Translations under genes and position numbers: made by a program | Notes under the pieces: generated by a model | Database searches by the model: none | Told to the model about the DNA's origin: nothing | What the model saw: the letters and a program-made list of their open reading frames with translations, nothing else | Source of the DNA: Heptranchias perlo | Taxonomy: Eukaryota | Assembly: GCF_035084215.1 (NCBI RefSeq) | Contig: NC_090352.1 | Location: 17,670,001 to 17,734,000, forward strand | Length of the DNA stretch: 64,000 bases | Direction of reading: 5' to 3' | Shown: one piece after another, positions 1-64,000 of the stretch | How positions within the stretch are numbered: position 1 is the stretch's first letter | How the letters are laid out: every line of letters begins with the position of its first letter

Positions 1-58
1 CGATGGGCCGAATGGCCTCCTTCCGTGCTGTAACCTTTCTATGATTGTATGATTCTAA
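1..58 (+). mobile_element. CR1 LINE 3' tail
   Basis: gggccgaatggcctcctt...ctatgatt repeats; the same tail ends other CR1 copies in the window (e.g. near 21322). Confidence 0.7.
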
Positions 59-99
59 GTGCTTCCACCCACCAACCAATTTCTTACATCTAGGCACTG

Positions 100-365
100 A
101 AGATGGGAACAACACCACCTGCACATTCCCCTCCAAGTCACACACCATCCCGACTTGGAAATATATCGCCGTTCCTTCATTGTCGCTGGGTCAAAATCCT
201 GGAACTCCCTTCCTAACAGCACTGTGGGAGAACCTTCACCACACGGACTGCAGCGGTTCAAGAAGGCGGCTCACCACCACCTTCTCGAGGGCAATTAGGG
301 ATGGGCAATAAATGCTGGCCTCGCCAGCGACGCCCACATCCCGTGAACGAATAAAAAAAAATAAA
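100..365 (+). mobile_element. 3' end of second RT-LINE family (same family as 19483-20917)
   Basis: Closely matches 20660-20917 (...ctccaagtcacacaccatc...gggcaattagggatgggcaataaatgctgg...); ends in an A-rich tail. Confidence 0.85.
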
Positions 366-1039
366 ATGAAAACCTGGCCTCTCTGTGTACCTATCAAACA
401 TTACTTTGCGTTTCTCCTGCTGTTTGAAGACAGAGAATCTGCTACTACAACAAAAATATTAGGGGTCATTTTACAAATTGTAATGGATGGTGAATCCTGC
501 AATGCCCAGTGAGCTCTTCACCCGAATTCCTGATGTGTGCACCTGGTGGGGGAGCTCTGTGGCAGAAAGGTAAATTCTTCAAAATTGGCATATATTTGGA
601 AAGACTCTAGGGCTGCACATTTACTGGTGGAATCTCAGCATTTGGGCATCAGCCCTTAAGTCCTTGGAAGAGACCCATGCAGGCTCATTCTCCAATGAGC
701 ATCTTAGCATCCAACCATATTTTGAATAATGCGAATGTACTTTTTTACCTTTACCGCCCTCTCTGGCAGATTATTACAAACATTTAACTCTTTCAGGTAG
801 AGTTACAGCAGAACGAGTGTTAACAGGGAGGAATTTGTGGTGTGTGCTCTTGTGCGTTGCTTGCCATATTTTCTGCTACCCTCATGCTTCAGATGTATTT
901 ACAGGTCGTAATGCATCAAGTGGCTCTTTCTGAAGTGAAGTAAGTATTCCTGGAAATCTTCATCTAGAGAAGGCACTAGTAGGATGTCACCCATCAGAGC
1001 AAGTTCTGCAGCTAAACTTAATGACTTTTGATGCCATTT

Positions 1040-2060
1040 GCTCACACCATCTTAGGCAGTCTCAAAAGGCTGAAGACCAATAGATTCTCAGGGACAGTAG
1101 ATATCCAAAGATACTAAATGAGATTCAGGACAAAATCTATGAAGTACCAAGAGTCACCATCAGGAGTCAATAAATACGTTCCCATTGGATTGGAAACAAA
1201 CCAATACAGTAGCTGTTTTCAAAAAAAGGCAAAAGAACAAACTTAGGTAACTACAGGCCAATTAACCTTACACCAATAACTGGCAAAATATTGGAATCAA
1301 TCATTAAGAATGAACTTGAGGTGTACCTATATGAAAGAAAGAGATCAACACAGTGTCAGAAGGGAGAGATTATGCCACATCAACCTTGATTTTTTTGAAT
1401 AAATTACATTGTATTGGGCATTGGAAAGCCTTGTATATCTATACTCCCAGAAAACCTTTGATAAAGTTTCGCATGAAAAGCAGTTGCACTTTGGAGCATT
1501 TTTAATAACTTTCTTCCTGCTACTTATGTACCTTTTGTACATGCCTTACAAAATATTTTTGGAGGATGTCGATTTGTCCTTGAGTAATTTCTCCCTTCCC
1601 CAGTCTATGCTACTCAGCTGACTCTTCGCACCCTAAGATTTGCCTATTCGAAGTTGTACAATAAAGTTTCACTATATGCCACTAGGGGTTCCAAGTTATT
1701 GTGCTATGGTCATTATTGCCTGCTGGTTTGGCTACTTCTACTCATTGAATAGTGTCTGGATCACTCACGAGTTAAGTCTAGGACAGAACCCGTTCTTGTG
1801 GGATTCCTGAGGCACGGAGTTAGGAAGCAGTCATGCACTAAACTGACAAGCTCAGAGACCTCCCACTTACTATCCCCAATTGTGTTATGCTCATATAGTT
1901 GTGTTTTATGAAATATTACTTTTATGAAAATATTACTGTTCTCCCACTTTGCCATGCTATCTAGGAAATCGCCAAGCAAGACACAAAGACAAGGATGGTC
2001 AGAAGATAAATCATTGGCACTATTTTTATGCACCCTCAGTGACTGGCTCAAAACAGCATG
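1040..2060. mobile_element. Old, rearranged CR1: RT segment on + (1040-1485), endonuclease/linker segment on - (1490-2060)
   Basis: + strand gives GNYRPINLTPITGKILESII...FDKVSHEK; - strand gives VLLGDF...VHDCFLTPCLRNPTRTGSVLDL. Many stops. Confidence 0.65.
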
Positions 2061-2689
2061 GCTGAGGCACAGGGGCACGTCATCGCCCTACATCTCTCAG
2101 CTGAAGAACGGTAGGGACTAAAAGGTGGCTTGAAAGTTTCAGGAGACCTAAAAGATCAAAAACTCGCCATAGGGGTCTCCAACGTACAAACTGATCTCTT
2201 AACCATTCCAGGGCAGAGCTGCATTAGCAGAAACCTTTTAAAAGATGATTGTGGCAAGCAACGTGTTCTCTTAATCCAATTTTTTACCATTAATCAAATA
2301 CCACACAGGGAATTCATTGGTGCTTCAGAAATTAGCCACATTTCCTTTGAATGAACATTCACGTGAAACATTTTCTTCTGTCCAAAATTTCTTCTTAAAT
2401 CCAATTTTTGGAACAATCCATTGTCTTGAGCATTTAACTACTGTTTCAGTAAAAATATATGAAAAGAAAGGTGATAAAAAAGCATCAGGCCCATCAATGC
2501 TCATCCTTTCCATTAAATAGTGCACCTCATGGACCACCACCAAATGCTGGTAATGCGTTCTCCTAGGGGAGGCAAATATGAGGGAAAAAAACACCTTTTG
2601 CCAATCTCAGGAAACCTGAGAAATTCCTCCCTGATTCCCTGTGGCAATCAAACCAGTTCAAGGCCACCATGGTTATCAAGGCATAGCAC

Positions 2690-3560
2690 ATAGAAATACA
2701 TAGAAGTTACAACATGGAAACAGGCCATTCGGCCCAATCAGTCTGTGTACGCATTTACCTCCCACACGTACAAATAGTCCTAATCACATTTACTTACCCT
2801 GTTCCTGTATCCCTTCATCCTGAAATATACATAAAATAATCCCCCCCACCCCTGCTCCAACATGTCCCAAATTGCTTAGAAACACAGACTATGCTAGACC
2901 AGAAATAACCATTTCCATCCATCGAGCTGATCCCAAAGATCCGTCTTCATACCCCACTTTATCTCTGACGCCTCTCAATAGCTTGCCAAAAATGTATTCA
3001 TCACCCTCTTAAAATTTATAATATTCTCTCCTTCTACTATTTCACATGTTTAGCGCACCTGTGTGAAGTTATATATTAATTGTGTATTCACCTTTTCTCA
3101 TTTATGTATGAATTCATATCTCTTTTCCTGGAGCTTGTGTTAATAGTGACCATCATTCTGGGATCCAGTTTACCGATTACTCTTGAAGATTTTAAATACC
3201 TCAGTAATGTTACCTATAAGCTGCCTCTTGTTTCCCCAATGTCAACATCCCTGGTAGACTTAGTTTTTCCCAAGCTCAGCTGTCCAATCCCATTTATTCA
3301 GCTTAGGGCCCTTCTTGGTACTCTCTTCAATGCCAGGATGTCCCACTCTATGGTCCAGTGCCCAGAACTCTATATAATATTCCAGGTGGGACAGACTATG
3401 GTTTTTAGAAGCTAACTATCACCACCTGGAATTGTGCTTTATCCTCTGAACCATACATTTTAAATTGTTCTGTATGGAATAATTTCTGTTTGTCTCAAAC
3501 TCCTGTCCAGTTGTTCAAAATTAGTCATTGCTGTCTCTTTCCACCACCAAATGTGATTCA
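2690..3560 (-). mobile_element. CR1 3' tail (2690-2822) followed by an older degenerate CR1 RT C-terminal fragment
   Basis: catagaaatacatagaag...caggccattcggccc tail; downstream gtgcccagaact...tattccaggtggg is the reverse of the RPHLEY-QFW motif. Confidence 0.6.
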
Positions 3561-4426
3561 GGATCATTAACAATGCAGAGCACAGCTCTTTTGTCACTTC
3601 TAACAAGATAAAAACTCCCTTGCTGTCAACAAACAGGTCCCTAGTTGTGGTGATGGGATGGCACTGGCAAGTAAAGCAATGGGGAACCCTCAACCCAGTT
3701 ATTCACCTTTCCCACTGACAGGGGAGTACATGGGTTGAAAATCCCTTAAGAGGACAGGGAAGGTATTGGTTTTAAAAGTAATATATCCGTTTTTGTAAAC
3801 TAACGAGTGATGCTGTTTCATTAAAAGTCTGTAATGTTCACTGCTCTTTGGACATCTACTTACCAGCCTGCACTAAACTCCACATGGGCATCAAAGAACC
3901 CTGTGATTTGTGCTGTTGCAGCTTTCCATCCCTGGACTCGGGCTCGGATCAGGCCTTCACGTTTTTCATTCCGCACCATCTTCACCAGGCCAGGGTATCG
4001 CTTGTGAACATATTCTTCCAGCGGGGCCTTTAGTTCTTCTATAGCACGATAAAAACACAGAAAACATAGCCCAAATCAAAGGACACCAATAGATAGAGGA
4101 TTGTTTTAAAAATCTGAATTTCCATATGCTGTTCACCAGCAGATTTCCTGGGTAAGCTAATTAGCATATGAACTGCTGTAAGTACTGGCAAAATTCACAT
4201 GTAAAATCAGTGTAAGCAGCTGAACCCCCAGGAAACTTGTGCAATAATAGTGTAAAGTTACTCTGCAGACTCCAGTTTTCAGCATAAACCTGGCAGTATT
4301 TCCTTTCTCAGTTCTGCTCAAATCTCCCCACATCTATAACCCACAGCTTTATTCTATGTTGGCAGCAGGATGGCAATGCAGGCGGCATCTGTACCCAATG
4401 GACAAGCAGGCAGAAGAGGTGGAAGA

Positions 4427-5040
4427 AGAAGAACGGTGAACTTCTCGGAGGAGAACTTTGATGCGTTTTAGACAAGGTAGAGGAGAAGAGGCACAGTCTC
4501 TTGGGTCACTAAGCCTGGCAGAGCAGTCAGCCATGCCGCCTGGAGGGAGGCACTGGCACTCTCTCCCAACTCCCTCACTCTCAGGACCGTAGAGTAGTAC
4601 AGGAAAAAATGCAAAAATCTCACCAGATGTGGCAAGGTAAGACACTCACAGTGGTATTTCTTTCTTCCTTGCTCACCCTGGGCATCACCACAGTCTTCAC
4701 CGTAATAAAGCAATATGCACACTGATTAGCCTTCGCACTGCACTTTGGTTAAGGACACCTACTAACTCCCTAGCCTGCACAATTGCTACACACCTTCCCT
4801 AACACATAAAAACTGATTTGCGCAACCCCATAAATACCTTCCTTCCCTCTCACATCTTCACACCCCCACATCTCTCACTTCACCTCTCCCATCATACTTG
4901 CCGCACACTCCTCCACTGCAAGCCTTACTCTTATCTACTCATGTTGTTGCAGGAGAAGTTGGCCACAACGCAAGGCACTGGAGAGGGCATCCCAACACTG
5001 TGCCCACTCATCTCCCATGAGGAGAAGGCCATGGAACATC
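4427..5040 (+). pseudogene. Harbinger-type Myb/SANT-like gene relic (exon 1, intron, exon 2)
   Basis: RRTVNFSEENFDA..DKVEEKRHSLLG..HAAWREA..RTVE*YRKKCKNLTRCGK then donor GTAAG at 4637; acceptor ttgcAG|GAGAAG at 4953 giving [24 protein letters not shown]. Parallels the gene at 57191. Confidence 0.65.
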
Positions 5041-5146
5041 CAATGTGTTCCGCAAATGCTTTCACAGACCTCCAGAAGCATACAGATGGACAAAAGGTCA
5101 GGCAGGCATGCAGCTTTTCTACTACATGTTTTGAAGCTTACTGTAC

Positions 5147-5313
5147 CATCATCACTATTGTCATCCACAAGGATAATCTCTTTCAGTAGATGGGCTGGCG
5201 TGTGATTCACTGCACTGTGCACAGATCGGAGGATGACTGACAGAGCTTCATTCACAAAGATGAAAATGAGGGAAATCTGCGGCAGGTTCTTGGGGTAGCT
5301 CAATTCTTTGCAT
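5147..5313 (-). CDS. GALNT17: GALNT17 coding exon 3 (start of the GT-A catalytic domain)
   Basis: Translates (R)[55 protein letters not shown]. Acceptor ttcctcAG|A, donor G|GTACAG; 167 bp. Phase 2 start completes the AG left by exon 2 (AG+A = Arg). Confidence 0.93.
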
Positions 5314-7719
5314 CTGAGGAACAGAAAATTTAAATTAAGCCTCTCGATCTTTTTATAGCATCACCCGCACAGTCACAAGGATGTCAACTATCTATAAATA
5401 TGATGTTACACAGCAAGCAGAGGAATTTGCATTTCATGAGATACTTAGGTCTTTCTTTTAGAGCCCAATTATCTAAATTGTAATATTCATATTTTGCAAG
5501 TTGTGAAAGGCAAGTGAGATATTTCACATTCCTAACATTTCATATGGCTAATCCAATTGCATTATACTGCAGGTAAGCAGAAATTTAACGTGAACAGATT
5601 TTAGCAATTCATTACAAATCACCGTAAGGGATGAGTTATATAGATTAAATTATTGGATTAAGATAAAACTGAAAAAAGCATTGTAGAAAAAGACAATTCA
5701 CCCTTTTAAATGACTTCCGTAAGGGGAAAGAAAGACCGAGCAAGGGAGGGGGAAAGTAGCCAGACTCAGCAAAATGTCAACGAGTGAAGCGTTTCAAAGA
5801 CTCGGGATGATTCATGAATGAATGACTTTATATTCCATGAGAATTTTGAGGTTTTAATGAGTCAGGGCTTTTCATTTAATCCCGTACATGATTCCAAGTG
5901 ATGGACAGCTCAAGTACCAGTTTCGCACGATTTGCCATTTATGAAGCACCATCATTGTCTGTATGTCAGAAATGCTGGGTTTACAGGTGAATGGGAGCAC
6001 ATATTGCAGACACAAATATACTGTGCAAATCGAACGTTTCGGTGATAATCTGGGTGATTTTTTTTTATCAAACATTTCCAAAATACTGTGGGTTGCAATA
6101 TGAAAAATACTTTTCACTGGACAAAAGCCACAGAAAATAGACAGTGAATAAAAATAACCTTTTGCTGAGAAGAATCCACATGAGCCACACATTGAAAGAA
6201 ACATGTATTAAATGCATTTTAAATTTACAATTTACTGGTGGGTAGATGAATGGATTTGTCTCTATTTTTACCTCAACATGATGCTCAGACATATAAACTA
6301 TGAGAACATGTCATTTTTAAGATCTTTTACGCTGGTTCAAGATTGAATTCGCCCAGATCAGGCCCCGCCTGCAAAACTGGCCACGCCCCCAGGTCAGCAT
6401 TGCGAGTTTCTGCCGATTGCTCTGCACTCACTTTCTGAGGCGTGCAGGCACTAGCAGGCAAGTTTTTAAAGTTCTTGCCCATCAAAAAATATTAAATTTA
6501 TTAAGAAACTGACCAGTGTACACCAATGAAACCAGTAAATGGTTCAATATAGTTTTTTTTAATTCATTTTCAGTGATTTTAAATCAGGTCACTCACAGAT
6601 GGAAGCCTGGACGCTTTTATTAAAAATGCTTATTTTTTGAGTTAAACCCATTTTTAGGTGTTTAATAGAACTGCACCAGGTTACCACTCCTAAATACAGC
6701 AATGAATATTTTTTAATGGAAAGAAAAAAAATAAACAATTATGTTCCATTACACTGCACGATTGTGCTGGTTCATGGAAGATTTTACATTTGTGATTATG
6801 CAAATACTTGAACTGTAACGTAACCTGTGCAATTTCGGGCATATTTTGTGTGCTATTTCCCAATTACGCCCAAACTTTACTTAAACATGAATAAAGTTAT
6901 TCCTTTTCATTCAGTCTTGGATTACAAAGAACCCAGAATAAATTCCAAACAAGAACTTTACTGAAGTAGTTATACTACATGTCATTCCATTTCTCAAATT
7001 TCATGGAAATTATGTCTCACATTGAAACAGACAGCACTATGAGGAATAAAAAACATTTAATACATGATAGGTTAAAGTTTCTGATTGAGCCTGTTATGGG
7101 GCATCAGCCAGGTGATGTGTCATTAGCATCCAGTCGGCCAGTTATAGTGCTGACCCCACCTGACTGAATATTACCCTGCACATTTACATAACGTGGATGA
7201 GCTCCTAGTTCATGTTGGACTTGGCACTGGGAGCCAGGTTAGGACAGCAGGAGATCACATGTAAGCAACCTATTTTTATTATTTTCTATCCTCTTTACTG
7301 CAGATTATTCATATCTTAGATCACTCTTGGGTCCCAACTCACTGTATCTTCAAGACAGTTCATCCTAGCCTTGGAGCATCACACCTTCAGATCACGGTTT
7401 AAGTTTAAGCCATTAAATACATTTAATGAAAGACAGAAAAGCAAATAAGTAGTCATAAAATATATTTAAATATTCACGTTAGTAATCCTTCCGCCAAATT
7501 TCTGGAGTGGAATAACAATAAAAGGAAATATTAAGCCAAACTTTTGTGAAAAAAATGTTGAAATTTTCTTCTTGAATTTCTTACCACTATGGGAGCTTAC
7601 ATTAATATAAACGATTCCTTGCAAATGTCAACCCCATTTTCTGTCCCTCAAAGTGTTTCAATTTGTTCTCTCAGCTCTATTCAAACTGACTCCTCAATTC
7701 AAACAGAATGGCTTTGTTT

Positions 7720-8431
7720 TCATTCTTTCATGGGATGTGGGCATCGCTGGCAAGGCCAGCATTTATTGCCCATTCCCAATTGTCCTTGAGAAGGTGGGGG
7801 TGAGCCGCCTTCTTGAACCGCTGCAGTTCATATGGTGAAGGATCTCCCACAGCGCTGTTAGGTAGGGAGTTCCAGGATTTTGACCCAGCAACAAGGAAGG
7901 AACAGCAATATATTTCCAAGTCAGGATGGTGTGCGACTTGGAGGGGAACGTGCAGTCGGTGGTGTTCCCATGCGTCTGCTGCCCTTGTCCTTCTAGATGG
8001 TAGAGGTCATGAGTTTGGGAGATGCTGTAGAAGAAGCCTTGGCGAGTTGCTGCAGTGCATCCTGTGGATGGTGCACACTGCAGCCACAGTGCGCCGGTGG
8101 TGAAGGGAGTGAATGTTTAAGGTGGCGGATGGGGTGCCAATCAAACGGGCTGCTATGTCCTGGATGGTGTCGAGCTTCTTGAGTGTTGTTGGAGCTGCAC
8201 TCATCCAGGCAAGTGGAGAGTATTCCATCACACTCCTGACTTGTGCCTTGTAGATGGTGGAAAGGCTTTGGGGAGTCAGGAGGTGAGTCACTCACCGCAG
8301 AATACCCAGCCTCTGAGCTGCTCTTGTAGCCACTGTATTTATGTGGCTGGTCCAGTTAAGTTTCTGGTCAATGGTGACCTTCAGGATGTTGATGGTGGGG
8401 GATTCGGCGATGGTAATGCCATTGAATATCA
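7720..8431 (-). mobile_element. RT-LINE (second family), 3' fragment, copy 1
   Basis: THLLTPQSLSTIYKAQVRSVMEYSPLAW...LHHRRTVAAVCTIHRMHCSN, the same as ORF 20003-20722. Confidence 0.9.
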
Positions 8432-8967
8432 TTTTTTTTTATTCGTTCATGGGATGTGGGCGTCGCTGGCAAGGCTAGCATTTATTGCCCATCCCTAATT
8501 GCCCTTGAGAAGGTGGTGGTGAGCTGCCTTCTTGAACCGCTGCAGTCCATTTGGTGAAGGTTCTCCCACAGTGCTGTTAGGTAGGGAGTTCCAGGATTTT
8601 GACCCAGCGACGTGGAAGCAACGGCGATATATTTCCAAGACGGGATGGTGTGTGACTTGGAGGGGAACGTGCAGGTGGTGTTGTTCCCATGTGTCTGCTG
8701 TCCTTGTCCTTCTAGGTGGTAGAGGTCGTGGGTTTGGGAGGTGCTGTCGAAGAAGCCTTGGCGTGTTGCTGCAGTGCATCCTGTAGATGGTACACACTGC
8801 AGCCATGGTGCATCGGTGGTGCAGGGAGTGAATGTTTAGGATGGTGGATGGGGTGCCAATCAAGCGGGCTGCTTTGTCAATGGTGACCCCCAGGATGTTG
8901 ATGGTGGGGGGTTCGGCGATGGTAATGCCATTGAATATCATGGCGACGTGGTTAGACTCTCTCTTTT
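8432..8967 (-). mobile_element. RT-LINE (second family), 3' fragment, copy 2, internally deleted and abutting copy 1
   Basis: ORF 8495-8977 joins INILGVTID directly to KAARLIGTP; its poly-T tail at 8432 directly follows copy 1. Confidence 0.9.
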
Positions 8968-10029
8968 CATGTCCCAAAAAGAGCTACCAGGACATCCTGG
9001 AATACGACTATCTGGCCACTCAAATTTAGTCACATACAAAATAAACCAATCTCACAGGATTGTTTAAGTTTGACTGCACATTCTGCAGAAACAGGCACGA
9101 TCCCAGCACAGCTTGCAGATTTTCAGGCTAATGTGTCTCCTGCTTTCATGATGATTATGACAAATTATTGTCACATATTCTGCAACTCCAATCCTTTTGA
9201 ATTGACTATGAGTCAGTCTGCTTGATCTTACTCAAAGTTTTATATGAAGAGAGATCCAGGAGGTAGTTCCGGTAAGAAGTGCTCAGAGTCGCAGACTGTC
9301 ATTCGGAAGGTATTTATTTGAGTCCCTGGATGATGGTGCCCTTTCAACCCTGGTTTGGTCCTCAGATTATTTCACTCACTAGCCAGGAAACCATGTGGAA
9401 AGTTGCAGTTGCTATGTTTATGAGCCTCTGTATACTTATGGATGTTCTTTATTTGTAATTTGTGAAAAGGTAAATAAAAAACATGAATTAAAAAAGAAAT
9501 TTAGACGTCTACTCTATAAACATGTGTATCTTGGCTAAAATCCCCATAGCTGAGTATTTTGTTTTGTGTTAGATGTTTTTACACATGTGAACTAACTTAT
9601 AATTATTCATTGTTACTGTGTACAAATTAATATATAGGCCAAAAATGCACCCCCAGTGCATTGGTAGTGGTACGACTGCTCTTTGGGTGTTGTGCATGTC
9701 TGAAGAGCTGTGAGATGAACTTGCACTATAATGTGAGGTCAGCTCACTTATTGTGCTCCCATGCAGTGTATATGATGGGAACTCGAGAGTGTCATGAGGT
9801 GGGTTATAAAGAGCCAGCGGTTCTTACAGGTGGTTGGAACTGGTTTCAATCTGTATTATTCACCGTATTTACCGATCAGCAACAGTTCACAGGCTGGCGC
9901 ACATCTGTATGTAAAATAACATTTTGAGATATATCCTGTCACACATGTCACACACTTAAAAAAAAGAAAAAGCCAGTCACTGTGCCACATTTTAAAAAAA
10001 GCCAGGATGGATCTACCACCAATTACTTG

Positions 10030-10560
10030 CATTTATAAAGTAAACCAAGATGCCTCACAGAGACATAAGGAAAAAATGATGCAGAGCCAAAGAAACAGAG
10101 ATTAGATGGGGTGACCAAACACTTGGACAAAGAGGTGAGCTTTAAGGAAGGTCATAAAGAAGAAGAGGGAAGTGGAACGCAGAGGGGTTTAGGAAGGGAA
10201 TTCTAGAACATGAGGCCTAGTTGGATAAATGCACAGCCAACAATGGTGGGGCAAAGGACGGGGATGCACAAGAGGGTACAGTTAGAGAAATGGAATGTGC
10301 AGGAAGGGTTATAGGGTGGGAGAAGGTTAGAGAGACTGGGATAAATGAGGCCACAAGCATAAGGATTTTAAAATTGAGACTTGAGGGATGTGGAAGCAAT
10401 GTCGATTAGTGAAGGAGGCGGTGTGATGGGTGAGCCAGGTGGTGGTGTGGGATATGATACAGGAAGCAGAGCTTAGGGCAGAGTCAGAGCTGAAATTTAG
10501 GAGGGGTATCGGCCTTGGTAGGATTGGAATAGGCAAATCTGACAAACGCATCAATGAGGG
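10030..10560 (-). mobile_element. L2-like LINE 3' fragment
   Basis: Reverse-complement similarity to 39395-39935 (aaagaggtg..ttttaagga..ggggtttagg.agggaattc). Confidence 0.6.
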
Positions 10561-10799
10561 AATGGGCTGAGGAGAACGAGCCTCCAACTGGCCTCAGAAT
10601 GCACTGAAATTAAAGGGGCACATCAAGTTTTACACAGCTGTATGTTTGTACTGGAACAATACAAGAACAGAAAATGCCGGAAACACACATCTATGGAGAG
10701 AACGGATAACTCACTCTGTCCAGACCTTCCTTCAAAACTCAAGAATAATACGTTGTGCATTACATGATATCATGTCCTTATAAATCAGCATATCTTCTG

Positions 10800-11070
10800 A
10801 CTTGACCCCACCATTGGCGGCCATGCCTTCAGCCATCTCGGCCCTAAGCTCTGGAATTCCCTCCGCAGACCTCTTCGCCTCACCTCCTCTCTCTCCTCCT
10901 TTAAGACTCTGCTTAAAACCTACCCCTTTGACCAAGCATTTAGTCGCCTGCCCGAATGCCTCCTTCTTTGGCTCGGTGTCATTTTTTGTCTGATTATGGT
11001 CCTGTGAGGTGTCTTGAAATGACTTACTACATTAAAGCTGCTATATCAATGCAAGTTGGTTTTGTTGTTA
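10800..11070 (+). mobile_element. L2-like LINE 3' end
   Basis: gccttcagc..ggccctaagctctggaattccctcc..ctatatcaatgcaagttg..ttgttg tail, shared with 39700-39935. Confidence 0.7.
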
Positions 11071-13389
11071 ACTTACCAGAAGCAATAATACAGGAGTTAC
11101 ACTTGGATATAAAGGTGTCAATGTAAGCTAGTCTGTAAACTGCTGTTGGAGGGTGAAAACTGAAAAGCTGTGTCACGTTCTGTAGTCCTGCGACAATATT
11201 GGACACTATAGGGTAAATATTGCGATGCTCCTTGTGGCCAGCAGGGCCTCGCATAATTACAGGCCAATGCATTGTGATAATGTGACAGGCGCTGGGTATA
11301 AGAGCCTGCTGGTAGTGAGTGGCTGCACAAAATTTAGCCTTAAATCTCATTTTGACTCTGTTCTGTCAATGGATCTAAATATTAGCCTGGAAATAATGTG
11401 AAGGTCATTCAGCATGGGGCCAAATCAATCCTCAAAAAGCAAAAGTAATTCTAAAATAATATTAGAAAAAGTGCTAGAAACCAAACCAGCACATTAAAGA
11501 TGTCAAGAACATTATCATCATGAGTTATGAGGTAGCTCAGCTGTGGAATGGACCCACTTCAGACTTCACACTTTGCTAATTGGTTCATAAAAGAGGAGGG
11601 GGGAGTAATCAGAACTCTAACCAAGGGCATTGAGGATAATCTACCAATAAAACAAAAAGTCAGAGTTGAAATAATCGAATCAGTCAAAATACATCTTCAA
11701 AATTTTTCAGCTGCCGTTTTTTTCTTCAGCCAGCCAACTACACACCGATAAGAAAATGTTACAAGTAATGTTTGTAACATACTCAGCTTGTCACACTCTG
11801 AGCTTGTGCACTGTGGGAAATCTCTCAGCAGGCATCAGTATGATTCTCTCGAACAGTCTGCACAACAACTCAAAGCTGGTCTTTTCTTAGGCTACAACAG
11901 TAATTATTCATCAACTTGTTTTTCCAAATTTTTGATACAAAACTATTTCAAAGTGCTTAGTTTTACTTCAGAGACAGGCTAGCTTAGAGAGAGGGAAGCT
12001 GGACAAGAAACAAAGGAAGACAGAAAGAGACACACATACACACGTGTGAGAACATGTGAAAAGCACGGAAGGTGGGGGGAAGTCAGGTAGAAATGGAAAC
12101 ATGAAAAAGTGGCAAGGGGCAAGAGGCTCCTATATCCCAGCAGCTTGGGAGAAGGAAAAAGCAAGGCGACATGGAGAGTGCAGACCATCTCACTAGCAGT
12201 GTTCTGACAGAGGGTCCCCACCCCAAGAACCAACCTGTTCTGTTTCCCCCCTTCACCCTGAATTTTGCAGCAGCATGGGACAGGTGAGTACTGGAGATGT
12301 CCTTTAATGGTGCCAGTGCCCACTGGCCCCATGTAAATTAGGTGGCACCAGAATGATCCTATAAAATCTAGCAGAGTCAGTGCTGAGGACATACCAGGCA
12401 TTACTGCCATGATTGTGGTCCATCGATGTTTATGGCCATTGTTTGAAAACAAATCAATATTGGCAAGAATTACTATTGCGGCCTTAACAGCTCTACACTG
12501 TAATGTTAATACAGCACTCTACTAAACTCTAAACAAGAACATTCTAAATAAAAGGAAACAAATTAAATAGGCATTAATACAGCAGGGGGATATAACCCAG
12601 CCTTACATTGAGAAAAGCTGTGAATAAATATTATGAGGAAAATAGAGACAGTTTTTGCTCATTAACTAAAATGCACAGGAATCACAAATAGTTGTTCAAA
12701 ATGCTACGACTAGCTTAGCGTACGAGACCCAATTTACACAATATTAGCTAAGTTCAACATTTACAACCTTGCTTTCCATTGATCTATGCAAGAAAATGAT
12801 ACAAAGACTTTTTCGTTCTTGAAGGCACCTTCAAAGGAAACTGGTAGCAGCAGCACATCATCAACAGCAAACTGCTTAAAACATAAAACATCACCATCCA
12901 CAGAAAAAATTGCTGGCTCAAAGTCAAAGTGACCTTGGTTTAAATTCATCCTACTCTGTCAATTCTTGCAAATTTCTTGCTATTCTGTCAGAGGTAGACG
13001 TTATTTGGATATTTCTGGGTCTTTCCCCCACATAGACACACACATTATTTGCATCAGATCACTGCTAGCGCTAGCCCTCCCCTAAATTCAGTGAAAATCA
13101 TCATTAAGATTATCTAAATTTAATGTGTCAACTCTAGTGTGCATAATGATGCTTCATAGGCTGGTCTTCTGCATTTGGGTAAGGGCTGGATTTTGTATAC
13201 TCACCAACTCCTCCATCAAAAGAACAGGACAGTCAGTCCCGCGAGATCTTTCTGGATGGCATCGATGCTGATTCTTGATAGACCAACCAGCAAGCTTTCA
13301 CTTCTCCCCACACATAACTTGGATAATGGTTAAAATTCTCCTTCTTGGGAAAGTTCTTGAGTGAGATACATCCTGTTCTATCCTAGTTA

Positions 13390-13611
13390 TGATGTGGAGA
13401 TGCCGGTGATGGACTGGGGTTGACAATTGTAAACAATTTTACAACACCAAGTTATAGTCCAGCAATTTTATTTTAAATTCACAAGCTTTCGGAGGCTTCC
13501 CCCTTCGTCATTTTCACATCGTTCACCTGACGAAGGGGGATGCCTCCGAAAGCTTGTGAATTTAAAATAAAATTGCTGGACTATAACTTGGTGTTGTAAA
13601 ATTGTTTACAA
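13390..13611. mobile_element. Penelope-like (PLE) non-autonomous insertion: inverted terminal (pseudo-LTR) sequences with a 12-bp TSD
   Basis: Perfect direct repeat ctatcctagtta at 13378-13389 and 13612-13623; arms 13427-13510 and 13528-13611 are reverse complements at 83/84; contains a hammerhead motif, as PLE termini do. Family assignment is by recall, not by search. Confidence 0.8.
13522..13560 (+). ncRNA. Minimal type-I hammerhead ribozyme motif
   Basis: TTCAC (stem I) - CTGACGA core - extra A - GGGGG/atg/CCTCC (stem II) - GAAA - palindromic AGCT stem III - UH - GTGAA (pairs with TTCAC). Confidence 0.75.
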
Positions 13612-14949
13612 CTATCCTAGTTAGGCATCAAAGTGCTTTGTTATCATGAGCATTAACCATAGGTCTTTAGCTAGTTTTAGTATTGACAGCTAATAGACAG
13701 CCAATGCCTCCAATGCTTGGGCATTCCCAGCCACGAGGAGGTCAGTTTAACTGGGAACATTTATTTCTCTGTTGTTATTTTAGAGTCTGACACATGATTG
13801 ACTGATAGAGGATGTTCCTTTGCAGGGCAAGAACGATCCTGACAATTCCTTCTTTTCAGCTCCTGCCTCCCTCCCATTCTGTCACTGAAGCCTCGCTGAT
13901 CAGCTAGGTCACATTTAACCAGACAGTTCAAAATGAGCACCCACATAACTATTGTCAGTGACTGTCAAAATATAAGGAGTCTTCAGTAAATATTGCCAAT
14001 ACCATTCTGAATGGAAGGGCGGGCAGCACAGCTTGTGGACATTCATCATCAGCTGTATTTATATAGGGCTCCTCACCTAAATGAAAATATCTCCATGTAT
14101 TTAACAAGATGGAAAGACACAGAACAGAGAAAGGCAGAAAATTTAGTGGAGGAAGACTGAAGGCACTGCCAAAGAGAAAGGTATTTAGGGGGCTTCTGAT
14201 GGCATAGGGGGAGGTAGCAAGGCAAAGAGGTTTGGAGACATAATTTTAGGGACAAGGGGTAGCAACTGAAAGTGTAGCCTTGGATGGTGGAGCAGGGAAC
14301 AAGTGGTAATGCAATATCAAAGGAGTGGAGGATGCATGCAGGGATATGTGGCTGGAGAAGGCCTCTAAGATAGATGGAAACCATGGATAGAATTTGAAGA
14401 CAGAGATAAGATATTGAAATCAATTTGCTGTTTACATGGAGTAAGTGTACAATACTCCAGAGATGGATGAAATTGGCCAAAATGGGGGTTCAAAGCTCAG
14501 TTCAGGGTAGAATGGGATGCTGAGTTGCTCACCTCAGTGAGCCTGATAGTGTAACCAGGGAGGTTGGTAGAGTCGAGGCCAGAGAAATATAATTGCTGGC
14601 AGGAGCAAAAAAGGATGGCTCCAGTTTTACCAATATAGAGCCAACAGAAACAATAATGCATCCAGTAATTAATATCAGAGAGGCAGTCGGATTAGTCAGT
14701 TCAGAATTAACGGTGAGAAGCATACATTTCAAATGGCACAAAACTGGGCCACTAAACCCGTTTATTACCCTGTACAAACTCAAATGAGCTCAGACAATTA
14801 TTGCAAATTTGCATGTTGTCCCAGTTTACACTAGGGACATAGCAGCAAAAGAACTTTAGCAGCTAAACATATACCAAAATACAGATGATGATGAAAAGTA
14901 TGGCATCTTATCAAGAGCAAATACACAATGGAATAAGTTTTGCAGTGAA

Positions 14950-15260
14950 TATGGGGCTCAAGTCTTATAAAACAGGAGACACTGAGGTAATCTAATTGAA
15001 GTTAAGATTATGAAGGAAAACGACAAGATTCAGCCAAGCAAATTGTTTACTGTGAGGAAGGGTTCAAATACCAGAGAACACGAGTTAAAATTAAGTTAAG
15101 AGCAAGAAGGGAAGTCGGAGAACTTTATCCACCCACAGGGAAATAGACTTGGGAAATAAAATGAATTGGAAAGGCTATTGGAAGCATACTGCATAAATGG
15201 GTTCAAGAGACGGTTGGATGCATTTCTAGCAGGATAGGGGATTGAGCAGGGTGAACAAAA
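14950..15260 (+). mobile_element. Old CR1 3' fragment
   Basis: Degenerate RRLRGNLIEV.KIMK...TREH.LKL; aatgggttcaagagacggttggatgcattt. Confidence 0.6.
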
Positions 15261-15616
15261 GTGGGCCATGGTGTGAGCTCATTGCCACAACACATTGCTC
15301 TGGCAATGTAGGCCAAAAAGTCAGGGAAGTTAGCCACATTCGTGCTTCTACTTTCTATCTCCTGGCTTGTTGTTTACATTTTGTGGCCCTGATAGTTTGT
15401 TAAGGGCGCCATTGCCCTGTTGGTGGATATATCCTAAATCTATTAGAAGCAGCAACTTGAGATATCTGCAAATTAATGGATCTAAATTTTATAGGTGAGT
15501 TGCAAGGCTCCATGGTATGCACCTAAGCAGTCAAAGGTTTGGGCATTCTTGGGGCTGGGATGAGAAGATGGTAGGTCAGGTTTATTCCTAATAAAAGAAT
15601 TGGCTTGTTACTCAGA

Positions 15617-16801
15617 AACAGGGCATTTAGAAAATCATAATATGATTAAGCAGAGTCAACACGATTTTATGAAAGGGAAATCGTGTTTGACAAATCTATT
15701 AGAGTTTTTTGAGGGTGCAACTAGTAGGGTAGACAAGAGGGAACCAGTGGATGTAGTATATTTGGATTTTCAAAAGGTATTCGATAAGGTGCCACACAAG
15801 AGGTTGTTGCACAAGATTAGGGCTCATGGGATTGGGGGTAATATAGTAGCATGGATTGAGGATTGGTTAACGGACAGAAAACAGAGAGTAGGAATAAACA
15901 GGTCATTTTCAGGTTGGCAGGTTGTAACTAGTGGGATGCCACAAGGATCGGTGTTTGGGCCTCAGCTGTTGAAGATAGAGTATAACTTTAGGAAATGTGA
16001 AATTATCCACTTTGGTAGGAAGAATAGAAAAGAAGAATATTTTTTAAAAGATGAGAGACTAAGAAATGTTGGTATTTAGAGGGATTTGGGTGTCCTTGTA
16101 CACGAATCACAGAAAGTTAACATGCAGGTACAGCAAGCAATTAGGAAGGCAAATGGTATGTTAGCCTTTATTGCAAGGGGGTTGGATTATAAGAGTAAGG
16201 AGGTCTTGCTGCAATTATATAGGGCTCTAGTTAGACCACACCTGGAGTACTGTGTACAGTTTTGGTCTCCTTACCTAAGGAAGGATATACTTGCCTTAGA
16301 GGGGGTGCAATGAAGGTTCACTAGATTGATTCCTGGGATGAGAGGGTTGTCCTATGAGGACAGATTGAGTAAAATGGGCCTATATTCTCAGGAGTTTAGA
16401 AGAATGAGAGGTGACCTCATTGAAACATATAAGGTTTTGAGAGGGCTTGACAGGATAGATGCTGAGAGGTTGTTTCCCCTGACTGGAGAGTCTAGAACCA
16501 GGGGTCGTAGTCTCAAGATAAGAAATCGGCCTTTAGGACCAAGATGAGGAAAAATTTCTTCACTCAGAGGGTTGTGAATCTTTGGAATTCACTACCCCAG
16601 AGGGCTGTGGGTGCTCACTCGTTGAGTGTATTCAAGATTGAGATCGATAGATTTGTGGACACCAAGGGATTCAAGGGATATGGGGATAGGACAGGAAAGT
16701 GGAGTTGAGGTAGAAGATCAGTCATGATCTTATTGAATAGCGGAGCAGGCTCGAGGGGCCGTATGGCCTACTCCTGCTCCTATTTCTTATGTTCTTATGT
16801 T
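15617..16801 (+). mobile_element. CR1 LINE: RT region and 3' UTR, 5'-truncated, internal deletion near 15970
   Basis: QHDFMKGKSCLTNLLEFF..VYLDFQKVFDKVPH..GMPQGSVFGP runs straight into KCEIIHFG (the FADD motif is missing); RPHLEYCVQFWSP; tail ttcttatgttcttatg. Confidence 0.93.
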
Positions 16802-18539
16802 ACGCCCATGTACTTTTCTTGTTTCTAAAAGTTCTTATCTTAAATCAGTTCATTTTCCCTTTTCCAAGCTGGTCTATTTAGCCCATTTATGATTTTATAT
16901 GCATGTGCTGCCCTTTTTTTCCATTTAGTTCTCATTCTGGAAGCCTGAATCGTTGCATCTGATAGAGAAAATGACTACCTGGTACCCAGTCAATAATAAC
17001 AGACCACCACGTCTACATAAAACCATAGATATGCTTAGCGTGCAGCATTCCAAATCTGGATTCCAAAGTAGAGTTCCATTAAAATTTTACAATCCATTTG
17101 CCTAAACCTATAATGAAAACAGTTGGATTTACATTACTTACAGTGTGTAAAGGTTTCAGAGTAAAAGTGCAGATAAATGCAGGTTAAATCCAAACTAAAA
17201 TTCTGAACCAACTACAAACTTTAATCTAGGAATCAATTCCTGAGTCTTGCTGCATAAAATTTCTTATCCAAATGAAACACTCAAATGCATAATCCTGGTC
17301 CAAACAAAAACAGTTTTACCAATTATTCATGTTTTCTTTCTTTCATTTTCTGAATATCATCAACGCTGCATAGAGACCAGAGCATACCCCAAGTCTAAAT
17401 CTTTTACACAATATTTTTGTTTAATATTTCTATGAAAAAAAGTATTTCCAATTTCCAGAAAGAATAAGTTGCAGCCTGAATGGGCTGACATTCTGCAATC
17501 AGTGGGTCCCTTCAGTATGTGGACTGATAAACAGGGATGTAATCATGCTGGGTAAATAGGAGAGCAGCATCCAACCCGTGTACCCCTGTAGTTCCTAATG
17601 GATCATACGCTGGTGGAATCTATTAATGGAGCATCCCCACCCCAGCTCATGATCGCAGCCCAATATAGGCACCAACCCGACAGGAATGCAGTATGCTCAG
17701 GGCAGAAATTTTCTTACAAGTAATTTGCAGCAGCAATTGGATCCAACTTTCCAATCTGAACATGTAGATGTGGTGCCAATATAATGGGATTCACTGGTTT
17801 GCCAAGAGAGGTCCAGAAGAATCTCAAGAAGAACAGCCAAAAGTTAGTGATGGGCTCCAAATCAGTCTCAAATTAAACGGTCTTCACCTCTGCTTGAACT
17901 TCAGCTCATAAGGAATGCATTTATTTTAAACAAACCCATTTTAAACAAACTTTTTCTGTGATTTATTATCAGAAAGTTGCTGAATTGAATTCGTTTCATA
18001 TGCAATTTATGAATTTATCCAACATGCAATCTTGACAAATGAGGCACAATCTTGATATTAAGCAAGAACAATCATTTAATTTATGGTAGCAAGATAGTGA
18101 GGAGTTTTTTATTCAAAGAACTTCAACAGATCATTAATAATGATAGGAACAATTCTATTCCTGGGTATATTTTCAAAGGGGAATGCAATCCATGAACCTT
18201 GAAATCCCAAATTACTTTCATTTTTTTATTAATTGCATTCAATGTTTGTTAGTCAAGTAATTTGTAAATACCATCTGTTCTACTTGAGTGTAAATGAAAG
18301 AGCTATTTTTCTGGTTCCAGTGCTGAAGGGAGTGTAGAGCTCACTGACGCAAAACTGGGCCAACCTCGTAGGATTTCCTAAGATTCGGCCATTATGTGTT
18401 CACAACAAGCTGGACCTAAATTAGGCCTGCTGGTGGGAGTTCACTGTTAATGCGCAATGGGAAATAACGCTCAGTTGTAACTCTACAAGGCAGCAGCAAC
18501 TTTTTAAAAGGACTGCTTACTTGTTGCTAGGCGAAAAAC

Positions 18540-19445
18540 TGGAAATGAATGGCTAATAATGCAGACTTCCATTTACAGATGTTACTTTGGAGGCGTTTCT
18601 GCAAGAAGGGAGATTGCTCTGTTTGGGACCCCAAGGCACCTTCCCCATAGGACAACTATACACTTTGCTTGGCTGATGGTGATGAACAGCGTAAACACTT
18701 GTCAAATGGTAAAGGATGTGGAAAGTTTCACTATACCAAGTAGATGGGCAGACATTGCATGTAACAAAACATTTCACCCACTCTACTGAACCATGGATGA
18801 GAGTGCATGCTAGGCCCACAGAGAGCAGGTCTTCCCATAGTTTTGCCTGCCCTGTTACACTGCAACAAGGCACAATTCATTAATGCCACTTCAAAATGTA
18901 GCCACTGTGGACTGCTACTTACTGATGGCATCATGGTTACTTCCTGGATAATGGTCAATAGTACCTCTGTGGCACTTGAACATTGAATGAGTGCAAACCC
19001 TTGTTGTGCATGTAAGCCATAAGGTTGATAGGAGAAACCCTAAAGCTCTCATGGGATCCCTAAAGAAGCCGACCACCTTCCGAAAATTCGGCATCCTGCC
19101 CAGCTGATGCCTCCTTTCCACAGAGAAAGTGGTGAAGGCATTGCCCCTTGCAAATATAAAATCTAATCACTTGCTTGGTGTAGGTGTGCATTGTCCCATG
19201 GGGTGACTTTGAAGCATGATCGCTTCATCCTGAGGTAACCTTCATTTCTATCGGAAGTTGTCCAGATTGCTACCGGAAGAGATTCCAGATTTTGTTTGAA
19301 GCAGATGGCACAGCTGCCTGACAGCCTGTCTTGTGAAGCAGAGGTGGTGAAGACTGGTCTCTTCTGTTATGTGGAAAGATCTATCAACGTGTAACTGATG
19401 AGTGTAGACATAATGCCTCGGGTGTCTTTGCACCTGTATTTGTTT
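18540..19445. mobile_element. Deleted Harbinger relic with convergent Myb/SANT (+, ~18540-18740) and transposase (-, ~18780-19445) remnants
   Basis: + strand: PFTDVTLEA../VSARREIALFG...FAWLMVMNSVN. - strand: RHPRHYVY..ITEETSLHHLCFTRQAVRQLCHLLQ; KGLHSFNVQ; YPGSNHDA. Confidence 0.65.
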
Positions 19446-19482
19446 GCCCCTCACGGACTCCACTTCCTCACATTCATTCCTC

Positions 19483-20917
19483 ACGGCTGAGTGCACTGGA
19501 TACAACAAAGGCTATGGGCTCCAACAACATCCCGGCTGCATCCCACCCCATCAGCCAACTCTTAATTATCAGCAAAGTGATGGATGGTGTCGTCGACAGT
19601 GCTATCAAGCGGCACTTACTCACCAATAACCTGCTCACCCATGCTCAGTTTGGGTTCCACCAGGAACACTTGGCTCCAGACCTCATTACAGCCTTGGTCC
19701 AAACATGGACAAAAGAGCTGAATTCCAGAGGCGAGGTGAGAGTCACTGCCCTTGACATCAAGGCAGCATTTGACCGAGTGTGGCACCAAGGAGCCCGAGT
19801 AAAATTGAAGTCAATGGGAATCAGGGGGAAAACTCTGCAGTGGCTGGAGTCATACCTAGCACAAAGGAAGATGGTAGTGGTTGTTGGAGGCCAATCATCT
19901 TAGCCCCAGGACATTGCTGCAGGAGTTCCGCAGGGCAGTGTCCTTGGCCCAACCATCTTCAGTTGCCTCATCAATGACCTTCCCTCCATCACAAGGTCAG
20001 AAATGGGGATGTTCGGTGATGATTGCAAGGTGTTCAGTTCCATTCGCAACCCCTCAGATAATGAATCAGTCCATGTCTGCATGCAGCAAGACCTGGACAA
20101 CATCCAGGCTTGGGCTGATAAGTGGCAAGTAACATTCGCGCCAGACAAGTGCCAGGCAAAGACCATCTCCAACAAGAGAGAGTCTAACCACCTCCCCTTG
20201 ACATTCAACTGCAATACCATCGCCGAATCCCCCACCATCAACATTCTGGGGGACATCATTGACCAGAAACTTAATCGGACCAGCCACATAAATACTGTGG
20301 CTACAAGAGCAGGTCAGAGGCTGGGTATTCTGTGGCGAGTGACTCACCTCCTGACTCCCCAAAGCCTTTCCACCATCTACAAAGCACAAGTCAGGAGTGT
20401 AATAGAATACTCTCCACTTGCCTGGATGAGTACAGCTCCAACAACGCTCAAGAAGCTCGACACCATCCAGGACAAAGCAGCCCGCTTGATTGGCACCCCA
20501 TCCACCACCCTAAACATTCACTCCCTTCACCACCGGCGCACAGTGGCTGCAGTGTGTACCATTCACAGGATGCACTGCAGCAACTCACCAAGGCTTCTTC
20601 AACAGCACCTCCCAAACCCGCGACCTCTACCACCTAGAAGGACAAAAGCAGCAGGCACATGGGAACAAGACCACCTGCACGTTCCCCTCCAAGTCACACA
20701 CCATCTTGTCTTGGAAATATAGCACCGTTCCTTCATCATTGCTGAGTCAAAATCCTGGAACTCCCTTCCTAACAGCACTGTGGGAGAACCTTCACCACAA
20801 AGACTGCAGCGGTTCAAGAAGGCGGCTCACCACCACCTTCTCAAGGGCAATTAGGGATGGACAATAAATGCTGGTCTTGCCAGCGACGCCCACATCCTAT
20901 GAATGATTTTTTAAAAA
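19483..20917 (+). mobile_element. RT-LINE (CR1/L2/jockey-group) reverse transcriptase and 3' end, pseudogenised
   Basis: QFGF..ALDIKAAFDRVWHQG..AGVPQGSVLGP..MFGDD RT motifs in ORFs 19514-19903 and 20003-20722, separated by a stop. Exact clade not determined. Confidence 0.92.
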
Positions 20918-21321
20918 GAACACAATAAGGAATGCCTATGCTCAGCACTTTGATAGGCCATTTAAATGTCTGCAGCAAGCAACAGAACTAAAATAAAGCC
21001 AGTCGAAGGGCAATACAGCTTTAAGAGGTGCAGGAAGGCATGTCTGGTGACTGTGTGCCAGCAGGCCTGCCCTCTGCTCCAACTATTTATTAAGAAAACA
21101 ATTGAATTTGCACCCCAAATACATCAAATCATGAACCCAGGACATCTCTCAAATTGCCCCAAATGCATAAAATAATGAAACTTGTGCTACAGGCTAGCAC
21201 AAGTCACTTCTGCCCCCACACAATCTCAGCGGAAAACCTGGGCCTGACCAAAACCAGCACAAGGACAAAATTCCAAATGTTCTACTCCTCTGCAGTGTCA
21301 GCATAAGGGGGTGGAATTTCA

Positions 21322-24080
21322 ACATAGAATCATAGAATAATAGAAAGGTTACAGCACGGAAGGAGGTCATTCAGCCCATCGAGTCCGTGCCAGCTCAATG
21401 CAAGAGCAATCCAGCTAGTTCCACTCCCCGCCCTATCCCCGCAGCCCTGCAAATTTTTGCCTTTCAAGTACTTATCCAGTTCCCTTTTGAAGGCCATGAT
21501 TGAATCTGCCTCCACCACTCCCTCAGGCATTAGGATTTCCAGATTCTAACCACTCGCTATGTAAAAAAGCTTTTCCTCATATCACCTTTGGTTCTTTTCC
21601 AATCACCTTAAATCTATGTCCTCTGGTTCTTGGCCCTTCCGCCAATGGGAATAGTTTCTCTATATCTACTCTGTCTAGACCCTTCATGATTTTGAATACC
21701 TCTATCAAATCTCCTCGCAACCTTCTCTGTTCCAAGGAGAACAACCCCAGCTTGTCCAGTCTATCCACTAAAGTCCCTCGTCCCTGGAATCATTCTAGTA
21801 AATCTCTTCTGCACCCTCTCAAAGGCCTTCACATCTTTCCTAAAGTGCGGTGCCCAGAACTGGACACAATACTCCAGTTGTGGCTAAACCAGTGTTTTAT
21901 AAAGGTTCATCATGACTTCCATTCTTTTGTACTCTATGCCTCTATTTATAATGCCCAGGATCCCTTATGCTTTTTTAACCGCTTTCTCAACCTGCCCTGC
22001 CAACTTCAATGAATTGTGCACATATATCCCCAGATCTCTCTGTTCCTGTACCCCTTTTAGAGTTGTGCCCTCTAGTTTATATTGCCTCTCCTCGTTCTTC
22101 CTACTGAAATGTATCAATTTGCATTTTTCTGCGTTAAATTTAATCTAATACGTGTCCGCCCATGCCACCAGCCTGTCTATATCCTCTTGAAGTCTATCAC
22201 TACCCTTCTCACTGTTTACTACCATTCCAAGTTTTGTGTCATTTGCAAATTTTGAAATTGTGCCCTCTACACCCAAGCCCAAGTCATTAATATATATCAA
22301 GAAAAGCAGTGGTCCCAGCACAGACCCCTGGGGAACACCACTGTACACCTCTCTTCAGTATGAAAAACAACCGTTCACCACTACTCTGTTTCCTGTCACT
22401 TAGCCAATTCTGTATCCATGTGGCTACTGCCCCCTTTATTCCATAGGCCGCAATCTTGGATGACAAGCCTATTATGCGGCACTTTATCTAACACCTTTTG
22501 AAAGTCCATATACACCACATGAACTGCATTGCCCTCATCGACCTTCTCTGTTACCTCATCAAAAAACTCTATCAGGTTAGTTAAACACGATTTGCCTTTA
22601 ACAAATCTGTGCTGGCTTTCCCTAATCAATCCACACTCATCCAAGTGACTGTTAATTCTGTCCCGGATTATCGTTTCTATAAGTTTCCCCACCACTGAGG
22701 TTAAACTGACTGGCCTATAGTTGCTGGGTTTATCCTTACACCATTTTTTGATCAAGGGTGTAACATTTGCAATTCTCCAGTCCTCTGGCACCACCTACGG
22801 ATGTTTGGAAGATTATGACCAGTGCCTCCACAATTTCCACCCTCGCTTCCCTCAGCAACCTAGGATGCATCCCATCCAGACTGCTTGACTTATCTACTTT
22901 AAGTACAGCTAGCCTTTCTAGTACCTCTTCTTTATCAATTTTTAGCCCATCCAGTATCTCAACTATATCTTCCTTTACTGAGACTGTGGCAGCATCTTCT
23001 TCCTTGGGAAAGACAGATGCAAAGTACTCATTTAGTACCTCGGCCATCTCCTCTGCCTCCATGAGTTGATCTCCTTTATGGTCCCTAATCAGTCCCACCC
23101 CTCCTCTTACTACCCGTTTACTGTTTACATGCCTGTAGAAGACTTCTGGATTCCCTTTTTTGTTGGCCGCCATTCTATTCTCATACTCTCTCTTTGCCTC
23201 TCTTATTTCCTTTTTCACTTCCCCTCTGAACTTTCTATATTCTGCCTGGTTCTTACTTGTATTATCAACCTGACACCTGTCATACACCCCTCTTTTCCGT
23301 TTCATCTTACTCACTATCTCTTTTGTCATCCACGGAGCTCTGGCTTTAATTGCCCTACCTTTCTGCCGCTTAGGAATGTGCCTAGACTGTTCCTGAACCA
23401 TCTCCTCTTTAAAGGCCGCCCACTGTTCAATTACAGTTTTGCCTGCCAATCTTTGATTCCAATTTACCCTGGCCAGATCCGTTCTCATCCCATTGAAATT
23501 GGCCCTCCTCCAGTTGAGTATTTTTACTTTAGAGTGGTCCATGTCCTTTTCCATAGCTATTCTAAACTTTATGACACTATGATCACTGCTCCCTAAGTGC
23601 TCCCCAACTGACACTTGCTCCACTTGACCCACCTCATTCCCTAGAACCAAGTCCAGCAATATCTCCTTCCTCGTTGGGCCGGAAACATACTGGTTAAGAA
23701 AGTTATCCTGAACACATTTCAAAAATTTCCCCCTCTCTATTATTATTGTTATCTCACTCTATATTTGGATAGTTGAAATACCCAGCTATTAATTGCACCT
23801 CTCTGTAATTTCCTTGCAAATTTGCTCCTCAACATCCTTCCTAGTGGTTGATAGCCTATAGAATACATCCAGTAGTTTAATGGCACCTCTTTTATTTCTT
23901 AATTCTAACCAAATAGATTCTGTCCTGGACCCCTCCAGGACATCCTCTCTCCAGTACTGCAATATTCTCCTTAATCAAAACTGCCACCCCCCCCCCACCT
24001 CCTTTCTTTCCTTCCTTATCTTTCCTGAACACCTTGGATCCAGGAATATTTAATACCCAATCCTGCCCTTTGTAGAGCCA
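21322..24080 (-). mobile_element. CR1 LINE ORF2 (EN C-terminus, linker, RT) and 3' tail, fragmented
   Basis: ORFs 22736-23722 (PTRKEILLDLVL..LGSSDH), 22396-22794 (NYRPVSLTS..YMDFQK), 22145-22348 (GVPQGSVLGP..KFANDT), 21577-21768; tail at 21322-21345. Confidence 0.95.
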
Positions 24081-25399
24081 GTAACAGTAAACAAAAAAGC
24101 ATTATTTTATGTGCAACTCTGTTGTATAACACAATTCATAGGCTCAATTCAGGATGCTCATAAAGGGGCCGAAGGGGTACTAGGTTTACAATGAACGGTT
24201 TAAGTAATTAATCTCAGAGCTCCTGATTGGGACCCCAAAATCTCTGCGGCTGGGGAGGACAGCAAACTGGCAGTGGGGGAGCTGAAATTTGGAGCGGACC
24301 CCACATCTGCCAGGGTTCCACCCTTTTTTCCCCATTGGAAATCCCAGCAATTGTAGAGAAGGCCCGTAATATGCCTGCCTACAAATTAATGGGCATATTA
24401 TAAATGTACTCATCATATGATGGAATTTCCTTATTTATACCCTTGCTGACATTAAGTACATGTGGAAGATTCTGTCACCAGGGTTATTAGGCTAGAGGGG
24501 AGGAATTGAAAAATTGGCAGGACAGTTTCCATTATGCGATCTATTCCTCTCATTGCATTGCTGAAATTAGCAAATGAAACCGGACACTTTGAACACTTTT
24601 TCCCTCCTTCCCAGAACCCACAAGGCGCCTCAGCAAAACTTCTCCCTCCCTTCTAGTCACGCAGATGCTCCAGTTGCACCAGAAATGCTGCAAGTGCACA
24701 CCCTTAACGTTTCAATGACCCTAACCCGAGTATTTTGAATGTGGGCAGGGATCTCAGCAGTGGACAGGCAGATTTCACGCTCCCCCCCCCACCACCTCCC
24801 CCCACCTCGCTGCTCCAGATCACACACGCACCACCCCCCCTCAAAAGCCGTTATTTCTCTTCTTCTTAACTGCTATCAATTGCTCTCTACTCAAAAAGCT
24901 TGGTCAACTCCAGGCTCAGTTTCTCTAATGCATTTCTCATTGGCCTCCTGAGGTCCAGCCAACCCAACTTCCAACTCATCGGAAACTCCATTATTCTTCA
25001 TCCTATCTTCTTAATTTCTGCTCACCTAACGCTCCTGTCCTCACCAACCCCCGCTGGTTCCCCATTCCCCCAGTGCATCCATTTCAAAATCTTGATACAA
25101 ATCCTTCCTCACCTTATTTTGCATCTGCAACCTCCTCCAGCCCCACATCTAAACTGACAATTACTAGCTTTGCTGACTCTTCAAAAACTTCCCTGGTCAC
25201 CATCCCTATCTCCTTCTGTTCAGTGTCCATTCACCTGTGAAGAGCACTGGGACATTTTGTTTTTTTACAATACAAGTGCGAGTTGTTATATTTCTCTACT
25301 TTATTGATGCTGCAGTGGAATCAAATAATAGTGACAGATTTGGAGAGATGGGTGGAGCAAATGGATAAGTGCTTTCAAGGAGTCACTTATCTTCCGCAA

Positions 25400-25740
25400 T
25401 CATCCACTGTGTACTGCACATTGGAACGAGAATGTGGCAAAGAAGTTAAGCGCTGTAGTGACTTTGAGAGCCACTGGCAAAGCATGGCCCCCTGGCCCAG
25501 CCGGCAGCAGGTCCTATTGCGGGCGGCTGCAGAAGTCTGTAATGGCTTACTCGGAGAAGCACAGCTTCCTTCTGCATAGCTCATTCGATAGATCCTAGAA
25601 AGTGACTCCTGGCCTATACACCCTGAGTGCAGGGTGTGGCATCCTACAAGAATCCCTCCTCATCTCCTGTCTGCTAATAAGCTCAGCTGCTGCTGGTTGC
25701 TGAGGTTGCTGCTGCTGCTCCTCTTCCTCCAACTGTTCCT
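25400..25740 (-). pseudogene. Harbinger transposase N-terminal relic
   Basis: RVYRPGVTF*DLSNELCRRKLCFSE*AITDFC..DLLPAGP-GHALPVALKVTTALNFFA; parallels the transposase at 60600-61070. Confidence 0.75.
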
Positions 25741-26479
25741 CCATTTAATGAAAACTGGTAATAATAGTACCCATGATAAGTAGATAAATCTTACTGAGGG
25801 TAAGTAAAGCAAAAATAATTGAGAAAGAAGTGATCTGGAAACTGCAAACGCTCCTGAAAATCCAAATAGCACAAAGATCCTGTGATCCAATTACCCACAG
25901 TTGAATACCCCTTTAAGAACAGCTTTATGTGGCTCTGAGAGACCAATCCCGCTATATTTTATTGACAGGTTGGGCAGTGGGTGGGATATCGGTGATTTTG
26001 GGTCCTGATTGGATCAGAAGACCCCGATTTACATGTATTCTTGAGGCCCCCGCCTGTCTCTGGCGAACGCCTTGGCTGACTCAGTAAAGTGGCAGCAGGC
26101 AAGAATGCGTCAGGACCACAGCTCTGCTGCTAATTTAACCAACCGACTGTCCTGTTCCTGTCGGGAGGCACAGGCAGAGTTAAAAATTGGGCTTATACAG
26201 CATGTTTACTTCAGCACTTTGAAATGTGCCTAGAAAGTTGGCTTGAAGACAAATTTGGTTGAAGGTAGGGGCCATCATTTTAGGCAATGCCTATGGCCAA
26301 AAAGGTTGCAAATAATCTATTAATCTGGTCCGACTGTTGATTTTGCTCCATCTCCTGGTATGATTGGAATTACAAAAGAGACTCAGTTTCCCCTTCCTCC
26401 CACATTCTACAGCCTTTTAAAACCCTTTGCTGACCTCATCTAACCATTGCTGCTTCGTTCGCCTTGTCTTCCATCGAAA

Positions 26480-26950
26480 TCTTTTGAATCTTGGTGGTGT
26501 TCATGCAATATGGTCGTTGGCCATTGACCCAAGCTCTCGGTGGCTCACCACATTAACTCCCCCTCCCATCCTACTCTGACCTGTCAGTGGCTTCATACAC
26601 TGTTTCAACAAAGCTCAACGTAAGTTTCATCTTTCTCCTAGGCACCCTCTAGTCTGAACACTGACTTCAGCTATATGCTCATTTTCAAACCAGTTTTAAT
26701 AACACCATCTCCTGGTGTGAATTCCAATCACACCAGAAGATGGTCTAATTAAAACTGGTTTGAAAAGTTTTAATTTCATACCTATCCCCCCAGGTTTTAC
26801 AGCTCTCCCATATCTCCAGGTCTCCCACTTAGCTGTTCAAAACACGCTTTGTTTCATTAATGTCTTAATACTTGACAGACGAAAACTTGTTTGCTCCTCC
26901 CACAGATGCTGACTGACTTACTGTGTGTTTACAGCATTTTCTGTTTTTGT
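26480..26950 (+). mobile_element. Degenerate Penelope-like 3' fragment (GIY-YIG C-terminus and tail), interrupted by a palindrome
   Basis: SYSDLS..GFIHCFNKAQRK..FIFLLGTL-like sequence, followed by the cacagatgctga..cagcattttctgtttttg tail. Assignment by recall. Confidence 0.5.
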
Positions 26951-27454
26951 TGGGGATGTAACAGTGATTCTCTTTGTCTTACCAAACAATGCGCTCTAAC
27001 TCCTACTCTCAATCTTCCCATTTTATTTTCTTCTCCACTCACTGTCATTTTCAAAACATCCTGGTAAGCTTTATACAGTTTCTGATAATAGCAATTTTAA
27101 TCAGACACAAAGAAGAAAAAAATACACAGCAATGGTAACTTATCAGCATGTTCAGTTTTAATTAGACTGCAATTGTCTTTTAACTTCTTTCATTTCAAGA
27201 CTTTTTCTCCACAAAAAAAAATCTTAATTTAATGAAAGCTTTTGTCTCCTGATGTGGGCAGCGGTTGTTCACACTATACAAAGGAATAGTCGTGCACAAG
27301 AAGAAAGAAAAATGAAAAGGAATGAAAAGAGAAACATCCACTAACATTGCTAAAACATATTATCTGGTCATTGGAGGGAGGAGGCTTATGTGGGGCATAA
27401 ATGTTGGCATAGACCAGCTGGGCCGAATGGCCTTTTTCTGTGCTGTAGTTTTGA

Positions 27455-27622
27455 TTATCTCACTGCTGTTTGTGGGACCTTGCGTGAGCAAATGGGCAAC
27501 TGCATTTCTCTACAATACAATAGCCCACAATTCAAAAGTACTTAATTGGCTGTAAAGAGCTTTGGGACATCCTGAGGTCGTGAAGGTGCTATATAAATGC
27601 AATTCTTTCTTTCTTTCTTTCT
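27455..27622 (+). mobile_element. SINE 3' half (DeuSINE/SacSINE1-like tail)
   Basis: attggctgtaaagagctttgggacatcctgaggtcgtgaaggtgctatataaatgcaattctttctttc; the same tail occurs at 41880-41990. Confidence 0.7.
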
Positions 27623-28464
27623 TAGGCAGAGGAAAATCAGCCCCAGAAACTCCACGATTTTGCCTCTCAATTACAAACAGCCTCTTCTGAAACATAATTA
27701 AGGAAAACTTAATGTACCTGGTAAGCAGCTTGCTAATTACGAACAGCTGCCACTAACTAATCATATTAATGTAAGGAAAGTAATACAAGTAGTAACATCA
27801 AAATGCATCCAGGCCAGATCTGAATGATAGACCAGGATGAATTTTTTGGGGCAGAATACAAAAAAATTCGAAAGAACTCGACTGGATTGGATCCAACCCC
27901 CCCCTTTAATAACACCAATCCGAGAGGAATGCTAAATTCCTCAGCTTCAACTGCTCAATTGCAAGGCTGTGCTACTAACTGTGAAATGTGGTAGCTTAGG
28001 AGGAATCAAAGGCTCATCCAGGTCCAAGGCCAGTTTCAAAGCAAATAAGTCTTGGGAGTCAAGAATCAAAAACATTAAAGCACAACTAGCTGCAAAGATG
28101 GCAAGTGAAGCCATGGCTCAAATATTGAATGTTACAAAAGGGACAGTTCCAGAGGGAAACAGTACAGCAAGTCACAAGTCACAACCAATGTAAATGAATG
28201 AACAAATACTGACTACTCACCAAAGCTATAGATGGTGAGTGCAATTATTTCAAACAATCTTGAAGATTAATGGTAAACTAGAAAGGACCTGCCTGAATAG
28301 GAAGCTCCAGTAATACACAAAGAAAATTGTGATGAGCCTCAGTATCCTTTGACAAGGATCAGTTAGGGTTTTAACGCTTGACTACTTCCGTTAAAGGTTC
28401 TTGGACTTGACACCAATTTGGTTGCAAATAATCTCTATTGAGTTCAACCAAGTCTTGACATACT

Positions 28465-30070
28465 GTGGAGGAAAAATTGGATAGGGGCCATTTTTGGGCA
28501 TAGGTAGCGTGATGTGCTATTATCCCGTGCCCAATGACCCCTGCACAGGCAGGACGCAAGTTTTGGCCCACCCGAGGACTTACCTGCAATCAGCATTCCA
28601 TTCCAGGCCTTGCACATGGAATCAGTGCAATTTGCACTTTCCACCACCAGGGGACCACAATCTCTTAAAGGGAGGATGTTTCTTAGAAATCTCTTAAAGG
28701 TAGCTGGTACCTGTTATTTGCTGAAAATAACAGTCTACTGTCTGCACAGAGTCTGAATGGAGATCAGACATCGCACATGTAAAACACAGATGCAGGTCCC
28801 ATCCCTATGTTTACACACTGATGAGTTATGTTAAAACATTGAATAAAGGTTGCGCACTACTAAATCCCACATCCTCCAATCTGCATGCCAGACCTCACCA
28901 ATCTGCCGATCTGAGTTGGTACCAGGCCTGCGAGAGTGCATGCACCAAGGTTCTCTGCTGATGCATTAGAGACCTTGGTGCAAGAGATGGACAGAAGGAG
29001 GGACATCCTATATCCGCAGGGGGGGCAAGAGGCCCTCCAGACATATACTCAAAAGGTAGAGGGAGGCAGCGGAGAATGAAGTCAATGTCAGGCGCACAGA
29101 ATCATGAACATGGATGCAGTGCAGGAAGAAGTTCAATGATTTGACATGAGTGGTCAAGGTGAGTGAGGTCAACTGTCAGGTGGCATCTCCTACCAACTGC
29201 ACCACGCACTACACCCCCCATCACCCACAATCCAACAAACTCACTCTTTCCATCAGTACTCAACTCTTCCAACCAGGTGCTTCCTCTCACCCTTACACAT
29301 TACCACTGTTTCAAGCCGCCCACCCACAACTCACAGGCCACACACACTGGCAGCTATTCAACCATGACAGGCACATCACCCAGACACATGCGCCGCTTTC
29401 TTGCAGGGGAAGGTGGCGCATACCAGGAGGCAGCAAGTGGCAGTGGCATTTAACCGCTCGAGCCTGTTCCGTCATTCAATGAGATCATGGTGGACCTGTG
29501 ACCTAACTCTATATAGCCGCCATAGCCCGATATCCCTTAATACCCTTGATTCACAGAAATCTATCAATCTCAGATTTAACATTCACAAGTCAGCTCGCAT
29601 CAACTGCCATCTGCAGAAGAGGGTTCCAAACGTTTCCCACCCTTTGTGTGTAGAAGCATTTCCTAACTTCACTCCTGCACGTCCTGGCTCTAAATGTTAG
29701 GCTATGTCCCCGCGTCCTAGTATTGAAGTCTGGGAAACCTCCAAAAACAGTTACAAATGTCTCGGCAGCCAGAAGCAATAATCCAGCCACTAACCTATAA
29801 ATTCCACATTGTCCCTTTGAATAGCACTGGTGGGGAGGTCCTCCAGGCACTCTAAGACACGTTCAGATGGTCGGGGATTAAGACTGTGCGTTGAGTTGAG
29901 CGTTAGACACTATTTTGGGATTCATCACTTTAAATCAGCATTGCACACTGATTGAAGCCATTTTATCCCTACTTTACATGATTCCAGCATTCGTTATCCA
30001 CTCCTGCAGATGTCGGAGAGGCCGTGTAGCGCCGAAATAACAGGCGCTACATGGCCCAAGTTAGCGCCCT
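28465..30070 (+). mobile_element. Non-autonomous Harbinger with a Myb/SANT exon-1/exon-2 relic and a nested CR1 3' end (~29450-29722, -)
   Basis: RVHAPRFSADALETLVQEMDRRRDILYP..KRPSRH..TWMQCRKKFNDLT*VVK then donor GTGAG at 29159; acceptor ttgcAG|GGGAAG (GKVAH) at 29407. Ends are fixed by an interrupted 42-bp tandem duplication. Confidence 0.8.
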
Positions 30071-30789
30071 CAATGTCTTAAGCAATAGTGTTCAACCAAG
30101 TCTTGACACACTCGACGTCTTAAGCAATAGTCATACAGAGAAATAAACAATATTACCCACTGTCGTTCTGTATAGAGAACGTAACGTTCATTGATTCTTT
30201 CGTTCTTGTCTCTCTCTACAAATTGTGGAGGAAAACTTACGATCTTTACAACCATCCCTTAAAAGGAGTTGTTTTTCAATTTCCTAACTGATCTGTTGAT
30301 CACTGTCTTGTTTGTTTGTGATATAGGCTACCCTCTTATCTGGGAGACCTCGGACCCCTTATACAGCATTCCTTGCAAATAAAAGGCCTCACCTTGCTGA
30401 CAAAGCTTTCTCTTACTAAATGTCATCCATACCCTGAAGAATTCTGGGAATGAGCAACTTGACCATTTTATTATTTCTAGCTGCAGTACCAGTCTACAAG
30501 TTGTTTATAAGTGAAAAGAAAGCAAAAACCTTAATCATGTGAGATTAAACCAAATCCTAATCCTGCATATATACGTATATAAGAATAGGATATCTTACAC
30601 CAGCAACCACGGCTGGAAATTACACAAATGCAGACAGGATTGGGTCCACCTATGATGTTGCCACATTTTAATAGCCAATGAGTTTGATCATCTTGGCTTG
30701 CACATGCATGATAATCACAGAAGCAAAGTACTGGAGGTCAGCCCGCACCCATGGAACTGTACCACAGCATGAATGGTCTCCTTCAGGAG

Positions 30790-31248
30790 AGGAATATACC
30801 AGGCCTCAAAGGGTTAAATTATGAGGACAGGTTGCATAAACTTGGCTTGTATTCCCTTGTGTATAGAAGATTGAGGGGTGATCGGATTGAGGTGTTAAAA
30901 GAATTCGATAAGATAGATACAGAGAAGCTATTATCTCTGATGGAGGAAATCAAGAACGAGGCGACATAATCTTAAAATTAAAGCTAGACCATTTCGGAGT
31001 GAAATCAGAAAACACTTTTTCACACAAAGGGTAGCAGAAATCTGGAATTCTCTCCCCAAAAGGCTGTGGATGCTGGGTCAATTGGAGCTTTCAAGACTGA
31101 GATGGCTGGATTCTTGTTGGGTAAGCATATCAAGAGACACAAAACTAAGGTGGGTAAATGGAGTTAAGGTCCAGATCAGGCATGATTTAATTGAATGGCG
31201 GAACAGGCTCAAGGGGATAAATGGCCGATTCCTGTTCTTATGTTCCTA
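30790..31248 (+). mobile_element. CR1 3' fragment
   Basis: IPGLKGLNYEDRLHKLGLYSLVYRRLRGDRIEV; tail ttcttatgttcct. Confidence 0.85.
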
Positions 31249-31637
31249 ATGGGGTCAGGAACTGGAGAATCTGTATTGGTTTGTTTATTTAAAGTATATT
31301 TTAAAAATCAGCAATGGTCAAAGATCAAGTTAAGAGAAGTTCTTTGGTCTGGGTTCTCATTGAAGTTGCTTTTATACTATACAAGACCCGTGATACACGG
31401 GTCTCACGCAGCCGGCTGAAACTCAAAAGGTAATCCTACCAGGTTCACTAAGACCCGATGGAAAAATTGGTTTTCCAGCCGCTGACTTACGCAGGTCCTG
31501 GAAGGTTTACCTTCTGATAATAGCCACCGGTACGAGACCCACACTTCAGGAACTGGCGGTGATCGTATGTGTCTCGCATACTAGAAAAGCAAATATACTG
31601 TAGCGTTGTATACTTCAGAAAGAGACTCAAAGACCTT

Positions 31638-31820
31638 GGGGATAATTTTAACCTAATCTGGCGGGTGGGAAACCCACAGGATCGGGTGGACGGCCAGTTT
31701 TACAGCCCGCCCAATATTACTCTCCATTGGCCTCAATAGGGAGTAAAATCAGGTGAGGTGTAAAACTAACATTGCACCAAAACCCGTCAGTTTCCCGAAG
31801 GTCGGGTTAGGTTACTCCCC
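31638..31820. mobile_element. Palindromic MITE (Harbinger-like)
   Basis: ggggataattttaacctaa...ttaggttactcccc termini; internal symmetry around actctccattggcctcaatagggagt. Confidence 0.6.
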
Positions 31821-31959
31821 TCCCCCACCCCCTCATCTTAGTGAATATAATTAATTTTCTTCAAAGCTAATGAATTGTCCTCAGCAGTGTAACAGCCAAC
31901 AAATTTGTGTCTGGAATTGCTTCTACATGAAGTTTTTTTATCGGATTGATGTCAGACAG

Positions 31960-32820
31960 GAAGGATGAAATTATTACATATCTAGATAAAGAGAAAATAA
32001 TTAGAAGTAACCAGCATGGATTGTGCTAAACAAACTCCATAGAATTCTTTTGAGGAGGTAACAGACATGGTAGATGGGGGAAATGTAGTGGATGCAGTGT
32101 ACATGGACTTTAGACAAGCCTTTGACAAGGTACAACATGGGAGATTACTAGAGAAGATCAATGAGTACGGAACTAGGGGGAGGATAGAAAACTGGATTAA
32201 AAATTGTTTAGAAGGGAGAGAACAGAAAGTAAGAGTTAAGGGCAGTTTTTCAGCAGTTCAAAGTGGGTAGTGATGTCCCACAGGGTTTAGTTCTGAGGCC
32301 ACTTCTGTTCACTGCAGTTATCAATGATTTGAATATAGGCCTGGAGGGAGTGGTATCGAAATTTGCAGATAATACCAAAATAGGAGGTGTAGTTAATTCC
32401 TTAGAAGACTCCAGGAAGCTGTAAAGAGATTGATAAGATTAGGGAATGGGTTAAAAAGTGGCAGATGAAATTCAATGTCAGTAAGTATGAGGTGATGCAT
32501 TTTGGTACAAAAATTAACAGCAGTAACTATAGTCTGAATGGAAGTAGACTCGGTGCTGTGGAAGAACTGAGAGATTTAGAGATACAGGTTCACTGGACAT
32601 TCAAGGCATCACCTCAAGTTGATGAGGTTGTAAAAAAAACTAATGGAATTCTTGGTTTTATCACAAGAGGTGTAGAATATTAAAGCCAATAGGTAATTGT
32701 GGGCCTCTTTAAAACTTTAATAAGACCTCAGTTAGATTGCTGTGTGCAATATTGGGCTCCACATTATAGGAAGGATTTTGAGGCTTTAAAAAAGGTTCAG
32801 TGCAGATTCACAAGGATGGC
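31960..32820 (+). mobile_element. Old CR1 RT fragment
   Basis: VYMDFRQAFDKVQHGRLL..KFADNTK..MKFNVSKYEVMHFG..RPQLDCCVQYWAP, with stops. Confidence 0.88.
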
Positions 32821-33689
32821 GATCTCAAGCCTGCAAACACTGGAGTGTGAAGCCAGCTAGGATTCCAGACAATGTGTGTTTACCTTCCTATTAGTATTCC
32901 ATGGGGTCTTCATGATAGTGTGCTCTGACCTTAACAAAATATAAAGAGAATCTGTGCTCTTAGCAGATGTCAAAATAGCACTGTTGCATTGACCGTGATT
33001 GATTGAATACCTCTGCTTAAAGGAATTAAGGGTTTAAAGCAAATGCATCTTTCTGTGTTCTTTGGTGTTTATTGTATTTCTGAAGGCTACTTCAGATGAA
33101 AAAACTCAGTGAGCACTTGGCTTACACATTACCTTAAATACTTTACATAAGAGCTACAGCAATAGCCTATGTCATCAGAAGAGACAATAATGAGACCTTG
33201 AATGAGCAATGGACCTTTCAAAGAAAGAATGAATTTGATTTTATAAATACAAGTTCTTTCTTTTAAATAGTGCCTTTCATACCCTCTCAATAACCCAAAG
33301 CGCTTCACAGCCAATGAATGACTTTTGATTTGTAGTCACTATGATGTTCTGAATGTATATATTGTATACTGCTACTTGTATTATACAGTTTGTGCTTAAT
33401 AATGTTGCTGCTGTAAATTATTCAAGTGTAAATAAATTTGAATGGGTGTTTGAAATTGTATGAATCTGGTTTCGTGTGTGATATTTTGTAGCATCTGATA
33501 GACTGAAGATATAATGGGATTCCTACGCAAATTGCAGTAAACAAGTTACAGCAGTCAAGCCAACCATGCAGTTATTGCTGCAAGGCAGAAAAATGAAATA
33601 CGTCAATTCAGATCGCAAGGTATACGTTTCACTTATGGAAACTCACCAGGGTATTTGAATGAAAATATAGCATTGTAAATGATGCATTC

Positions 33690-34030
33690 CAAATTATGAG
33701 AGACTTTGAGAAGGTAAATAGTGAAAGATTGTTTCACTGGTTCATGAATCAGTAACAAGGGGGCATCGACTAAGGATTATCACTAGAAGAGTGAAGGGGG
33801 AAATTAGAAGAATTGTTTTCACATAGAGGGCTATCAGTGCACAGAATACTGTACCACAAGGAGCTACTGAAGCAGAGTCTATAACATAATTGAAAAGGGA
33901 ATCAGAGAAGTAGTTGGAAATGAAGAATAAGAAGGGATAAAGGGCAGTGAAATGGGATTAGATTAGATAGCTCCAGTTTGGGAGCTAGCACTGACACAGG
34001 CAGAATTGGCTGCATGACCTCTTACAGTGC
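33690..34030 (+). mobile_element. Old CR1 3' fragment
   Basis: FQIMRDFEKVNSERLF..TRGHRLRI; tail atttcaatgattcta. Confidence 0.6.
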
Positions 34031-34254
34031 TATAATTTCAATGATTCTACGAAGGGAAGAAAAGGGAGTAATGTAATTTTAAATTTCAATTAAAACAAGA
34101 ATCTGAGTTCTAAAATTGAATTTGGATGTTCAGCCCTAGCCCTGAACTGCAATGAATTTCTTAATTACAGTGGAGCACCAGGATCAGGATCCATGATCGA
34201 ATAGTATGCCTGTTCAACATAATGAAAGCCAGCCAAAGTCAGGCCCACAGCATT

Positions 34255-34490
34255 AGCAAGCTAAGTGGTTATGGTACTGGATTAGCAACCCAAAAGTTGT
34301 GAGCTTAAATCCCACATATTGCAAAACTGAATTCAATAAAAATGTTAATTTATGGCAAGGACCATAAAAATTTACCATGAAAGCTGCTGGATTGTTGTAA
34401 AAACCCAACTGGTTCACTAATGTCCTTCAGGGGAGGGAATCTGCCACCGCTACTTGGTCTGACCCATATGTGACTTCAATCCAACACTAT
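34255..34490 (+). mobile_element. tRNA-derived SINE
   Basis: Degenerate A box (gctaagtgg) and B box (gcttaaatccc), then a body with ggattgttgtaaaaacccaactggttcactaatgtccttcagg. Confidence 0.55.
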
Positions 34491-35424
34491 ATAGGAGCAT
34501 AGGAATTGCAAGACAAAAAATGACCAAGGTCCATCTAGTTCGCCTTCTACCATCCTGGTAGTTGGGTGATACAATGATAATGGAGTTGTTGACTAATCAT
34601 AGGAATCAATCTCTCTTAATTAGGGAATGGAAATTGCCAGTGTTGCCCACATCCCAAGAACAAATAAAAATATACCAAGCAGATGTTTTCAGGTTTGGAA
34701 ACCGAACATGGCAGGTCTCCAGCAAGCTGTGTTCTTACGACGAAAGCTAGAATTTCTCAAATTTGATAAAAATAAACCGATTTTTAAAGAGTGTTTATTG
34801 GGAGGGGCTACTTTGTATTGAATGAGCAGTCTCCACCACCATAAATATTACTCTATTTTAATTGAATGAACTGAAAAGATATTAAAATCATCCCAGAAAT
34901 TTCCGACATCTCTATTTGTTTTAAATCCAGAAGGAACATCATGAGTAAGGGAATCTGTGCTGCTCAATACACAGTGCATTCAAATTGATATCAGTCTGAC
35001 TCAGCTATAGCAACATAGGGACTGAAATTCCATTCCTGTATACCAGCAGTGCAGGGATGTGCTGGGCACAAAGGGAGCTGAAATCCGGGATCAGAGATCA
35101 ATGTGCCTGGTTTGTGCTTGCTTAGGGTTTTCCAATGGGCATGCGCTGGGTGTGCAGGAGGTTTGCACTGCTCTGTGGTGCAAGCCTCATTACAGCATTC
35201 ATACGGGGAGTGTTGAGTGTGTGTTCTTGCTGCCCCAGGAATTCTGAAACATTGCACCCTTGGTGCGAGACCAGCACTGTTTGCCTTTAAAGGTTGGAGC
35301 AAAGCAAATTCCTGCAGGCGCAGAGCAACTGAAAGTAGTTTTAAAATTGTCCAGCCTCAAGTTTTGATAAGATCAGTTTTATTTGCAGTTTTTGCTTTGT
35401 TGGTATTGCACCATGGCTTGTTTA

Positions 35425-36060
35425 CATAGAATTATATAGAATTTACAGCACAGAAATAGGCCATTCGGCCCAACTGATCTATGCCAGTGTTTATGCTGCA
35501 CACGAACCTCCTCCCACCATACTTAATCTGACCCTAACTGCACATCCTTCTAATCCTTTCTCCCTCATGTACTTATCTAGCTGCCCCTTAAATACATCAA
35601 TGCTATTCACCTCAATTACTCCATGTGGTAGCAAGTTCTTCATTCTAACTATTCTCTCGGTAAAGAAGCTTCTCCTGAATTCCTTATTGAATTTATTAGT
35701 GACTATCTTATATCTGTGTCCTGTAGCTTTGGACTCCTCTACAAGTGAAAACATCTTTCCTACACCTACCCTACCAAACCCCTTCATAATTTTAAAAACC
35801 TCTATCAGGTCACCTCTCAGTCTTCTCTTTTCTAAAGAAAAGAGCCCCAACCTGTTCAGTCTTTCCAGATAATTATAACCTCTCAGATCTGGTTTCATCC
35901 TTGTAAATCCTTTGCACCTTCTCCAGTTCCTCTATATCCTTTTTGTAACATGGAGACTAGAACTGTGCACAGTACTCTAAGTGTGGTCTAACCAAGGTTC
36001 TATACAAGTTTAACATAACGTCTCTGCTTTTCAATTCTATTCCTCTAGAAATGAACCTTA
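35425..36060 (-). mobile_element. CR1 3' fragment
   Basis: ORF 35491-35898 YLERLNRLGLFSLEKRRLRGDLIEVFKIMKG; tail at 35425. Confidence 0.9.
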
Positions 36061-37109
36061 GTATTTCTTTGGATTGGATGTTTATTTGTTCCCTTTTGTT
36101 TGCTTTCAACTTTGCGTTTGGACCCCCACCATTCAAAATGCTTTGCCTAGCTTAGGCTGCCCTGTCTGATTACTGTCTGAACATTAGCAGTCTGGTATCT
36201 CAGCTCAGTACAAAAGACAGAACAAAATGTTCAGTTTCAAACATCGCTGCTAACAAGAAGTGCAGAAACTGCTCCTGCCCAAGAACTCCCAACCTCTGTG
36301 TTCCAAGTGCGTGACGCAAACTGCGTTAGAAATGCACCGGTTATATGTACATGAAGGGATAGTGGAAAACCTGAGGAAGTCCCTCCTGTGCATTGGCCGC
36401 ATGAAATGCACCAGGCAAAATGTATCAGTGGTGCCGGTGTGTCCATAGCAGAATTTGACCCCCGTAATTCCTGGCAGAATCTGTACATGAGGGCATTTCT
36501 GTTCCAAGTAACTTTTTATATGCCTTAACCTAATTGAATATTAATAACATAAAGCACTATGGTAAATTTCACAAACTGACACTCCCAGCAGAGAGCTTCA
36601 CCCGCCAGGAGTGCCTATTTGGAATTTGAGAACAATAGTCTTGCAGGACTTTTTGTACAAAATGGAGACCTCTGCACCTGAATTCCTGACATGTGCTCCA
36701 AGCATGTAAATGTTCATACTTGGACTGCATACATGAAATGACGGACAGGAAAAGACCCACTCGTCCATGTAGCCTGTCCCACACTGCCTTGTGCATCATA
36801 ATACATACACTCCCCATACCACCCTAAAGCCAAGTGATCTCCTGGGAGAAGCGAAAAACCAGATTAAAAAACCCAGGCCAATTAGGGGGAAAAAATATGG
36901 AAAATTCCTCTCTGGCCCCATTAGGCATATTTGTAAAATTACCCATACTGTTTTAAAGAACAGAAGTTGCATATGATGGATATTTAAAATGGATGTAAAT
37001 GAAAAATATTAAGAAAACATTGCCTCATGCTTTGAACTATATACATAATCTGATGCACAATGAAGTGAAAATCAACTTATTCACTTGTATGCAAGCCTTT
37101 TTTCTGCCA

Positions 37110-37500
37110 ATTTCTTCTCTTTCACTCTTATCCTGATGACATTGAGTCCTTACTAGAGTATGGTTCCACATGCACATGTCAGCTTGTAGCTCCTTGCCCA
37201 ATTGGTTATCACTCATTTTTGAGTGTTAACAGTGAGTGCCAACATACCATTTAACTGAGTGGGGCATCACAGTTGAGATCAATCCTATCTTCACCCATGT
37301 ACTTCTAGCAAGAGAAATTCTATGGCAATCAGGAGCATGACTTTGGCCAATATTCTCTTCCCCAACCAAATGGTGCTAAGGCAAATTGTGGCACATTATC
37401 ACCATGGCCGAGATCAGCAAACTCAGCACAGATTGGGGAATGAAACCAGAACTCTTCTGGTGTATATGGCACAGCCACTCACTGATTCATTGGGGTGCCT
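37110..37500 (-). mobile_element. tRNA-derived SINE (related partial copy at 54110-54310)
   Basis: Shares tatggttcca..gtgagtg..ggggcatcacag..atccta/tcc..tcac with 54130-54310; degenerate B-box-like ggtttcattcccc on the minus strand. Confidence 0.5.
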
Positions 37501-38285
37501 TGATCATTTCCTTAAATAGTTTTGGAATCTTTTTTTCCAACTTACTGACAGTTTGCTTCGACTGTCCTATGCACTCCCAGGCATAGCAAGGTTCAGGTTA
37601 ATGAGGAGTTCTCTTTAACCTGCCCCACAATCTCCCTTAACTCTAACTCCAGAATAGCCCAGATTACTTGACCATTGAGATTTCCAATTTCATGCTGAGT
37701 TATGGGCAGCTAGTTCTGTGGGACCACACGTCTTTAAGAACCAAATAGAAATGCCTTAAATTTATTTTCAATTGGGACTCTTAAAGCCCATGGAGAGAGG
37801 AGACATTCATTTGACTTTGATATTTAGGGATCCTCATGAGATGAGTTCAGGCAATTCCAATCCTGTTTGAACTGAATGGGAGTTGATAACATGCAAGTGC
37901 TCTTTCATTGCAAATGAATAGAATTTAATTTGGCATTTGTATTTACAAAGGCCACAACAAAATAAAATATCAGAATTAAAGTAGATCTCCAAATGGAATA
38001 CTTTTGTGAGTCTGCAGTTGAGGTACTTCATCAGGTCAATAAAGGGACTAGAAGCCTGCCAAGACGCCCGAGTCAAATAAGCTTTACCAGAGAGTGCACA
38101 ATGCCTTCACTGAGTACTTCCAAGCAATGCCATCCTTCATGTTGATAGGCTGCATTCTACTTCCATTTGATAAACTCAATTGTTAAACAATGTATCAAAT
38201 ATTGTCACAAATCAACCAAAAGGGGAAAACAAAACTGAAGATGATGATATTGCCATTAGCACATGGAGCATGTGTTGTCACTTAC

Positions 38286-38469
38286 CTATTTGGTCGATAG
38301 TCTGGGATGGATCGATCCAGTGAAATCCTGTTACTCAGATATGTATTGTATCCATATTTTTCATATGCTCCTGTAGCTTCTCTTTCTTCTTCAGTAGTGA
38401 GTGTAGCAGGCAATCCTCCCTGTCCTCGTCCACCAAACCCTTCAATGAGCCCAAGTGATTTTGACAAGC
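38286..38469 (-). CDS. GALNT17: Polypeptide N-acetylgalactosaminyltransferase 17, coding exon 2 (stem region)
   Basis: Translates (G)LSKSLGLIEGFGGRGQGGLPATLTTEEEREATGAYEKYGYNTYLSNRISLDRSIPDYRPN(R), matching recalled GALNT17/WBSCR17 (GLSKSLGLIEGYGGRGKGGLPATL...KYGYNSYLSEKISLDRSIPDYRP) better than GALNT9. Acceptor ccactttAG|GC, donor AG|GTAAGT; 184 bp, phase 1 to phase 2. Confidence 0.93.
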
Positions 38470-39394
38470 CTAAAGTGGGAGTCAACATAACATAGACCAT
38501 TATGAAAATGGTATACTATAAGCAAATAATTTACAAGTTTTATGTCCTATATTTCAGAATCTACTTATTCCTCAGGAAAGAAAAACAATCATAAACATAC
38601 GGATATGGTGCATGAGAGCTTAATGCAGATCCAAGCCAAAAAAAATAAAATAAAATCCTATCCAAGTTCTGTAGTTCAGGGGAGGCCCACCCCTTACATC
38701 AGCATGGTTTGACAAGAATGAAAAAATCAAAAGAAGCAGAGTCCAGATTTCGCCTGTAGTACAGACTCCAGGGGGAAAAATTGAGCCTCGCTGTGCCCGT
38801 TTTTTGGACACAGAGCAGAGGGCAAAAAGCAACGATTTCTCAGTGCTGTCTCCCACATCCTAAGGGCGCCTGAAATACAGTCCGATGTCATATTGGGCTG
38901 GTGGTTATTCAGGCATCACTTGTGGATGTTTAAAACATTCATTAGGCCCCTTGCATATGTAAATCAAAGGCCTAACACCTGTTTCAAGACCTTACCCAGA
39001 AATTCATTAGGACTGAGCAGAGCAGGCGCCAGGTTTTTGGGTGCTTTAGTGGCCGAATTAGCAGTCCTTAAAGGGACTGCAGCAGGCCGCCGTCAAAAAG
39101 GTAGTTTCTTTTAAACTTACCTTCATGTGGAGCCAGGAGGATCAGGAGTGCTCCCCCCAGCTCCACAGCATTACTGCAGGCCAATATCGGCTCGCACTAG
39201 CCCCCCTCCCGTTCTCCCCACTCCCCCAAGGGCTGCTTACCTGAAGGCCACTGCCAGTGAGGCAGCCGGCCCAAATTGGTCAACTTCAAACTGGCTAGCT
39301 GCCTCTGGATGCCCGATTGGCATCTACTGCTCGCTGAAAATGTGCTGATGAGGTCCGAGGCTCGAGACCTAATTTTGGTCGAGCCTCGGGCCTT

Positions 39395-39935
39395 TGGCTT
39401 TTCATGCCTTTGTTACTTCTATTGACTATTCCAATGCTGTCCTGGCTGGCCTCCCATCTTCCACCCTCCATCAACTTGATCCAAAACTCTGCTGCCCGTA
39501 TCCTAACTCGCACCGAGTCCCATTCTCCCATCACTCCTGGTCCAGGAACACCTGGATTTTAAAATCCTCATCCTTGTTTTCAAATCCCTCCATGGCCTCG
39601 CCCCTCCCTATCTCTGAAACCTTCTCCAGCCCTACAACCCTCCGAGATCTCTGCACTCCTTCAATTCTGGCCTCTTGCGCATTCCCGATTTTAATCACCC
39701 CACCAATGGCGGCAGTGCCTTCAGCTTCCTAGGCCCTAAGCTCTGGAATTCCCTCCCTAAACCTCTCTGCCACTCTACCTCTCTCTGCTCCTTTAAGATG
39801 CTCCTTAAAACCTACCTCTTTGACCAAGCTTTTGGTTAGCTGTCCTAATATCGCCTTATGTGACTCTGTCAAATTTTTTTTCATAACGTTCCTTTACTAT
39901 GTTAAAGGCCCTATTTAAATGCAAGTTGTTGTTGT
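39395..39935 (+). mobile_element. L2-like LINE 3' end, apparently inserted into a MITE (~38770-40003)
   Basis: HAFVTSIDYSNAVLAGLP (L2-type RT C-terminal motif), then a tail ending gcaagttgttgttg. Confidence 0.8.
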
Positions 39936-40224
39936 TTTAATAGTGCTTCTGGTGCACTGACTATTCTGCCCCCAAAAACGGGCTGAATCGAATTTCCAGC
40001 CCCAGGGCTTCAATTTTAATACTTTGAGTTATGGGTGTTAAAAAACAGTTTAGTCATTTTACCTGTAAATCCTTCCCCTAGAATTCAACCCTTAGTCCAG
40101 ATAAGTCTGACAAGAGGACATTTGTTCCATGTACTATTTTATTCTCTCTTTTATTCCTAGTACACTGAACATTTTCTCATTAAACCAGGAACTCAGTCCC
40201 AACAGTGATTGAATCAGACCTGTA

Positions 40225-41380
40225 GGGCATGATTTTATCAAGGATCTGGGAAGGGCTTGGAGGGTGGAATTCCTGATGGGAAACCCAGAAGGATGGATTT
40301 CCAGGACATCCTTTTGATTTTGACTTTTTTTTGATGATGGTTTCCCGCCTGACAGGCCAGCCTGATTTACAGGCTGGCATCGGTCGGACAGGAGAAGAGG
40401 AAGGAAGGGGATAGGATCAGGTGAGTGTTTGATGGGGGGAGGGGGCATGGAGGGGCGTCGGGGGTCACCGGAGGGGTCAGTCATCAGGGAGCTCAGTCAT
40501 CAAGGGGGTCGGGGGTCACGTTGGGGCTCAGTCATCGGGGGGTCAGTCATCGGGGGGCTCAGTCATCGGGGGGCTCAGTCATCGGGGGGTCAGTCATCAG
40601 GGAGCTCAGTCATCGGGGGGTCAGGGGTCATGTTGGGGGTCAGTCATCGGGGGGCTCAGTCATTGGGGGGGGTCAGTCATCGGAGGGGGTCAGTTATCAG
40701 GGGTAATCGGAGGGGCTCAGTCATGGGGATCATGGGGGGGTCAGTCATCGGGGGTCATTGGGGGGTCATGTGTCACCGGGTGGGTCTGTAATCGGGGGGG
40801 GATCATTGGGTGAGGGGTCAGTCATCGGGAGTCATCAGGGGGTCTGGGGTCACCGGGCGGTCAGTCATTAGGGGGCTCAGTCATCGGGGACAGGGCGGGT
40901 TCAGGGGTCGGGGGTCATCAAGGGGGCTGGAAATCATGAGGGGGTCAGAGATCGTGGGGGTGGGGGGATCGAAGATCATGGGGTGGGGGGCGTGGAGATC
41001 ATGGGGAGGGTCGCTGCAGGTAGGCTTGTTGGGTCTAGGGGAAGCACTCCTGCTCCTCTGGGCCCACAAACTGTGCTCTAAAGTTACTTACCTGCTGTTT
41101 CGGGCCTTCTCGCCTCCTCTCAGGTGGCGTGAAGTAGAAGGCCCAGGAATCCTGGCCCCCCGGGGTTAGAAACAAAAAACCTGTTAAAATGGAGGCCCGC
41201 AGCCTCCTTGAAAACTTTAAGTGACTGACCCGCCTCCTGAGAGCAGGATGGTCACCCGCCCCTCGTCCCACCTCCGTTGAAACCGGAAATGGGTGGGTTG
41301 GAGGTGGGTTTTAGATTTTTAAAATTTTTACTGCCTCCACCCCCCCAACCCACCCATTTTTCCGAGTTAAAATCATGCCC
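40225..41380. mobile_element. Harbinger-type MITE with 13-bp perfect TIRs and a 3-bp TSD
   Basis: gta|GGGCATGATTTTA ... TAAAATCATGCCC|gta. Confidence 0.85.
40440..41010. repeat. G-rich minisatellite, unit about GGGGG(C)TCAGTCATC (15-16 bp)
   Basis: Many tandem copies of tcagtcatc plus a G-run; degenerates toward both edges. Confidence 0.9.
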
Positions 41381-41397
41381 GTAGTCTCCATCATCGA

Positions 41398-41683
41398 TTA
41401 GAGGCTGGCCATTTAGGACCAAGATGAGGAAAAATTTCTTCACTCAGAAGGCTGTGAATCTTTGGAATTCTCCATTCCAAAGTGCTGTGGATGTTCAGTC
41501 GTTGAGTATATTCAAGATTGAGAGTGATAGATTTTTGGACACTAAGGGAATCAAGGGATATGGGGATAGGGCAGGAAAGTGGAGTTGAGATAGAAGATCA
41601 GCCATGATCTGATTGAATGGCGGAGCAGGCTCGAGAGACCAAATGGCCTACTCCTGCTCCTATTTCTTATGTTCTTATGTTCT
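41398..41683 (+). mobile_element. CR1 3' end (same subfamily as 16525-16801)
   Basis: ttaggaccaagatgaggaaaaatttcttcactcag...ctcctatttcttatgttcttatg is shared with that copy. Confidence 0.9.
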
Positions 41684-43435
41684 TTACCAATATGACCTAA
41701 AGCCCTTTCAAATGTTTTCGAATGCATTATTAGCCTTCTTATAAAAGTTGAGATTTATATCATGTGTCATATCACTTGATTAATTATTGTGCCCAGAATT
41801 TTTCTTTGTTAAGTGTTTCAAGCACGTTTGGCTTCACAAAAACAACTTAACTTTGCTTTACAGATTAGACTTAAAGCCCCTACAGTAAAACAGTGACTAC
41901 ATTTCAAAAAGTAACTCATTGGCTGTAAAGCGCTTCGGGACGTCTTGAGGTCGTGAAAGTCGCTATATAAATGGAAATCTTTCTTTTTAAATTGTCAGAA
42001 ATTTATTTTGTCGAGGATAACTTCCTGTTAGTGGGCATCAGAATTGATTGAAAGTACTCAAGATGAGAGTCTGTCATATTTTTGCAAAAATGGTTGTTGA
42101 ACTTTAAAAAAATCGTGTCCTGTGTTTTGCCCTTTCCCTCTCCTTCTTACACTTTTTCTATCTTATCCTCATAAAACGAGGCAGTCAGTCACGTGGACAT
42201 GTTTACAAATGCCAACACCACGTTTTGCTCAAGCAGCCAGGAGGAATGTTTTTTCAGCACTGAAGGAAGAGATCCCCATTTGGCAGTTTTCTATCGCTTG
42301 CTCACCTTGATATTCTGGCCGAGTCTAATGAAATTATAAGACGCGTGAACGTGACCAATGACTGGCGTTTGAATCAAGATCATTCATTCAGAAGTCCAAT
42401 ACTCCAGTGTTGTAGATACTATGCCGTTTTGGAGAGGTTTTCAAGTGTAGTTTTAACATATAAAAGTTTTAATACGTGAATCATGCTTTTAAACCACAAA
42501 ATAATTGTTATTGTGTTCTAGAGTAGACATGAATCTGTACAACCAATGTGTAAACTGTACAAATTACGTGTACTCACTATAAGTTTAGGATCGATGCAAT
42601 CAACACTGAATTTATGGAATGTAAATCAGGTGTCAAAGCTAAGGCTGTACTTATAATGTGAATATACCCTTGATATTTAACAGAAAAGCATTACCTTACC
42701 TCTTCTCAATGTGATAACAAAAAAGCTCTAAAAGTAAATGAATTTAACGTGAGTTAATTTGTAACAAAATCTGGAACAAATGGAAAGACAAATTCCTAAT
42801 AACAGCAACATTTCTGCTGGTAAAGTTAGCTCGTTTTTCAAAACTTTGATTCTCTATTTATTCCATCACTTCCAAGACTTGCTATATGCTGTTCATCAGT
42901 AAACACACAAAGTATTAGTCAGCTTCAATTGTCATGTATTATAGGATGTATTTATGTAATCAAAAGTCTTCCATCTAGTGAGAGTTTGTCTCATCACACC
43001 TTTCAAAAGCATCACTCCTGAAAGCATGGCCTCAGTCACATCATTAAGAGGTTGTGTAAAAGAATTCCATTTTCAGATGCAAGGGCCATTCACAAGATCT
43101 TATACAAGAGGTTTTCACCCAGAAGTCCTGTCTACATTTCCCCCATAACCTCCATTAATTAGCCTTCACCTGCAGTACTTTAACTAGCCCACTGAACTCC
43201 TAAAACTCTCATTCCTGCTAGCTGCTAAAAAATGAATCAAAACCTTAGAAAGAACATTCTGTGCAACCAGCTTTTTACTATCCTACATACGATCTGTCTG
43301 AGCATTTGCTGTTTTGTTCTCTGGTGTTTCTCCTCAGTGTCTGTGTGTGTGACGCACCAGCAGTTCTTAAAAGGCTGCTGGTCACTCTTAAAGCTGTTCC
43401 TCAACAGAGGGGGAAAAACATCCAGAGGAAAACCA

Positions 43436-43660
43436 GGGGTCAGAAGTGCCCAATTTAGAGACACAGCTTTGGAGGTTCTACTCATGGAGGCCTGACAGAG
43501 AAAGGTGACTCTTTTTGGAGGTGAGGACCATCATGCAATAAAGAGCAGCACTAGAGTAACATGGATGAAGGTGAAAGAGTGAGTGAGCAATGTCTCATCT
43601 GTGACCCAAACCCAGAAGCAGGTCCAGAAGAAATTTGCTGAGCTACGCAAGGTTGCCAAG
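43436..43660 (+). pseudogene. Myb/SANT-like exon-1 relic (Harbinger type)
   Basis: VRSAQFRDTALEVLLMEA*QRKVTLFG..STRVTWMKVKE*VSNVSSVTQTQKQVQKKFAELRKVAK. Confidence 0.7.
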
Positions 43661-44111
43661 GCAAATGTACTAATATGTAGCTTAATTTTGTAATGTTGTC
43701 TTTCAATGCATCTTAGCTGCACTAGGTCACAGAGGGAGAATGCACTATGCTTTATACACTATACTATCAATGTATAAATTGTCAACGGGCTTTCTAGGTG
43801 AAATTGTTTTTAATGAAGGTTACCTTATGCAAATGTCTTTTCACAGTAAAAACATGCAAGATATAAATTCTTAAAACAACGGGGTAGAGCATTTACATTG
43901 CCTGGGCGAAACACAGAGAGGAAAAATCTAATGTTGATGATCGCATGCCCCTTACAGAATCTGTCAGATTTTCCTTCTATTAATTTCAATGTAAGGAAAA
44001 TGAGGAGGATTCTTTTACCAGCAATTAAGTAGCTGCTGCAGCCTAAAAGGGACCAGGGAATCCAGTTTGTTTGAGCAGCAAATTGGAAGACTGCTATAAT
44101 GACTGTGACAC

Positions 44112-45150
44112 AGAGACTCCAAATTCTCTGACTCTTCATTTGATTTGTTACTGTCAGAAATAAGGAAAAGGAGACAGAACATTTTTGTGACCAAGGAAAG
44201 AGGCCAACAAAGAGATTAGTGCAGTCCCAGTGGAAGAAGGTAGCCTTGGTAATGAGTGACATCCTAAGCAACCTCTTAGATGCTAACTCATTGCTAGAAG
44301 ACATTTAATGATGTCACCAGGTTAGCCAAGGTAAGAAAAGACAATCACGGCTTCAACTAAAACAATGTTAAAAGCGTGTTTTCTATTTCCACGCTCATTG
44401 CCCTCCCTGTATTCCACATCAGGGAATATTTCACTGAAATGTTCATGAGGAAGCATGAGACTCTTCACACCCTTTTCCTTCCCCTTCAATTGCTCTTTCA
44501 TTCACAGCCTAACATTTAGCATAGGTGTGAAAGCCTCACCCATGTATTTGCTAATTCCCTGCACCTGTTCTCATCTCCATTATGGAATGCGTACTTATAT
44601 CTGGGTTGCATTCTATATGACGGGAAGCAAAGTGCGTTCATATTTTCTACTTTTGTTTTAAAGGAGAAAATTACACACTCCCTAAGGCGGTGAAGTGCCG
44701 CCAGAGAGAGTACCATCCCCCCATTCTATGGTCTTCTTCCCCTTATGAGGACAATGTCATGGAACTGTTGGGCAGGCTCAAAGGAAAGAAGTGGGAGACC
44801 AAGAAGTAGATGGGGAGTTGCCAGCTTCAAGTTGGTCAGGAATCTCATATCATGTATCTTCGGTTCCTGCTGCTTAAAAGCAATATCTCATCACAGCACA
44901 TTGCCAATGCTGAAGCGCATAAGTTATTCTGAAATTGTACTGGCCATTGTGCAGCTCTGCTACCACTGCTAACCTCTTCTCTTTTTCTATACTCCTAGGG
45001 GAACCCCAGCAAGAACAACCAAGGCCCTCAGCTTCACCTCCACCAGCCATTCCATCACTGCATCTCAGCTTCACAAGCACCTGTCAGAAGCCCGTAGAAT
45101 GTTTGGTGGCCAATAGGCCAGTGAAAGGAGGTGTACCAACCTGAGCAATG
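44112..45150 (+). pseudogene. Myb/SANT-like relic with up to three exons (Harbinger type)
   Basis: RDSKFSDSSFDLLLSEIRKRRQ..KRPTKRLVQSQWKKVA..KTFNDVTRLAK then GTAAG at 44331; aAG|GAGAAA (EKITH) at 44664; possible third exon near 44999. Confidence 0.65.
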
Positions 45151-45479
45151 GCAGTTGTGGGGCCCACCTTGGTGATCCAGGTTTGGGATATGGCGTAGGC
45201 CCCTAATAATTGGTAAGAGGGGAGTGATCATTTAGGCCCTCTTATAAAGGGAGCCAATGATTATAATGACCCCTGCCCCCCCACCCCCCCATGGAGTGGT
45301 CAGCAAATGCCGGGATTCCCAGCCACCCCAGTCGAGCAGGTTCCCAAGATACACCACCAGTAGCACAGGCACCCACCAGTGCCTTGCAACTGAAGGGCCC
45401 TCCCCCTGATTCCATGATCTTTGGCGGGGTCAATGGCAGAAGATCTCAGGTGGGTGTGATCCTGGTGTAATTGTTAGGG

Positions 45480-46113
45480 TTACTGACCTGTGCATTTTCG
45501 GGGCCATTATTGCAGCAAGTACACCAGAGGAGGAAGGTCCTCTTTCCTGCAGTTGGTTATTGTGTGGTAAGACAAGTGGCTCAGGGTGTCTAGAAAGACC
45601 CTGCAACATATATTAAAGGCAACTGCACTATTCAATGGACCTGGCTGCAGTGCTGCAAAATACTTAATAACATCACCAGGTGTGCCAAGATAAAACCCCC
45701 CACCATAACCTTATATTAATACAATATGTTAAGTATGCATGACATGTACAGTTACCTTCCACCAAGTCTTACAATATTTTGAAAGATTCCATGATCCCAT
45801 CGCAACCCTTATGTAGCAAGATACACTTCAGAGCAGCTACCTTTCCCACTACCTCTTCCACTTCAATTGCTTTTCCCTCCAACATCTACTCTACTTACTG
45901 TTCATGTAGTTACACCCATTATAGGCTCCAGGCTGATGTTTGGGTAGCCCTCAATGTCTTCCTGGCCATTTAAATTTGTCAAACCCCCTCTACTCTGCTT
46001 GCAGGAGAAAGCTGTACATAACAAGAGGGAGAGATCCCACACTGGAGGAGGACTCCCCAACCACCTTTGAGGAGGTGAACCAGGAGATCCAGGCCAGAGG
46101 AAGCAAGGAATGG
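45480..46113 (+). pseudogene. Myb/SANT-like relic, exons 1-2 (Harbinger type)
   Basis: LLQQVHQRRKVLFPA..TWLQCCKILNNITRCAK; ttgcAG|GAGAAA gives EKAVHNKRERSHTGGGLP at 46005; donor G|GTAAGT at 46114. Confidence 0.7.
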
Positions 46114-47319
46114 GTAAGTAGGAGGCTTGGCTCCAACTGAAAAAGGTATTGAGACTGTGTAAAATGGACAATAAGTTAGGAGAGGGGTCACTTGGCAAAC
46201 TTTAATACTGTGACCCAAACATTTCTCAACCAAAACGGGGCATGGTTACTTTGGGTGTTGGTTCAAATAACGGAAGCTAATTTTGCCTCAGCACCTGGGA
46301 AGTTGTAAAATGAATGATTTTTTTTTGTTTTAGGTGAAGATTATCCATATTTATTTATTAAATATCAAGCTGAACTCATATTTCTCATTTTCTGAGTAGT
46401 CAGAATCCTTTGGCAACAAATCTTTCCCAACCGGATAACAGTGGATTTAGGATTTTTTAAATCGGGTAATCTTTTGTAAGCTGCAATGCAAACCCATTAA
46501 AGAACAGCTGATCTTACTTTCTTCCCAATTTGATCAGTAGAGAGCAAGACTACTTAGTCTTCAGACATCGGTACCATAATTCCGAAAATAAATGTTTAGA
46601 GTTGCTGGTAAATACAAAATCTTTGAAAGATGGCGTTTTCCCCCCAACTTAATGATCCATCTTGAAGAAGTAACATTGTTATAGAAAATATACTCCTCTT
46701 ATCTACATACTCCCAGTTTCTTCCCAAGGTGCTAAACTGCACATTTAAAAAAAATAATAGAAATGAAACAAAGAGGGTAGACACCACCATGATAGAAAAG
46801 GGGGGCTTCTTCAATTTAGCAAAACATTTTCCTGTTACAGGACCTCCACTGTCCCACAATATTGGAGAGTATTCTATCACTGGAGCTTTTCAGACATGCC
46901 TTGGTTACTCATTCGCAAAGGCTCATTTCATTCCAGCTCTTTTCAGTCATTATAAAATCAAATTAGCTGCAATAATAATTGGATCAGCCTCTCCCAACTT
47001 GTCGCATATTTGACACATTAGTAACTCGCACGACAGCAGGGCTGCCGTGAAGCCCAAATACCTGTATGAAAACCTGGTGAAAAGATAGGACTCATTCTTC
47101 AATGCCCACTGCTTTAAAGGAGATACGAAAACCTTGAAATTACTTATAGCATGTGAAAAATGTGCCATCTCTGTTAATAAGTGAAACTGTTGGTTGTAAT
47201 TATTAAATTGTATATGCTTCTAACTCAAACATTTCCAATACTAATGCCAAAAATGTTAACAACTAGTCTGAATGTGGCTGCAATGAGGCCTCATAACTAA
47301 CTCTCCTACATCCACCTAA

Positions 47320-47505
47320 GAGGGCAGACAGGGCTTCGGTTTAACTTCTCATCCAAAAGACAGCACCTCTGACAGTGCAGCACTCCCTCAGTACTGCACT
47401 GGAGTGTCAGCACAGATTATGTGCTCCAGTCTCTGGAGTGAGACTTTAACCCACACCCTTGTGACTCAGAGGTGAGAGTGCTACCACTGAGCCAAGGCTG
47501 ACACT
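47320..47505 (-). mobile_element. tRNA-derived SINE head (SacSINE1/DeuSINE-like)
   Basis: Minus strand reads tcagccttggctcagtggtagcactctcacctctgagtcac..gggttaaagtctcactccag (A and B boxes). Confidence 0.75.
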
Positions 47506-48328
47506 GAAGGAAGACATATCAGAACACAAGACAGTAACATACTGAGTTCTTTCACTTGGCTACCATTCTTAAGTTAATTACATGGAACATTTGGGATTTG
47601 AATGAGATAGCTTAGGCCATTTAAATAGTGAACGTATTATTTCCCCAGGAACTCTTAATAAGTTGTGGCCATGGTGTTTGTTCAAGATTTGGCTGAAATT
47701 GGAAGAACTGGTAAAACAATTGGAACAGTTTCTGAGGAAATAAGAACAAAACCCTAAAATGACCCAAACGAATACAATAATGAGGCTTGCACCATGGAAT
47801 AGAACAAGCACCTTACGCCCTCAGTGCAGCCTTATTGGTAAACGTGGGGCAAACGCAAATCAGGTACCCGGATAAGGATGCTGATTTTCTATTCCTTCTG
47901 CAGCTGGCACATGCCTGCGCCACCGTCACCCACCAGTAGAATTTCAGCCCCTTACTGTGGGTCAGGTGCACCTGCTCCAGGGGTGTGTGCAGCTACAAAG
48001 TTCGGAACCTTTATAAAAACCATTCCCCTCTCAAGGATGTAGTTTTGATTAAAATTTGGTTTGTGATTTTATCTGGTTATCATTTTAGTTGACAGGCAAG
48101 TTTTTGTTAACTATAACAATAATCAAAATCATTGTTAACAAAAAAACACATGCAGGTTTAATTGCATAAAGCTTTAATTATTCATCTTCAAATGCAATTT
48201 TAATTCAGTTGTGATGGTGAAATTATTTCATTTTAAAATTACTTATTGATGAATTATTTAATGTTATACTTAAGAAAAATCACAAACCCCCTGACTTCAC
48301 AGACATTTATTTCTTCTTTTTGTGCAAT

Positions 48329-48566
48329 ACATTTCTACACACAAAGGGTGGTAGAAGTTTGGAACTCTCTTCCGCAAACGGCAATTGATAGTAGCTCAAT
48401 TGCTAAATTTAAATCTGAGATAGATAGCTTTTTGGCAACCAAAGGTATTAAGGGATATGGGCCAAAAGCAGGTATATGGAGTTAGATCACAGATCAGCCA
48501 CGATCTTATCAAATGGCAGAGCAGGCACGAGGGGCTGAATGGCCTACTCCTGTTCCTATGTTCCTA
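48329..48566 (+). mobile_element. CR1 3' end; near-identical inverted copy of 48883-49120
   Basis: 238 bp aligning without gaps to the reverse complement of 48883-49120, with only a few substitutions. Confidence 0.92.
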
Positions 48567-48882
48567 ATATCACACTGCTTATGGGGAAGGAAGCAAAATA
48601 AAATTGTCCATTCCCGATTCCTTCATATCCTGAACTGTTCCAAAAGATTTGTTTCTTCTCAGAATAATATAATTTAGCTTCTAAAAAGAAATGCTGGATA
48701 TCTGAAATAAAAACACAAAATGGCTGGAAACACATAGCAGAGCAGCCAGCATCTACTGATAAGAGTTACAGATATGCTGGTAGGGTTAGATGAAGTAGAG
48801 TGGGAAGAGGCTCGTGTGGAGCATAAACACCGGCATAGACCAGTTGGGCCGAATGGCCTGTTTGTGTACTGAAAATTCTATG

Positions 48883-51800
48883 TAGGAATATAGGAACAGG
48901 AGTAGGCCATTCAGCCCCTCGTGCCTGCTCCGCCATTTGATAAGATTATGGCTGATCTGTGATCTAGTTCCATATACCTGCCTTTGGCCCATATCCCTTA
49001 ATACCTTTGGTTGCCAAAAAGCTATCTATCTCAGATTTAAATTTAGCAATTGAGCTACTATCAATTGCCATTTGCGGAAGAGAGTTCCAAACTTCTACCA
49101 CCCTTTATGTGTAGAAATGTTTTTTAATCTCACTCCTGAAAGGTCTGGCTCTAATTTTTAGACTGTGCCCCCTACTCCTAGAATCTCCAACCAGTGGAAA
49201 TAGTTTCTCTCTATCCACCCTATCCGTTCCCCTTAATATCTTATAAACTTCGATCAGATCACCCCTTAATCTTCTAAACTCTGGAGAATACAACCCCAAT
49301 TTGTGTAATCTCTCCTCGTAACTTAATCCTTGAAGTTCGGGTATCATTCTAGTAAACCTACGCTGCACTCCCTCCAAGGCCAATATGTCCTTTTGAAGGT
49401 GCGGTGCCCAGAACTGCTCACAGTACTCCAGGTGCGGTCTAACCAGGGTTTTGTATAGCTGCAGCATAACTTCTGCCCCCTTGTACTCCAGTCCTCCAGA
49501 TATAAAGGCCAGCATTCCATTAGCCTTATTGTTTATTTTCTGCACCTGTTCATGACACTTCAATGATCTATGTACCTGAACCCCTAGGTCCCTTTGGACA
49601 TCCACTGTTCTTAACTTTTTACCATTTAGAAAGTACCCTGTTCTATCCTTTTTTCATCCAAAGTGGATGACCTCACATTTGCCTACATTGAATTCCATCT
49701 GCCACAGTTTTGCCCATTCACCTAATCTATCAATATCCCTTTGTAATTTTATGTTTCCATCTACACTGCTTACAATGCCACCAATCTCTGTGTCATCGGC
49801 AAACTTAGATATGAGACTTTCTATGCCTTCATCTAAGTCGTTAATAAATATTGTGAATAATTGAGGCCCCAAGACAGATCCCTGCGGGACTCCACTAGTC
49901 ACATCCTGCCAATGTGAATACTTACCCATTATCCCTACTCTCTGTCGCCTTTCGCTCAGCCAATTTCCTAACCAAGTCCGTACTTTTCCCTCGATTCCAT
50001 GGGCTTCTATCTTAGCTAACAGTCTCTTATGTGGGACCTTATCAAATGCCTTCTGGAAGTCCATATAAATAACATCCATTGACATTCACCTGTCCACAAC
50101 TTTAGTCACCTCTTCAAAAAATTCAATCAGGTTTGTCAGGCACGACCTACCTTTCACAAATCCATGCTGGCTCACTCTGATTAACTGAAACTTCTCGAGG
50201 TGTTCAGTCACCCTATCCTTAATTATAGACTCCAGCATTTTCCTCACAACAGATGTTAGGTGAGCTAGTCTATAATTCCCCGGTTTCCCTCTCTCTGTCC
50301 CTTACCTCTTTAGTTGTCCATGGCTGTTTTTTTTGGCAAGTAGAGTTCTTGCCCCTCAGGGGTATAAACCGATTCTGTATCTCGTTAAATGTTTCTTTAA
50401 ACATTTCCCACTGATCATCAGTCATTTTGCCCATTAACAGATTTGCCCAGTTTACTGTGGACAGTCTCTGTCTCATCCCATTGAAGTCGGCCTTACCCAA
50501 GTCTAGAATCTTAGCAGCTGATTCACTTTTTTCCCTTTCAAACACTACATTGAACTCGATCATGTTATGATCGCTATTGGATGGATGTTCATGCACAGTT
50601 AAGCTGTTAACTAAATCTGATTCATTACTCATTACTAAATCTAGTATGGCTTGCCCCCTTGTTGCCTCTAGGACATACTGCTGTAGAAAACTATCCCGGA
50701 CACACTCAAGAAATTCACTACCTTTCTGACAGTTGCTAGTCTGCTTTTCCCAATCTATATGAAGGTTCAAGTCCCCCATTAAGACCACTATGCCTTTGTT
50801 ACACACTTGTCTAATCTCTGCATTTATACAATCTAGCACTTCAGAGCTGCTGCCAGGGGTCCTATACACAACTCCCACTATAGTCTTAGATCCTTTCCTA
50901 TTTCTCAATTCAACCCATAAGGTCTCTGTTGGCTGCTTACCTCTCGTTATATCTTCCTTTATCATTGAATTGATTTAATCTCTAATCACTAAGGCTACTC
51001 CTCCCCCTCTTCCATTTTCCCTGTCTCTCCTGTAGACCTTATAACCCGGTACATTTAGTTCCCAATCCTGACCATCCTGTAGCCATGTCTCAGTAATAGC
51101 TATCATGTCATATCCTCCAATTTGAATTTGAACCTGTAGTTCATTTATTTTATTCCTTATACTCCGTGAATTTGTATATAGAACTCTTAGTTGGGCCACA
51201 CACCCTAGCCTGACCCTCGCCTTATGCCTTCTAGTTTTCACTTTATCTGTAGTGTCTAAAGTACACTTTCTTTCTGCTGCTCTACGCTTTTCCCTTTCAC
51301 TTGTTCTTGAACAACTGTTTGTACTATTTGTATTGTAAATTTCCGCTGGGTCTTCCCCACTCTTGCTGCTCTCAACTTTACTCCCTTCTGACTCCCTGCT
51401 AAGGTTCCCATCCCCCTGCCACTCTAGATTAAACCTTCCCCAACAGCACTAGCAAACACCCCCGCGAGGACATTGGTCCCGGTCCTGCTCGGGTGTAACC
51501 CATCTCCCTTGTACAGGTCCCACCTTCTCCAGAACCGGTCCTAATGTCCCAGGAATCTAAATCCCTCCCTCCTACACCATCCTGTCTATTCTCCTGTTCC
51601 TATACTCACTAGCACTTGGCACTGGTAGTAATCCTGAGATCATTACCTTTGAGGTTCTGCTTTTTAATTTATCTCCTAACTCCTCGAATTCACCTTGCAG
51701 GACCTCGTCCCTTTTTTTACCTATGTCGTTTGTACTGATATGGACCATGACTACTGGCTGTTCACCCTCCCCCTCCAGAATGCCCTGCAGCCGTTCTGTG

Positions 51801-52350
51801 ACATCCTTGACCCTAGCACCAGGGAGGCAACATACAATCCTGGAGTCATGTTTACGGCTGCAGAAAGGCCTATCTGTTCCCCTTACAATTGAATCCCCTA
51901 TCACTATAGCCCTGCCACTCTTCTTCCTCCCCTCCTGTGCAGCAGAGCCACCCGTCGTGCCACGAACTTGGCTCTTGCTGCTTTCCCCTGATAAGCCATC
52001 TCCCCCAACAGCATCCAAAGCAGACTATCTGTTTGAGAGGGAGATGGCCCCAGGGGACTCCTGCTCTACCTGCCTAGTCCTTTTACTCTGCATGGCGGTC
52101 ACCCATTTCCTTTCTGCCTGCGGTGTGACCACCTCACTGAACGTGCTATCCACGATAGTCTCAGCATCGCGGATGCTCCACAGTGAATCCACCCGCAGCT
52201 CCAGCTCCGAAATGCGGTTTGCCAGTAGCTGCAGCTGGACACACTTCCTGCACACATGGTCACCAGGGACACTGGTAGTGTCCATGACTTCCCACATAGT
52301 GCAGGAGGAGCATATCACAGGTGCGAGCTCTGCTGCCATGACTTGCCTTA
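48883..52350 (-). mobile_element. Near full-length CR1 LINE (ORF1 and ORF2), inactivated; EN-RT linker deleted near 50290
   Basis: ORF1 zinc finger and esterase; ORF2 APE endonuclease (YTNSRS..ITETW..MGDLN..SDH) and RT (YMDFQKAFD..GVPQGSVLGP..KFADDT); 3' tail at 48883. Confidence 0.95.
51572..52339 (-). pseudogene. CR1 ORF1: CxxC..CxxC zinc finger, leucine zipper and SGNH esterase
   Basis: CSSCTMWEV..HVCRKCVQLQLLANRISELELRVDSL; IVIGDSIVRG..CCLPGARV..HISTND; stop near 52025 and C-terminal truncation. Confidence 0.9.
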
Positions 52351-54310
52351 GAGTTACCCTGCGTTCTGTGTAATTCTACATAAAAGAGCAAAGATCTGTT
52401 TTTGATGTTCCAGGTGTGTAACCCTTCATCAGAAATAAGGGTCAATAATGCCAAGAACCTGCCTTTTCTCTTTACAGATGCTGTCTGACCTGCTGTGGGA
52501 GCCAAAGATGTTAAAAGGAAACTCTAAATTTTCTGTAATTCAGGCCATATTGGACAACACCCTTTTGAATTACTTAATTTCATATGCTGGAGGATGGCGT
52601 AATTGGTAGGATATTTTTATTTGCAGACTATATAAAATTGAGAAGCACGTATCCTTTTGTGAGAAACAGAATGGAACACAGAAGCCACTATGTTCCTCAG
52701 CAGGTATGCAGCACTATATTTTTGTGCCTCCAAAGGTTATTGCACCTTGAAGTGTTGCCACTAGTAACAAATGATACAAATCAGTAATGTAATACATGTG
52801 GCCAGCGTTATGTTTATGAGTGATAACAGACAGAAAAATGCATTTTGCATTTTGGCACATACTGTTCCAAATGCTTAACACCTCCTCCAATATCAGCCAA
52901 ATCTCGAACAAGTATCAAGGCGCTATAGATGGTGAGGGTCTGGTCTTGGGCATGACTATAAAAAACAGTAGGAATTAATTTAGTTGTGATAGTTTTATTG
53001 TGCCTGACACCTAGTATTCTGGTCTGTTGGGAGGGTGGGGAGAAATGTGTCTGATTCCTAGTGGTTGAGTAAAGGGGAACAGGATGTCCCAGGTCCAAGC
53101 TACATGCATATAAATTTCCTGGTTAGTAAAAGTAATAATTCATTCACACACCAACTTCATTATTGAACTTTGGATTCAGAGGATTTCAATTTTAAAAGCT
53201 GCAGAATATGACCGTCAAATTCTTCTTCAAGTTGGAATAGGTGATATTGCTGGAGAGCAATAAACTTACGAAATGTGAAGTGGTGAAAGGATTTGGAAGA
53301 ATAAATAAGTAATTGGAACTGTCACAACAGTGTATTCCTCAAAGGAGATGAGTTTTTAAAAAAAAATAGGGCATGTAGCAAGAGTGGGAGTCAAAGATGG
53401 AAACTGTAAAATGCATTTGTTAGATCACACTTAAGGAACATGTGACATGATTAACCAGAACTCAAATAGTATTAGGATAAAATTAAGATGGGAAATGCCA
53501 AAAAATAAATCTATGACAATGGTCCAATCTGTTGGACTTGAGAGGAAAAATCTTCCGGCCCTCTCTGACCCATTCTTGCCCCCCACCCCCGACAGGTCCT
53601 ACCACCGGCCATCTCAGAGCAGGTCAGCCAATGTTCTGCGGCACCAAACCAGCAACCTGCAGCAGAATGCCCATTTGGCGCCCACAGCTCGCCAGTAAAA
53701 TTTAAATGAGGCCCGAACCTGAAAATGTTTTGGGCCTTTTGATTGTAGCCTTGGGTAGGCGCTGCCGGTTTTGGGCATGAACCGAAAATCTCCTCTCGTG
53801 TTCATTAACTGGAAGGAAGATCAAAAACTGAAGTATAGAATTAGAAACCAAGTCTATAATTTCTAAAAGATTAAATCTAACTTGCGCTGGACTCTTCCCA
53901 ATTTAGTGAACACCCCAAGTGTGCTGAACAACCACAAGAGAAAATGCCAAGGGCATTATACTTTTGCAGTACTATTATTTGCAACTTGGCGAGTGGCCTT
54001 TTAAAGAATTCAGCTGTAGCATGATTTATAAAGTTTATCTGATGTACCAGGGTTATTTTTCTGACAGGCATATTTACTTTTTTCCTCCCCTGATATTTTC
54101 TCACTTCCTCTTCTGAAGATGGTGCCTTACGGTGGGGTATGGTTCCATGTGCACTGTCTCATGTACCTCATCCAAGTAGATATTCTTCATCAATGAAGCT
54201 AGCCAGTGAGTGTTAGTCGGTTATTTGGCTGTGGGGATATCTCAACCAAGCTTATTCCAGTCCTCACTCAATGTCCATACATGATCAAGACTGGGGGAAA
54301 CTTGGCTGAT

Positions 54311-54533
54311 TCCCTCCCCCTCCCCCATCCCCTCTCCCTCAACTCTCCTCCACCTCCTCTCCCTCCCCTCTCCCTCTCTTCCCTCCCTCTCTCTCTCCCC
54401 CATCCTTCTCCCTCCCTCTCTCTCTCCCCCATCCTCCCCCCTCATCGCTCCCTGTCCCTCCCTTCCCCCGTTCTCCCCTCCCTCCCCGTTCCTCCCACTC
54501 CCCCCCATCCTTCCCCCTCTCCCCCCATCCCTC
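54311..54533. repeat. Polypyrimidine/polypurine low-complexity tract
   Basis: About 220 bp that is almost entirely C/T on the + strand, with many C3-C6 runs. Confidence 0.9.
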
Positions 54534-57190
54534 TGCATTCCGCAAACTGAGCCTGCCTTTCAGACAGATGCAGATTCCCAGTCAAGATGATTACTATTGA
54601 GAAGACATTAAACAACCATGATACCTCCCAACAGCTAAACATTGCAGTAATTAGTTACAACAAGTTCTCCTGGTGTCTGTAGATAACTGCATTTAAACCA
54701 AGATATTTATTGCGATAAGCTTTGCATAATACGTGTGGCACAGTACACCAGGATGTCCCAACCAGGTGATGATATTCAATATTTTTATACTAAACCTGTA
54801 AGGAGATAAATATGTTATTCAATATCTTTGGCCTTACATTTACACACCTCACATTTACAAGCTCCATTATTCCTTTTATTGATGATGGCCGCAGCACACT
54901 TTAAATATTGTGCGAAGATATTACTTTTCTTAGTTGATGCAGTGCAGTTCATCCATAACTGTAGTCATACCGAGCAGGCTGAGCGCCAGCTCCCATCACA
55001 TTCACTTCCGCAGCAGCAGTGCCACTGAATCCTTAATTTACCTTTCAGTTTCAGAGGGTTTTAATCAATCCTGATGAATTATTTTCCCCAACAAATTCCC
55101 AGTACATTCTAACAGTATGCACTAATTTCTGGCTTTTTTAGTGAATTTTATGCTCAAACTACAGGATGTTGATATTGAAGAATGGAACACTTTCCATTTT
55201 AGGCACCCAAGGTCAGCAGCAAGCCCTCCCAGATTAGACAGCAGTAAATGCACAGGGTAGCTCCCTCTTCCCTGCCCCTACATCGGCCCCAATCTCAGAA
55301 GAGAGACTCCCGACCGCACCAATGGGACAATTTCCTATTTCTCAGCCATCCTGTGGCCTTTCTGAGTAATATTGACAATTTAGGGCTAAATTAGGGGCAG
55401 TTTTGTGCCATGGGCCTGTGCCAATTAAGAGGTGGACTGAGACGACCCACACCAGTTTTACACTGCACCTTCACAATCAGCATACCCCCCACCTGCAAAC
55501 TAGGAAATCGGGGAGACTTTATTTATTATGTGTAACTCCATGAATATTCAAATAGCCTAACATTTTAATTTTTTAAGCTATTTTTTGTGCTTCTACTGAA
55601 TTTATTATATTATGATTTCCATAAATCAAAATATAAAATAAAGGAGTTTCAGTCTGATATGTGCTTAATTTGCTTTATTCACAGTTCCTAATCAGAGGAT
55701 TAACACTTTCTTGTATTTTGATGATACTTCAATAAGGTGTTAATCCTCTAGTGTAGAACTGTGGATGTTATGAGACTTTCAGTGTGAACATACCACATTC
55801 TTTACTCTTGAGTTAGCAGACATTAGCTTCTAAATAGGCTGTTTTGAATTAAAGATACTGCTCCAATGATACTATGTAAGAATTTGGTAAGAATACAAAA
55901 TCTATAGAAGTTAGTTCTTGAAATAAAAGAAAATGGAGTAGACCACAGAATGGATTGCTTCCAAATGTCTGCCTGTAACATTAAGTGATTCACTGGTGCT
56001 CTCCTTAGACAGAGCAATGTAATCTACAGGCACAACCAGCCACAGCAAGAATAGTTGACTCAACGCAAGTGATATACAACCATTTACAAAATTCATCCAT
56101 TTTAATTGTTTCTAAACCTACTACAATAATAGTTTAGAAGCAACACACAAGGCACAATTTCAACCCTGCCCACCTGGCAGAAACCGGAGGGGCGGACAGT
56201 TAAATTTGGCTGGGTGACTTACCCGCCAACATCCCGCACCGTTCCCACTGTTGTGAATTTTAACCCGCTCTTCTGAGCAGGCAACAAGGATGCCTGCCTG
56301 AAGCGGGCATGGTCTGTCTTTAAATAGCGGGGTCTGAGAATATCATCGGGCCCCAACTGCAGTTCTAACTGGTGCCCTAAACAGGGAAGCCACTGTGGCT
56401 TTCCTACCAGGTGAAGATAGCAGGAAAAGAATCCAGGGCCTATTTTAATGGACCAATAGGGATGGCACTGAGTTGCCACAATGTCTGCTGACAGGAATCA
56501 GCACTACAATGACATTAACTGGAAATGAATATTAGCATATCAGCCTGGCAATAAACATTACTTTGAAGATGGTCCAATTTGTTGGTCGGCTTAAAAACGG
56601 CGACTAACAGTCAGTTCCAGATGCAACTTTTACAATTTTGTCACTTGGAAGATTCTGGCAGAGGATACAGAAAAATCGTTACCAAATCTTAAATAAAATC
56701 AGAAAAAGTACAGCAGATCAATTAACTTCTAAGCAAGAAGCGAGGTTAATATTTCAGATGTGACCTTTCACTAAACTGACACAGTCAGGTCAGAGAAGCA
56801 CCTTTGCGAGAGCCAGGAAAGCAGGTGGCGATCAGGAGCTCAGATGTGCTCACGGCTTTCACTAGAGGCAGCTAATGGGTATAATGGCCAGTGAACAGAT
56901 TTAAAAATGCTAGAAAGAGGTGTGAAGGGATGCATGCTGTAGAAATGTTGGGCATGGTTTTAGTCTGGTGGCGGGAACTCAGCGGATGGATAAATAGTCG
57001 TGTGGGAAACCCAGAAATAATTTTAGTGCGTTGGATTGAAGGATCGCAACTCAATTGAAGGCACTTAACTTTATTTCCGGGTCTTGTGTCTCCACTGCGT
57101 ACTGCGCAACCACACGACGTGATATGAACTTGACTATTTAAAGGGCCAATAAAAAATTGGATTTTGAAGGAAAAAGGAGCAAAAAGATAA

Positions 57191-58954
57191 ATGGAAGGGC
57201 ACAGAGCAAAGGCAGCACCCAGGTTCACTGACGCATCCCTTGAGGTTCTACTGACTGGTGTGCGAAGCAGGAAGGAGGTGCTGTACCTAACTGATAGGAG
57301 GAAGAGACCTACTTCTGCCACCAAGAAGGCATGGCTGGAGATGGCAGAGGAGGTGAGCAGCAGGAGCACGGTGCCCAGGTCTTGGCTGCAGTGCAGGAAG
57401 TGTTTTAATGACCTAATCAGGTGAGGAAAAGTGAGCACATTTCTGATTCACCCACGTCCTGTGTTGTTCAACACCACCCCTCCCCCCGCCATGCTGTGTT
57501 GGCACACTTACTCCATCACATTACTCCTCAGACCCATTTAAGTTTCAGCAACACCCATCCTTCACTTTCTATTCACTTCCTCAACTGCCCATTTGTTCAC
57601 CCACCTCTGCCACTCACCCCAATACTGATGCAAGGTGATGTATCTGTCTGATAGTCACCCTCTGATGCATCTCTTTTACGGTCAGCCTGACCCAAATCAA
57701 TTAATTCATAGGCTGAATACCTCACCTTCAGTTACTCACGGGTCTGTTGTTTGTCCCCTTGTAGAAGAGAGCGCAAAATGCAAAGGAGAGGACCAGAACT
57801 GGAGGTGGTCCACCACATATAGTGGAGCTGACAGATGCGGAGGAGGCGGCAATGGAAATCAGTCGGACCGTTGCTTGCTTATCCATCAGAGATGGAGAGA
57901 CTGGTAACCCGCAGATGGCTGGTGACAGAACTTTAACACCTTTCACATACATGATTAATTGCTTTTATCAACAATTGAACCGTTCCAGACCTCAGTATAG
58001 TCATTGGAAAGATTGTCACTTTTCCGATAAATAATTAATATTGGCTTCAGTTGTCTTCCAGGGCCTTCACGCCTTCAACAACAATCAGACAAAATGGAAG
58101 AAGGCGGTTCCTCAGAGGAGCTTCCTTCTGAGGGTGCACTGTCACAGGACATACAGCCATGCACCAGCGCTGATACTCACACTTCGGTGGGTCATGTTAG
58201 CCAGTTAGTTGGGTTGTCACCTGGTGATTCACCACTCACAAGTGAGCACAAGCAGACACTGGTGGCTGAGGCAGCTGTGGAGAGTCCACGTCGGTGGGCG
58301 CACTCCTCTCCAAGCTCTGCTCAGCTGGACACAGATGCTGAACCCCGGGGGCCATTGTTGAGAAAGAGAATGTTTGAGGTACAGCTGCACCCTTGCGAGG
58401 TACTGGAAATCATGCCAGGCACACCCTCCATGATAGTGGAGAGGATGGAGGAGTCCAACTTCATCGCTAGTGGACTGGTGGCGCAGGGAAGCATGGGAAT
58501 ATCTGCGATGGAGAGAATGGTAGCCTCCATTGAGCTTCAAGCATGGCTCTCAAATAAGTCCATGCAGGCCATGGCAACAGCCTTAAACAGGCAGACAGAT
58601 ACTTTAGCTGTGGCCTTACAATGCAACACATCTGCTCACCAACCTGATGGCCAGCAGAGTGGTGGGAGTGATGTTGTACTGGCCTGGGAGAGGGATGATG
58701 GTGAAAGGGGACATGGAAGTGGGGACTCCATTCAAAAAGCTCCCATGTCTCACCCATTGCACCCCCCACAACCAGTACACGCAATGCTGCCTCCTCTCCA
58801 GATGGCCGAGTCTGCCCCTCACTGGCTCCAAAACCCAGAGGTCATTGGCCGAGAGCATCTAAGTAGTCAGGGCATGAATCTGAGCAACCTGCAACTACCT
58901 CTGCTGAAGCCACAGAGGATGCACCACGTAGAAGCGGAAGGAAGAGAACGCTAA
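57191..58954 (+). pseudogene. Harbinger Myb/SANT-like DNA-binding protein gene, three exons (57191-57430, 57765-57921, 58062-~58954)
   Basis: KAAPRFTDASLEVLL..KKAWLEMAEEVSS..RSWLQCRKCFNDLIR. GT-AG introns join the exons in frame (phase 0, then phase 1) into ORF 58094-58954; one TGA at 57422-57424. Confidence 0.85.
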
Positions 58955-59991
58955 GCAATTGTGATTCACCAAGGGTATGCACAAGGGTATTTGACAAAAT
59001 GTTATGTTGTTAATTTATATATTTTTTTTGGTTATATCACCATAATATTTATCACCACCACTGCCATGTCTTGGCCATTTTGTGATTTCGTCCTTTCATG
59101 TGCTTCATCATGAATGCCAAGACAATATGCCACCCATCGGGCAGATGTGCAATATATGTATATGTGATTGAAGGACTCTTTTGTACAAACGGAGTGGGGG
59201 GGTGGTAGTGGTTGTTCCAAGTGGCCTGAGTGTTTCAAAGTCTTCAATTTGCAGATCTTATTATGAGAACCTGTTAGAGATGAGTGACTCCCTGGCATCA
59301 CAGGCAGCCATGTGTACCGCTGCTCTGCTGATGGGTTGCCCACCATCATCCTCCTCCTCCTCATCGTCTTCTTCAATGTTCCCGCAGATGCGGATGCTTC
59401 ATGAGCGCATTCGAGCTTCCTCCACCTGTAACCCTCTCTGCTGAGCGATGTTGTGAAGGACGCAACACACCACTATTATCCTGCACACCCTCGCTGGTGA
59501 GTACTGAAGGGCACCCCCAGATCGATCCAGGCACCTGAAGCACATCTTCAACATTCCTATGGCTTGTTCAATGACAGACCTGGTGGTGATGTGACTGTCG
59601 TTGTACCGTTGCTGTGCCTCATTGGTGGGGTTTCTTACAGGTGTCATGAGCCATGTTTCAAGGGGTATCCTGTGTCTCCAAAGGGCCAGCCCTTAAGTCT
59701 ATCTTCTGTGTGGAAGAGAGCCAGGATGTTGGACTCGCACAAAATGAATGAATCATGACAGCTGCCAGGGAATCTGGCACAAACCTGCAGAAATCTCTTC
59801 TGGTGGTCACACACCAGCTGTGCATTGATGGAGTGATGTCCCTTTCAGTTTATGAACAGTCCTGGTTCATGTGGAGGTCCTCGGTCTGCCACATGTATGC
59901 AATCGATTGTTCCCTGCACCTGTGGGATGCCAGCCAGAGAGTTAAAACCCAATGTCCTCTCGGTCTGGCTGATGTTGTAGCGGGGGAAGAA

Positions 59992-60584
59992 AACATAGAA
60001 ACATAGAAAAAGGAGCAGAAATAGGCCATTCGGCCCTTCGAGCCTGCTCTGCCATTCAATATGATCATTGCTGATCCTCTATCTCAATATCATATTCCCG
60101 CTCTCTCCCCAGACCCCTTGATGCCTTTTGTGTCTAGTAATCTATCTAGCTCCTTCTTAAATATATTCAGTGACTTGGCCTCCACAGCCTTCTGTGGTAG
60201 AGAATTCCACAGGTTCACCACCCTCTGAATGAAGAAATTTCTCCTCATCTCAGTCCTAAATGTCCTACCCCGTATCCTGAGACTGTGACCCCTCGTTCTG
60301 GACCCCCAGCCAGGGGAAACATCCTCCCTGCATCCAGTCTGTCTTGCCCTGTCAGAATTTTATATGTTTCAATGAGATCCCTTCTCATTCTTCTAAACTC
60401 GAGTGAATACAAGCCTTGTCGACCCAATCTCTCCTCATACGACAGTCCTGCCATCCCAGGAATCAGTCTGGTGAACCTACGCTGCACTCCCTCTAAGGCA
60501 AGTATATCCTTTCTTAGGTAAGGAGGCCAAAACTGCACACACTACTCCAGGTGTGGTCTCACCAAGGCCCTGTATAACTGAGGT
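59992..60584 (-). mobile_element. CR1 3' fragment nested in the Harbinger transposase
   Basis: QFWPPYLRKDILALEGVQRRFTRLIPG; flanked by a 5-bp direct repeat aagaa (59987-59991 and 60585-60589). Confidence 0.92.
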
Positions 60585-60777
60585 AAGAAGTAGACATAAT
60601 CGGATGTCCTGGCAAACAAGCCAAATTCCTGTCGTATTCACTTATATGCAGATGACTGAGGCACCCTGGAGATGTCACCGGTGGCGCCCTGGAAAGATCC
60701 AAAGGCGAAGCAATAGAGGGCAGTGGTGACTTTTACTGCGATGGATAATGCGTGACCACCAGGTCCAGCCGGGAGCA

Positions 60778-60977
60778 TCAGAACATAAGAACATAAGAAA
60801 TAGGAGCAGGAGTAGGCCAATCGGCCCCTCGAGCCTGCTCCGCCATTCAATAAGATCATGGCTGATCTGATCCTAACTCAAATCTAAATTCATGTCCAAT
60901 TTCCTGCCCGCTCCCCGTAACCCCTAATTCCCTTTACTTCTAGGAAACTGTCTATTTCTGTTTTAAATTTATTTAAT
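60778..60977 (-). mobile_element. CR1 3' UTR fragment nested in the Harbinger transposase
   Basis: gaacataagaacataagaaataggagcagg tail; flanked by a 5-bp direct repeat gagca (60773-60777 and 60978-60982). Confidence 0.9.
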
Positions 60978-63309
60978 GAGCAGCTCTTCATGAAGGAGCG
61001 TGAAGATGTCTGCGACCACCTGTCGACTCAATCTCAGCCTGTATAGGCACTGCTCCTCAGAGAGAAGGAGGGAAGCTCAGCCTCTTCCTGCGACCTCGGC
61101 CCCTCAGTTGGTCTCCTCTCTGCTCTTCTCCAGGTCTTTGTTGGGCACCTCTGTCTTGTACACCTGCAGGTCCCAGAACTGCACAACATGCCTGCCGTGG
61201 ATGGTGATGTGTCTCCTCCTCCGACGTACTGTGGAATAAATCCATTGCGCCCCTCCCCCCCCACCCCCATCCTGATCTTGTCAGTTTGAGGGGCTCCAAA
61301 ATGTAGGTAAATTTGTCTGAACACAAGAATTCTCAGTCTCAACAAAGAAATCTCAGTCTGAACACAAAGAACTCCTTGCCAAAGGTTTATCTGTGAGAAC
61401 TGAGTGGCCAGCTGCAATACCTCACCTTTTATTGAGTTGTGTCAATCACTGGTTTAAAGGGCCAAATAAGCTTAGGCTGCAACTCGCCTCCATTTCTATG
61501 GCATGTTTCAGAAGCCATTGGAGATACATTGAGGAGAAGTTAAATCTGTTTCTGTTGCAGAATCCACAAAAAGTTAAGTAGCTAAAGTGTTTCAACTACC
61601 TGAATTGGCCCTTTAATTATCAGCCCGCCGATTTTAAGTGGCGGCAGGATTTCCGGGTGTCTGCTGCATGCACATCTAAATGCGCCTGGGTTAAACCCAG
61701 AAGTGGGCGCATTGGAGCTGGGATGCAGTCCCGCTTCAAAAATTAACTATTTTTACTGCCCATGCGCCCCCAACCCACCCGTTCTTGGGAGTTAAAATTA
61801 CCCTCATTGCCACAGTCATGCATTTGAAAGGCAAAGGATGAGTCAGACCCAGCTCCAAAATGGTGTACAGTTCCAATATTTTCTACTTTTATTTGACTTC
61901 CATCATTTGCATTTTTCTTTTTATCATTACCAAATCTCAGTTTTATATCCATACATAATATGTAATAATACAGCTGTTCTGTAATGTACAAGATATTTTT
62001 AATGAAATTTTTGCCATTTGTGACCTATTGAATGTTAAATGCTGTGTGGAATTAATTTCAATCATTTGTGGGGAGGAATGGCATCAGAGGTTACTTTAAT
62101 CTCCTTATTCGTAAAGGATGTGAAATTTGACCAATAAAGTATGATAACTGTTACATAATAACAGTGGCTAATTCTTAATTTGTGCATATAATCTCGGCAG
62201 ATAGATAATGGGAAAGGAATAGATTCTTCATTCAATAAGAAAGGGATATAATAAGCTTTCCTTGAACATCTCCTGAAACATTGTGAGTGATGTTTGACAT
62301 TTCCAATACTGCACATCAACAAGAATCACTTCACTGTATCAGCATCTTCAGCTGTCACATTTTCTCCAGGGCATTATAAAAATCATTCTGAGCCAAAAAA
62401 TAATTTAGTTTATTACAAAAGCAATGGGCTTTTTGTCAAGAAGTATACTTGTAAGCTTGTATCTGGATATAGATTTATTTTTAACGATATTATTATGAAG
62501 CAGGGCAGAAAAATGACACTATATATTTAGAAACAAAATGAATGGATGAGTTTAAAAAATAAATGATCTTTCGGTGAATGCACTGAATATTTAACGTTAC
62601 TAATGCTTCATTCCTTTTAATAACTTGGAAAGTACAGAGTCCTTAGTTATTCCTTAAGTCTCCAAATAGCTTGGATGTTTTATCCGTCAAAGGAAGGGCA
62701 AGATAAGGATGGAAGTCTTACCTTCATTTTTTTTTTCCTTTTGGTGTTGGCGACAATAGAGCAGTCGGCCATGGTGCAGTGCTGGATGGTGTCTGATTGT
62801 CCTTACTAACTGGCAATGTAATCATGCTCACAGCTCAAAACTTTACAAACCCATTTCCTGAACTGATACACCCCATCGATCATCGCAGCAACCGTTGCAA
62901 TTTACATTTGTTGTAATGTTGCTAAAGGAATGGATACTGATGTCATGTGAAGCCTGTGTGAAAATTAGGTAATTAAAAAGTAGCTTGAATTACTTCTGAA
63001 ATGATACTTCAGTTTAAAGCTGAATAAATTGAATTGTTTTACAAAGTGATAATTTAATTTTAAGTAATGTTAAAGCATAATAGTCCTCTTTATAACTCTC
63101 TCTATTTATAGTCCACTTAATATAAAGATGTAAAAATGTTCTGTGTAATAGATTTTCATCATCACCACCTGGGCAGTAAACTGGCACAGTGGATTGTCCG
63201 CCCAATACTGAATCGCTCCAATTTTCATTCCATTAGTCCCACTACAGAGCTCAGTGATGTCGACATATGAAAACTTCAAATACTTTTTTCAGTTCCCTCG
63301 TGAGTCTTT

Positions 63310-63545
63310 CCATTTCTGAGTCAGTAGGTTGTTGGTTCAAATCCCACTCCATGTATTCGATCACATAACCTAGGCTCACACTTCAGTTCAGTATTGTGGG
63401 AGGGGGCAAGAGGACTGTCTTACAGGGGTGATGTTAAACCAAAGACCTGACCGCCTGGCCCACAAAAACAACAAACTTCAAAAAGTAATTAACTGTGAAG
63501 CATTTTTAGACATCTTAAGGATGCACTATCCTAATGCAATTCTTT
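63310..63545 (+). mobile_element. Degenerate tRNA-derived SINE (SacSINE1-like)
   Basis: tctgagtcag..ggttcaaatcccactcca B box; degenerate tail gtgaagcattt..gacatc..aatgcaattctttc. Confidence 0.6.
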
Positions 63546-64000
63546 CTCCTTCGGCTTCTGATCAATATGATGTTATCCTCCAGTGATGAAATCCAAGTTG
63601 TACCAAGAATTGTTAGAATTCTACATTGTTAAATGGTAGGCTATTATAAGAGCTACCATCTTCCAGAATGCCTTGTTTACAACACATAGGTCCGTACATA
63701 ATCAGACATCACCAGGATCTCTAGGATTTGGCCGCCAGCATCTTTAATTGGATCCTTTTCCACTAGTTTGTTTAGCCTGTTCTCAATTTTGATTCTGAGT
63801 GGGAATTGAGATTTCCTATTTCATTATGCGATAAGCTGCATGGATTCATCGATGTGAAACTTCACCTCAGTGTCTTCAGGTGCTTTGAAGACACAATAGC
63901 TAGGAATTACTGCCCTCCCTCCACCTACGTTTCAAGGCGTCTGAGGCAGGCAGGGTTGGGAAATGGGTCGGTGACAGGCTACGCCAGATCCCCACCCATT

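Follow-up and report, generated by a model that had tools for sequence, protein, structure and literature searches.

Penelope-like elements (PLEs) typically insert with an inverted, 5′-truncated copy at their 5′ end and with a tail of 30–40 bp at one end only, as described in the available parts of PMC8557442 and, for the tail, of PMC11167929. Examples in the excerpts of PMC3846280 combine a 31-bp tail, TSDs of 8–10 bp, head-to-head inversion and microhomology joints, and a head-to-head, tailed layout is thus already on record as typical of PLEs (PMC8557442, PMC3846280). According to the accessible text of PMC11167929, the purified PLE protein of Anolis nicks and extends both target strands on an uncleaved RNA template, and it initiates within the RNA at two positions, the distance between which is the tail. 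How the inverted ends and tails arise is treated as an unsolved question in the portions of PMC8557442 and PMC11167929 at hand. PLEs also carry minimal type-I hammerheads (min-HHRs), which in the available sections of PMC4209133 occur as pairs 100–700 bp apart on opposite strands, with single motifs in truncated PLEs; the same sections report no cleavage of monomers and little of dimers. Dimer cleavage is a topic of Lunse et al. 2017, as cited in an excerpt of PMC6765202. In the accessible text of PMC11167929, none of the RNA reads is reported to terminate at the ribozyme cut.

The insertion described here lies in a window of 64,000 nt, the whole stretch of DNA analyzed, to which all coordinates refer. 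It is a head-to-head pair of 5′-truncated pLTR pieces, one tailed and one tail-less, and so has the PLE layout in miniature. It also belongs to a high-copy family whose tail end is sharp and whose fold-back junctions are many and different.

Anatomy of the insertion and its hammerhead

The features of the locus are as follows.
5314–38285, minus strand: host intron of a GALNT (polypeptide GalNAc-transferase) family gene, 32,972 nt, GT–AG
13378–13389, no strand: left TSD copy, whose last base is possibly the last base of the element
13390–13426, minus strand: unpaired 3′ extension of 37 nt, the inferred PLE 'tail', with unlike flanks joining at 13389/13390 in DNA run X2
13427–13510, minus strand: left arm, a 5′-truncated pLTR piece with its sense on the minus strand, starting at hammerhead-core U4
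13508–13510, no strand: 3-nt microhomology, common to the end of the left arm and to the parental sequence upstream of the spacer
13511–13527, plus strand: 17-nt spacer, extra 5′ pLTR sequence of the plus copy, as seen in contigs of X2 and of X14, a run from another organism
13522–13560, plus strand: minimal type-I hammerhead motif, fitting the PLE min-HHR consensus
13528–13611, plus strand: right arm, an inverted, tail-less pLTR piece ending 56 nt 3′ of the predicted cut
13612–13623, no strand: right TSD copy, identical to 13378–13389 at 12 of 12 positions

The 222-bp insert (13390–13611) lies between the two TSD copies. The perfect 12-bp TSD reported by the first-pass annotation was confirmed at all 12 positions; its 12-mer has no further occurrence on either strand of the 64-kb window, and a given 12-mer match would arise by chance with a probability of about 1e-7 at the local composition. 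Eight of its 12 bases are A/T in a region of 41% GC, a composition that describes one site only. The 222-bp fold-back from the same annotation also stood, with arms complementary at 83 of 84 positions around a 17-nt loop and a sole mismatch (13497/13541) that sits in hammerhead loop II. The right part, read on the plus strand, repeats the pLTR piece that the left part carries on the minus strand; its 5′ end reaches 17 nt further, and it has no tail. The 5′ ends of the two pieces meet at 13510|13511. The stretch 13390–13426 is AC-rich on the sense strand, and its end is 93 nt away from the predicted ribozyme cut, on the 3′ side. Since these 37 unpaired nucleotides match a PLE tail in size and position, the insertion is read as two 5′-truncated pLTR pieces set head to head. 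The insert has no ORF. An ATG at 13540 starts a short frame only and is missing from the other arm. No second copy of the element was found in the window and no tandem array at the locus; neither the 3′ part nor the tail is predicted to fold significantly (z −1.7 and +0.7, respectively).

All parts of a complete minimal type-I hammerhead, as first annotated on the plus strand, could be placed. Stem I comprises 13522–26/13556–60 (5 bp) and is followed by the core CUGACGA (13527–33) and an unpaired A (13534). Stem II, 13535–39/13543–47, has 5 bp including one G–U and the pair G10.1–C11.1, and on the 3′ side GAAA (13548–51) precedes the palindromic G–C and U–U. Canonical stem III and loop 3 are absent, as in the minimal form, and cleavage is predicted at 13555|13556. 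The motif, with U-rich and AU-rich flanks, agrees at every position with the PLE min-HHR consensus in the available part of the supplement to PMC4209133. A descriptor built from this published consensus and searched on both strands matched one site in the window, this one, compared to none in 150 random 64-kb sequences. Rfam hammerhead models gave no match at E values up to 10, and no Rfam model reached its gathering score in the window. The insert holds only one complete hammerhead because the minus-strand left arm lacks the 5′ strand of stem I and C3; both lie in the spacer, which consists of the U-rich leader, the stem I 5′ strand and C3 rather than foreign DNA.

The insert sits inside a GALNT intron, and this intron is transcribed from the strand opposite to the hammerhead. 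GALNT exons were located on the minus strand at about 38.3–38.5 kb, 5.15–5.31 kb and 3.9–4.0 kb, the first two of which flank the intron with matching phases. The host pre-mRNA is therefore the minus strand, on which the core has neither C3 nor stem I. By folding energy, the hammerhead fold costs 1.3 kcal/mol for the motif alone and 51 kcal/mol within the whole 222 nt, and in this copy the 84-bp stem is predicted to bury the ribozyme. Given this burial (+51 kcal/mol), the weak cleavage of min-HHRs and the minus-strand host transcript, activity at the locus is predicted to be nil, and the ribozyme would be a dead passenger of the pLTR. The window as a whole is vertebrate-like and rich in LINE RT and endonuclease remnants; no GIY-YIG domain was found in the 15 window frames scanned.

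Family copies and their junctions in sequencing runs

The run search covered 15 runs from seven studies, four of which were compared with the window, all as assembled contigs. Four DNA runs (X1–X4) come from one sample, which may be the source of the window's assembly, and each holds 93–96% of the sampled window words; no RNA run holding window words was listed among the 15. In X2, a DNA run from the same organism, 17,333 contig pieces match the window, and both insert/flank junctions are present in its contigs with 0 differences. Summed contig depth is 1.0–3.2 million over the insert versus 7–9 on the flanks. From this depth, which does not equal copy number, a rough family size of about 3,000 to 290,000 follows, with and without a 31-fold overlap factor. 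A total of 154 X2 contigs (95 + 59) with mutually unlike long flanks end at 13389/13390 (agreement 0.35 and 0.36), and the tail end is therefore a sharp family boundary. Its position is uncertain by one base because 95 contigs still include 13389 and 59 reach no further than 13390. The tail-less end is not among the 18 loose ends listed, which are followed by 283 more.

Joints within the family were counted at 84 in X2, and the 15 listed all differ. Their depth of 42–188 is 5–23 times that of the flanks (7–9), so identical junctions do recur; secondary copying may account for this, or hot spots within a very large family. The window copy's own junction, 13510|13511, cannot appear as a joint in such a comparison, and no listed X2 piece (8 of 17,333) spans it. 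The insertion had been called young in the first-pass annotation, which holds only in a relative sense: no empty allele was seen, as a joint from 13389 to 13624 is not among the 15 listed of 84. The X2 flank contigs reach 21–23 nt into the insert unbroken, a weak hint at homozygosity.

Sequence from another organism (run X14) identified the spacer. A 104-nt contig (depth 231) matches 13391–13494 without difference, and a 340-nt contig matches 13508–13561 before continuing upstream into sequence unlike the window; one X2 joint also starts at 13508. Because the 340-nt contig extends upstream from 13508, the spacer is parental pLTR sequence and 13508–13510 belong to both sides of the junction. 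Flank cover in X14 is confined to a short repeat at 13850–13883, so no orthologous empty site was obtained. Run X13 had no match to the window, possibly a false negative.

For junction statistics, the 15 listed joints were combined with six new ones from a second table, from which five repeats and one backward joint were dropped, and removal of two within-arm deletions from these 21 distinct forward joints left 19 fold-backs. None shares its end points with the window copy. Both arms end within 12 nt of each other in 12 of the 19, compared to an expected fraction of 0.18 for independent, uniform ends and a permutation mean of 4.8, with 0 of 100,000 permutations reaching 12. Among the rest, one fold-back has an offset of 21 nt and six have offsets of 61–123 nt; that of the window copy is 17 nt. 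The rank correlation of the two end points was not significant (rho −0.30, p 0.21; n = 19). Ends 0–6 nt 3′ of the predicted cut, a stretch that is AT-rich and self-complementary, occur in 6 of 19 joints (9 of 38 ends), and the bin 13571–13577 holds eight ends. These patterns are read as hints only, because the list holds just the best-supported joints out of a larger number and fold-back chimeras formed during library preparation could add symmetric ones.

No account of this family or of shark PLE fold-backs was found in the literature covered; the family may well be catalogued in Repbase or Dfam. Sequence matches to family motifs in papers and supplements were chance or unrelated. A 20-nt arm motif gave two metagenome, two prokaryote-genome and no viral matches. 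These four loci were judged to be chance because only 20–28 nt match, the sequence is bacterial-coding-like and no other part of the element is present.

Origin of the head-to-head layout

We consider it highly probable that the insertion is a dead-on-arrival, one-step product of an endonuclease-positive PLE, in which two 5′-truncated ends were joined head to head. A min-HHR within the pLTR, a head-to-head 5′-truncated copy, a 37-nt tail at one end and a short TSD are all PLE features, as are dispersed copies with variable 5′ truncation, seen here in X2 depth, loose ends and joints. The probable PLE parentage is drawn from ribozyme, tail and layout; no RT or GIY-YIG ORF was seen attached within the 30-nt loose ends visible. 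The 'extreme PLE truncation/inversion product' that the first-pass annotation had put forward as one option is thus the one retained, in view of the tail, the inversion, the TSD, the min-HHR and the many different family junctions.

How a PLE would have built this layout is more evenly balanced. Within the PLE explanation, a route through two cDNAs has, in our estimate, about an even chance. The PLE protein would cut both strands 12 bp apart, so that either side is left with a 3′ overhang of 12 nt. The top-strand 3′-OH would prime a cDNA from the tail end, 93 nt past the ribozyme cut in the 3′ direction, and the bottom-strand 3′-OH would prime at a second start site 37 nt upstream, giving the tail-less end 56 nt past the ribozyme cut. 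Both cDNAs would halt early, in the hammerhead region of an uncleaved RNA, after 121 and about 101–104 nt, and their 3′ ends would anneal via three bases. Gap filling by host repair would then yield head-to-head arms, one tail and the TSD, the hammerhead being carried along as a pLTR passenger. However, two independent cDNAs alone do not predict near-symmetric junctions in 12 of 19 cases.

Such symmetry would suit a rival that concerns the mechanism only, namely fold-back self-priming of one PLE cDNA. The cDNA would extend to 13508, its 3′ end would pair with three bases 17 nt back and copy the strand itself, and an endonuclease would resolve the hairpin, so that the tail is kept on one arm only. 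Besides the near-symmetric joints (≤12 nt, with no permutation of 100,000 matching their number), the 3-nt microhomology is compatible with this route as well; the available text of PMC3846280 argues for palindrome-based self-priming at inverted junctions, and that of PMC8557442 credits the tail to EN-mediated resolution. In this copy, however, the arm bearing the tail would have to be the second strand, copied from the first, and a target-primed first strand that has no tail cannot supply one. Self-priming needs an extra cut, because it is the arm reaching less far in the 5′ direction that carries the tail. The six strongly asymmetric joints of 19 (61–123 nt) and the lack of a significant end-point correlation also count against it, and the symmetric joints come from a best-supported subset in which library fold-back chimeras would be symmetric too. 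Self-priming is possible but overall rather doubtful in our judgment, and slightly less doubtful once a PLE origin is granted.

Three further explanations dispense with a one-step PLE product. A discrete non-autonomous mini-element, a retrozyme- or SINE-like fold-back whose 222-nt unit is re-inserted by PLE protein in trans, would be in keeping with the recurrence of some family junctions at 5–23 times flank depth, with known non-autonomous pLTR derivatives (bioRxiv 10.64898/2026.07.22.740005 and Chlamys MRC1 in PMC8557442, both in their available parts) and with the view, in the accessible text of PMC3846280, that pLTRs are enough for mobilization in trans. Junctions nevertheless vary widely, the hammerhead is single with no tandem array, no promoter is apparent, no second copy occurs in the 64 kb, and the 84-bp stem would sequester the ribozyme together with the protein-binding region. 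The many junctions and the parental spacer with its 3-nt microhomology therefore argue against a fixed mini-family or retrozyme. The small retrozyme-like family that the first-pass annotation had offered as its other option is accordingly set aside, its absent tandem units, one buried hammerhead and variable junctions leaving it improbable. If the ribozyme motif were a coincidence, a MITE, a fold-back DNA transposon or a pre-miRNA-like hairpin would explain the long near-perfect inverted repeat, and palindromic MITE-like repeats of about 220 bp are known from frogs (available part of PMC5625713). Rfam miRNA-type models do score 39–47 bits on the hairpin but stay far under their gathering scores of 65–160 bits; the inverted repeat is not terminal, with 37 unpaired nt at the left end, interiors are variable, family members extend upstream as longer linear sequence, and the motif was absent from all 150 random 64-kb sequences. 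We regard this explanation as very unlikely. An assembly or library artefact producing a false palindrome is, if anything, even harder to credit: hairpins are prone to fold-back artefacts and X1–X4 represent one sample, maybe the assembly source, yet the TSD is exact, the arms carry a mismatch, the spacer is parental sequence, and both flank junctions recur in X2 contigs without a difference, alongside the 93–96% of sampled words in four runs.

Editing hints and comparison with known systems

X5, a putative RNA run from the same sample as X2, contains 4,343 family pieces, with no cover on the flanks. Six differences were listed, three of which are A>G, at 5.1, 4.4 and 3.8% in X5 compared to 0.04, 0.008 and 0.4% in X2. 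Each A>G site has a 5′ T, which 5 of all 18 A's in the stretch have, and the six differences listed include no corresponding T>C. This family-level A>G pattern, from three sites in one putative RNA run, is suggestive in its resemblance to ADAR editing of hairpins. If the hint holds, these inserts would play the role that inverted Alu pairs play in primates. ADAR editing here would not be new in kind, because lizard Penelope is already reported as massively edited (available text of PMC5625713).

As a single insertion, this locus is likely an inert intronic copy of known layout and matters little. The family could serve as a data set: given a very large collection of short, nearly unmutated fold-backs with TSDs, junction counts would allow tests of twin priming, of priming by fold-back and of ribozyme cleavage in vivo. 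A far-reaching reading, which we think unlikely as a whole, is that the thousands of tiny fold-backs record how PLEs build head-to-head insertions: arm stops would be coordinated, one stop hot spot would lie 0–6 nt 3′ of the cut and give a first genomic indication that a PLE min-HHR cleaves template RNA in vivo, and the inserts would be a main self-contained dsRNA substrate of ADAR in this genome.

Among known systems, the closest are the endonuclease-positive PLEs (Penelope/Poseidon, Neptune and Nematis), which in the available parts of PMC8557442 and PMC3846280 share inversion, tail, short TSD, microhomology joint and strong 5′ truncation with this insertion. Unlike in such units, both pieces here are cut inside the pLTR, which leaves no ORF and an insert that is almost all hairpin, and the TSD is 12 bp compared to 8–10 bp in the Adineta examples of PMC3846280. 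The layout also parallels Poseidon_Ac (PAc) of Anolis carolinensis, for which the accessible text of PMC11167929 describes a min-HHR upstream of two RT starts separated by the tail, an AC-rich start region and an uncleaved RNA template; correspondingly, each arm of the insertion continues on the 5′ side of the cut. In the 3′ direction, the tailed end is 93 nt from the cut, and one PAc start is at about 85–92 nt (111–118 minus 26), a likeness in layout and position. The ORF of PAc begins inside the hammerhead, where the insertion has the short frame of the ATG at 13540.

The motif follows the PLE min-HHRs of Cervera and De la Peña 2014 (PMC4209133), whose consensus, in the part available, reads U-rich/NNN CUGANGAH G..C GAAAN palindrome NUH NNN/AU-rich. 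No motif from cartilaginous fishes, the putative host group, appears in the portion of the PMC4209133 alignment at hand, and the motif of this copy differs in being sequestered. Metazoan non-LTR retrozymes, as described in the available text of PMC7229834 and bioRxiv 10.64898/2026.07.22.740005, are likewise small, non-coding and pLTR-related, with a type-I hammerhead and longer TSDs. They are built, however, of head-to-tail tandem units with a mostly canonical hammerhead in each and form circular RNA, in contrast to the single head-to-head hairpin with one minimal motif found here. With the palindromic ADAR-edited repeats of PMC5625713 (Xenopus Harbinger and lizard Penelope, in the sections available), the insertion shares a self-contained, long intronic dsRNA stem; editing, which is documented for those repeats, is here a family-level hint from three sites in one run.

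A>G differences and subfamilies of the fold-back family

At the family level, A>G differences were found at three positions of the hairpins (window 13454, 13470 and 13475), each preceded by T, with frequencies of 4-5% in X5, a putative RNA run, versus 0.008-0.4% in X2, the DNA run of the same sample. These sites suggest that the family's fold-back hairpins are ADAR-edited. Common family variants in X2 were located at 13462 (58%), 13474 (35%) and 13466 (11%). Loose ends at 13510 and 13523 in X2, X5 and X14 (a run from another organism) revealed at least two other upstream sequences joined to the hammerhead core, and the repeat family therefore includes several subfamilies differing in stem I or leader.

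Junctions near the predicted hammerhead cut

Six of the 19 family junctions listed, the best supported of many, stop directly 3' of the predicted cut (13556-13562, mirror 13476-13482). Two further listed joints are same-arm deletions, restarting at 13481/13482, the mirror of the predicted cut. AT-rich microhomology confounds both patterns.

Other repeats, open frames and the host gene

LINE remnants in the window are numerous and of at least two kinds, with RT, endonuclease and GDSL-esterase-like ORF1 sequences; the stretch 7713-8878 looks like a local duplication. The three palindromes are possibly old MITE-like repeats, and the two adjoining open frames possibly a transposon remnant; the 307-codon frame had no Pfam match.

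Repeats and open frames in the window
7713-8965, 15564-16801, 19337-20906, 21642-23758, 48890-52024, 59992-60979: LINE remnants
51572-52024: GDSL-esterase-like ORF1 of a LINE remnant
26682-26766, 31649-31814, 55677-55766: imperfect palindromes, unrelated in sequence to the fold-back family
40464-40768: G-rich minisatellite, 16-nt unit, about 14-19 copies
58031-58954, +: 307-codon open frame
59032-59472, -: adjoining 146-codon frame

A short stretch at 13850-13883 is common to the window and a multi-copy X14 contig; it is a second repeat, unrelated to the insert and 230 bp away from it.

Polypeptide GalNAc-transferase family gene in the window
5314-38285, -: intron
near 38300-38470, 5146-5313, 3870-4040, -: exons

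This gene presumably resembles GALNT17/GALNT9.
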